NCBI GenBank assembly: GCA_001938485.1
Contig: MQRK01219513.1
Span: forward strand, 31,161 to 95,160
DNA from: Girardia tigrina
Lineage: Eukaryota
Reading direction: 5' to 3'
DNA length: 64,000 nucleotides
Under the pieces are notes generated by a model, which made no database searches, had not been told where the DNA came from, and was given only the letters and a program-made list of their open reading frames with translations. A program made the position numbers and the translations under genes. Shown piece by piece: positions 1 through 64,000 of this stretch; within the stretch, counting starts at the first letter, position 1, and each line of letters opens with the position of its first letter.

Positions 1-163
1 AGAGGCCATTATTGCCGCTAATGGCGGTTTCATTGAATGATGTAGTCCTTTATGTACGTGTTAATATATGTAAAATTTTAAATTGTAATAAATGTTATTT
101 TTCTGTTGTATATTCATTTATTTAAATAAATGTCATTTTGTTCTCAAATAGCTGCCGCACCCT
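1..163 (+). mobile_element. 3' end of a Tc1/mariner-superfamily transposon (transposase C-terminus plus right TIR)
   Basis: Reads EAIIAANGGFIE* at 2-40, typical of the Tc1/mariner C-terminus. Ends ...GCCGCACCCTG followed by TA. Confidence 0.6.
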
Positions 164-960
164 GTATATATTTATAGAAAGTAAGCTAATAAAAAGAATG
201 GAAAAATAAGAAGGCAATTTATGTAGATAATTTGAATGTTACTGAAAAATAAAATATTACATTCTTAGTTAATCCCTTCCCATATATTTATCACCAGATA
301 AGTGTTTATTTTGTCTCGTTTATTTATGTAAATTTGACTTCCGTTTTTTTATGTAAACTAACATTTTATTCTTCAGTTTTTTTCAAAAATATGGGTTCTA
401 GATTGTTTCAGTGAAGCCTTTAATTTTTAAATTTTTTTAAACCTTTTCGGGATCAATGTTTTTGTTAGGCAATATCATTTTCAACTTTGGCTTAAATAAT
501 AGGTTTCCGAAATCCGATTTATTATAATAACTATAGATTTCCAGCTCTCTGGAGTATGATTTTAATGAACTCAATAGTAAGATTAAAAGCCCTTCTTTTG
601 TGTAACAAAGAACTGAGTCCTACGACCTTCATGGGTAATCTTTACTTGATGAAATCTGTGTCTCCAGCCAGTAATGTATTAAAATTTTCAAAGATATTAC
701 TTTTTTTAATGAATTCTTTAAATTATCTTTTAATAATAATAAATATTTTTAAGCTATAAATTAGTTAACGGTCAATATTTTTTATTATTTATGATATCCT
801 GAATTCAAAAATTTATTTTAACTCATAACAAAAGTTGAATTAAAAGATTAAGCATTTATCCAATATTTTTCTAGAAATCTCAAATACACAGAAATACAAA
901 AGAAAATAATTCAAATTAAAGAAGATTTTTTTGCTGTCATTTCCCAAAGGAACTTATACC

Positions 961-2313
961 ATGGATCATCAAATTAATATTAAATCTTCCAAAAAGCTTT
1001 GGGATCGTATCCGACTTATTTACAGCAACATCCAACTGGTTGGAAATCAACTGAAATCGCAATTCGATAATTTTAATGCAACATACAGAAATATAAATCG
1101 ATATTTTTCAAAACATTTCAGTAGAAACCCTTCAGAAATCGAAGATCTTGTCAACATTAGTCTTTTAAAATCCAATCCAAACTCAACAGCAACTTCTGTC
1201 TTTCTGCAAGAAAACGATTTTAAATACATAGATATTCAACTTTCTATTTATCAAACTCTTCAAAACTTACATAATATTCTCACAAATGATGTTGTAAAAA
1301 TCTTAGCCAAAGAACATTTAGAATATTTTCAACAGTCAAAACACGATCGTGGATTCAACAAAGTGTTAAAATGCATATCAGATACGAGAATGGCTATAGA
1401 TTCCTTAAAAAAGGGTTACACATACGATAAATTATCATGCTCAGAATCAGATCTTCCACCCCAAGAAAAGTTGTGGTATCTATATTGCCTTACAGAGAGA
1501 GAACTTTTCGCTTCTTGTAATCTTTTAGAATCAGTTGATAGTTGGGAGAAAAATTCCATCAAACGGATCAATATTCAAGAACCTATTAATGACTCATTAC
1601 CACTTTTGGAAACTCATCATAAATCTTCAAGAATGTCTTACAATGTACCCATGAAACACCAAAAAAATCCAAAAAAAAGTAGTTTTGATACTACTGGAAA
1701 CCATTGGCAAGATAATTTAAGAAATCATATTAAACCATCGAGTGAAATTTTTTCTTTAGAAGAATCAATTGAAACTAACGATTTTGTGGATTTGAATCAA
1801 ATTCTAAAGATTTGTAAATGGAATTTTAAAGAACCATCGGAATCATCACGATCATTTAAACCACTTTGTGATAAAACCTTTTTGTTTCGAAATAAACAGG
1901 CTGTCAGTAAACCTCATGGAATAATTCAACCTTACCTGGCGAAAATCAGTGTGACGTCCAGGATGACTAATGATGAAGACGAACCCCGTGATTCTATGGA
2001 AATAGATCTATCATCTGGCAGAGCGCTACTTTTCAAAAAAACCTCAAAACCAAAACAACCCTGTTACTTAGAATTACAGAAATTTAATAAAAAGCTTTCC
2101 AGTCTTCAGGAATCCGTTAATCAATTAATAGCCGATCAAGAAACGATTGAAAAAATAATGGAGAACCCTTTAAGAGATCACGTTCAGAAAAGTTTGGACT
2201 GGTTGAGGTCTCTTTATATACACAAATCAAACCATATTGAAAACATTCAAAACGAAATCAATAAAATTAAAGTCGAAAAAGCTTTTTATCTTCAAAACTC
2301 TCGAAAGAAATAG
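961..2313 (+). CDS. Uncharacterised intronless protein of about 450 aa; helical N-terminal half, Ser/Lys-rich linker, C-terminal coiled coil
   Basis: 1.35-kb uninterrupted ORF in very AT-rich DNA, first ATG at 961. Heptad-like C-terminus (LQKFNKKLSSLQESVNQLI...IENIQNEINKIK). No recognisable family or transposase motif. Confidence 0.7.
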   Translation: MDHQINIKSSKKLWDRIRLIYSNIQLVGNQLKSQFDNFNATYRNINRYFSKHFSRNPSEIEDLVNISLLKSNPNSTATSVFLQENDFKYIDIQLSIYQTLQNLHNILTNDVVKILAKEHLEYFQQSKHDRGFNKVLKCISDTRMAIDSLKKGYTYDKLSCSESDLPPQEKLWYLYCLTERELFASCNLLESVDSWEKNSIKRINIQEPINDSLPLLETHHKSSRMSYNVPMKHQKNPKKSSFDTTGNHWQDNLRNHIKPSSEIFSLEESIETNDFVDLNQILKICKWNFKEPSESSRSFKPLCDKTFLFRNKQAVSKPHGIIQPYLAKISVTSRMTNDEDEPRDSMEIDLSSGRALLFKKTSKPKQPCYLELQKFNKKLSSLQESVNQLIADQETIEKIMENPLRDHVQKSLDWLRSLYIHKSNHIENIQNEINKIKVEKAFYLQNSRKK

Positions 2314-2690
2314 TTTATTTTTCTTCTGATTTTGATCATACAACAATTATGACTGTTGTTGTCTGATTTTCTGTAATTGACTTTATAATAATTATAATAA
2401 ATAGAATCTGTGAGGTTCGTAGTTGTGATTTTCAAGAGTATTGCTCCAAAATTAATGGTAAACGAACAAGATAAAAGGTTCAAACTTGTATACAAACGTC
2501 TCTGAAAACAGATTATCGATTGATTCTGGTTCAATGTGATGAAATGTGTCAAATTCACAATCAGATTAACAATATGCACTGTGCAGTTTTATTATTATAA
2601 AAACGTGTGTAATTAAGTTATATTTTTTATAATTGATCTGAATCATTTTGTTTAGTGAGTTCGTTCTCTCTCAGATTCTTTTTTGTGTCT

Positions 2691-2754
2691 ATGAATCGAA
2701 TGAGATTTGTTCGTGAAATAAAACTATTTGCTTTTTTCTTTCTCATAACAAGAG
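2691..2754 (+). CDS. Ly6/Quiver-like gene exon 1 (signal peptide)
   Basis: ATG...hydrophobic LFAFFFLI, GT donor at 2755; phase 1 matches exon 2. Confidence 0.7.
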
Positions 2755-5700
2755 GTTGAAAATTAAATCTTGTCTTTTTTTTGATAAGAAACACTTTTTT
2801 GTTTTTATCATTAATCATAGATTATTTTTTTATTTATTTTCAATAGTGGAATCGAAGATCAAATGTTATATTTGCGATAATTATGCTCTTCTTGATAAAG
2901 TCCAACAATCGAAAGACGGATGCAGTGAAACGGACACTTTGGAAAATTTGGAACAATATAAAACTGAATGCGATAATGAGGATTATAATTCTTGTATGAA
3001 AACCGTTTTCGAAAGATATCAGTCCAATCCTGATTCCTGGGGACTCTATCCCAAATGTTAGAAGAAGTTATTTAATTAATTATTTTTGTTTTTTATGGAA
3101 AAGAATATAATTATTATAAAAAATGATTAATCAAAACAATTTTTTATTTCTTAAAAATTATTTTTTGGGGATTTTTCAAAGTTTATAAAACATAATAGTA
3201 CTGGGTAAATCAAATATTTAAATTGTTTTTTTTAATTTTAAAATTAATTTTTGGTGCCTTCATATCCTCTTTTTCAATGGTTTATTCTCTTTTCCTAATG
3301 TCGGTACTGAGCTTTCTTGTTAAAAGAAACAAGAGGAATTATTTTCTTACTTTATGTATAAATATTGTTAAATTATTTATAAAATTTGGAATAAGTGAAG
3401 ATATATATATTTTTAGGATTCAACTATAAAAATCTTATTATGTTTTAGGAGATAGCGATTTTGTAATACAACTTTCCCCAGACTCGGTAGGTAAATTAAT
3501 AAATCAAAAATCTGAATATCTATGAATGTCATATGTTAGAGGTTCGAGGTTGAATATTAATGGTAACAATCCAGCAATCACAATGAACCATCGAGCAATT
3601 TTACATGCTCTGCTGATATTATTACATTTTCATAAGTTTACAGACCTTTATTTCTCGTTCTAGGGTTACAATTTTATGACTTTAAACATGGCTTTTCAAT
3701 ATTTCATACGACGAGGGTTAACAAAAGAGTCTGGATATAACATATTTCATGACTAAAGTTGAAAATGTCAATCGTGCAGCACCTGAATAAATTAGTCAAT
3801 TCTTCTTTTTCTTCTTTTGACATTAGCCGTTGGGCCGTGGATGCACCTAATTAAAAACAAGCCTTTGCCACATCTTTCTATTTTTAGTTTCTTTTCTCAG
3901 ACATTCCATACTCAGTCCAGTCCATTCTTTTAAATCGTCCGTCAATTGCCTCTTTGGTCTTTCTCCTTCTACTCTTCCCTCAATCATAACCTTTGCTAGT
4001 GCTTGTTTTCTTATTTGATGTCCGTAGAATTTCATCCTCCTTCTCTTGATGGTCTCTTCTATTAATTCCGGTCTTTTACCCAGTATTTCTGTCTTTCTCC
4101 TCCAAACAAAGTCATTTGTCTTCTTTTCCTTCTACGTGATCTTCAGCATTCTCCTGTAGCACTTCATTTGAAACGCCTTAAGTCTATCCATACTCTTCTG
4201 ATTTATTGTCCACCTCTCGCATCCATAGAGGAGTGTTACCCAGACAATAGCCTTAGTGATCTTTAATCTGCTCTTGAGATGGATTCCTTTGAGGTTAACA
4301 CTGTGCTAATTTTAATCATTTATTATTTAAAAATTTATTGTATTAATTGTATTTCGTGATAGAAAATCGGTGACGATATTGTTTTTGCCAGGTATGTAGA
4401 GTATTGAGCAGTCGAATTGAGATACATAACATGTTTGGTTTAATTGCCTCGGACTTGGGTGTTTCACATTTAAAGCCTGTGTTAAAGGTTTGTGGTCCGT
4501 GTGAATTTTGAAATGTCGATGAATGAGGTATTCTTCGAAATGCTTGATAGAGCGGTAGATAGTCAATAATTCAATAATAATAGAACAGAGCCAATTGCCA
4601 CGTTAGAAGCGTCTGTTGTGAGAGTTAATTCGGTATCGTTTTGAAGCATGTATAATTTATTTATGTTTGCCATTAACCTGTTGAAATACTCGAGAGTTTC
4701 TACCTCCCAAATTATCGGTTCGAGTTTCTTTTTGTTTTTTATTAAATTGGTGAGTGGCACGAGAAAAGCTGAACAGTTGGGTATGAATTTGTGGTAAAAA
4801 TTAATTATCCCGCAGAAATGTCTGATTTCCTGAACGTTTTGGGTGGTTGAATTAACTTGATTTGTTCCAGTTTTTCTTTGATTGTATAGATGGTACCCTG
4901 TTCAATTGTGTGGCAAAGGAAATTGATTTTTCTCTTGTTGAACTCACATTTTCCAGGTTGAGGTTTAACTTGTTGACTTTATTTTATTTATTTTGACTTT
5001 ACTTTACTTCTGACACCACTGTAAAACTTCAAATTTATCCTTCAGATAACTTAAAGAATAAATTGGAAGTTTTAGCGTTTATTTTTTTTTTAATATAACG
5101 TATGAATAATATAAGGTAATAAACAGATCTAAACCTATAGTCGTTAGATAAGTTTAGTAGCTAAAAAAAATTCTAAAAGAAATAATGCAAATTACAGATA
5201 AAATCTTATAATGGCAATAAAACTTCGCAACTTAATACAAATACTAATTCCTTCATACACCCGAAGTGTGATCGTCAAATATACAGTTCACGACGAAACG
5301 AAACAAAAAAAACAATCTGGCGTAGTACTTGACAATCTGTGTTCAGGTAATTAATTCTCAATAGCAGTAACCAATAATAACGTATTAATCAGTTGGCGAT
5401 TCGTATTACGATTCCACAATATAACGGCATCGTTAAGGAAAATAATTAATTTCTGATTATTAATTGATGTATGGATTGTAATTTGAATTACAAATTCAAA
5501 TTGAAGTCCTGTCATTAATAATAATTCTTTATGGTTTATTCAGTTCGTTATAAAGAAACTAATTTCTTTCCGAATTAATGTTCGAACTCAACTTCAAGGT
5601 TAGTAGATAACGAATCTTGTCTTTCAAACATTTTCCTTTTGTAATAAATTTCTTTTCTTCATCAGTAAAATCGCAGGTTAACCGATATATAAAAATAACG

Positions 5701-6408
5701 AAATAAAAAAAAGAATAAAAAAATCACAACGACTAATGACTGGATACAAACGTTTTATAACAAGGAAAATAATGACGTACACAAAAAACATAAATAGACA
5801 AAGGAAAAAAAATACATGCAAAAGAAATGAAAAAAAGAAGAAGTGAGTTATCACATATAAGGATTAAAAAATTTGTCATATAGATGAAGTATTGCTGGTC
5901 ATTAAACTTTCGTAAAAGTATCTGAAAAATGTTGTTTGAGGGGCCATTAAAAACATAATATTAAAAAAACTTAAAATTGAAAATGAATAAAATAAAAAGT
6001 TCACGAGGAGAAACGTTCAAAGAAATTTTTTTAAATAAAATAAATAATGAATGAAGAATGACTTTAATACTGAAATTAGAAAGTTAATATGAAATATAAT
6101 AAATAATATTTACAATACAATTATTATTTAATTAATCAATACATTAATTAATTAATTTATTTATTTAATTAATACAATTATTTCATTAATTATTTAAATT
6201 ATCATTAGTAGTGACAATTGTGGCCCGAGATTGTGCCAGATCAATGATCGGTAATGGATGTATACAGAAAATTGGATCAAACTCGAAAACATACGACTGT
6301 TACTGTGACTCAGATTACTGCAATAAAACTAATTCTATTCATAACCAAAATATTCAATTACTTCTATTTTTTATTTGTATGAATTTCCTAATTTTTTATC
6401 ATTTATGA
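2691..6408 (+). CDS. Ly6/uPAR three-finger protein, Quiver/Sleepless-like, secreted and predicted GPI-anchored (157 aa, 3 exons)
   Basis: Exons 2691-2754, 2847-3056 and 6209-6408 with phase-1 GT-AG introns join in frame: MNRMRFVREIKLFAFFFLITRVES-KIKCYIC...C...C...C...RDC...C...CYCDSDYCN, then a hydrophobic tail. Ten Cys in the LU-domain pattern. Confidence 0.85.
2847..3056 (+). CDS. Ly6/Quiver-like gene exon 2
   Basis: Acceptor TTTTCAATAG; encodes KIKCYICDN...GC...EC...SCMK; GT donor at 3057. Confidence 0.85.
3800..4290 (-). mobile_element. 5'-truncated RTE-clade LINE remnant (ORF C-terminus plus AAG-rich tail)
   Basis: Minus strand reads TLLYGCERWT...AFQMKCYRRMLKI...KRRRMKFYGH...EGRVEGERP...DDLKEW, followed by an (AAG)-like tail near 3800. 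Confidence 0.8.
4327..5020 (-). mobile_element. Internally deleted Ty3/gypsy LTR retrotransposon (RT connection/RNase H remnant with PBS)
   Basis: LTTDASNVAIGSVL and FKIHTDHKPL...YIPGKNNIVTDFLSR RNase H motifs. PBS TGGTGTCAGAAGT (5018-5006), complementary to the tRNA-Leu 3' end, follows ...TTACA. Confidence 0.85.
6209..6408 (+). CDS. Ly6/Quiver-like gene exon 3
   Basis: TAGTAG acceptor; encodes VARDCARS...GC...CYCDSDYCN plus a GPI-signal-like tail; TGA stop. Confidence 0.85.
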
Positions 6409-7249
6409 CTATTTGATTCATTTGCCTCAGAAATAACGAAATTGAAATTTAATTCGAAAATTGAATTTAAATTTAATACGTTTTCTTTGATTTTTAAAAT
6501 TCCAAATATACATTTTATTTAACTGGAGCAATTAATTGTTCTCTTTTTATAAAAAAAAATAAAAATGTTTGGAATATTCTTTTGCTTTATTGAACATAAA
6601 AATATGGTTTCTTTTATATTAAAAATTAATTGCCATTTAATTATCAATTATGTTTTTATTTGAAATGTTAGTTTTTTATTATTTAAAAAATATTTTTATT
6701 TTATTATAAGGAAATAATTATAAAATTTTACTACATAAATGTACATCATTATTTATCTTTATTTCATGAAACTTTTCTTATGTGTATTCATTTGTTCTTG
6801 TTCTAAAGATTAATTTTATCGTGTTTACCATGTTTTATATACTCATTGTGTTGTTATCCATTCGAGTGGAATTTTGCGATCGATTTTAAAGTCTCTTCTC
6901 TTTTAACTAAGAGCTTTGAAATTTAAAATAAAATGGCAATACAATACTATATGGCAATACAATATTTTAGCATATAGAGAGAGCTAATCCAAGTTTTTAG
7001 GTCAGTTTCGATTAATGTTGATTTTTGCTTGCGAAGTTTTTTTACAAACCAATGAAACTACTTTTTATTTGTAAGTAGATAATTCTTCTTAATAAATGTG
7101 ATATTATTTAATTATAATTTAGATGTTTGTTTACATTTAGTATTTTCAAAAAGCTTAGTATGGAAAAATATGATTTTGTAAATTGTTTTTGATTCTAGGG
7201 ATTTTAAAAATTGTTAAATCCTTTTAAAAAGAAACCTTATTGTAGGTAA

Positions 7250-7525
7250 TGTCTTTAAAGTAATAACTGTCATTCAAAGAGAATTAAAAACATCCTCACC
7301 AATCTGGCCAAAAGTCGAAGTTGTCTGTGAGAGACCTTCAGACTCTAAATCAAATTGTTGGATTGAATAACAAAATCACGACAGAGCTCAATAAACACCT
7401 ACAGAATTGAGTTCCACAAAAATGATTTTTCAAGGGCTACACCACTTTGGATTCCACGGAAGAGTTTCAACTGGAAAACCTATCCTCTCAGAGGCAAATG
7501 TTTCAAAGTGTTTATAGTGGTAAAG
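7250..7525 (+). mobile_element. Tc1 transposase N-terminal remnant
   Basis: Degenerate ITTELN...LHHFGFHGRVSTGKPILSEANVSKCL*W, matching the Tc1 region that follows the HTH domain. Confidence 0.55.
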
Positions 7526-8954
7526 AAACTTTTAGAATTAGTCCTTTTATCATTAAAAAATGTAATTTTCTCTTACCAAGAATTATTTAGCCTATTTATG
7601 ACCTCCGGACGAGTGTACTTTGAGATACAATCTAAATACGTATTTCATCTAGACTTCCTTTTCTCAATCGTTAAACATGGTAGATTTTCTTAATTACCTC
7701 ATGAGCTATTTTTTGAAAAACCTCGAGCCAATGATTTCTCTTTACAGACGAAATAACAACCGAAATAATAAACCAGTTTCATCCTATCATTCTAATGGAG
7801 CTAACCATGTCATACTGCAACTACATACTTTACCAGATTTCAATATTTTTGAGCCTTTTTTGTCGATTTTAGAGATTCAAGTGAGAAATCAGTTTAAACT
7901 TGTTTTGAGTCTAATAAAGTTGGAGAATATTTATTGAAGAATGGTCTCAAATTCCTTTGGAAAAAAATCATAACCTCGGTAGTTTAAGTCTCTTTCCCCT
8001 CAAATATTGATCTGCATTGTATTAAAAATATTTTCTTGATTTTTCAAGGTGATTCTATTATTTGGCCAATCCATGTATGATTACTGATGAGTTCTTACAT
8101 ATTTTAGGGGAGTTTGATTATAATATTTTGAAAGAAACATAAGATAAAAATTACATTATAAAATATTTACAATATTATTACAATAAATAATATATTGTAA
8201 CTATCTGTGAAACGAAAATCACAATCTTTACCAATAGTACAATAAATTTTACAATTAATTGTCTACCCCGACAAAATGAATTAAATATTTGTATCAAATT
8301 TTAGGCATGGTGAATACATGTTACAAAAAAAGAGATCAAGAGTAAAGAGTCAAAGATACGGAACAAGAAAAATAAATTGCTTAAACAAAACACAAATGAT
8401 AATAACATATTGTGTCTTTAGAACGTTTCTGAGAGTTCCTCCAGTAACTTCCATTAATATGCTCGTCTAATTACATTTACTAATCCATTTTTACAATGGC
8501 GAAAGTCGTAATAATTATTGGAATCTTGATGAGAATGTAGAAGTTTCTTGTTTTAATATTAAATAAATTCCTTTTTCTTCTTTCAATGAGAATGTATTTT
8601 ACAATTCAAAAATAAATATTTGTAATAATAAATAATAAAAAAATAATAATCATTTATAAAGTTTCAATTGTGTTAAAAATATTCTCTGATACTTCATTAA
8701 AAATATATATTTTACCAAATCGTATTTTTATATTCATTACAAGAATTTTATGTGAAATAAAATAAAAATGTAACTTCTTATATCAATTAAATCAGAGCTC
8801 ATTTTAATCCTTTGACTTCTCTTAAACGACAAACAATCGTCATTACTGATTTGTAATCCGGTGTCATGTAATATGTTACAAACAATTCATGTGAAATTCG
8901 AAATGATAATCCTTGAAATGAAAGTTAGTAAGTTATATAACATAAAAGATCACA

Positions 8955-9745
8955 TTTTAATACCACGTTTTTTTATTATTACCACGTTTTTCTTAACTTA
9001 CTTTCTTGTATGTCTGTCTGTCTGTTTGTCTGTCTGGAACAAATTTTGCGATTGATTTTTCGACCACTTTCAGTCATCCAATTGAGCTGAATTTTTTTTA
9101 TACAGGCTTACTTCCGATGACAATACAATTTGATAAAAAAAATTTTTGAAAAAAAATAATTTTTTCTAATTTTTCTTGCAAAAAACCACTTACGATTATC
9201 TACAAATTTATACACTGTATTAAATAGCAATCTTTTCGTTTATTTTCATGAATGAAGTTTTATACAGGCTTGCTTCCGATGACAATACAATTTGNNNNNN
9301 NNNNNNNNNNNNNNNNNNNNNNNNNNNNNNNNNNNNNNNNNNNNCAATTTGATAAAAAAAATTTTGAAAAAAAAATTCCTAAATGATAACTAAAAATAGT
9401 TAAATAATATTATTAATAAAAAAATTTTTTTATAAAAACAACCACGTTTTTCAAGCATTACCAGCACTAAAAGGAGGAAAATAATTTTTTTCTAGACATG
9501 TGAGAAATTTTATACCTAACCAAAAACGTGGGGCATAGAAATGATCGATTGTTACTAAAATGCAGTAAAGAGAAAATAGCAGTTACTAATAGCAGTAATT
9601 CAGAAATCCGCCCCATGTTTTGGGTTAGGTATAAAATTTCTCACATGTCGAGAAAAAAATTATTTTCCTCCTTTTAGTGCATTGGTAATGCTTGAAAAAC
9701 GTGGTTGTTTTTATAAAAAATTTTTTTATTAATAATATTTTTAAT
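8955..9745. mobile_element. Helentron/DINE-like non-autonomous element with internal foldback
   Basis: T-rich start, repeated ACCACGTTTTT motif, (TGTC)n microsatellite at 9011-9036, and near-perfect inverted arms of about 130 bp (9407-9534 / 9610-9741). Contains the gap at 9295-9344. Confidence 0.55.
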
Positions 9746-9934
9746 AATCAGAAAGTCAATTGTGTATATTCTAAAATTGGTCAAAGTTTCTTTTTCAATA
9801 CTTTGGAATATTCTCTCCACTGGTGATTATGATCCAATGATACATTCATTTTTTCAACAATATATAAAATATTTTAGAACACAAAACTAATGACCAAATT
9901 CAGCAATCATCTCTGCAGCAATATCAGTCCAAAA

Positions 9935-10480
9935 ACAAATAAAAAGTTATATTTGCTTTCATCAAAATTAAATTTTTCAGTCAAAATTTATATTAAAAAT
10001 AAAAATATTTTCAGACTTAATAATGCCGAAAAAATTTTAGCCTTTTTATAACAGTTTGAGCTTCCTGAACTTGAATTCTAAACTTCTAATTCTAAATTCT
10101 GAACTTTTTTCACTAATCTAGAAATTTCAACTGCTTATTAATGAGTTGTATCGACGTTGAACATCTTTATTTCCTTTAATTTACGGTACTCTTGCCGAGA
10201 TCTCACATCGTATGCAACATCTATCACTCGAAAAACTTTGGACGCACTTCTTTGTTTTTTATCCAAAAGCTCTATATAAATACTGAGAGCTAATCTACTT
10301 AACGAAAATGAAAAAAATATAAATATCTCCGGCATCTTTTGAATGTTAATCAGGAAACAAATAAAAAGTAATATTTGCTTTCATCAAAATTAAATTTTCA
10401 AAAATTTTCGGTCAAAAATTACTTGATAATGTCGAAAGATTTGAGCCTTTTCAAAACAGTTTCAGAGTCCTGAACTTAAG
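9935..10480 (+). repeat. Pair of diverged direct repeats of about 130 bp (9935-10075 and 10355-10480)
   Basis: AAACAAATAAAAAGT.ATATTTGCTTTCATCAAAATTAAATTTT...AACAGTTT...TCCTGAACTT occurs twice. Confidence 0.8.
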
Positions 10481-12245
10481 AATAGGTATTAAAAAGTATT
10501 TCATTACTGTAATGTCAGTGACATTCGTTTAATGGTAGAAATTATTAGAAAGAAATTAAAATTGTAAAAATTAATCAACAAAATTTTGAAATTCATTATA
10601 TTTTTTTTAACAGTAATTAAAATATAAATTGATAAAAATATAAGTAAAAATAAAAATTATTTATCATCATTTCCAAAATATGAATTACATTTTTTACATA
10701 AAAGTAAAATAAAAAATAAATTGCCGATTAAGGAAGTTTTTTAATGTTTATTGGAAACGTAAATATGAATTTGGAAAAAGTTTGTTTTAAAACGGGAAGA
10801 AATAGTTGTAAAAAATTAATTAATCAAAGGGTAAAGTTTTCAAAGAATGGAAAACACTGAAGTAACTTTAACGAATAATGAAACAAACGAAGCGCTTTGG
10901 ATTTGATATTCCGAAAATAATTAAATTACATGAATATTTTGCCAAAAATATTTTAAAAATAGGAATTTGTCGCATATTAATTCAAAAAAAATACAAAGAA
11001 AACTCAAATAGGATGAAAAAATTCAATAAAATAATTTCATATATTTAAAATAATTTTACGTAATTAATACAAAATAAAACAATTCAAATATCTAATTTAC
11101 GTTTCTTTTAAAAACCTTAACCAAAAATAAATGAAGGATGTAAGATTAGAAAACAATATGCTTTTATTTGGATTAAACTTTCGAAATGCGCATTCTAATT
11201 TAACTTGAAAGTAGAAATAGTTTTAAAATATTGAAAAGAATAATTATTGCTTTGCAAAAATCATTCATAAAATCATTGTTGATATACATATAGATAGACA
11301 TATGAAAAAGAGAATCAAAACATCTCTCTGAACGTTCTACTCATAGACTTTGTGGATTTTGAAGCACAAAAAAATTAAATTTGCACATTATGGTCTTGTA
11401 GTATGTGTAAAGTACCTCTGCTTCAACGAAAAAAGATGTGTTTTGAAAATTATCATCATATTTGATATCTTATTGTACAATGTGACATTTTCAGTCTCTT
11501 CTTATAATTAAAAACTTTTAAAACTACGATAGAAACAAAAAATAAAAAATTCATATTAGGTTTAATTAGTTAAAACATTACAATTTTTGTTAATTTTTAT
11601 AAAAATAAAATTTCCGTACAACATGGGTTTTTCTATTGTCTAAAATCATGTGCCTAAAATGTTTAATATACCATACATTGATTTGCTAAATATTTTAACG
11701 TCTACTTTGAAACCCATCATTATCTTTTAACGTGAAAATCATTTAAATAAAATAAAATTTAATAAAATTATAAACATCAAATTGAATTTTAGGAAATATA
11801 AATATAATCAATGTAGTTCACTAAAATTTAAATATATAATATTTAAACATATTTCTCCATACTGAAATTTAGTAAATATTTTTAATGAAGTTTAAAGGAA
11901 AAATAAATTTTGAAGTTAAATAAAAAAAATAAATTATTAACTCGATTCAATGATTTTAAAATTAAGAAATAAAGAAAATTTTTTTTGAAAAATCAGTTAA
12001 CACAAATTTAATAACACACCAACTTCCAACTAGGTAAGAGAATCACCATTTAAGTTAAGCCTACCAATGAATATACCACATATATAGAAATTAAAATATT
12101 CCTCAAAGTATCAGATTATGACTCAACAATTGAAGACGAAGGACTCCCAAAAAATGGATTGTTTATTCAAATATAATTTGATAAATAGTAATAAATATTT
12201 ATAAAAGAAATTATAATTTTAAAAAACTATGATATACGTGATAAC

Positions 12246-12500
12246 GGTATGGGAACACTTAATCCCTAGACAGTTCATCCCGGTACAGTGAATCCCGGAC
12301 ACTTGATCCCGATTATAGTTAATAATAACAAAAAATAACAAAAGTCTCCAATAAATATTATTATCAATTAAACATTAACTTTCAGGAGTGTGATATATGA
12401 GCCATTGCACGTAGAAAGACAAGTACCTCATTACGATTATATGATTCATTCAAAGCCTTTCAAAGGAACACTCATCAGTATGCAGTACTAAATTTACTTG
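12246..12500 (-). mobile_element. MULE (Mutator) 3' end: TIR with tandem subrepeats plus transposase C-terminus
   Basis: ACACTT.ATCCC-type repeats of about 15 bp at 12251-12312. Minus strand reads ESYNRNEVLVFLRAMAHISHS*, homologous to the MULE C-terminus at 42920-43009. Confidence 0.7.
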
Positions 12501-14636
12501 CAATGTCATATATATGTATATATATATATTTATTTATATATATAAAGTTATTAATAAAGTTTGAAAAATTCGATAAAAAATTTCAATCAAAAGATCATCT
12601 AATCTGTATAAGAATAAAGTTAGTTTAATTTTTCTGTTAGTTTAAGGAAGCTGGAGACCACCAGAATGATTTATTCAAAGTTTTCAATAAAATTGAGTTT
12701 CCTTATTATTAATTCCTTTTATAAAAAATAATCAAAGTTGATAGAAATACAATATTCAAAATTAAAACTCAGAGTTTGTTATTAAAATGATGTCAAATGT
12801 GAGAAAAGATGGTTAAGTTACGTTTATTTTGAGTCCATGTCTGGAAATTATGCCAGGAGCAGTAAATGAGTTTTTTGAAAATAATAATAAATAATTGGTC
12901 TACACAGATATTGATAAAAAAAATATAATATAAAAGTAAGATTTAATATTTCTAACGACAAATAAGTACAAGTTTTGAAATACAACTTCTTCACGAAAAT
13001 CACTAAAATATAATAATTAATTAATAATTATTATTTAATTCGTAATAATAATTAATAACTAAAAATAAATTAAATCATATATATGAAGAGAGAAAAACAA
13101 ACACACAAAAGATAAAGATTGTTTGAAGTTGGAAATTTTAATTTATTCGTAAATGTTAAGTTGAATTAGTGAAATATTTTTAATTGAAATTATTTGAGTA
13201 AATAATTCAAATAAATAATTCCGATTACCTGTTGAACGAAGATGCTATTCAAATAGTATTATAAATGCTAAAAAATTTAAAATTTACGTCAAATAATTTG
13301 TCTATTGAAAAATAATAAATGTTCTTATAATTATAGATTTTTCTCAAAATGAAAACAGAAACGTTAGATAACTTGATTTGAAGGAAACCTTTAACTCTTT
13401 CATGGGTTATAAACATCCCTTTCAATACCTTTAAAGAATTATAAAAAGCGGACATGACAAGAGATATTATGATCGCAAAGTGGTTTTCTAAGAACCGTTG
13501 CAAAGCTCTGCCATTGCTCGGGAAACTATAGAAAGGAAAAATTCCTGCTCTCTCTCGTTCTCCCGTGTGATCCCGCTCCCCGAGACGACCGCAGTCAGTG
13601 GCAGCAGTACGTACCTCTGGTATCGCGACACAGCCAAAATATCCCAATAGAGCATTTGTGTGTAGAAAATCGAAAGTAATTGCAAAAAATCACCGAAAAA
13701 TCAATTTTATTGTCATCGTTTTTGTTATTGTCCTAATCGAACACCGAAGCATTAATTATTGTCACACAATCGCCAAAATATGACTACAAAATTAATTTGT
13801 AGTCTCAAAGAAGTTCAATCGCAAAATCGGATCCTCGATTCAAAAAAATAAAATGGCAACTGCATCGACCATGCTCTTTATCTTACGCCCGCTTAACCAT
13901 AAGTCAACAGTAAATATACGAGACAAAAATTCAACGGCCTTATTTCTTTTATTAAAACAATAAATACTTAATTTAATTTTTCCAACACTAATTGAATAAA
14001 ATAACTATCCTAAAATATTCACATAAATTAGAATTTTACAAATAATTAAATATATTGGAAATGTCTATCATGCATAAAATACACTTTTTTATGCAGGATG
14101 TCTCAATTCAGCTCTTTATAATGTATCATCGAAATGCTACAGGAAGTCATAGACTTTGAGTTTCTATATTATGAAATTATAATCGTAAAAGAAAGTGATT
14201 TCTCCAATATCCAAACATAAAATTGATTTTCGTATAAGAAACATTTAGCAAAATACATTATGGCCCATCAACGTGAAAACACCATATGACGATACAAAAA
14301 ACCTTAAAGCAGCTTAAACTCTCTATGAAACAAAGTAATCAACATAAGAAGAAGAGGCCAGATAGAAATATCCAGACTGATGCGTTTATTTAAGTACAGT
14401 AGGGGTTGATTGTCTCGATTCCTCGACAAAAGTAAATGACGAGGTTTAAGAAAGTCTATCATTATCAGAAACAGATATAAACAACTTACACAGAAGAGGA
14501 TATCAAATATTGTTCTTCAACAGGGGCAAAACACAACACCAAGATTTTTGACCCGTGTCTAAAAGTACCAATATTGCCTGTCAACTCAATATTAAAACGA
14601 ATACTCGAATAAGAAGCATAATATGATGTTCTAGTC

Positions 14637-15124
14637 CAGTGCTTCCCAAACTTTTAGAGTCACGACCCACTATTGACGACCCCAGCTTTTGACGACCCAC
14701 ATACCTTTACTGTGTAAAAAACATTATTGAAGAAAATAAATTTATTTTAAATTAGATTTTCATTGAGGCCCATGAGAAGGATGAGTCTGTTTCTTGTATC
14801 GTTCCATAATGGAATTCACATCAACTTCAATGTGCGATAATTTCAGACGTAAAGATTTTGAGCTTATTCCGATATTTACTTTTAATTGGAACCATTGCTG
14901 AAAATCCAGCCGCACAGTTATAATATGACGCGAAAGGGAGAAGTACTTTTAATGCTTCGGTAGAAATAATTGGGCATTGGGTTTGAAGAGATACCCAGAA
15001 CTGCACTAATTTTTTTATAATATCTTTAAATAAAAATTATTATCATTTTGTAATTTTTCGCAACCCACTAAGATTACTATTAAGACCCACCGTTGGGTCG
15101 TGACCCATAGTTTGGGAATCGCTG
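14637..15124 (-). mobile_element. hAT (Charlie/Buster-like) non-autonomous element
   Basis: TIRs CAGTGCTTCCCAAACT / AGTTTGGGAATCGCTG; 8-bp TSD TTCTAGTC/CTCTAGTG; internal remnant ALKVLLPFASYYNCAAGFSAMVPIKSKYRNKL (hAT dimerisation region). Confidence 0.85.
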
Positions 15125-16406
15125 CTCTAGTGACTAGAGTCTAGTCTAAAGTTGGCTGTGAAATGGTTTATATATACCTGAAATGTTAATTGTTTTTTTA
15201 CAGAAAACGTTTTGTGATAAATTACGTTAAGTGTTTATGTTATTAATAAATTTTAAACTGATAGAATGTGTCATTCTGTTTGTTGTAGTCTTTCCTTTAA
15301 TTATTGTGCAATTCATTAATTGTTTCTTAAATGTTCGTGCATTTCAATGTATCTTTTCTTTCGTACATTTTTCAACATAGACGTTATTAAATTCTGTCAA
15401 TAATAAATAAGTTTTTAACTTATCCATTTCAAATCAATTTTTAAGGACAATATTTTTAAAGAACATAAACAAATTTAAGAAAATGGGGTCGAAAATAGGG
15501 TTAGATTCTGTGTAAGCACTTTGATAGTTGTCTGGAGAGTCTCGTATGACAGTACTTTCAACAAGTCAATTAAGAAAAATTTCATGTCATCGATTTTGTA
15601 CTCATTATTTTACAATTATGTACAGGTTAATAATGAAATTAGGGAGTGACTTAAAGATAATGGTGGATGGTAAAGGATAGACATAGATCTAAGACCCTTT
15701 AGATAATAGTCCTAAGATCGCAGTATGTTAAAATATCTGATTTTCAAGGAACGGACTATATTCCATATTAACAATAACTCGAATAACTATAAACGGAATT
15801 AAACAAGTCAGACGACTTTTTTCTTTTGAATTCAAACTTCGAGATCGTATCATGAAGGACAGATGTTCCAAATGAACACTAAACTTTGATACATGAACTG
15901 TGACTGATGATTTTGGAAGGTCTTGATGTTCGAAATGATTGATTTTATCAAATGCAACACATGAAATATGCGATGGATTTCAATTGTTCAATCAGACTGA
16001 TGTTGAGGTCAAAAATGAAGTTAGAACGATTCCATTGATTCAAAGTTTTTGATTCAATTGTCCCGTTGACAATGAAAGAGGAGAGGGAGGAAGTCTAAAA
16101 AATGTCAATAATTATTTTCGAGGTTTTTTCCCTATAGAATCAGGTATGTCCAAATCGTTTATTGAAAAACTAAAAAGAACAACAGATCTAATCGAAAAAA
16201 AATCAATTAGTTATTTCTAAATTAAAAGATTTTAGGCATTGAAATATTATTTATTACAATTATCTATTTTAAAAATTGATGTTGTCTTTGAAACAAGTGA
16301 TTACATTTATTTATATATATATATATAAAATTAAACTACATTATATCGTCAAAACACTCTATTTTGCATATATACGAAATCTAAATATTGTTCAATAGAC
16401 ATTTTC

Positions 16407-16641
16407 TTAAAATGTTAAAGGCATTTCCAAAATAGGTCCCAGTTTTTGATCCATTGGAAATACTTTTCGAACTCCCAAACAAGCTTTTTGATCTATTTGT
16501 AGTGAATTCTCCTTAATTGCTATATTTTTCTCCAAGAGGGATTTTGTGTTGATCAATCTGTTATAAACGATTTCTGCACTTCTCTTTTGTTCTTTCAATT
16601 GCCTAATGGAATTCTTCAATTCAACGACTTCCTTTTGTAAT
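16407..16641 (-). CDS. TEKT3: Tektin coding exon 9 (terminal)
   Basis: LQKEVVELKNSI...LEKNIAIKENSLQIDQKACLGVRKVFP...*. Confidence 0.92.
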
Positions 16642-19600
16642 CTTAAAAAAATAATTAAGATTAATTTTTAATGATTGTAAATTCTCTGGTAATAAAACAG
16701 AAATAAATAAAATTTAATTACGTTAATTTTGTTCAGAAAAAAATTAACTTTAGCACATCAAAGAAACTTTCTTTTACTACAGAAATTTTTTTATAGCATA
16801 ATTAATTAAAATATTTTTAAATTTAATTTATTTTTTGTTTAAAATTTAATTATGATATTGTTTAATTAAACTTTTAATTAATCTATTTCAATAAATAAAT
16901 AATGTGTAGAATAATTTATATGGTAAGATTTCTTTTAAATGCAGTCATGTATACTGTGCAAAATAACAGATCTATTCATCAATTTTTAGCTAAATAAAAC
17001 TGCTATTTCACATTAAAAAAATCAATAACTTGAGGAACTAGGTTAACCAAAAAAAGACACTACTTATTTTGATGAGCCTAGTTAATAATTAATTAAACAA
17101 AAATTATCAAATCCATTAAACTCTATTTTGCATAAGATCACAGTAACGAAATGTAATAATAGAATAATCAAATAACCAATTACTGAGAACAACTGTAAAT
17201 ATCAGATACCGAAAATTAGCGGACTAAAGTATTTAACAGGATAAATAATAGCCAAATATAATGGAGATAATTCTCCAGCAAATTAGTAAGTTAAAATAAT
17301 TACTTATTATTGATTAATCTTCAAATTAACATTTTAAAATTATAATTACTAATAACAATTTTAATTAGATTATTATAATTTCATTTATCTTATCCACAAT
17401 ATTATGCTTGCGTAACTACAGGCCGAATAATCACTGTTTTACCAAATATGTCCTTGTCTTTTATTTAGTCATTTGCTTGATATTGATTCTATCTCTTGAT
17501 GATTGTGCTGTTGAAAAGTCACAGACATTATTGTGTTATTCTGACTTAGATTTGACATTTAAGGAGTGTGTGGTTTATTGAAATGATTTGGTTTAGTGAA
17601 TTCATAATGAATGAAATTAACACATGTGTTTGCATTGAGATGTGATTGGTGGAAATTATTTTTCTTTTCTCGTCTTCATTTATTTTTTTTTACTTTCATT
17701 GGAATACAGAACAAAAAAATATAAATAAATAACAAAAATAAATAAAAAATCGTAAAACTATCATTCGATTTACATATCGTGTTACAAAAAAGAAATCACA
17801 AGACAAAAAAAATACTCGTTGTACATAATCAGATAAATCACTCACATACATCAAATTAAGAGAATTATACGAGTTGAACGAAAGACAAAGGGTGATACTA
17901 AAACTCAAGCAAACACACGATCAGTACTCCAAAAAAGGGTGTTACATATACCATCCCTTATATTTAACATATCCGCGCTCTTCGTACTCCCTTGAATACC
18001 CTTGAATAGATCTACGTATTACTTATAAATTAATATTAATAAATCGGAAATGTTTTAAAATTACATACTTTTAAAACTTGAGAGCAGTTTAGATGGGAAT
18101 TTGGAAATCGAAAGATTGTCTGCATAAAGATTTCACATATATAGATCTAATACTCTTCCAAAAATTCTTATATGGAAATATATTCCCCTTAAGAATATTG
18201 TGTTTACGCTACAATATGACTGTGTCCTTGATTCTCTTATAGAGATAACGTGAAGTATCTTCTGTATTTGTAGCTTTTAAAGGTTGAGCTCATAAAACAT
18301 TGTAAGAAGCATACATTTTTAAAATTTTAAGATATATATAAAAATTCCGTATTTTTTGTGTTTATCACGATTTTCGATACTCCCATAATATATATAACAT
18401 ATAACATAACATATATAACTATATAACATTGATCAACACAAAAGAATCGATTAAGACATTCTTGACAGGTTTGCATAGCAGGCTTCAAAAATATTGTATT
18501 ATGCTTCAATGCTTCACAGCAAAATGTCTATAAATGTTCTTAATTAATTTTTCATAAAAAGAAAGACAAAAACTCTTAAAATCATTTACTTTAGACTTTC
18601 TCTAGAATTCATCATCCAAAAGACACGTGAGGAATATTTTAAATTGTATGTGAATCCAGTGTGTAGTTTTGAATATGTTAAACCTATAAAGGTGATTCTT
18701 CCACCCAGATTGAAATTGGTATTATTTTTGTATTTATGGTATTATTTGAACATAATTAAAATAACAATGACGAAATGATAATAATCTGATAAATTTAAAT
18801 TTTTGAAAACAACAATTAAAATCACCTTTAATATTTTTTAAAAAAGAAAAGTATTTAAATGTATATAAAATAAAATAATGAAATTTAATTTACCTAATGG
18901 CGTTTTTAATAATAAAAAACAATAAAGCACTTTTAATTTAAAATTTTTATTCAAAAACATGTTTCGCCACTTCTGTAACATCTTCAGTTCTGAAAGAAAG
19001 TAAATCGCTGTTGTATTTATTGTCGGAAGATCATTACGTCACCATGTCTTACATCAGAATACTCTAATATGATTGAACGAATCACTTTGCACCTTTAAAC
19101 AAGGTTTATGAAACTTATATAACAGTGCTTCAGTAATTTTCATTTCATAGTTACAGTCAAAATTACTAATCAAAATCCGAAAATCACTCTTATTAACTCC
19201 CTTGTGATTAAGAATGTGATCTAAAATAGAGCTTTTTTTATGTCGATTTGTCTATCCAATGTACAAGGATTCACACTTGTGACATTTAAACTGATAGACT
19301 AAATTTACTTTCATACTCAATAGTGTTTTTGATTTATTGGAAAAGTAATTAGTAATTTTAACTTTTATTTTTAATGAACTTTAAATTTAAATTACTTTTT
19401 ATAATTTGATAAAATATTTTTATTTAAATTTCTTATAATTTATTAAATATTTTTGAAAATTAAAAAAATAATAAATATTTTAGAAAGATTTAGAAAAATT
19501 GTTCGAATAATTATTATTAAAAATATAGCAATAAAAAAGCAATTAAAATGATGTTAAACTGTGAAAGATCTTCCGAGAGTTATAATGACTCTAGAGGTGA

Positions 19601-22600
19601 TACTAATAAAATTTCTAATAATTATTGTCTCAATGTTATTAACAAGGCACGTTACAAAATTCGAGCAATAATCTTCAAGCATTGCAGGTTTCTGCTTTCT
19701 CTGAAATCGAGATTCCATTCCGGAGATTTATTGATGAAATTTCATGCTATATTATCGCTTACAATTTCAAGATTTGAAGTAAGAAATGCAAGTGTGAGTG
19801 CATGAATTGGACGTCGGAACTCATGTTCCATCTCATCATTTGATAATATTTAAACAACTTAACAATGTATTTACAATTGAGCGTTCATATGTTCTGTAGA
19901 AAATCGTTCGCAACCGCCTTAAAACTCATCCACGTGTCCAAATGACTTCTATGCAGCTTCTTGGCAAGTAATAAATTTTTAGACCAACTAATATTTTTTC
20001 TTGGTATTTTGCTTCACTGATTCTGATTTGGGAAAATTTAGAAATATCTTGCCATTTTTGATTAATGCCTGGGCTAAAATTCTCATCAATTTAAGTTTGG
20101 TGTTACGATTATAATAACAATATGCTTTATTAACTGTGACAGTAATATAAAACCAATATATATTTAAACTTTACTGCAAAAATATGGTAGAAATTATCTG
20201 TATGAGGTATTAGTTAATTTTCAAAAAATTAATAATTTTTAAAAATATTTTAAATTAAATTTTGATTTCTAGATGAATAAAATAATTTAAATAGAATATG
20301 TTTTAAAGTATGTAATTTCTGGAATTAATAAATTTGAGCTATAATCAATTTTTAATATGGTTGAATAAAATGTTTTCCAAAATTTCAAAATAAATATTAT
20401 TTTAAAATAAATTAAGTTAATTTCAAATTAGAAAAGATTTAGAATATTTTGTAAAAAAAATGTTCTTAATTTTAAAATGTGTATTACTTTAGAATAAATT
20501 TTAATCGATTTAGATATTATTTTTTTTAGTTTCAGTATTGAAATGTTTATTCAGAATTTGATTGTTATGATAAATTTCGAAAAATTGATTAATTTTTAAA
20601 AAGAAAGAAAAATTGATTAAAAGAAAGTTGTAATTTTGTTTTAAAAAAATTATTATTTTGGTGATCTTTTGGATGATCTTCTCGTATTACCAAAAAAACT
20701 CAACTAATTTCAATTGATTTTTCAATATAAATTGAAGTCCAATTTTTAACATACAAAGATAAAACATACAATGAAAACATATTATTATGATTTTAAATTA
20801 TAGCTAAATTAAATATACAAATATTTGTAAAAATACACGTGCCAAAGCTAAATGGAAAAAACATGGGATTTGTGAATTTAAGTTAAATTAGATAAACGAA
20901 ATCGATAAAAGGGATCAATGATGTGGTGATCAGAGTTCTTGAAGAAGAAAATAACTTATATAATTACATAATGTTTGTTTGTTTGTGCCTCGCGCTTGAA
21001 TACACTACTTAAAATTGTAAGTATATAATTAAATAAAAAATTATATAATAATATCTACAAATATATATTAATAATTATATTAATTCAACTACTTACTATT
21101 CCAAGTAGATAATAATAATAAAATTATTAAATACAAAAATTAAAAAAATTAAATTTAAAAAAAATGAAAAATTAAATAAAAGAAAAAAATTTAGTAAATT
21201 TAAAAAATCAATATAATAATTAATTAAAGGTAAAAAATTAAAAAAAAATTAATAAATAATAATTAAATAAAAAGGAATAAATAAATACTTATTAATAATA
21301 AATGAATAAATTATAATAAATTAATTAAATTAAAATAATTAAAACAATTAGTTAAAATAATAATTAATTAAATAAAAAGTAATAAATAAATAATTATTAA
21401 AAATAAATTTCAATAAATTAAATAATTAATATTTGTCAAAAATGTTCAATTGTTTGGTGGTTTTTCAGTCACACTATGATCAATATGCAAAGTTGAAGAG
21501 GTATATGAGCGGCTCCACGTAAGGACGTGGTCAATCTGGATAACCCACATCGAGACGGTTCTGTCAGTGCAGTGCCTTCGCCGAAAGACGCCCGGAAACT
21601 GACGAAATCGATCGACTATTAAATCAACACCGAACTTGAAATAATAAATTATAATAAATACTATTTAAAAATTAAAACAAAAACTTTCATATACCAAAAA
21701 TTCAGGTCACTCGTCATATATGACGGGTCTTTTTCTAGTATATAAATAAAAGATAATATTTCATTTTATATACGAGATATACGAGCTCACTAGACCTTCT
21801 TCACATAAAAACTGTAAAGAAAATGTTAACAGTTCTTCGTGTACCAGATCCAGAATTTAATTTTGCTCTATCCTCGAATACAGTCGACAGGATAATCTAT
21901 CTCAGACTTTTATAACTGTATCAGTGATAATGATCTTAAATTATAACATCAAAACGTAGTTATTCTTTTTAAAAATTAATCAGGCATCCGTAAAAATAAA
22001 AGATTCAAATCTGTTGCCAATTTTTTCGTGCATCCTGGGGTCTTCTATTTTTAAAATGAACAAAATATTTTCTACACAAAACTATTAAAAGGAAATTAAG
22101 TATTATGCGATTAAAAAATGTTGCTTTTAATTTCCAAAGTAAACCTCTTTAAAAATTTCAAATTTGATTAATTTCGGTTATTGAAAGTAATCTCTATATA
22201 ATCTTAAATTAAAATACAATATTTTCTTTTATATTTCTTTCGATATTTTCAATAAAATATTAATATTTTCATTATAATTCGTTATATTTAATAAATAAAA
22301 AAATGAAAAGTATATCCGAAGTAGATTTCATTGTTTAGTTATTTGAATAAGACAAAAATATTTTTCTTATATTTTTAGTTTTATATAATAAACTAATGAA
22401 AAATCTTTGCTTCAAAATGCATTCCTCATTTCTTGTCATAAGAGGACTAAAACTATAGAGACCATTTCAGGATATCCGGGCCACATAATTTTAATGAAAC
22501 GAAAATTGAGATTTCTACATTGAAACAGTTGCTTCATTGCTGGTACGAAATAAATACTAAGAATTTTTTAAGTGTCATAAAAAAGTAATTTTACCCTAAG

Positions 22601-25600
22601 TAAAAATAAATTCAGAAAGCAAAACTTTGGACGTATGAAGTATAACTTTATTAGTATACAAGATGGTGCAACAGTAGATACACAGTGAAAAAAGAGTAAA
22701 ATAAGTAGATATTTACTGCATTTACAGGGTTTACCAAGTTATTTTGAAAATTTCCCAATTAATTTTGAAAAAAAAATAATTTTTAATTTAAATACCATAT
22801 GGCTTAAAAGCAATTTATATCAAATGAAGATAGAAATAGAATCGTCGATGTGTATGCTAATTGCGAACTCATCCTCGCCAATTGCACGAATTCTAAGGTT
22901 TAAACCGCCAACCGTTTATGTAGTTATAATCAAATATAAGAATGGCGAGAATATCGAGAGAAAAGCGAGAGGCGGAGTACGAAGAAAAAGCACTATCCGA
23001 CGAAGAAAAAAGTATTTTGCTTCAAAGGGTTGACGAAGATGGTACTTTAACGCTAAAATGCGTTAAAAGAAAAATGTCTTGAAGTGTTTAATGTTGTTGG
23101 AAAATCAACAGTTGATCGATTATCTTAAAGATTTCACATACAGTTTCAAACGAATTCATGTTATTCCAGAGCGAAAAAGGATGTTGATGTGATTAATAAA
23201 CGTGTAGCTTACTCCAAGGAGTTTATGAATACATTGACGGCAACTGATGATTCAAAAATATATTTTGGATGAAGTTGGCTTTAGCGTTTCTATGAGAAAA
23301 TAAAATTTTCTTATGAAAATTTGGAAGATCTGTGGGAACAAGACCGGTTTACACAGCCCCATCTCTGAGAACCAAGAATTTTTCTGTCTGTTCAACAATG
23401 AACAAACATGGCATTTTTGATTTTAAAGTTTCCCTATCGCAATTTAATTCACAAAAATTTTATGATGTTTTAGAATCGCTATTAGGAATGTTTGAGACAA
23501 GGGGAATTTTTCTGTGGTAATCATTATGGATAATGTTCCATTTTACAAGTCACAGGCAATATAAAAACTGATAGAAAATAAAAAGCATAGATTGATCTTC
23601 CTGCCATCTATTCACCATTCTTAAATCCTATCAAAAATCTGTTTGCAAAATGGAAACAGTTAGTCAGATCAAGAAGTCCACAAAGGGAGGATGAGTTTCT
23701 TGCCTTGATTGGAAGTGCAGCAAGGAATATAACACGTGAAGACTGCATCAATTTTTATCGACATATGTTCACTTATATAATAAGATCGGCACGTGGCGAA
23801 ATAATATTAGAATAAACATTTTTATTTTTTTGACGTCTTGATATATTTAAATACATTAAAAAGTTTTAATTTTAATATTGTTTTAAAAAAAATTATGAAA
23901 AAATACAACAGAATGTTTTATCCCTCTTAGTGATTTTTTTCCAACATTTTTAATAAAAATATTCTTTTTCAAAATTGATTGAGAAATTTTCAAAATTTCG
24001 TTGGAAATAATGTAGTTTTACAAACAAACTAATATCGCATAAATATCATCTTTCAATAGGAGTACGAATGGCGCTTAATAGAGCAAGTATATACTTTTAA
24101 TCATTTCTTTGGCAATTTAACCATGACAGGTTTTTGGACAGATTAACAGCGCAAATGGATACTGAAACAATACTGAAAAACAGAAAACAGTGAACTTGTA
24201 AAAAGCAGTGGATTAAAACCTTTGCAATACTTTCTTTGACAAAGGCTAACGATTTATCGACTATGTGACAAATTTGAACAGAAGTGGATTATCCACAATG
24301 CACCGAGAATTGGACGACCAAAAAATATGCAAGAAAATGAATTTGAAGATACTTAGACATTCATTCAGAGCCCTCAAGATTAAAACACAGGGCTTCATCT
24401 GAATTTAATTGAGCGGAGATCATTGGGGCAATTGGGAGAATAGTAAAGGATTAGAGATGTAAAAATTAAAATTTCTCTAAAAATTTTAACTTAAAATTTC
24501 CCAAAAGATGGATTGAAAGCTGTGGCGCCATCAACTCGCCTCCACTGTTGCTAGATTTAACTCTTATGGACTTATATTTTTAAAGTACTATAAAAGATAA
24601 AGTTCTTAAACACAAGCCCCACAGCGTTGAAGATATGATTTAGTTCATTTAGGAAGCTTGTTAAGAAATTCATGCTGATAAAAATCTTTGTTCCAGAGTG
24701 TGCATCATGCACAGTGCAAGAGTGTTCGTTTACTATAAGGAAAGGGTGTTAATGCTGGCGGCAATTGGTTTGAGTATCTGTTGGATTAGAGCTTATTATT
24801 ACAAGTTTCTTTCTTACAAAACGTGCTTCTTATTATTTGTTTATGAAACATCAGTTTGTTGACATAATATATGTGAGGAATATTTTGAATGTTTGATGTT
24901 TTGTGTTTGAATGTGTATGTTGATTTGGAAATGTGTCTCTCCTACCCTGATAGATGATTAATGTTTTAATTCTTATTATCTAAAAATATGTAATGTTTAA
25001 ATNNNNNNNNNNNNNNNNNNNNNNNNNNNNNNNNNNNNNNNNNNNNNNNNNNNNNNNNNNNNNNNNNNNNNNNNNNNNNNNNNNNNNNNNNNNNNNNNNN
25101 NNNNNNNNNNNNNNNNNNNNNNNNNNNNNNNNNNNNNNNNNNNNNNNNNNNNNNNNNNNNNNNNNNNNNNNNNNNNNNNNNNNNNNNNNNNNNNNTCAAT
25201 TTTCGCTTTGAATGCAAATGTACGAAAGTTTTGACAAAGATTGTTTTGAGGACAATCAAAATTGTTGTTTAAATAAAAATATAAAAAATCAAATTGGTGT
25301 TCTTAATAATATATACAGTTAATATATAAGTGTTTTCTCTTTTCTAATCACAGTATACCTACTGTTGCACCACCCTGTATAAATGGTATAAAATTCATTT
25401 ATTTTTATTTCATTTCTCATTATTAATAAATTAATTTTATTACGTCCTCATTGCTGGATCGTTGCATAATTCTACATTTAGTCTTTTCGTTCGTTCTTCA
25501 AGTCTTGTTTCTGTCAATTTCAACGGACCCTCTTTATCTGCAATTGCTTTTTTGATGAGATTTATACTTTTCTCGCAGTCGAATATGTCTTGAACAGTCT

Positions 25601-27459
25601 GAAAAATGTATTTTTTTAAATGTGTTTTGACGATATCGGTTTATTTTACATAATAATAAGACTTTTGAAATTTTGTTTTTCTTTTGGTGTTTGCTGGTTT
25701 CGTCGATTTTTAGTCATTATTCAAATTTATCGGCAAACGTAATGTACTCTAATTTTGATTAAAACTCAACTTCAAACTTTCTCTTCAGAAAAAAAGTTTA
25801 AATTTACTTATTTTTTATTAATTTTATATATCCATTAAACTTTTAAATGATAAGGGACAAAATTAGTTCTTTTTTCTTATTGTAAAGAAAAGGATATCTT
25901 ACAAAGAAGGTATATATTACCGTAAAGATGCTTTAGCTGACTGACATAAACGGAAATGTTTCTCTAAGTTAAGAGTTGAAGATTGTGTCATTATTGATTA
26001 AGAACGATACGATACATCGACCAACCACTAAAGACGAAATTTATTAAAATAAATCATATTACAGAACTCTGTAATTCTGAAAATATTAGATTTTTCAAAA
26101 TCTATCAAAACTTAATGGAGCTTTTGTACCACATAATCTAAGCGAGGAAAATCGGTTAAATTCTGTTTAATATGAAATTTGGTATATAAATGCCATGAAT
26201 ATATATGTTTTAAATAAAATTGTTAAAAGAAATGTGTCATATGTTGTACATAAGAACTTTCTTCATGAAAAATTCTAGACAAGCCGTACCAGCCACCCTA
26301 CGTTACCTAAGAAACCGTTTTTTGTCTTAAGATGATCAAAAGGTTTCGAAAAACCAAATGATCCTCTGGAAAGCATTCCTCACAATTTAACGAAATAAAG
26401 TCAGCCATTTATGGTCGAAATGACGAACAAAACAGCTATTGCTTTTTTCAAATTATGCAGGATAAAATTTTCATTTATTCAGGTCTTTGTAAAATGGTTT
26501 CAATGTTACCAATTTAATCCTTTTACTGAAATAAAAAAATCATCATAGTTCTTTGTACAAAAAGTTGAAGAAAAAGTTTTAAAAAAATAACAATGTTTAA
26601 ATCAACAATTCAATGACAAGACTTTGTTTAAAGTTTTAATTTCCCTTAAAAATCGGCATGAACGTTCCTGAAAATCAACGCTGAAGTTATTTGAAAATGA
26701 AGAAAAATATAAAAACATGAATTCAATGAAAAACAAAATTTAAAGATTAACTAGTAAATCAAAAAATTAATTTTTTTTAATATCTATTCTTTATGCAGAC
26801 ATATGTCTACTTTGCCAACAAAGTTTTTAAATTTTAAAAATTTAAAATTTAAAAAATTTTAATTAAAAAAACACAATAAAAAATTAATATTAACTACTTA
26901 TAATTTATAAGTAGATCTTTTTCAATTAATATTGTTCTAGAACTCCGAATTTACCGTTTTTTCCTATTTTGGGATCATAAAAAGTTTTTTTTGATCAAAT
27001 TTTCACATAATCATTTATTGTCATCGAGAATGAGTAAGTGTGCAAAGTTTGAATAAAAATTTATTGAGTTTATTTATCCTTCAAAAATAGGTTTCTAAAT
27101 TCCATAGATTATATATATAAAAAGTAAGCTAAACAAGAATCAAAAAAATTAAATTTTTTATATCAATTCTTTATGCAGACAGAACTCTATTTGGCCAACA
27201 AAGTTGTTAAAATTTAAAAAATTTTAATTAAAAAATACAATAAAAATTAACTACTTATAGTTTATAAATAAGAATAAATCTTGCAATTATTATTGTTGGG
27301 GAAATCCGAATTTTCCGTTTTTTTTCCATTTTTGGATCTTAAAAAGTTTATTTTGATCAAATTTTTACATAATCATTAATTGTCATCGAGAATGAGTAAG
27401 TGTGCAAAGTTTGATGAAAATCGATTGAGTAAAGGCCTTCAAAAACAGGTTTCTAAATT

Positions 27460-27500
<41 letters not shown>

Positions 27501-29117
27501 AAGTTAATAAAAAGAATGGAAAAAGTATATTTAACGGCAATATATTTCGACCGATCAACTGTTATCTTCATGCCACTGATTAATAATTTAATTCACCTGT
27601 ATAAAAATGCAAAAAATAATGATTTTATAAACTTTTCTGGTGTTGTTTTTTAATGTAAATGTAATGAGTACAATGCCACAAACATTGGAAAGACTGTCTG
27701 ACATCTCTGTACACGAATAAAAGAGCTAAGTCGAAATGAGGTCGAGCAATATTGCAGAACATAGGAAAAATTGTAAATGTGATATTTACATTGATAATTT
27801 CAAGATTCTGTGTAAGCATTTTGATAGTTATTTGTAGAGTGTCTTGTGAAGCACTGTTAATTAGGTCACGATGTCTTATCATTTTTCAAGCGGCTGTCTC
27901 AATTAGGGTATTGAGAATTTTCGATCAGTGAGATTTCATGAGATTGATTATGTAATCACTATTTTTTTGCATTTCTGAATTAAAAAGGTGAATTAAATTA
28001 TTAGTCAGTGACCTGAAGAGAACGGTTGATCTATTAAAATATATTGTCATTAAATATATTTTTTAATTAATGAATTTTATATTCAATAAATTTTTTTTCA
28101 TCCGGCGGAAGCTTACCAATAAATACAATTCTTCATTCAAAAGAGATTTAAACACTATGAGTACTTTACAATTTGAAAAAGTACATGAAAAATATATTGT
28201 GAAAGCTTCTTAAATGAACCGAGATCTTGCTTGCTTACATATTTCTGGAAAGAAAAACTAATCTATGAAGTTGATTGGGAAAAGAGAATCCTAGAATAAA
28301 ATAAGCTAAATTTAATTTTAAAGTAATAATTTCTTAATCTTGAAAAATATATTTAGGAGATATTGCTATTAAAATTCAATTTTGAATCCTTTAGCAAAGT
28401 TTTAACAGTTTTAACCGTCAAAGCCTCATATAATAGATTCGTTTAAGTTTTGCATAAGTATTAATTTCTATAACGTACTCTTTGTAAATGTGCTTGTAAT
28501 TTATTTCTGGCATTTGCTAACTCTTGAACTCTTGACAAAAGAGCATTATTAACATTATTGAAGTTACTCCACATGAGATTTGCACAGTTACGAATCATCA
28601 GATCGATTTCTCCTCTTAAAGCTTCTGAAGCTGCTCTGCATTTTTGAGATCTGCTAATGTTGTCTTGTGTGAATTTTGCCCAACTAGTTGGAATACTGAT
28701 TCTAAAAAAAGAAGAAGAATAAATGCTGAAAAAGATTATCTAAATATCAAACTGAAATAAACTATTGTAATAAGATCAGAGGTTATAAATAAAGAAATCA
28801 ATCTAATGGAACATTTTTTCCAATATTTTAAAAATTTTGTTTATTATTATCTTCATTAATTATGTATATCAGTGTATAGTATATATAATATTTTATTTAA
28901 TATGTAAAAGATTTCTGAGATAAAGCTTATGTTGTGATTTATATTTTTTTCATGTATTAATTAGTTGATTTATTTTCTACAGAATTTTTCATATTTTGTG
29001 CTTCTTGCTGCCTTGGGTTGGAGGAATTAAATTGGCTTTTTTCCCAGAAGAAAGATTTAATTTAAATTTTGTATATAATAATATTGATTTAATTATATAT
29101 AATTTATATAATCTGAT

Positions 29118-29166
<49 letters not shown>

Positions 29167-32100
29167 TATTTACCTATATTTTATCATATCGGTCATCCAA
29201 CTTGAAGTAACCGGTAAAGGTAGGGTTCTCCAGTCGGAACTTGGCAACATATGTATATACGAATATATATTAATAAATACAAATATAATGAAGACTAATA
29301 AAAATAGAAATATGGATAGGAATATTGGTTAACAATAGGGTGACCAGATCAACAATCCGGTTTTCCTGAGAATCGATTAAAAAACCGGAGATTTAAAAAA
29401 CTGATGATATTTTACAGAAAATTCAAATTTTAGATATTTTATTGTTCTTTTGAAATTTACATTTTTAAAACTATGACTAGTTGTATATTTCACTTGAAAC
29501 AGCCGCTTTTAGAAGATTTTTTGTACTTCTTCTGTTAAATATTGATGAAATTCTTTGCGTGACATTTCGAAATTGGCTTTGATTCCCAATTCAGCTTTAA
29601 TTAACTCTACTTTCATCCGGTCGCGATCATCAGTACAGCGTCCATTCATTATTGAAAAGATTCTTTCGATGAAAGAATTATATTTCCTATTTTAAAATTT
29701 TTAGGGCTTGTCCATGAAATATACGATGGAAATATATAAAATTTATGCCTAAATGAATTTTTTAAAGTGAAATTCAGATAAAAAAAATTAACTGAATACA
29801 AAATTCAGTGAATTTTGTATTCAAGTTACAATCAAATTATTGTTTTACATAAGGTTTGTAAAGCGTTTTAGTGCGTATTTGATTTAAATCTGTCAAATAT
29901 TTTCGTACATAAATTTATATATTCAAAATGTGAGAATATTATTTTTCTTAAAAACCCAGAGATTTTGATTCGAAAACTGGAGAACCGGAGAATGAAAATA
30001 TTTACGAAGGCTTCGGGTCAAAACCGGAGATTTGGTTACCCAAGTTAATAAATATTTATATGAAAATAACCAGGAAAACTTTGTCATTTAACTAGAGAAT
30101 GTAATGAAAAGTATATAGGCTTAACAGTTTTCAATCGTAAATTTGTTACTTAGTCCATCAATCTACAATTCATTTGTTTTTTGTGTTGTTCTTAAAAAAT
30201 GATTGTTCTTTATATTAATTATTTTACTAAATCCTTTATTCTCTGTGCTACTGAAACTTAGTATTTTCTAAGACATTAATTTAAATCTGGCAAAATTCAA
30301 TTTCTAAAATAATATTTGTAGTAAACTCTTACGTATTGTCAAATAATTCGATTCCCGGATAGTACGCAAGACCGCTTGATGTGTTTTTTAAATGGTACAT
30401 TTTATCATCAAGTTGTTGAGAATGTGATTTGTCCTTCAAATCTTTTTCGCATTCGTTTTGAGCAGCTCTGTTCATCCTTCAAATTATTCAGTAAATAATT
30501 AGGAATTGAATGTTAATTCTACTTTTTACTTCATTTGAATTTCACCTCTTTGAAGAAACTTGTTCATTTTATCTTGACACTTCTTAATTGACTCGACTTC
30601 CTAACATAAATTAAGTACCATAGTTTTTAAAATTGATATTACTTTTATTAAACATTTTTCAACATCATCTTGAACTTGGTCTATTCCTTGTCGACTTTCT
30701 CTTTCTACAAGGCAATGTTCGGATATTGCTAACGGTTTTTGCGTATGTTCTAAATAATCTTTTAAAACGCGCAAATGCTCCTTAAATAGAAATAATGTAT
30801 GAAAATTAAAAATTAAAAATTAAAATTATACTCTTAGATTTTCTTGTTCAATGTCCATACATCTGATTTCTTGATCTAATTCTTGTCTCCAAAATGATAT
30901 GTCTTGTACTCGTTCATCTAAATTATAATTTTATTATTTTATATAAATAAATAATATAATCAAACGAATATTTGTTATGTTTCCAAAATATCATAAATAT
31001 TGAAAATATAATTTAAATTGATTATTTTTTATCTTGTTAATTTTCTCGAATGAAATTAATTTCTTTTTTTATTCTGAAAGTTATTTATTAAAAATTTTTA
31101 ATAAAATTATTTTTAAAAAAATGAGAAAAAAAATAATAATTGCAATTTTTCATTTTTACTCGATTTTGTGAGAATTTATACGATGAGAATTCGAAAAATA
31201 TTCCAGATGGAATTAATTAATATTTATTAGTAATTTATTGTATTATTTTCATTTTTACAAATTATTCATTTATAATTAACTATATAAAATTATTTAAATA
31301 AACTTTTTTCTAGAAATTTTCAATTAACTCAATTATGAGGATTTATTTTGTTAAATTAAATATTCTTTTCAAAAAAGAATATAATTAAATTAATTAAAAA
31401 TAAGAAGATTATTTATATTTTTATTTAATATTGTTCATTAAATCTGAATGCAAAACCTGACTGCTAGGGGATTTTATTTTATTTTAATGAATACCAGGCA
31501 TGGCTAATAATTTACTGAAATATGCCAAGTTAAAGAAATTAAAATATTTTCTATAGAAAAATTAATGGAAAGGATATTATTATTTTTATTATTCTTTTGG
31601 ATAGACTACTTTTAAAAATTTTTTAATTATTTAATTATAATTATTTTTAATTACTAACAATCGTTTTATTGAATTAAAATTAAATTAATTTTTTCGCATG
31701 AACAGATCTATTTATTTTTTTTCGAAAACTATTTTTCAAAATAAAATCCCATTTTTAACGTAGAATTATTTTTGTTTAATGGTAATTAAAATTATAAATT
31801 GTGAAATTATTATCAATTTAAAAATATGAAAAAATTTATGGTAATATTGTATAATTATAAATTATATTACTTCTTAAAATGAGAAGCCGTTGATAAATAA
31901 CGTAAATGTTTAAGGGTGTTGTGTTTTTTGTTACGAAAAGTTACAAAGAGAGGGGCTGGGTCCCTATTGAGTTACATAGCATACTTTCTGAATAATCATA
32001 TTAAATTATAACATTACCCAATGTTGAGTTCGTTGAGTGACGATTCATAATATAATTGGGATTTTTTAAAGTTAGAAAGTGAGGAATGATATGTAAAACT

Positions 32101-33415
32101 AATCATACAAGTCAGTATATGTTACCAATCGTAAACTATACTGATGTAAATTACGTCGACAAATCCTTTATTAGCATTTGTGGAGTGATAAAATATCGTC
32201 TCCTGTAACCTCAATTTCAAGTAATTCTCATTTTGTTACAAAACATTGCAAGTTTGAAGAGGGATTAAACACTTTCAATTACGAGTTATGTAATTAATTT
32301 TCTTAAAATGCAAGTGATCCAATAGGTTCAGTTGTTTATGTTTAGCAAATTCCAATAAAAAAGTGTAGGCGCCTGTCGTCGAGGATGTCCAGAATCCTAA
32401 AACAGTTATTAAAAATACTTTTAAAAAGATTCGACTGTTTACAAAAAATATAACTACCTTAATTTGTTGCTGAAATGGACTAAAATATAAATCTTTATAT
32501 TTGAAAGATTAGTTGCGTTGCTAACAGTTTACTACAAATAAATAATAACTACACATTTTTCCTATTAAACTTTAAAATATTTTAGACCATGGACGTATAT
32601 TTACAAGAATTTTAAGATATGTATATTTCAAATCCAAATTTATTTGAAAATGTATATAATTATTCCTTAGAGCCGATTAAAATCTTTGAATATGAAGAGA
32701 AAAACAGATCAAAACAGAAAGGTTTCTTTGAAAAAATATGTACACAAAGCTGAGTAATGAAATTATTAAAGGAAGAAAACATTAAAGAGCACAAACAAAT
32801 AATCAAAATATCATATTCTGAAGGATTTAAAGAAAGTAAGAAGAGTTTTTGCAATAGTATCTTCTATTACGATAAATAAATAAACAAAGTATCCTTTACA
32901 AACTAACATTGATAAAAAAGTGACATTATAACTATTAAGAATATTAATTGGGTTTTCTTTACATTTATTTATATCACAATTTGAATTGCCACCAGAACAA
33001 TTCTCTGTATAACTTATTGATAATCGTTAATAATATTCTTTAACGTCTTATTATTCACACAAATTTAAATTATAATTTAATTATTACAAAAATAATTTAT
33101 ACTTCAAATTTGAAATAATTTTTATTTATTTTAAGAAAATATTATTTATGAAATATTAGTTTAATTTTAAAGTGATTATTTAAATTTTAATAATTGATTA
33201 AACAACCCGACGTTTTAAAATATTTAAAATATCAATCTTCCATCTGGGTGGGAGAAACACAATCCTAAAACAAAATGCCAAACAACACACAATAAACACC
33301 ATTCAAAAATATTCCTCACAATAACTAACAAATATAATTGCTGATAATGGAAAAAGAATTTCCAAAATATGTACAATAATTGCTTTCATAAAAAGCTTTA
33401 AAAAAATTATTTTTT

Positions 33416-33463
<48 letters not shown>

Positions 33464-36400
33464 ACTTATTTTCAATAATTTATGTCTCATTGCAAAATGG
33501 TAAATTTCTTATTATAATCCCATATATTCTTGAACAATGATAAAATAATTATCTCAAAATTAGTTTTCTATTAAAAAATAATCTCCATCTGGAAATATCA
33601 TTATAAACTCAAACATTTTAAGGACGAATTAATAATCTGACTTAAAAAATAGAGATCTTGTTCCCTAAGTAAATGTATTTTGTACACAATCGGGAGCCAC
33701 ATGCCCACAATAACAGTTATGATTTTAATTACTATCATTAATTACAGATTAAATTGATTTAATTAACGAAAATTAGCAAATTTTGAATTTTGTGAAGGAA
33801 ATCATTGTTAAATTTAATAATAAAAAAACTGTAGGCAAATTGTTTTGGAGTAATTGATGCATTTTGAAGCAATAAAAAGGTGAGAAATTGCCTTAATTGA
33901 AAAAAATTGAACAAAGAATACATTGTCATTTGAATCTGGGGAGAAAACTAAATTCAATTAATTTTTAAAAAATTAAACCCTAAATTACATTAACTCTTCG
34001 AAAATATTTTAATTAAAAATTATTCCAATATTTGAAGATAAATTAAAGTCGATTATTTGTTTTATTTCTTTGCTAAAAAAAATTGATGCTTAAAAATTTT
34101 TCTTAATTATTTTGTTTTAATGAATTCGAAAATGACAATTATTTAAATTTTGTGAAATTCAATTTACATTTTTTATTGTTTTAAATTAATTTTCAGAACA
34201 TTCACTTTTTTTATAGAAAAAACAATAATCTTCAAAAAGTAGAATTAGAAATTTTATAAAAGGAATTTGAGAATCTATAACTGAGTCGTTTTTTTTTGAA
34301 AGTGGTCAAATTCTATTTGTCAATTATTTCCAGTTGCCAGTGGTTATATGCACAAATTCTAGTAATTTATCAATAAAGCATTTCAGGTTACTTATATTCC
34401 ATGTAGATACGCTCATTCTTGATACATAAGTTTTCAGAGTTAGTTCAAAAAGTGAGCTGTTTGATTTTAATGTCGCTTTAACTCTAAATATCTCAATTTA
34501 AGTATAAATTGACTAGGCTACTTTCAAAATAAATCTTTCAAATACATTATTCCGAGATAAAAGTTATTATTGCTAATCAATGTTACCTTTAATTTTTAAT
34601 CCCTACTTAATTGAATTAGAAAATAATTTTAATTCTTAGGTCGTTAATATTATTTATAAGTGTACAACAAATTTATTACATATAATATTAAAAAAACTGA
34701 TGTTAAAAGCTTTTGTAACTAATTTTGTATCTTAAAATGTTAAAATTGTTAATTATTAAAATACAGTCATTAATAAATACTAATAAAACGCTATAACAAG
34801 TAACACAACAAAAAATAACTTTTAGAGAAATAAAAGCTTGGATTTAGACCTCTGTTGTGTATTACTTAAAATTACGGAAAAATTCTGATGGCGAAGGAAT
34901 ATTTAATCCTCTTTTATCTAAGGAAACAAGTCTGTCAATAACAATATTCCCGTATACTCTTCTCATATCGAGATGTCTAGAAGAATTTTTCTTTTTTCAC
35001 TTCTATTAAATAATTTTAAATGTTTTGGAAAAATACTACTGGCTTCGACAAAATACTTCTACGTTTATAAACATGTTAAGAGTAAAAGCTTTATGGGCTT
35101 CATGTTTTGTTCATCTTCGAACTTGGTCATAAAAGTCGTTACTTATGATTTTTTTTACATTGTATAAAATTTCTTTATTTACTTCTTGATCATAGTTTGA
35201 TCATATACGACCTAATATATCTTATATACATTGAATATAGTTAACTTAAATTAATACCAAAACATTACTTTGTTTCAAAAAACCGAAGCCACACTTTGAC
35301 AATTGTTAATGAGACACTTTGTCTAATATTATTCCAAAGCAGTATGAAGACATTGAACTGCAAGCCTTACTTGATGAAGATGATGCCCAAACGAAACAAC
35401 AATTAGTTGACTCGTTAGATGTGACTCAGCAAACAATTTCAAATCGCTTGCATGACATGGCCAAGATTCAGAAAGAAGGACGATGGGTTTCGTATGAATT
35501 GACTGAAGGTCAGTAAGAAAATCGAAGAACAACGTGTGAACTTTTGCTTGATCGGCAGCAACGCAAGTCATTCATGTATCGAATTATCACCGGTGATGAA
35601 AAGTACATTTATTTCGATAATCCAAAACGAAACTTCACGATTCTTCTTCCAAAGCCGGGAAAACAAGGTCAATATAGGGAAGTCTCTTCTTGGAGACCAA
35701 TTGCATTACTAGAGTGCGCTTAAAGGATACTGGTAACGCTATTGAGAGACCAATTGAATGAATAGATTAAATTTTACGAACTCCTACACCCAATGTAGAA
35801 GAGTCTTTGACCACATGATGGCTGTGCTGAGAATAACTTTCTCATTAGGGCGATCCAGGACAAGTACGTTTAATTGATGGATGGGATGCAGTTCAATGCT
35901 ACTATGCTGGACTGTGCTGATGCATTCGGTTCAGTTTTAGTGAAGATCATCCTGAAACTGTTGAGAAGGATGAGTGTAGGAGAGGATTCCTGCGACCTGA
36001 TTAGGCAGCTGTACAAGGACTGCTCGTCTGCGTACAAGTGCGACAACACGGTGATGAAACTATCATTTTATTGTTTAAATCCCAAATAATATAAGTTTTA
36101 CAATTTTTTTTATACAAATTCAATATAATAATATTATAAATAATGATGCTTTCTGTTAAGAATTTAAACAAAATTTTCAAAAGAGGGGCGCTTTTGTCGG
36201 AGCACTTTTGTCGGGTCATCCCCCATCACTTATTTTGATCAATGGCTCACGAATTGGCGGAACAGAAGTTCACAAAACACGAAGAAGTGCGAAAATAGCT
36301 CAATAAATGGATTGAGTCTAAACAACCGAAATTCTTTTTTGATGGAATCCATAAATTATCAATAAATTGGAATAATGCTGTTGTTAATCATGCTTTAATA

Positions 36401-39400
36401 AAAGTTGTTAATATGTTTTATTAAATTTTTTGGGGATTTTAAATTTTTTAAATTGTAAAAAAACGAACTTTCATATTTCTATGCCTAATATTTTAAAACA
36501 AATCTTTGAAAAAAAATTGTTAAAAGATTTAAAAGAGTATTCCATTGTTGCGACCAAGCAAACATTATACCCCTTAGAGCTGCAGTCGCAAACTTGTGAA
36601 ATTAATTTTAAGACCTCTTTAAAATGATTAACTTTAGTTTTAATGAAATCTTACTCAATCTTTTTGTCGCTTCAGCTTGTCGTGATCTGGTTTTATGTTC
36701 AGTTTCTTTAACAGTTTTCCATGTGTCAGATTTCAAACGAGTGGCTTTTGCCCTTTCAGCTTCAGATAATTTAAAATGGGCATTATTTGAAGATGCCCAA
36801 TCATTTGGACTGAATCTTGAATATAGCTGATTTCTAAAATATTACAAAAATAATTCATTTTATCAAAGAATATAATTGACTTTGAAGAAAGAGTTATTTA
36901 ACGTTAAATGTTTGACAACAAATACGTTCGTTTACCAAAGTGTTTTTAAGAAGTTCTTTTTTTCTATCATGGTACACTGTTAATATTATTCATCATATTG
37001 TATAATAAAACAGCATATTTCTAGTTTCGACGAATATGAAAGTTATCATACATTAAACTTAGTATGGCCAAAAGTAATCCTTATTTATAATGTTTTAGTG
37101 TTATATTAGTGTAAAGATCTGTTACTTTTAGACTGACAGGCATAAAAATGCAAAGAACATTTTCATGTCATTTTCTCTGTTGTATGAAAAGTTTCGTTTC
37201 AACTAAAGATTGTAAAACGATAGATACCGAGATCAAACATGTCTTTCATATACTGTCAAAACAAATTAGAACTTTGAAATTTCGCAAGTTCTCTGGTCGT
37301 GCAGAACGACCATTTAATATTCTGTATCTAATTAAAAGATTTTACCCGATACAGAACTCAAAGGTCAATACCAGGGATGGTAAGACATTTTTCGACGAGA
37401 GCCGTAAATCAAAAAATATCAGATTTTTAAGAGCCACAATAAGAAAAATGTTGCAATATATGACAGTAAATATAAAGCCAAGATTTTAAAAATATTTTAT
37501 GCATTACAAATGAAATGTTTTTAAATATATATTTTTAATCGAAAGATATGTTTATTCTACGTTTATGTTTTAATTAAAAATCTGTGAAAAGCCGGTTCGT
37601 AGGTTGTTAGTGAAGTACGAGTAAGTTCAGTTGAATGTTCATTAGTTAGTTGAGAACGGTCTTTCGATTAATTAAACTTCATTGTGGAATACAAAGATTC
37701 ACAAGAGAAAATTGTAGAAAAAATTGAAATCAATTTTCACATGTAATTTTTTTAAAGTAGGATATTTTGAATCCAGTACGATTTTCCAAAATTATTATAG
37801 ATTCTGATGATTTGTGGTGCATCCGTAATGCACGATCCTCTTGAATTTCATTTAATTCCATATATGCAACAGCTTTGTCAGATAATAAATACTTTGGAAA
37901 TATAATTTCTTTGCTCATTATATCAATTTGAAATAGATGCACAAGTAATTCAACACAATATCTTCCTTTTTTTTCAAGAGCCGCAGTTTGGCCATGTCTG
38001 GACAATATAATGGGCGCCAATGATGTTCGCAGTTATTCACATAATTGGAGAAGGCCACTAAATAATTATTTACAATTTTTTATAAATTATAATAATAAAA
38101 CAATCAATTTTATATTTTATACTTTTTTTAATATTTTATATTTTATATTTTAACATACATTTTTATTGTGTATTCCAACGGTGTCGTAATTATATGTTTT
38201 TTTCATTTTGAAATATAGGTTTTTATTACTAAATTATTTGATTTGATTTCATTGTTTTGTTTGATTTATTGTTTTAGTAAAATGTTACGAAATTTTAGTT
38301 TTTATTATTTGTTTTAAAAGAATAATTTCGTTAAATATTACAAATATATAAATCAATTTGATCTTTACTAAGTACAGAAATAATTTAAGTGTGGAGTTTT
38401 GAGCGGATTTATTATAAAACTTGACCAATTTTGAACCCAATATGGTGAACTTTGCAAGGAACCACCAGACTCACCGAACTAATTGATTAAGAAGCAAGAA
38501 AACTTATTATTTTTTATCTATTTATTATTTCTTCTTTAAGGAAACCTAATAGATGTTTTATCTTTTTAATTTTAATTAACTAAAACTTACTTTTATGGAT
38601 ATCAATGGAGATTTCGAAAAATTATGTGGGGGTCAACAATCAATAAAGTTTAGTGACCCCTGTGTTACAGTCTGTGGTTTTAGTTATTAAAATATAGATG
38701 TTCAATTATAGTCAATGAAAGCGGTTAGGAAAAATGCTTCGAAAGATATTAATTTAATGCAATTGATAAATCGCCTTCGTATTATTTACCTTATAATCGG
38801 TATAAGACTGAACAGACGAAAATATGTAATATATTTACACAAAATATGTGATATTTAGATAACATAGACAAAATAAGTCATATTTGTTTATCTCACGAGT
38901 TGGTTATTGTTATCGATGTAGATTGTTAAAAGTTTATAAGATAATTTATCTACTTATTATTACAATATAATAAACAGTATTATCATATTAGAACTACACT
39001 ATAGTAACTATTGTGGTGTATTGGCGTGGTTAATAAAGTTTCGTATAATTTTTAAGCGATTGTATTCCACAACAAAACAAAATAGAATATTAATTGGATA
39101 TATCCTTAAAGGGATATACTATTTTTCGTTAGTGTTTAGGGGGAAATTTGTATTACAAATTACTTTATCTATTATATGTTGTTAATAATGCCTCAAAGCT
39201 TATATATTTAAAATAGAATTAATGATGTAAATGTAAATAATTAAGAGATGTGTATTGAACGTAATTAATTATCAGTAGAATAATGAAAAAAATTAAGCTT
39301 TTCATAAAAAAAGTGAGACTTAAAATGGACATAAAAAAGAATGACATTCTATACACAATATTTGGTTTTTTCGTCTGTTTCTGCTTAGAAACGGTAAGAC

Positions 39401-42400
39401 GGTAAAAGACGTTTGTATAAATTGTTTAGGATGGAAGGGAAATCGTTTTATCCCGTAAATTAGAATCAATAGGAATAAACCTTCTATTTCGTTTGGTAGA
39501 TAATTAAAATATTTTACTCCGCAAAACATGCTGATTAAGTTGGCGAGGATTGAAGATTACAAAATATGTTTGAGTGAATTTTCCAAGTTTATATATAAAT
39601 ATATCGGAAGTTATAAAAATCTTGTTAAAAGTCCCTCCAAACAGATAAACAAATTAATTTCAAAAAATATAAACGAGACTGTAATGAAACTTTAAATTCA
39701 AGTTAAATAGAAGTGTTTTAAACAATTTATTCAAATAATCGGTCTTATGACACTTAACCACATCACACTTAACCGCATCACATTTAACCGCATCACACTT
39801 AACCGCATCACACTTAACCAGATCACATTTAACCACATTACATTTAACCGTATCACACTTAATATAATAAAATTTCAACAAAATTAAAAAATTAAAAAAA
39901 ATTAAATAGTCGAGAAAAACCGGTAAATTTTATTTATGTAAACATTTTCATATGTAAAAAATTTTAAAAAATCATGTATTTGTTAATAAATGACAATATT
40001 TTTGTTTAATTAATACAATTATCCCACGTTTTTCAAGTATTTTGATTTTTTTTACTTTACAAAAAGACAACAAAGTATGATTATAGATGTACAAAGATAT
40101 AGGATCATTTATAATTTTTCTTATTATTTTTATCTTATGAATTTAATTATTGTAGATCCGGTATATTTTGATTTTGAACAATTAGAAATTAATACATTTA
40201 GCAATTCATTTCCAAATTCTTCGGTAACGGGTTGTTATTTTCACTTATATCAAAGTGTCTTACGAAAAGTAAATGAACTGGGGTTAAAAGGTTTATATGA
40301 AACTAATGATCAAATACGAGAATATGTTAGATGTCTTCCAGCTCTTGTTTTTGTTCCATTAAATGATATTGAAGAAGCATTTGACATTCTAGCTGAATCT
40401 CTGCCATCAGAAATAGAAGGTTTAGATGAATTAACAACATTTTTCGAGCATACTTATATTCGTGGCAGAAGAAATCGAATGAATGGTGTATATTTTACAC
40501 CTCCACGTTTTCATAAAGAGAAATGGTGGTGATGCAAGAGCCAGCGCAGCTTTGTGGTTGCGGCGTGTCGGCGATGGTGGATGAGTTGCAGGATACAGGG
40601 GGTTTAAATTAATAATCTCACTGGTTTCAAATCTCCCGATTACCGATCTCGTCCAAAAGGTCCCGGAATGCATCGTGTTTTTAGCTGGCATCAATATCCT
40701 GGCATTTCTGGCATGAGTCTGTTCATCGGGCACACCCTTGAGGACATCGGGTTTGACATCTCTAATTATTTGATTTACGCCAGACACTTCAAGAATTAAG
40801 TCGATCGATTCACCGAGTCTTCCGAACACTTGTATAGGTTTTCCGGACGATGGCGACTTGCGATTGATGTCGCCGATTCCCATCTCCAACATATCACTCG
40901 CCGTTTCGAAATTAAATCAACGAACAGTACATACGTCGTTTTTTGTGTTCCAATACCACGATGAAACGGTGGTACATTTGTTGGTTTTAACTGGACCAAA
41001 GACGCCCCCGTCACTGCAGTTAGTGACTGTATTTGCGGGTGGAGGGACAGGGAATATGCATCTGTAAAAGGGACCGTTGTTATAGTTATATACTGTCAGT
41101 TGACCTTCGAATCCGAGGGCGCTGACGAGCGGCTTGTCGAGAATGACATAACAATCATTGATCAGATATCGCGTCACGACATTATCTGTGCAGTCTAACA
41201 CGACATCATACTTTTTGATAATATCGATGGCATTATTTCTGTCAATAAAAATATTATGTGGTTCGATATTGATTGAAGAATTAAGTTTCTTCATGTCACG
41301 ACAAAGAGAATCCACTTTGTTATTTCCAATTTCCGATTCCTTGTGACAGATCTGCCGGTGGAGATTGCTCTCATCAACCACAACATGATCAACCAGACCG
41401 ATTGTACCGACACCGGCAGCCGCCAGATAAACACCCGACGGACAGCCCAATCCGCCACAACCGATTATAAGAACTCGCGATTTTTTTAATAATTGTTGAC
41501 CTTGCACACCGAATGATGGCAGAATTATTTGTCGACCGTATCGATTAATCTCATTTTTCTCCAAATTACATGTATCAAACATTTTTTTAAAAAGAAAATG
41601 GCCGCTTTTCACATAAACTTAAATCACAACGCTTTAGCGCCAATAAAATTTATTATTATCAATTACACTTTTACAGTATGGCGACAATTTAAACTTTTTT
41701 CGCACCGACTTTTATTTTTATCAAAATAATAGAACATTAAAACAAAAATCGAACATTGTTCGAAAAATCAAAAAAAATCATAATTGTTAAAAAACGTTCT
41801 TCCCAGATTGGCCAATCTATTTTTAGATCGGCCAATCGTGATCGTTCTATTTATAGACGATCGAAATGGGAAATCGAACTTTCTTGAACAGTTTTATTTC
41901 CATTTCTTGTGTGTGAATATTTTCCAATTCTTCTTTAGTGATTTTATCACTTTCAGTGAATGAGCGCATAATTAAAACAACTCAATAGATCGATTCCATA
42001 TGAAATTATTTCGAAAGCTTTGAAACTTGGAAAACGAATCCTTTTTACTTATTGCTTGGCTGTCAAATTTAAGAGACTCAGCTTCAACATTCTCTTTATT
42101 TGGAATAAAATAATTTTGGGGGACAATTTTCTTGAAAGAGTTTTCTAATTTATTATTTTGATGCTTAGAAAACATTTTATCTTGAGTATTGAGCTTAGAA
42201 TGTTCAAGATTTTTAAATTTAAGAGGAACTGGAGGTTCAATGGCAGGTCAAAGTTTTTTTTGGTTTTCTATTTCCATAAAATGGGCTAATGTGAATTAAT
42301 GAAGCAATTCCGCTTTTTAAAAGTCGAGTGGCGAGAAATGATTTCCGACGAGAATAATGTGTTGAAGATTCGACCATTGCACTACTCGATGAAGAATTCG

Positions 42401-45348
42401 AGAACTTCGATGCTAGAGGATTCGGCAGCACAGATGATGCTTGTGGCAGTTCCATTTGTTTTGCATTTCTGACCGACACTGAATTCTTTCATTGTTGAAA
42501 CTGCTCGTTGAGGAGGATAATCCGGCCTCCTGTTGTATTGTTTTACTTGCTCTTCAATTCCGATAGAAATCCACCGATCAATTCTTTTGAAGATGTAACG
42601 GAGAATCCCCAATTTTGTCTTCTGTGATCGTTGATGGAGAATAGAGTTTCACGGCGCAAACTCTAGTCATATATTCACTGCCCAAATTTTTATAATCAAA
42701 CAAATGGAATCAAAATTTAGCTGGAATTTTTGGAATTGCAAGAACAACAAATTTTGACGAAGGATGGCACTATGCGCTGCAATCGTTATTTTCTTGTCAT
42801 CTTCCAACATTATGGAAATTTTTAGAAGGAATAAGTAAAGACATGTAAAAACAAAAGCATGTTTTTTACAAAAAGCCACAGGAGTTAATCAAATTTCGAC
42901 CAAAAAATATCGAGTATTAAATGAAAGAGTTTCCAGAGCAGTGTCAAATTATGGACGAACAAGCGTACTGATTTATCTTAGATCAATCGCATATCTGTCT
43001 CACTCTTAAATAAAATTTATCTTATTTCTGATGTTTTATATTTATGAGGGGTTAATTTAAATTTTCAACTCGTCAGAATAATTTATTATTTTTTTAATTT
43101 AAAAGATAAAATATTTTAATGTTAATATGCTTATTAAATATTTTTAAATTAAAAATGATATAATAAAACAAATATTAAAAGACAAATACGTATTTAATAA
43201 TAAAATATGTTTTTAATGTGTTTTTTAAATATTTTAAAAATTAAAAATGATGTAATAATAGAAAATCATAAAATAATTAAATATCTATTTAAAAATAAAA
43301 AATATCTTTTTAATGTATCTATTAAATATCTTAAAATTAAAAATGATAAGAAAACCATTAAATATTAAATATTTATTTATAAATAAAATTATTTTTACAG
43401 TCATAACAATTTATATATTTTAATAGAAGTTATGAAACCATTTTAAATAAATTTGAAAATACATTTTTAGTTATATTATGAAAATTATTTAATAAATTTG
43501 CAAGATTTTAAAAATTTAATCGAAAAAAATTAATAGATTAATTTGTGGCGAGATAATTAAATTAACAGAAAAATTTGTTTAAATATGTGAATTGTGGTCA
43601 TATTAAGAAATTTTGGTGTTAAAAATGAATTCTGATATTGATGTTGCAACCACTTCTCAATCAATGTGATATTATATACATTTTTTTATATTAATGTGAT
43701 ATTAAAATAAATTTTAAATATAATTTACCTTATTTTTGATGTTTTATATTAATGTGATATTAAAATAAATTTTAAATAAAATTTACATTATTTCTGATGT
43801 TTTATATAAATGTGTTATATATAAATGTGATGCAGTTAAGTGTGATGTGGTTAAGTGTCTGCACACCCAAATAATCACATCACGCGTGCATGGCGGCTTC
43901 GATACTTTTACCCCAAACGCCTGTGATAGATTCTTCCAGACCTCTGCAATGGAATTTCTCAGGGCTTTAGTATTTGTGTGACGAGCATGGCAGGCTTAAC
44001 TCTTTACAAGCACCCATATAGAGTAATCTAGATGGTAAACATCTGGTGAATATGGTGGACACTTGTGTTTGGTTGAAAGAAGTATGGCTTTGTTCTCCTA
44101 GAACTTTTTGACAGCCTTAGCCGTATGACATGGTGCATTGTTTTGATAAAAACTAAAACTCGCCAGGGAAAATTTCTTCTTCAACCAAGACAGTACAGTT
44201 TAGCTTAGAAATTATTGAAGAAGAACACTCTGCAGCTGACTTTTCCATTCCCTGCCAACACATTCTGTAGCAATAAGCTAGCAGGATGCTTTTGTTATGC
44301 TAAATTTTTGTGTCACTGATTTCCTTACATACTAAGCTAATGACACGGTTATTGCAATGGTTCCATGATGATTCTACTGAGAAAGTTTTTTCTTCGTCAA
44401 AGATTTTATCTATTCAAGGTAGACAAGACTTCATGTCGTTAAAATTGATCTAACACCTTTTAAAGTGATTTTGCCTCATTGGATTAGTCAGCTAAGGTCT
44501 CTCGATCATCAAAAGATTTTTTCCACCAAGTTTCTTGACTGCACGACTGATCTGTGACTTGTGAACACTAAACTTTGAAACATGAGCTGTGATTAATCAT
44601 TCTGAACTGGAATAAATTTATTTTTGATTCTCGACCACTCCCTAGGCCTGTCTTGCAATAATTGACGGACTTAATTCTGTTCGCACAGAGCATCCAAGTT
44701 TCTCAGTAATTTCACCGTCAAAGTGGTCCGCGCAAAGCAATGTGCGAAGCTCAGCATGACAAACAGATTTCTAAATATCAAAGATTGATTTCGAAAAACT
44801 GTTAATACTTATAATCTCTAAATAAAATTTAAATAAATTCTTACATATCAGCTTAAATTCAGCTTAAAATCTAGTGTCAAAATCCATGGACAAGACTTTC
44901 ACATACCTAGTATATGTATTTACAATATTGAATTAGTAATCCATTGTTAGTATCTTGGTAATTTTAATTGCCAAATTTAATTATTAGATTTGATGGTCTT
45001 GTTTATTTAATAAAAAAACCATTTTTTGTCATAAGTTCAATAACTTATGACAATCGAATTAAGAAAAAATTGAAGTATAAGTTGAATTTATTATAATTTT
45101 AAGACATGATAATAAAAATAAAAAATAAGTCTAGTTCAATAATAGTTTTGTCAATTATATTATTAATAGTTAAACTTCAGATGAAATTGTAAAAAGAAAA
45201 ATTAAGATACTAGTTTAAAATAACGATTGTTTTTATCTTAATTTAAATAAAAATAATAACAATAACAACATCATAAATGTAGAATCGGCATATACAAACT
45301 TATGAAACATATGAAACAAAATGTTCGATTGTCTTATTTTCTTTTTTA

Positions 45349-45390
<42 letters not shown>

Positions 45391-46236
45391 TAGCGCGCTC
45401 GGCCCGCTTCGCGGCCCTCTCTTGCCGGGGGTTCAATTTTTTTTATATTATAAAAGCCCAAGTCACTCACNNNNNNNNNNNNNNNNNNNNNNNNNNNNNN
45501 NNNNNNNNNNNNNNNNNNNNNNNNNNNNNNNNNNNNNNNNNNNNNNNNNNNNNNNNNNNNNNNNNNNNNNNNNNNNNNNNNNNNNNNNNNNNNNNNNNNN
45601 NNNNNNNNNNNNNNNNNNNNNNNNNNNNNNNNNNNNNNNNNNNNNNNNNNNNNNNNNNNNNNNNNNNNNNNNNNNNNNNNNNNNNNNNNNNNNNNNNNNN
45701 NNNNNNNNNNNNNNNNNNNNNNNNNNNNNNNNNNNNNNNNNNNNNNNNNNNNNNNNNNNNNNNNNNNNNNNNNNNNNNNNNNNNNNNNNNNNNNNNNNNN
45801 NNNNNNNNNNNNNNNNNNNNNNNNNNNNNNNNNNNNNNNNNNNNNNNNNNNNNNNNNNNNNNNNNNNNNNNNNNNNNNNNNNNNNNNNNNNNNNNNNNNN
45901 NNNNNNNNNNNNNNNNNNNNNNNNNNNNNNNNNNNNNNNNNNNNNNNNNNNNNNNNNNNNNNNNNNNNNNNNNNNNNNNNNNNNNNNNNNNNNNNNNNNN
46001 NNNNNNNNNNNNNNNNNNNNNNNNNNNNNNNNNNNNNNNNNNNNNNNNNNNNNNNNNNNNNNNNNNNNNNNNNNNNNNNNNNNNNNNNNNNNNNNNNNNN
46101 NNNNNNNNNNNNNNNNNNNNNNNNNNNNNNNNNNNNNNNNNNNNNNTTTTTCAACAAATAATACTATTATTACGTCAACAATTATTACGTCAGCGTTAGT
46201 GAAGCAGGCAGTGAGTGACTTGGGCTTTTATAATAT

Positions 46237-46282
<46 letters not shown>

Positions 46283-49200
46283 GAGATGAAATTAACTATT
46301 TTATTAGCCTTTGTTAAATGACTAAGTTCTCTATAAGTAACACTATTTAAGAATAATTATCCCTTTGTGATTCTCCCCTAAAACTATTCAAGATATATAC
46401 AATTCTAAAGTTAGAAAGTATTTTATTCCAAAATCTTCAACGGAAAACAAAGCAAATATTATATTACTCTTCATGAAATTCCTGTTGTGAGTGGTAATAC
46501 ATATGAAACAAATCCTTTCAGCTTTTCCTCACTGATTGGTTTTTACTTACATCAATACTGCAAATTTTTCAAAACAGCATCTAACATTGATAAAAAATCT
46601 ATGATAATATTATATTTATGTTGTTCTGTTTTTAAGATAAACATTAACGTCAAATGACAACTATATAATATGATATATTAATATAAAATTCTATTACATT
46701 TTAATGTCTAAATTAAACTATAAAATGAGATAAACTCGTTATTATTATGCATCAGCAAAACTAATCAATATTAATTCAAATTATAAGAGAACAAATAAGA
46801 ATAATAGATTTAAATTATAAAACAGAACTCCAACATTTAGGGGAAAACTAAATAACCGGTCTAATATCCTGTTTTTACAGAAAGAAACGACATCTGTTGT
46901 TTTTTTATTTCTACAAAATTTATTGTTAAGTTCGATATCAAAATTTTGAAGTTGTTAGGTACACCATCTGCAGCACAAATATTTTCCTCAGACATTAAAA
47001 ATAAAGAAATTCTACAATATTTATTTACTAACCATAATAAGGTTTTTTAAACAAATTTAGGAGATTTTTTAATTTAACCGTTTTTTATAAGTAAATATGA
47101 TATAATAAAGGTAATAAAAATTAAAACCTAACGTCTCATTTAAAAACCTTATTTCTAGATTTTATTTTACATTAATAAATATACCATGTAATAATAAATA
47201 TCGACAATAAGATATTGAAATCTTTAAAATCAAAATATAATTTTAAAATCTTACAGAAGTCATAACACTAAAAATTTATTAATAAAACACAATAACATAT
47301 TTTTCTAACAAATTTTCGAGGAACAATTTTCTTTCACACAAAGCTTTTATTCATAAACATAATGTAATATAAATACGAATACTTAATTTATTATTTCTGT
47401 CGGGGTTACTTTTGATGAACTTTAAATTTTTGATATTTTTAAAAATCATATTTATATTTTGGATGAATTAAAAATAATGTTCGACTAATTAAAATGAAAT
47501 AATCTTTAAATAAAAAATTTAAGTTTATAGATAATATTTTTTACTAATTAAAATAAATAAGATTTTATAAAATATATTTTATAGGTAACAATTAAATTGA
47601 AATAATTTTTGTAAAAATTATATTTCACAGATAGTATATTACTAATTAAAATGAAATAAGATTTGTAAAAAATTTAGAGTAATGATAATATTTTAATTAA
47701 ATTGAGACAATTTTTTATAAAAATTAAGTTTTAAAAATTCACAATTAAAATATCATTTTTGAAATTAAAGAATATTGTACAGAAGATTTTGATATATTTG
47801 GTAACACTATTTAAAATAAAATTAGAATATTTATTTTACACGGAAAGTTTTATTAAAAATAAATAAATTTTATAATTAATGAATCTCTATTAAATAATAA
47901 TAAATTTAAATATTGCTAAATATTTTGTATTTTAAATTTCTAAGTTATTTTTTGCAATTTTATTAAAAAAACAAATTAAAAAGAAATAATTTATATTCGA
48001 ATGATTTAAAATAAAAGGAAATCAAAATTGAATAAAATAACATATTTATATTTATCGATATTATTAATTGTATTTAAAATTTTGAGATCTGGATTATGTA
48101 ATTAAAATATTGTTCCTCATAAATTTGTTTCAATAATGAAAATTGTAATAGAAATAAAGTTTACAAAATTATGAATTCCAATTTTAATCACGAAACTAAT
48201 ATGTCGACCATAGCCAGCAACTTGGATCAGTTGATTGCGAGACTTCTACCGGAAAAATACCGGAAAGAAGACAATATTGAAACATTTATAGCAGCATGCT
48301 CAAGGTATTTTAAGGTGGCTAAAACACCAGAAAGCATACAAGAGATTTTGATAATTGGATTGCTTTCTCATGAACTTGTACCTGTCTACGAGAATGTATC
48401 GGTCGAGACAAAGGGATATGAAGCTCGGTTACGAGAAGCTTTTCAAAAGTAAAGCTCTCTGGTGAAGGATCTGATGGAGGCTGTACATTTCGAAAGAACG
48501 AATGAATCAGCGGAAGAATACTTTGCAAAAGCAAAGAAACTTGCAGCAAAATTGGCAAAACATAATTGGTCGGAAGAAGAAATTGAAAAGAATCTTCTAA
48601 TTCATGGGTCGAAGTACAGCGATGTGAAGAAAGAGATCAAGTTTAGAGAGGTAAAAGAAATAAAAGAAGTAAAAAACTGTCATCAAAAAAGTGGATGAAG
48701 TCCGGGAAATGGAAAGGCCAGTACATGCGATGAGAGCGTCATACAAGGACGTGGTAGAAAGAGGATCAGCGATAGGAAGTCTAAGGAAGAAAGGAGACAG
48801 TTTTGTTAGACGACATCCAGGGCAAAACAATATATCATACTGGAACTGCAAAGAAACAGGGCTTAGACGGAGCGAATGTAAAACAGAAAGGAAAATCACA
48901 TGTCATGCATGTGGCGAGGAAGGTCATGTCCGACGGGAATGCAGGAAGGTAAGATGTGGAAGATGTAATAATCCAGGACATAGAGCTGAGGAATTTGAAT
49001 ACATGAATTTGAATAAACGATATCAAGGAAGAACTGATTATCAAAGGAGAACCCAAGGAGATAGCCGACAATTCTCAGGTGCACAAACGAAAAGCTCCCA
49101 TTGATGGAAACAATTGGTCTATATTGTGATCTCTGGAAATGTAATAGTGGTGAGCATGATAGTCTTGATGAGTTTGCTTTTCGTGAATTACTTACTTTTG

Positions 49201-52200
49201 CAACATCAAATGTTCATTTTTTGTTTAATGATAATTGGTATAAACAGGTAGATTGTGTTGCCATGGGTTCTCCTATGGCACCAACACTTGCATCCATTTT
49301 TCTGTCTAACATTGAAAATAAAATTCACTTGTTCACGGGTGTTAGACCTTTAGTTTATAAACGATATGTTGATGATATTTTTCTTGTTTTCAAAGAGCGT
49401 GAAAATATGTTGTCGATTTTATCTTATATGAATTCCCTTCATTCTAATATTGTTTTCATGCATGAGCTTGAGAAGAATGGTGTTTTACCATTTTTAGATT
49501 TGTTAATGGAGAGAAAAGGGAATCGTTACGAGACAGAGATTTATAGAAAGAAAACAGATACATCGCTATATACTACTAATAAAAGCTTCTGTGAACATAA
49601 GTATAATAGAAGTATGATAAAGGTTTGTTATTTAGATGTTGGTCTCTATCATCAACATATGAAAAAGCAGATGCAAGCATAGATAAACTAACAGAACTAT
49701 TGCAGAAAAATGGCTATTCGAAATCATTTTTAGAGAAATTAACTAATGAGACGATAGATAAATTAATGAATAAAGAACATGAGGGTAAAGACAAATTAAA
49801 ACCCGATAAATTATCTAATGAAAATTCTAATATTGGATATACGTTAATCGTTCCTTATTCAGAAGGTTACACAAAATTTAAATCGTCTATTCTAAAATCA
49901 ATCGATTGTACAAATTTAAATTTAAAAATCATTTCTAAATCTTACAAAATTCAAAGTATATTCAGCAATAAATCTCGTACTCCTTCGAGTTTATGTTCCA
50001 ATCTTATTTATCAATTTTCGTGTAATGGGTGCAATACATTGGAGAGACGTCTCGTCATCTCTGTAAACGGATTAAGGAGCATGGACGATTGGGTAATGAG
50101 AGTAATATTGCTGGACATATGAAGGGTTGTAAATCGGAGGTGAAAACAACTAATTTTAAAATATTGTGCAGTAATTTTAAAAATTATTGGGAAAGAGTTA
50201 CTTGTGAAGCATTATTGATTAAATCACTTAATCCGTCAATTAATGTACAAACAGGTCTCTTCCAATTTGTTAATAATATTTAATTAGTTATTGCGCAAGA
50301 TGTTTGCATAATCATCAATTTGCTATATATAAGACAGCGAAATTGTTGTTAATTCAGCCTGAAGATGGTGGAAAATCCACCGAAATATATTGCGACAATA
50401 AAATTTGATTTTAATGGTGTTCTTAATTATAAAATTTTGCCATTATTTTTTAAATTTCTTATTAAGAGTATATATATATGTATATTATTTTAATGGAAAA
50501 AAAATTTTATTAAGGGGAAATTAATACGCAGTTTACAAAAAGTTTCTTTATTGCTAACAGGTCGTTCACAAAATATAAGTTGCTTCTGTATTTCTTTTTT
50601 AGGGTTATTATTTATTTAACGATATTCAGTATATCTATATGGGAACAGTTTTATAAATTATTTTGAAATCAAAACCGAATCTGTTGTCGAGTGCGAGGAC
50701 GAATCACTACCGAATGTAACCTCTCGAACAATCAAATAAAAGACTGAACTGGAAAGGTTTATTCCAAAATATACTTTGTAAATATGGGACATTGACGCGC
50801 TCTTGGAAGTGCCGTGACTAGATTTCGCGTCAAATGATCTCATCACGACCGCTGAAGGTGACGAATTAATCAGACGAGGAGCTGTACTATTTTACTACAC
50901 ATTTTCTATTTTTTCAGGATTTTCGTGAGAATGTTAAAAACATCTGGCAAAACATCGGGCAATGTTAAAAACATCTTCAAATACGCGGATTTCTATATTA
51001 ATATTATCGTGATAAACACTCATTTATTTCAACAGAAAATTACCATTTCTTAAATAAATTACAATTTTTACATTATGAAAAATTTAGAAATAGCTTCATT
51101 TATATTTTTAAAGAGTTTACCAACAAATATTGTTATACAAGTTAATTAAAATTAGGTTTGAGAGTTGCAGAAATACCAACGCATAATCCCTGAGGGTTTT
51201 TATTTCGGATAAATATTAAATGTAATGATAATGAAAGGAATTCTTCTTCAATACAATTGATAATTCTTCTTCAATTATCAATTAAAATATTTTATGTTTT
51301 TAAAATAATAAATATTATATAAATAAATTTGAGGAAAACATTTCAGAATTTCGATTGACTTCCTATAATTATGCGTGACCTGAATTATTTTTTTAATAAA
51401 ATATAATTTATCTGAGTTTTTAGAGGAAAACGAATATATAAAAAGTTGGCAAATATCATTTTATTAACTAGACAAATAATAATAAGTCATAATATTATAA
51501 AATATGGATATTAGTTTGTCAAGTATGAAATTTGTAGACATGATTACATTAAATTCAAATAGATATAATTTGACAATGACTTAACATTTTGTTGTTCGCT
51601 TTTGTGATCAATTACTTCATATCTTGGCTATTAAATTTATTTAAAATTAAATAAATTATTGATAACTTGTTTTAATAATCAATATTTTAAAAATGGAAAA
51701 GGTCGAAATTTGAAGAATTATGAAGTTCAAGTTCTTACGTGAAACCTCAGCATCAGAAACAATGCAAAAGTAAAGTGATTGGATACAATGCTACTACATA
51801 GTAGACAATATCAAATTGGTTCAGGAAATTTGTGAAAGGTAATTTTAACATCAATAATTAGTCCCGAGGTCACCATGAACGCTGGTAGACTATGACGAAC
51901 TGAAAATACTTGTTGGATCGAATCCATCACAAGGTTCTCATAATTTATGATTAAATTTAAACACGACATTTAAATAAAATATACTTGTGAGGATAATTAG
52001 ATGTATATAAGTATTTATAATAACATATTTCTATTTATAATTAAAATATATTAATGGATACAAAGTATTCTTAATAAAAATCTCCTGTGTTTTAATATTC
52101 AGAAAATTTGTAACAGATTCAAATTAATGTGTAATTTGTTATTAAAAATAAATGTTGGAAAATTCTTATAATACTTACACAAATACATCCAAGAATTTAG

Positions 52201-55200
52201 TTGAAAAAACTTATTTATCTTATAAAAGAAAGAGAAGTTCTGTAGAGTACAAAAATGAGAAGATAGAAGTGTTGGTTATAGGGACAGATATTATATTTAA
52301 TTAATAAAAGATCTTTATTTACTGATTACTTTTATTCTTAAGTTAATAATTTATAAATTTCAATTTTTAATTGTTTTAAATATTTTAAATTATATTTTAA
52401 ATCAATCATAGTACAAATAATAAAACTTAACACAAAGAAAGAAAATATAAAAAGAATTATTTAAATAAGCCCCTTAACTTTTACCTACACCCTATTTAAC
52501 GTTAATCTAGTCGAATCGGTAGGTTGAACCTACACTTCTTAACTCTTGTTTATTCTTAATAATTCAACTACAAACCTAGATTTAACCTTATATTTAATAT
52601 TTGCTTTTCTTCTTTCTCCCTTCCTTTCCTTCTTATAAATAATAATACTTACCTTTAAAATATAATTAAAAATATTATATTTTTAAACAACGCTCATAAC
52701 TGTAAATAATAATTTCATATTATTTATGATTAAGGAGAAATAAACTAATTTACATAAAAATGTATTGAAATAAAATACATATGATTTAAATTTCCCAATA
52801 GAAATTCGTAGAAAGACAAATGAGCAGTTGAATGCAGAAACGTTATAATATTTCTACTCTTCCATAGGATTCAACGGATCGAGAAACTAAGTCACCGGAT
52901 GTAAATTTAACCCTTTCCTGACTATTGATGTCATATGGAATCATGTTTCATTTTAATATTTTATAGGCATCTATGTAAAATACAAATAATGTTTTTATTT
53001 CTGATCAATAGACGAATATACAAATTATTCTTACACATGTTTTGTCAAACGCCATTTTGTTTTTATCATTTCAAAGTTGTAAAAGTGATTTAAGGATGCC
53101 AATTTAATTCTTTATTCAGCCAGGAAAGGGTTAAATAAAATGTATTTCAAAATCAAATATGAATTTAAGTAAAATGTATTTCAAAATCAAATGTTGCTTT
53201 TATTGCTTTTATTTATTTATATTGATTTTTATATTTTATCAAACTAATTTTAAAACAATTTTAATAAAACCCAAAATTAAAATAACGAAAGAATAAACAA
53301 CATGTTTAATTCATATTAAAAAAAATTATTTTATTATTATTATGTTTAATAGCCTATAATTTTTATCCATTTACTGTTTGGTGACTAAATGTCCGGCAAT
53401 TAAATGTCACGGCCCGAGATTCAACAGCACACTGCACTCGTTCATTAATCGGGCGATACAGTTTCTTAATTAGATGTATAACACCTGCATTGGCCTATAG
53501 AAATGATGCTTTCTGTTTAGTCGTTTCGCCTCTTAGACCGTTTAAAAAGTTCCGAAGACTTGGATGGTGGCAGTGAAAAAGGTTCTTTAAACCGTAATTT
53601 CAACCCTCCGTCGCATTATTCGTACGAGCTATACTATCAAAAACTGCCATATGTTTGTTCCAGACGTGAATGGGATAAAAAGCTAGTCCATGAGATCTAC
53701 CTCCAAGTCTTCTTACTCGAACATAAAAATATTCAAAGGATGTTAAAACTTCATCCAACTGTTTGCAACGTGGTTTGTAAGTGGAGAAATATAACAATTG
53801 ACGAGATAAATACTTTTGAGTTCGACATCGAGCATTCGGAGATATTGAGTAGTTAATTAAATTATGGATCTGTTTAGATAATATAGAACAATTTGAATGT
53901 TGGAAAAAATTAAATATCTATGTCCAACACTTCAATCTTCTCATCTTTGTACTCTACTGAACGTTTCTTTCTTTTATAAGATAAATACGTTTTTTCAATC
54001 AAATTCTTGGATGTATTTGTGTAAGTATATTGTATTTAAATGTCGTGTTTAAATTTTATCTTACACAAAAAAAAGAAGAAAAATAAATTAAAAAAAACAA
54101 AAAAGGTAAATCTACCAAAGCTGGTCATTTAAAATAAATGCTGGACGAATGAACGTGGGATGAACAATCGAAAAAAATCGGGATGAACAAACGTTGAATG
54201 AATAAACACGAGATGTACGGGTTGAGATGAATGAACGAAAGGGGGATGAACGAACCCCAAACCCATTTTCGACATCTTTTATTAATCATATCAAAGGTCA
54301 TATTCTTGGCTTTGCAATCATGGGGTGTTTCTTTCATTTTACTCAGTGTGTTTATAGAAGTATCCAAACTGAAGTTTTGAAGTACAGGTATGAAACTCAG
54401 ACAGATTTTGCTTTGAAAATGAGAATGATAACAGATTTAGCATTTTGTACCACCTGAAAATATGGTAGTTGCATTTTAAGAGTTACACGAAAACAATATC
54501 ATTCTTGGTGACTCCCAAACTGGTTAAAGCAGATCAATGAACCGTAACCATCGTAGATCTGCACGTTTTGAACTCACAATTTAGAATCGTTATGCTTCCC
54601 TTAGAGATGGTCTAGCCAAATTAAATAACTCGGCTGATGGAAGGCATAGAAGTTTTCTTGAAGGTGTTGATACGTATCGTCTTACTATTTGGAAATTTAT
54701 GAACTGTCTTAAATCAGAACAATTAAGTAATCGAATGAAAATTGAACAGTATATCAATATTTGGGAAAACGAGATATAATATTTCAAGTAACTTACTTGA
54801 CTATTTATGAGGGCTTACTCATAATATTAATTTTTAATATTTTATTTTAATACTTCTCAATCGTATTTATTAAATAAAATTTATGGTTTTGATAAATTAT
54901 TTATTTATTCGAGGAATTTTCCGTGAATCATTTTTAAATGTGTGAATCATTATAATCTTGTAATTTTGGCCATTTTTTTAAAGTTCAATAAATTCAATCA
55001 TGAAATGTTCAGGTGGTAGTTACAAGCACAATAATGCTTCGGTTAAGGCTTCTCTTGACATTTAGTGTTTATGAATCATGTATTCCAGTTTATCTACTCT
55101 CTCAAAGTGAACATCTGGTCTGACGTCCTTCATCATGCACCAGCATGCCTCTGTCAGATCTTCGAAAAGTGATTAAGTCCGACAGAACGTTTTCCGCAAT

Positions 55201-56228
55201 CGATACGAACCTTCGATAAAATATAATAAATAAATAAATATTGAAATTTAAACAGGATTTACTTATCACAATGTTAAATAAAAATATTTAACATGGTCAC
55301 AACTTTGCTTAATCCCTTTTGAATGTTTATAAAAGGTTTGGGATGTCTAATCAATAATGACTCTTAAAACTGTCTTTCAGAGAGCGTATCAAAATTCGAA
55401 GTTAGAATTGAAAATTCATCCTTTACATCATTTGATTTTCTATTCTGACTCGACTTCAAATGCTCACAGACTTTACTTATGGTTGTGTGTGCTCATTAAT
55501 ACGAGTACGGAGATGGCAGTGAGTCTTTCCATAGTACGAATTTCGACATTTGTGACATAAAAATTTATAGACAATATTAACTAGCACTAACAAATTTGTT
55601 TCCTACTTGCATTATTTTCTTATTATAAATAAGTCCATTAGGTTTTTAATCATAGTTTTTTTACTACAGTGATAAAGTTACAGATCGAAGGAAAGTGTGA
55701 ATAGAGAAAATAAGGTTAAAAACTATTGTGGGACATGTTTCGATCCTTATTGATCATCCTCAGTAATTAATTATTTTGTTTTGAGAAACTACATTTCTTA
55801 ACAGTATAGAAGTATATGAAAATATTTCTGAGGATAAATTTTATTTAAATTTAGTTTTATTTGATTATTTTATAATTATTTTTTATATAATATTTGATAA
55901 ATTAATTGAAAATATTTAATATAAATTATAAATCCCCCTCGATATTAAATATTTTCAATTAGTTTATCAAAATTATATAAAAAATAATAATAAAATAATT
56001 TAAAATTACTTTTCAATAAAATCAAATTTAAAGAAAATTAATTCAAAAAATATTCGACTTATATTTTTTATACTGTTAAGAAATAATTTATCGCTGATGA
56101 TGATCGATGAGGATCGAAACATGTGCATCGATAATTTTTAAATATGCTTTGTTAGATATTTATCCAAATAATATCAAATTAGTGTTCATTAGACTAAAAA
56201 GTTTAAATTATCATTATTAGTAGTAGTG

Positions 56229-56282
<54 letters not shown>

Positions 56283-56474
56283 TATATACCTTGCCGTGTT
56301 GTAATATATATTGGCATTATTCACTTGGGGAAACACAGATAAACTTGATTTTGTTCGTGTAAAACCGTTACTGCTTCTCAAAGGAAACCTTACAGAACTG
56401 ATTGATTTGTCTGTCACAGAACTTCTGCTTCGAGCACTTTCGATAGGTCTTTGAATGGTTGAAACAGAGGCCAT
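16407..56474 (-). CDS. TEKT3: Tektin-3/5-like ciliary microtubule inner protein (471 aa, 9 coding exons)
   Basis: Exons 56474-56290, 36833-36655, 30917-30832, 30780-30643, 30600-30530, 30476-30333, 28701-28479, 25598-25444 and 16641-16407 are all GT-AG and phase-consistent (1416 nt). Motifs LYSRFSPNDW, ERVQDISFW, CLVERESRQGIDQVQDDVE, ETRLEERTKRLNVELCND (tektin nonapeptide) and IAIKENSLQIDQKACL. Confidence 0.92.
18930..19330 (-). mobile_element. Penelope-like element 3' remnant (GIY-YIG end plus pLTR)
   Basis: Minus strand reads CESLYIG*TNRH...SSILDHI...DFRIL...KITEALL...KPCLKVQ, followed by a hammerhead motif. Confidence 0.75.
18950..18994 (-). ncRNA. Minimal hammerhead ribozyme motif in a Penelope pLTR
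   Basis: CTGAAGA-T-GTTAC-AGAA-GTGGC-GAAA-CATG-TT: CUGANGA and GAAA cores, stem II, palindromic stem III. Confidence 0.7.
19870..20105 (-). mobile_element. Possible piggyBac transposase C-terminal remnant
   Basis: Degenerate LMRILAQALI...TCQE...GCERFSTEH, resembling a Cys-rich C-terminal domain. Confidence 0.3.
20954..21738 (+). mobile_element. Non-autonomous Helitron
   Basis: 3' hairpin ACTCGTCA-TATA-TGACGGGT (21709-21728), then CTAG|T at 21735-21739; (TGTT)n tract near 20972. The 5' boundary is approximate. Confidence 0.65.
22725..24012 (+). mobile_element. Full-length degenerate IS630/Tc1 transposon
   Basis: TIRs of about 50 bp (…TTTTGAAAATTTCCCAATTAATTTTGAAAAA) flanked by TA. Frameshifted transposase with LDEVGFSVSMR, IIMDNVPFYKS and SPFLNPIKNLF. 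Confidence 0.85.
24050..24950 (+). mobile_element. Degenerate Tc1/mariner-superfamily remnant
   Basis: Decayed WPPRSPDLTP-like segment (LDLTLMDLYF..TIKDKV...VNAGGNWFEYL); ends CTACCCTGATA. A related end lies inverted at about 33240-33325. Confidence 0.55.
25444..25598 (-). CDS. TEKT3: Tektin coding exon 8 (signature nonapeptide)
   Basis: KKAIADKEGPLKLTETRLEERTKRLNVELCNDP. Confidence 0.93.
26770..27525. repeat. Two tandem copies (about 375 bp each) of an interspersed, Helentron-like repeat ending in (TA)n
   Basis: Shared ATTCTTTATGCAGAC...GCCAACAAAGTT and TTGTCATCGAGAATGAGTAAGTGTGCAAAGTTTGA blocks. The end motif AAAGTAAG.TAATAAAAAGAATGGAAAA also occurs at about 180-207. Confidence 0.75.
27525..28065 (+). 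mobile_element. Penelope-like fragment flanked by inverted pseudo-LTRs with degenerate hammerheads
   Basis: Inverted repeats of about 100 bp (27525-27625 / 27955-28065). Internal SNIAEHRKNCKC...DNFKILC...VSCEALLI is homologous to the GIY-YIG tail at 50100-50230. Confidence 0.8.
28479..28701 (-). CDS. TEKT3: Tektin coding exon 7
   Basis: ISIPTSWAKFTQDNISRSQKCRAASEALR...ARNKLQAHLQR. Confidence 0.92.
29336..30043 (-). mobile_element. hAT non-autonomous element
   Basis: TIRs TAGGGTGACCAGAT / ATTTGGTTACCCAA; 8-bp TSD GTTAACAA/GTTAATAA; repeated AAACCGGAGA subterminal motifs; remnant IERIFSIMNGRCTDDRDRMKVELIKAEL. Confidence 0.85.
30333..30476 (-). CDS. TEKT3: Tektin coding exon 6
   Basis: MNRAAQNECEKDLKDK...LDDKMYHLKNTSSGLAYYPGIE. 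Confidence 0.92.
30530..30600 (-). CDS. TEKT3: Tektin coding exon 5
   Basis: EVESIKKCQDKMNKFLQRGEIQM. Confidence 0.9.
30643..30780 (-). CDS. TEKT3: Tektin coding exon 4
   Basis: EHLRVL...PLAISEHCLVERESRQGIDQVQDDVEKCLIK. Confidence 0.92.
30832..30917 (-). CDS. TEKT3: Tektin coding exon 3
   Basis: ERVQDISFWRQELDQEI...ENLR. Confidence 0.92.
35319..36490 (+). mobile_element. Mariner transposase pseudogene interrupted by nested insertions
   Basis: ELQALLDEDDAQT...GRWVSYEL...RIITGDEKYIYFDNPKR (35335-35630) and HLF*SMAHELAEQKF...FFFDGIHKL (36223-36390). Confidence 0.85.
35635..36055 (+). mobile_element. Non-LTR retrotransposon RT fragment (R2/NeSL-like) nested in the mariner
   Basis: TILLPKPGK...SSWRPIALL...DGCAENNFL...MLDCADAFGSV...LIRQLYK, matching early RT motifs. 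Confidence 0.75.
36655..36833 (-). CDS. TEKT3: Tektin coding exon 2
   Basis: NQLYSRFSPNDWASSN...TRSRQAEATKRL; TTTTAG acceptor, GTAAGA donor. Confidence 0.92.
39750..39863 (+). repeat. 15-bp tandem array (CACTTAACCGCATCA, about 7.5 copies) inside the left MULE TIR
   Basis: Directly visible; inverted copies at 43822-43859. Confidence 0.9.
40156..40530 (+). pseudogene. MULE transposase fragment (DDE core)
   Basis: DFEQ...FPNSSVTGCYFHLYQSVLRKV...LPALVFVP...FFEHTYIRGRR...PPRF; MULE CxxH motif. Confidence 0.9.
40617..40760 (-). pseudogene. NDUFS4: Captured NDUFS4-like fragment (complex I 18-kDa subunit)
   Basis: KGVPDEQTHARNARILMPAKNTMHSG...RFETSE resembles NDUFS4 [25 protein letters not shown]...EFDTRE. 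Confidence 0.65.
40989..41582 (-). pseudogene. MOCS3: Captured 5' part of MOCS3/UBA4 (ThiF/MoeB adenylyltransferase domain), truncated
   Basis: RYGRQIILPSFGVQGQ, IIGCGGLGCP, SNLHRQ, DCTDNVVTRYLIND, EGQLTVYNY, YRCIFP.PPP..TVTNCSDGGVFG. Lacks the rest of the domain and the rhodanese domain; CYRC changed to FYRC, DHD to DHV, and a small deletion in VSGSAL. Confidence 0.9.
42670..43009 (+). pseudogene. MULE transposase C-terminal fragment
   Basis: KWNQ...GIARTTNFDEGWHYALQSLFSCHLPTLWKFLEGI...KKYRVLNERVSRAV...IYLRSIAYLSHS*. Confidence 0.85.
43877..44910 (-). mobile_element. Degenerate Tc1/mariner-superfamily element; the Pack-MULE inserted at its 3' end
   Basis: Minus strand reads FYQNNAPCHTAKAVK...PPYSPD..LDYSIW...HTNTKALRNSIAEVWKNL. 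Confidence 0.7.
45390..46239 (-). mobile_element. Helitron-like non-autonomous element inserted in a (TA)n microsatellite (mostly gap)
   Basis: Minus strand starts TCTATATTATAAAAGCCCAAGTCACTCAC and ends with a GC hairpin (GGCCCGC-TTC-GCGGCC on plus) and CTAG. A 25-bp subterminal inverted copy of the 5' end lies at 45446-45470. Confidence 0.7.
45471..46146. other. Assembly gap (others at 9295-9344, 25003-25195 and 59168-59217)
   Basis: Runs of N. Confidence 1.
48171..49098 (+). mobile_element. Ty3/gypsy-like gag remnant with three CCHC zinc knuckles
   Basis: One stop and one frameshift. Knuckles WNCKETGLRRSEC, CHACGEEGHVRREC and CGRCNNPGHRAEEF. Confidence 0.75.
49098..50420 (+). mobile_element. 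5'-truncated Penelope-like element (RT, GIY-YIG endonuclease, pLTR)
   Basis: YKQVDCVAMGSPMAPTLASIFL, YKRYVDDIF, LPFLDL, IYRKKT, NLIYQFSCNGC..YIGETSRHLCKRIKEH and EALLIK..NPSINVQ; two frameshifts. Confidence 0.92.
50341..50402 (+). ncRNA. Minimal hammerhead ribozyme motif in the Penelope pLTR
   Basis: CTGAAGA(50359)-T-GGTGG-AAAAT-CCACC-GAAA-TATA-TT, with flanks ATTGTTGT/GCGACAAT able to pair. Penelope pLTRs are known to carry such minimal hammerheads. Confidence 0.75.
51690..51935 (+). mobile_element. Mariner transposase N-terminal remnant
   Basis: MEKVEI*RIMKFKFLRETSASET...VDYDELKILVGSNPSQ. Confidence 0.6.
52911..53130. mobile_element. piggyBac-derived MITE (220 bp)
   Basis: TTAA|CCCTTTCCTG...CAGGAAAGGG|TTAA. 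Confidence 0.85.
53370..53830 (-). mobile_element. MULE transposase remnant
   Basis: FEYFYVRVRR...YPIHVWN...IARTNNATEG*NYGLKNLFHCHHPSL; a TIR-like ...TAAATGTC repeat lies at 53380-53415. Confidence 0.75.
54135..54835 (+). mobile_element. MULE TIR-like GATGAA repeat array followed by a MULE transposase remnant
   Basis: Tandem GGGATGAAC units at 54140-54264; IMGCFFHFTQCVYRSIQ...LTIWKFMNCLKSEQ...LTHNINF*. Confidence 0.75.
55728..55770 (-). ncRNA. Minimal hammerhead ribozyme motif
   Basis: CTGAGGA-T-GATC-AATAAG-GATC-GAAA-CATG-TC: canonical core with a GUC cleavage triplet; stem I is poorly paired. Confidence 0.65.
55730..56135. repeat. Foldback (long inverted repeat) of about 400 bp capped by two hammerhead motifs
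   Basis: Arms pair around 55925-55942 (e.g. TTTCTTAACAGTATA/TATACTGTTAAGAAAT). Hammerhead cores at 55763-55732 (-) and 56094-56125 (+). Confidence 0.8.
56085..56135 (+). ncRNA. Degenerate hammerhead motif
   Basis: CTGATGA-T-GATC-GATGAG-GATC-GAAA-CATG-TG; the GUG triplet is likely inactive. Confidence 0.55.
56231..56285 (+). repeat. (ATT)n microsatellite adjacent to the tektin exon 1 donor
   Basis: About 18 ATT units, directly visible. Confidence 0.95.
56290..56474 (-). CDS. TEKT3: Tektin coding exon 1
   Basis: MASVSTIQRP...NIYYNTAR; phase-2 donor joins in frame to 36833. Confidence 0.75.
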
Positions 56475-56611
56475 TGTTTACTACAATGAATACTTAAAAA
56501 AAATTTAAATTTTATAAATCTGAGGTTGGATTACACTATATTATTTATATTAACAACTTACCTGACAATAAATAATTAATTTTTTGTTTTAAATGCGCGC
56601 TATTATACGTT

Positions 56612-56625
56612 GTCGTTAAGGTTAC
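56612..56625. promoter_or_regulatory. Candidate RFX X-box in the tektin promoter/5' region
   Basis: GTCGTTAAGGTTAC resembles the 14-bp X-box palindrome. It lies about 50 bp upstream of a 5'-UTR intron (56561-56493, CAG|GTAAGT...TTTTAAG). RFX is the known regulator of ciliary genes. Confidence 0.45.
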
Positions 56626-57454
56626 TATTCTGATAGAATTTGTTTAATGTTCGGGACAGCATTTAAGTCTAGTTGAGCAAGACACACAGTATTTTTTGTT
56701 TCAAACGCTGTTTAAGTTTTATATCACTAGTTTAAAATATTTATAATTATTGTTTTATCAATTTGACTTGCAAATTTAAACAAACATTTATATATTTTAT
56801 TTAATTAAAAAGATATAGTATAAACTACTGACAAACTACATAAACTACTGATAGAGATCAATTTAAATACAACTTGTTGATCAATGCAATGGAGATCAAT
56901 TACTGATCGATTGTATTGTACATAAACACCAGAAAATTATGTAATAAATATGATCTATGTATCAGTTACTTTAATAATAACGTTGTTTTTCAATAAAATT
57001 GCCACCGGGTTTTTATTTACGATCAATTTGAAAATAAAATACACAAATTAGAAAGAAAGAAACTTTTGAAGAAAAATGTGAGCAGATTTAATAGTTTTTT
57101 TTCAAATAGTTAAACAAATAAAACAAATTCATTAAATGTGAGTAAAAGTTACAAAATTGTAATCAATACAGACAAAACATTTAAAATTAATAATGCAATT
57201 AAACTGACATTATTTTTGGTTAAAATTACTTGTTTTAAAATTTTCAGTAAAAAAATGTAATCTTGAATAAATCAAATACAAATAATTACATTAATTATAG
57301 TTATTTGTATGTAGATATGATAAAACATTTTGTTTTAAAATTATTTAAAATTTATTAAAAAATATATTGTTATAAATATATTAAATAATATTTACTGATA
57401 AATTGGCAATTGTTTTTTTTAAATTAAGACGCCATTTTAAAATATATTTTTTTA

Positions 57455-57502
57455 TTAAAGCAATATATTTCGACGGAATATCCGTCAGCATCAGGTGATA
57501 CT
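57455..57502 (-). ncRNA. Degenerate hammerhead motif (solo Penelope pLTR-like)
   Basis: CTGATGC-T-GACGG-ATATT-CCGTC-GAAA-TATA-TTG; same architecture as the motif at 50359, with an A-to-C change in the core. Confidence 0.55.
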
Positions 57503-57781
57503 GATTCTAGCTGTTAAGCTTATGGTGATTGCATAATCAATTGTGTATTAACTGTTTCACGCAAAAACTTCCATGGCGAAGAAGACTTTTTGATTATATA
57601 TTTTTTTCAAAAATTTAAAAACATCATAAATACAATTTCATTTCAAAATGTTTAAGCTACTAATAAGAGTTCACTAGTATTAGATCTCTTAGCGTTTCTA
57701 TTCTGTGTTTTGTTAATAATGTTTTGTCGAAATCTCACTTATCGACTATGAATACTAATGTTCCAGATTAATAATTATATA

Positions 57782-59153
57782 TCCTGCCCTACTAAAAGTC
57801 TTCGATCAGTAGCTTTTTCATACTTTTAACTGGTCGCAATGAATTCTATAACATTTAAACCCAAATAAAATGCAGAAGACAGGTGAGGCAATGGAAAAAT
57901 TAGTATTTAATACAGTTTCCTTTAGCTCTTATCACTGATCTTACCCTGTTTGGCATAGGATCGACCAATTTTTTCAGGAGCAGAGGAGGAATATTTGCCC
58001 ATTTTTTTCTGCAGCTGAAGTTCCAATTCAGTGGCATTCCGTGGAAGCACCTGCCTTTTACAAACGAGTTGGTCTACCTCATCCCAAAGCAATTCGATTG
58101 GGTTCAAATCCGGGATTTTTGGCATCCATTCCAGTACGTTTATGCCACTTGTTTCGAAGAAACTCTTAATGAGGTGCGACGTATAGATTGGTGCCATATC
58201 GTGTTGGAAGAGCATATTGGCAATTTCTGGGAGGAATGGAAGCAGTTCATGTTCAACGATTGCTTGGTACTCCATGGAATTCATGTTGTTAGTACACTTG
58301 ATCAATGGGCCAGTACCATTGACTGTGAAGTAACTCCAAAACATTATGGAGCCGCCACCGTACTTGACTGTTGGAAGAACACAATCAGGATGAAATAGTT
58401 CATCACTGCGCCGTAATGCGAATTGTCGTCCATCGGAATGGAAGAGCGTAAAACGGGACTCATTGCTCCATATAATTTTCTGCCAATCAGCAGGAGTTCA
58501 GATACGTCTGACATTACACCAACGAAGACGCCGCATGCGAATGGCTTCTGAAATAAATGGTTTTCATGCACATACTCTCCCGTAGAAACTCAAAGAAGGC
58601 AGATTTCTGCGAACTGTACACATGCTTGTTTGTGTGTGGTCTGCGTTGTACTCAGCACTAATCTGTGCCAAGGGCATGCCCCGGTTCTGCTTCACAAGAC
58701 GAACAAGCTATCGTTGGTCACGATTGCCCAAACATTTTGGTCGGCCAGATCGCTCCTTATTCACATCACTGTACGTGCTGCGATACTTTGGGGTGACCAG
58801 AGATTTTGGGTGACCAGTTAGCTGCGCAATTTCACTCTGAGATTTGTTGCACAGATAACAGCCATAGATGACGCCCTTCTCAAAGTCCTTAAGATCCTTT
58901 CGTAATGCCATGCTCAGCAATATAGTGAATAATAGTGAAAAAGAAAAACTCTTCATGCAATATAACTTCTAAGAAATCTATTTATAGACAACCAATAGGA
59001 AGGCCAGCCACAGTATAAACTTTATCATTTCAGTATACTGATAGTATAACAGCCTTATAATTCTTTCATTTTAGATGACTTTCTCAATAAACTCATAATA
59101 CAACAGAAAAGAGTCAAATATGCTTCTGACCGAAGACTTTTGGTAGGGCAGGG
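57782..59153 (-). mobile_element. Near full-length Tc1 transposon with disrupted transposase
   Basis: TIRs of about 35 bp, (C/T)CCTGCCCTAC(T/C)AAAAGTCTTCG, flanked by TA. Transposase motifs RSGRPKCL, IWSDESRFTLFHSDG, MFWSYF, FQHDMAPIYT and PDLNPIELLW. Confidence 0.92.
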
Positions 59154-59217
59154 TATATATATATATANNNNNNNNNNNNNNNNNNNNNNNNNNNNNNNNN
59201 NNNNNNNNNNNNNNNNN

Positions 59218-59271
<54 letters not shown>

Positions 59272-59956
59272 TATTAATATTAATATTTAAAAGTATAAAA
59301 AATACTACAAAATAAATATATATATATATAGATATTTATAAAGTTTTTATAATTTTTTACAAAAAAAATTGTTACTGGAAAATTCCAGAAAATTATGATT
59401 GTTGTTTAAATATGGTATGTTACGTGGGAACAGTAAATTTTACAAAATTGTAAATAAAGAAAATAAACTTTTAATTTCGAATTTCCCTTTATTAATATTC
59501 TGGTTTATTGAATTTTCTGTCAAACAATGGAGCTGAGTTTAAATTTCCAAAACGCGATTTATTCTCTTGAATCGATGTCCAATTTGAAAACGGAAAATTG
59601 GATGTTCGTTAAGACTCCGTATTTTGAGTCGAAATGTGTTACGATTTATTTGATCTTTGAGCTCATCGTACCGAAATTAATGACCAATCGATCAGCGTTT
59701 AATTTAAAATTTGTTATAATATCGTACAAGCTCGTCATTTGGTCGGTGTATATGTTGCAGTGACAATCGCGACTCAATAATGTTAGCCTGGGCTGTTTAC
59801 ATTTTCTATATCTCAAAATTGGTGAAACTACTCGACCTAGTCTTCTTTATTCTTCCAAAGAAAAACAACTAAATAACATTTCTTCATGTCCACCACCACG
59901 CAATAATGTCACTTCTATGGTGGCTTACTTTAAAATTTGTTGATAGCGGGGAGGTG

Positions 59957-60094
59957 ATGGATATTTTGTCAAAACACGAGATCGTCATTCCGGCTTTCAG
60001 AACCACACAAAGTGTTGAAGATGTTCCAACAGTTAAGGATGAAATTGCTAAATCATCGGGAAGCAGAAATGTGATTGTTAAAGCTCAGGTTCTA
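59957..60094 (+). pseudogene. Isolated fragment of succinyl-CoA ligase beta subunit (SUCLA2/SUCLG2-like N-terminus)
   Basis: MDILSKHEIVIPAFRTTQSVEDV...EIAKSSGSRNVIVKAQVL resembles [40 protein letters not shown]; homology stops before AGGRGKG. Confidence 0.6.
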
Positions 60095-60229
60095 GAAAGA
60101 GGCTGTCAAGGGGGCGGAATTTATATGAAACAACTGATCTATATATTCTGCTAATATCTTCATGAATCGCACTTCAATTTTATTGTTATATATTTCGATT
60201 ATTCATTTTAGTCTGTCCTCATCGGATGG

Positions 60230-61400
60230 ATTGTCTCTTAATCACCAATATTTATCTATCTCATTACTGTCTTTTCAGTTTTATCTCGAATATATCTAAG
60301 AAATCTCTGTCTGTGATTTTCTCTTGATCTAGTTCTTGGGCCACATAAAACTCTAGCAAGTTTTGTTTTCTTTCAATAGCAAAATTTAAATTGAAAATTT
60401 CCATAATTTATTATTTTTGAGTCATTTGCACAATGTATACGTTTTTTTATTTCACTGATTTTAATATCTTTCATATTTTTAATTATCTCTGCATTGACTA
60501 CAATCACTTTAGCTGTTGTGCAGAAAAAAATAAGCTTTTTTTATCTTGCATGCAAAATCTGTTTTGGACGTCCTTTCAGTTTTTTACAATTTATCTTGAA
60601 CTTTGAAATCTTCAATATATCTGTTGTACCACTTATTTTCTTTCCGTCTTGAATTTTATACTATATCGCTGTTCTCAATTCTCTTTATGTTCTCATTCTA
60701 GCTCCGAAATCTCCCGAGGAATATTTTCATCCGTAAAATTAAACAAACAATCATACACACATTCATAGATAAAATCAAGCAAATATATGCATTGATTTCC
60801 TAATGAAGCATACTGATTTCCACTCTTTGTGATCGTGCATCCTTAATTCCATGTTCGTCTTCAAATCTAGAAAACTACGAAATCTCTTAATGTATTTCGG
60901 TTTCTCAAATTCTCGAATTGTTCTAATCTTCTCAACGTCAGTATTAATACTGTCTCTTTTCACGTTGTGTCTTAAAATTTTCATTTTTTTCTGAAACAAA
61001 TTGCATTTTTCTGAGTTAGTTCTTCGCCCCGTCATCTGAATTCTCGAAAAATGTTTGTCCAGTCTTTCTAAATATTGGATTTATGAATCTGAAAATATTA
61101 AAATGTCGTCTAGATATACTAATGTCTCTTTCAACAATATTTTCCCTAAAACATCCGTCATTAATTTCTGAAATGTTGCTGGAGTGACTGCAATCCCAAA
61201 TGACATTTGGTTAAAACAATACTGCCCTGATTTAGTTGAAAATGCCTTTTTCAGCTTCAATGATTCTTTAACTTCTACTTAATAATAAGCATTCCCTAAA
61301 TCGATAGAGCTGAATCATTTAATACCTATCAGTGAATCTGGAATTTTATCTATATAGTGAATGGGAAATGTGTTGTCTTTCTGTAACTTGATTCAATAAT
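60230..61400 (-). mobile_element. Ty3/gypsy pol remnant (RT and downstream)
   Basis: SSIDLGNAYY, KAFSTKSGQYCFNQMSFGIAVTPATFQKLM, LVYLDDILIFS, EKCNLFQKKMKILRH. Confidence 0.85.
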
Positions 61401-62469
61401 CTGATGTCCAGATAGAAGTGAATTTTCTTTTTCTCCTTTTGCCAAACACAACCCATTTGTGACTTTCAAGTGATTGAGCATTAGAGTTATAACATTTCTT
61501 AGAACTTAAAGTCTGCGGTTGTAAACGATGAGCTTTTATGTCAAATGAACGAAAAGGACCACCAGTTTGGGGAATTTTATAAAAATCTCGCCCACTTGTG
61601 AAAGGAAAAGAAATCCAAACACCATTCTATAATAATAATATGTGTTAGGAGCGTTGTTGAGTTCATAAAATTTTTGAATTTACAATCTGATCAAATTAAT
61701 AATTAAACAATTACATTTCGTAAAATAGTGTTAGAGATATGTTAAAATAAGATTTTCCGAATTTAATGTAAAAATTAATTTGTGTAAAATAAAATAAATT
61801 TTACGGTAGGTTTATTAAAAGATGCATTCAAAGATTTATTATAAAGTAATAAAGTTAATTTTAATTTTGATGTAAATATTTAATTGAAATAAAATAAAAA
61901 GGAATATAAAGTTTAATATTTATTTGCAAAATGAAAATAAACTAAACTATTTTTGTAACTTTTGTTTTACACGATTAAATTGAAGTAAATTAAAATGTAA
62001 TTTTATTTTTTTTGGAAAACGTAATTTTATTGGAATCAAAATATAATTTTAAAATCGCATTTTAATTTACTTCGATTTCATTGTTTTAATTTTGTTTACA
62101 AACGTTATTTTATCAGATCTAAAAGTAATTTTTAAACTATTATGAAAACGAAATGAAAATGTTATTTTATAGAATGGGGAAATATAATTGAGAAACAGTT
62201 AAATTTAAATGTACAATAAAATTGAAATTTAATAAAAGATGACAAAATTTTAATTAATTCACCTTATAATTTTTTAAAAAAGAAAAGTATAAAATTGTAA
62301 TTCGAATAAATGAAAAAACCATATCTATATTTATATCTATTCTTATTTATAATGGTTTGTGTAAAAAGAAAGTGCAAAAGTTCCTTGAAAATATTTGTTA
62401 AAAAAACTAATAGAAATGAAGTTGTGCGTAAATGACTTCTTCTTTTGATCAAGAACCCAAATGATATGT

Positions 62470-63870
62470 ATTATTAAAAGTACGTTAGTATTAAAAGACT
62501 TCAGGTTTCGGTATTTGTCACTTTTGCACTTCACAAATATATCTTCCATCTTCTTCAAAGATCTCTCAAAAACAATATTGGAAAGAAAAATATCCAGAAC
62601 TGATTGCTCCTTAACCCAATGGATTTTGAAGCAGTTTAACGCTTTCAAACATTCAAATTTGGAAATAACAGATTGCAGCACGTCAAACGAGTCTTCCCGA
62701 AGATATTGATTGGAAAAATAGACAGAAGCCGACTCCTTGGAAATGAAACAGCAATCGTTCCTTAGTTGATTCAGATATGAAGGTAGAATGAAAGAAGCTA
62801 TCAGAGTAAATGATGCGCGGGAGTTCCAACTGAATTTATTTAATGAGGGAAGCTTTTGCCATTTGACAATTGAAAATTTACTTTACTTCTCATTTAATTT
62901 AAATGATTCACACATTTCAAAGAGGAATTTGAAATCGTCCCTCCAATCTGTGTTTTCAGTAAGTTGGAGTGTCAATTCTCCTCTGCATCTTCCCTGAAGA
63001 TTTTCATATTCACTGGAAATTTACTCTTTCAAAACATAGTTCATATTAGGCCTGACCAAACGCGTCATGAAACAATAATCAAGCAAATGGCGAAAAATCG
63101 AGTCAAGTGCATGGAGTTAGAACCCGATAAACTAAGGTTTTGTAATCATTTTTTGTAATTCTCTCTGAATTTGAACCACAATATCATTGTATAATCGAGT
63201 ATTAACAGAGACTGTGTCACACACGATCATTCGAACATTTCTTCAGGCTTAAAATCATCGAGCAAATCCATCAATGAAGTAAAAATATCTTTTGCTTAAC
63301 CACATTGGCAAATGAGAATTCCATGATTTAGACATCTAAAGGAACTTCGCAGGTATACATCTTCATACTCTTTATTTTTCATTTTCTTTCCATTGAAATG
63401 AAGACAGAAATCATATTCCCGGTAAAGGATTTCCTTTATTTCGTCGATTTTCTTTCCGATTTTTTTGATAATTCTTTTCCAGATGGCTGTTTGGGATGGA
63501 GAAGCTAAATTTTTTACTCCTTAGACTAAACTGCGACACACTTTTGATGCTTACTGCATTGAGAGATTATATTGTGCAACTAAATTTGCAGCTGATATTT
63601 TTAAAATCTTCAACGATCTCATTTGGGTAATATTCAGAGTCATTTTCACTTTTGGTTTTCATTTTCTCAGGCAGTTCTGTATCAGAATTGGTAAACATAA
63701 AATGCGAGAGTTCCTATGCTACGTCTGGAAGTCTACTTCTTTTAGATGGATGAATGGTAGACAGACATGCAAGTTTTCCAGTAGTAAATTCAATACCCCC
63801 TGGAATTCAGTCTGCTTTCTATTGTTGCGTTCATACGTCCGTACCATTTGCGTAAGCCAAGTTTAAACAT
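62470..63870 (-). mobile_element. Degenerate hAT-superfamily transposase (LHxDGK / DTTxxNTG / RDD type)
   Basis: Minus strand reads SPSQTAIWKRIIK, FCLHFNGK, MIVCDTVSVNT, WRDDFKFLFEMC, LPSLNKFSWNSRA and SNIVFERSLK, with many stops. Confidence 0.7.
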
Positions 63871-64000
63871 AACAACTCACAATATGAGGAAAATAATATA
63901 ACATAATAAAAATAAAAAGTCCCAATAAAACAAGAATTATTTAAATATCAATAATCAAATAAAAGCCATAAAACAAAAGATGTACAAGACAAAATATATT

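What the first reader, a model, noticed from the sequence alone, without database searches (positions are those of the whole stretch)
40530..41000. Cargo is stitched from unrelated genes in the same orientation (MOCS3, unknown, NDUFS4-like)
Seen: MOCS3 homology stops abruptly at ...DGGVFGPV (about 40989). About 230 bp of unassigned sequence follows, then an NDUFS4-like segment on the same strand inside a 153-codon ORF. The MOCS3 frame stays open for 198 codons plus a 23-aa novel tail. Inference: serial template switching or gap repair joined pieces from different loci, and a chimeric transcript co-oriented with tektin is possible.
Basis: partly seen in the sequence, partly recalled or inferred. 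Interest (0 to 1): 0.7.

Follow-up and report, generated by a model that had tools for sequence, protein, structure and literature searches.

The report
Retrotransposon LTR stacking host gene starts
This stitched DNA is the lone terminal repeat of a retrotransposon family whose terminal repeats carry stacked, intron-less front ends of host genes in one reading frame with the element's ubiquitin-Gag gene; the family likely gains each new front end partly by trapping host exons through splicing, and ubiquitin cleavage would free Gag from the junk leader.

Summary
The mosaic is real, but it is not Pack-MULE cargo. Window 40527-42702 (minus strand) is a 2,176-bp solo LTR (TG...CA, 5-bp target duplication) of a BEL/Pao retrotransposon, inserted into a MULE transposase. 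Downstream of its promoter it carries intron-less 5' pieces of host MOCS3, APC11 (the 'unassigned' part and '23-aa tail'), an unidentified gene and NDUFS4, all in one frame; a stop found in this copy splits that frame. Sister LTRs carry IFT22, SMC1, PSMC2, VAP and other gene starts. In several 5' LTRs the frame runs through the primer site into ubiquitin-Gag. MOCS3 and IFT22 both end exactly at a host splice donor and join the same nucleotide, the first AG after a pyrimidine tract in a precursor LTR that I predicted and found. Their 5' joins are microhomologies at the ATG. Two other junctions are mid-exon. Best reading: exon trapping plus reverse-transcriptase template switching, with selection keeping the frame open. 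Other windows of this scan noted gene-start cassettes in this genome without identifying an LTR. My literature searches showed no such arrangement.

The parts
40527..42702 (-). Solo LTR of a BEL/Pao retrotransposon, 2,176 bp, TG...CA
   Evidence: 5-bp TSD; same ends in sister copies, 28 of 35 with both ends seen have an exact 5-bp TSD; same end followed by a PBS in 12 loci; same start preceded by a PPT
40522..40526 (+). LTR target-site duplication AATGG, left copy
42703..42707 (+). LTR target-site duplication AATGG, right copy
41883..42702 (-). U3-like upstream part of the LTR, variable between subfamilies; holds a sense ABHD18 fragment (about 42255-42359) and other unidentified pieces
   Evidence: Pfam ABHD18 E 7e-9
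41806..41855 (-). Predicted LTR promoter: TATAAATA and two CCAAT-like boxes, shared by most subfamilies
   Evidence: sequence; function inferred
41589..41601 (-). Pyrimidine tract before the start codon; predicted part of a 3' splice site
   Evidence: function inferred
40991..41582 (-). MOCS3 coding 5' part (exons 1-4, introns absent), from the ATG to the exact end of a host exon; 6-bp deletion in this copy
   Evidence: parent on C221297 (L173) and C231911 (L142)
40899..40990 (-). APC11 (ANAPC11) 5' coding piece with spliced exon 1/2 join; begins at the shared junction nucleotide; holds the stop at 40917-40919
40796..40898 (-). Unassigned layer(s); in older LTRs these begin at their own ATG, so probably starts of one or two further host genes
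   Evidence: parent not identified
40648..40795 (-). NDUFS4 remnants: N-terminal piece (about 40761-40795) and core piece (40648-40754), shortened by internal deletions
40527..40625 (-). Conserved LTR 3' end; read in frame, and followed in 5' LTRs by TTTC, the PBS and ubiquitin-Gag
39741..43867 (+). Host MULE DNA transposon with 15-bp subterminal repeats and 9-bp TSD CAAATAATC (39732-39740, 43868-43876); its transposase is interrupted by the LTR
   Evidence: (MULE E 0.013, below cut-off)

Best explanation
The stretch is a solo LTR of a BEL/Pao retrotransposon whose LTR holds a stack of intron-less host mRNA front ends, and the MOCS3 layer was likely added by exon trapping followed by a reverse-transcriptase template switch. 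Shown: LTR anatomy; cargo present in both LTRs of a full-length element; introns absent; MOCS3 and IFT22 each end at a host 5' splice site and join the same nucleotide; a precursor LTR with APC11 on top has its first AG after the pyrimidine tract at exactly that nucleotide; 5' joins fall in 8-10-nt A-rich/ATG microhomologies; the frame from the LTR ATG runs into ubiquitin-Gag in several 5' LTRs. Inferred: (1) an element in a host intron (or its transcript, in trans) offers that AG as acceptor, giving host exons spliced to the LTR remainder, PBS and gag-pol; (2) during minus-strand synthesis RT copies the host exons and switches back to LTR RNA at the ATG context, which restores the promoter and drops the host 5' UTR; (3) the new LTR is copied to both ends and spreads, mostly surviving as solo LTRs; (4) other layers and deletions arise by plain microhomology switches; (5) Gag translation starts at the LTR ATG, so only in-frame stacks propagate, and host deubiquitinases would cut after LRLRGG, making the leader's content irrelevant. 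This copy is dead: solo, no PBS, stop at 40917-40919.
For: LTR: (28 of 35 TSDs); PBS TGGTAGCAGAGCGTGG after TTTC in 12 loci, control 0, 10 nt of it matching the 3' end of a tRNA-iMet-like remnant in this genome; PPT directly before the LTR start in L143, L272, L276, L279, L282; element on C254813 with two LTRs 97.3% identical over 1,874 bp, cargo in both, TSD ACACT; DUF1759, RT, Peptidase_A17, DUF5641 over cut-off, rve below. RNA template. Exon-end joins: MOCS3 GGTCCAG|GT, IFT22 CAACTGA|GTGAGT; 28 MOCS3-type and 27 IFT22-type of 71 pattern matches; precursor in 8 matches on 7 contigs with a 40-43-nt AG-free zone; a MOCS3 intron itself ends in AAG. A second, unrelated repeat carries IFT22 cut at the same exon end (L186-L188). 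Frame: indels in the ORF part 16 of 32 in frame against 1 of 21 upstream (Fisher p 6.5e-4). Read-through into ubiquitin-Gag in L098, L143, L270; LRLRGG in 5 of 11 loci examined.
Against: Only 2 of 4 testable 3' junctions are at exon ends; APC11 and PSMC2 end mid-exon at microhomologies. The MOCS3 intron start resembles the acceptor side at 10 of 13 positions and spliced MOCS3 shares AGTT with the precursor, so a template switch alone could give that junction. The tree of the shared 3' module puts MOCS3- and IFT22-type copies in one clade apart from the APC11-top copies, with MOCS3 not monophyletic, so the two captures may not be independent. No LTR remnant lies in today's 3.8-kb MOCS3 intron. 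IFT22's next exon was not found, so a microhomology on that side is not excluded. The upstream region used as frame control is rich in homopolymer runs, which favour 1-bp indels. Several PBS-linked copies have stops before Gag, and L270's ubiquitin ends RGR. The age gradient is partial: NDUFS4 84% to parent, but MOCS3 94%, APC11 95% and IFT22 96% are not separable. Start site, poly(A) site, translation and cleavage are untested.
Confidence: 0.66

Rival explanations
1. Same LTR carrier, but every layer was added by RT template switching between co-packaged RNAs, with no splicing step; the MOCS3 junction arose on an intron-retaining pre-mRNA or at the AGTT microhomology.
For: Mid-exon microhomology junctions for APC11 and PSMC2; all 5' joins are microhomologies; MOCS3 intron start 10 of 13 like the acceptor side; established mechanism (PMC5131818 passages).
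Against: IFT22's intron start has no such likeness and its exon ends in A where the precursor has G; both genes hit the same nucleotide, the first AG after a pyrimidine tract; two exon-end hits in four is about 1% by chance under a rough per-junction probability of 0.035-0.05 that I assumed.
Confidence: 0.25
2. DNA-level capture by gap repair into a Pack-MULE or Helitron-like element.
For: The mosaic lies inside a MULE with terminal repeats and a 9-bp TSD.
Against: Introns are absent; the mosaic has its own TG...CA ends and 5-bp TSD and splits the transposase; sister copies lie in unrelated flanks; 3 contigs of run X1 join 40520 to 42702.
Confidence: 0.03
3. The captured fragments are kept for their own function (decoy proteins, or piRNA evasion by mimicking host genes), not only as a tolerated leader.
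For: MOCS3-, IFT22-, SMC1- and PSMC2-type LTRs each reached dozens of copies; frames stay open.
Against: Cargo is interchangeable and repeatedly trimmed by deletions; conserved motifs look eroded, for example the IFT22 P-loop against solved IFT22. No dN/dS or small-RNA test was run.
Confidence: 0.12

Closest known systems
LTR-mediated retroposition in animals (Tan et al. 2016, PMC5131818; passages read)
   Same: mRNA fragments, sometimes from several genes, joined to an LTR element at microsimilarities and then amplified; includes a Pao element.
   Different: There the retrocopy replaces part of the internal ORFs between the LTRs. Here the cargo is part of the LTR itself, starts at the host ATG, is in frame with Gag, and some 3' joins are exon ends.
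SVA_F1 (MAST2) and pt_SVA_D6 (STK40) exon trapping (Damert 2018, PMC6139936; passages read)
   Same: Host first exons spliced to an acceptor in a retroelement found new subfamilies; an earlier capture is suggested to supply the acceptor for a later one.
   Different: SVA is a non-coding non-LTR element that uses the captured exon as promoter. Here the element is an LTR retrotransposon, keeps its own promoter by a template switch, and the cargo is coding and stacked.
BARE-2, Bs1 and Veju (review PMC13317346; passages read)
   Same: BARE-2 gained foreign sequence in its LTR by abnormal template switching; Bs1 built a chimeric ORF from three host genes.
   Different: BARE-2's insert came from another retrotransposon; the passages read do not place Bs1's cargo in the LTR or fuse it to Gag.
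Springer hybrid splicing in Drosophila (PMC13097621; passages read)
   Same: Intronic sense LTR elements splice with host exons.
   Different: Springer donates into downstream exons and adds no coding sequence; here the LTR is the acceptor and the exons become heritable LTR sequence.
Ubiquitin inserts in cytopathic pestivirus polyproteins (recalled, not checked)
   Same: A captured ubiquitin sequence as a host-cleaved processing site in a polyprotein.
   Different: RNA virus, one-off insertions, no LTR and no serial leader capture.

Membership tests
BEL/Pao LTR retrotransposon | LTRs with TG...CA ends and 5-bp TSD | tested here: met
   (28 of 35)
BEL/Pao LTR retrotransposon | PBS after the 5' LTR, PPT before the 3' LTR | tested here: met
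BEL/Pao LTR retrotransposon | Two near-identical LTRs around the internal region | tested here: met
   C254813, 97.3% over 1,874 bp, TSD ACACT
BEL/Pao LTR retrotransposon | Gag (DUF1759), protease, RT, Pao RNase H (Peptidase_A17), integrase in that order | tested here: met
   protease and rve hits are below Pfam cut-off
BEL/Pao LTR retrotransposon | Placement in the BEL/Pao clade on an RT tree | not tested
   no reference RT set used
Pack-MULE cargo | Cargo captured from DNA directly between MULE TIRs, introns kept | tested here: not met
   introns absent, own LTR ends and TSD
LTR-mediated retrocopy (Tan et al. type) | Intron-less fragments with microsimilarity at joins | tested here: met
LTR-mediated retrocopy (Tan et al. 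type) | Cargo replaces internal ORF sequence between the LTRs | tested here: not met
   cargo lies in both LTRs, internal genes retained
Exon-trapping 5' transduction (SVA_F1 type) | Captured sequence ends at a host exon 3' end and joins an AG acceptor in the element | tested here: met
   MOCS3 and IFT22; not met for APC11 and PSMC2
Exon-trapping 5' transduction (SVA_F1 type) | Source element in sense inside the donor gene's intron | tested here: inconclusive
   none in the present MOCS3 intron; IFT22 intron mostly not assembled
Helitron / Helentron capture | No TSD, CTRR or hairpin end | tested here: not met
   5-bp TSDs and TG...CA ends

The most novel reading that the evidence does not exclude
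An LTR retrotransposon that works as a tape recorder of host gene starts: its LTR is a built-in exon trap, each capture renews the start codon and supplies the next acceptor, and a ubiquitin placed before Gag is the adaptation that lets any in-frame leader be cut off, so capture is part of the element's normal evolution and the stack records the order of captured transcripts.
Probability: 0.35. Interest if true: 0.9.

Novelty: new variant of a known kind. Interest (0 to 1): 0.78.

Why it matters
Gene capture by LTR elements is known as rare replacement of internal sequence, and exon trapping as an SVA trait. Here a coding-competent LTR lineage appears to have swapped the start of its own Gag frame for front ends of at least ten host genes, inside the LTR, and scattered them as solo LTRs with promoter and start codon. 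That is a ready route for exon shuffling, a source of false gene models and of possible piRNA cross-talk with housekeeping genes, and a rare system where precursor, product and parent genes sit in one genome, so splicing against template switching can be tested junction by junction.

Tried and rejected
Horizontal origin of the cargo (suggested by its GC): rejected, intron-bearing parents are in this genome at 92-96%. Frameshift between the two ORFs: wrong, same frame with a stop. A third gene at the shared acceptor (16 of 71 matches): chance matches, mostly an unrelated repeat; my exon-end pattern found nothing. SMC1 parent: not among the loci fetched, junction untested. IFT22 last exon: not found. 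Parent of the unassigned layer 40796-40898: search saturated by LTR copies; protein atlas gave no answer. Tektin first exon: not found in the window or 24 kb beyond. Rfam on three loci: no match; ARAGORN found no intact tRNA. Public runs are contigs only, mostly of uncertain type: one contig in RNA library X5 spans 40889-41240 across the MOCS3/APC11 join, and gag-pol is covered in four runs, but DNA may be present, so this does not show transcription, start sites or strand. No fold or complex prediction was run; it would not decide anything here.

Full report
Observation. The window has a ThiF/MOCS3 frame at 40917-41618 and, in the same frame, 40431-40916. MOCS3 homology ends at 40991. What follows is APC11 (92% over 90 nt to host gene L134, which carries zf-ANAPC11), about 100 bp I could not assign, and NDUFS4 remnants (81% over 107 nt to host gene L126; solved NDUFS4 chains at E 1.5e-4; no Pfam hit in this copy). 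The 'novel tail' is APC11 cut by a stop at 40917-40919; five sister copies read through this point.

The carrier. A DNA search of the own genome gave 55 matches from 40 scored candidates, nearly all ending at 40527. The unit 40527-42702 starts TG, ends CA and is flanked by AATGG; it splits a MULE transposase, whose element spans 39741-43867 with a 9-bp TSD. Three contigs of run X1 join across the unit. Of 35 non-PBS copies where a start motif and an end were both seen, 28 have an exact 5-bp TSD, with lengths 1.1-2.6 kb. An exact 30-nt end pattern matches 155 times, control 0. In 12 loci the end is followed by TTTC and TGGTAGCAGAG; 10 nt of this site match a tRNA-iMet-like remnant of this genome, and a second complementary box lies downstream. 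A polypurine tract precedes the start in five loci. C254813 holds a whole element: two LTRs 97.3% identical over 1,874 bp with the same cargo, TSD ACACT. Internal genes are BEL/Pao-type: DUF1759, RT, Peptidase_A17, DUF5641 over cut-off; protease and integrase weaker. So the window holds a solo LTR.

Cargo across the family. After a shared TATA/CCAAT module and an ATG, LTRs carry MOCS3, IFT22, SMC1, PSMC2, VAP, a dynamin-family GTPase, an HR1 protein, RRM plus IBR, NDUFS4 and SAICAR synthetase pieces; HR1, RRM and one NDUS4 hit are below cut-off. Top layers with a mapped start begin at the host ATG (MOCS3, IFT22, APC11; PSMC2 with a few 5' bases). Introns are absent: MOCS3, IFT22, PSMC2, five introns, 505 of 540 identical, NDUFS4 and APC11. 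In L098, L143 and L270 the frame continues through the LTR end and PBS into about one and a half ubiquitin units and Gag; other PBS-linked copies have stops. The full ubiquitin ends LRLRGG in 5 of 11 loci examined, RGR in one. Against one open copy, indels in the ORF part are in frame in 16 of 32 events, upstream in 1 of 21 (Fisher p 6.5e-4); homopolymers upstream inflate the contrast, but 15 of 19 ORF indels of 3 nt or more are in frame (p 6e-5 against one third).

The junction in question. MOCS3 cargo ends exactly at the host exon end GGTCCAG|GT, before a 3.8-kb intron. IFT22 cargo ends exactly at CAACTGA|GTGAGT. Both join the same base, |TTAAAA, five bases before the APC11 exon 1/2 join: 28 and 27 of 71 pattern matches, the other 16 unrelated. 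I predicted a precursor LTR with APC11 on top and found 8 matches on 7 contigs; in them the junction base follows AAAG, the first AG after a pyrimidine tract, with no AG for 40-43 nt upstream. The 5' joins lie in AAAAATAATG (MOCS3) and ATGAATAA (IFT22), shared with the precursor. A separate repeat carries IFT22 cut at the same exon end.

Against. APC11 and PSMC2 end mid-exon at microhomologies. The MOCS3 intron start matches the acceptor side at 10 of 13. A tree of 38 copies of the shared module groups MOCS3 and IFT22 types together (96/98) and does not resolve their order. No element remains in the MOCS3 intron, and IFT22's next exon was not found. Identity to parents is 84% for NDUFS4 but 94-96% for the upper layers (17 copies), so only the deep layer is shown to be older. 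RNA data are contigs and cannot show starts, strand or level.

Mechanism. Shown: anatomy, RNA origin, junction positions, precursor, frame bias. Inferred: splice into the LTR acceptor, RT switch at the ATG context, copying to both LTRs, solo-LTR formation, translation from the LTR ATG, and release of Gag by deubiquitinases (general knowledge of LRLRGG cleavage). I put the LTR identity near certain, RNA capture at about 0.95, a splice step for at least one of the two genes at about 0.75, for MOCS3 itself at about 0.65, and the ubiquitin-release model at about 0.55.

Literature. Nine answered searches of the held library, judged from listings and abstract starts, showed no LTR-located stacked host exons or ubiquitin-Gag BEL/Pao element. 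I read passages only of PMC5131818, PMC6139936, PMC13317346 and PMC13097621, and no supplements; Repbase, Dfam and subscription journals were not searched, and TE-library entries could already hold this family. Earlier scan notes on this genome describe gene-start cassettes with a shared end and file them under LINE chimeras, Helitrons or Pack-TIRs; I could not see their sequences, so identity with this family is unchecked.

Verdict. A real, mechanistically informative feature: new variant of known capture modes, combining them in the LTR. This copy is dead. Interest 0.78.

Noticed in passing
L186:592-841, L187, L188: A second repeat family carries IFT22 exons, with 5' UTR in L187, cut at the same exon end and joined to a different shared tail of about 250 bp.
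   Followed up: partly
L239-L243, L248: Old (about 70%) intron-less SMC1 fragments outside this LTR family that all stop within about 8 nt of one another.
   Followed up: no
L104 about 210 nt after the LTR end; L270: Second box complementary to initiator tRNA (GGGCCCAGCACGC) downstream of the PBS, like a bipartite primer site.
   Followed up: partly
window 41883-42702; L147; L144; L143: The U3-like part also varies and holds gene-like fragments (ABHD18 here; Sec1/Vps33-like, transmembrane and phosphatase-like pieces elsewhere, names recalled).
   Followed up: partly
window 16410-36835, minus strand: Tektin gene in at least seven exons; 5'-most detected exon starts at an acceptor, first exon not found.
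   Followed up: partly
window 48123-50280: Decayed gypsy-like gag with zinc knuckle next to a Penelope-like RT and GIY-YIG fragment (names recalled from the translations).
   Followed up: no
window 57925-58968; 22689-23812; 35874-36086; 4330-4901: Tc1-like transposase relics, a LINE RT scrap and gypsy RNase H scraps (recalled motifs).
   Followed up: no
window 910-2310 and 2717-6405: A 467-codon open frame without assignment, and exons of a small cysteine-rich Ly6/three-finger-like gene (recalled).
   Followed up: no
window 43000-43660: AT-rich MULE-internal segment at very high depth in public runs, with many loose ends at 43659: probably a separate high-copy repeat.
   Followed up: no
L147; L143; L249: Tandem or partly duplicated LTRs within one contig; real tandem elements or assembly artefacts.
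   Followed up: no
L305-L315: Family-B DNA polymerase repeat (Polinton-like, recalled) in at least 11 contigs, met as a chance pattern match.
   Followed up: no
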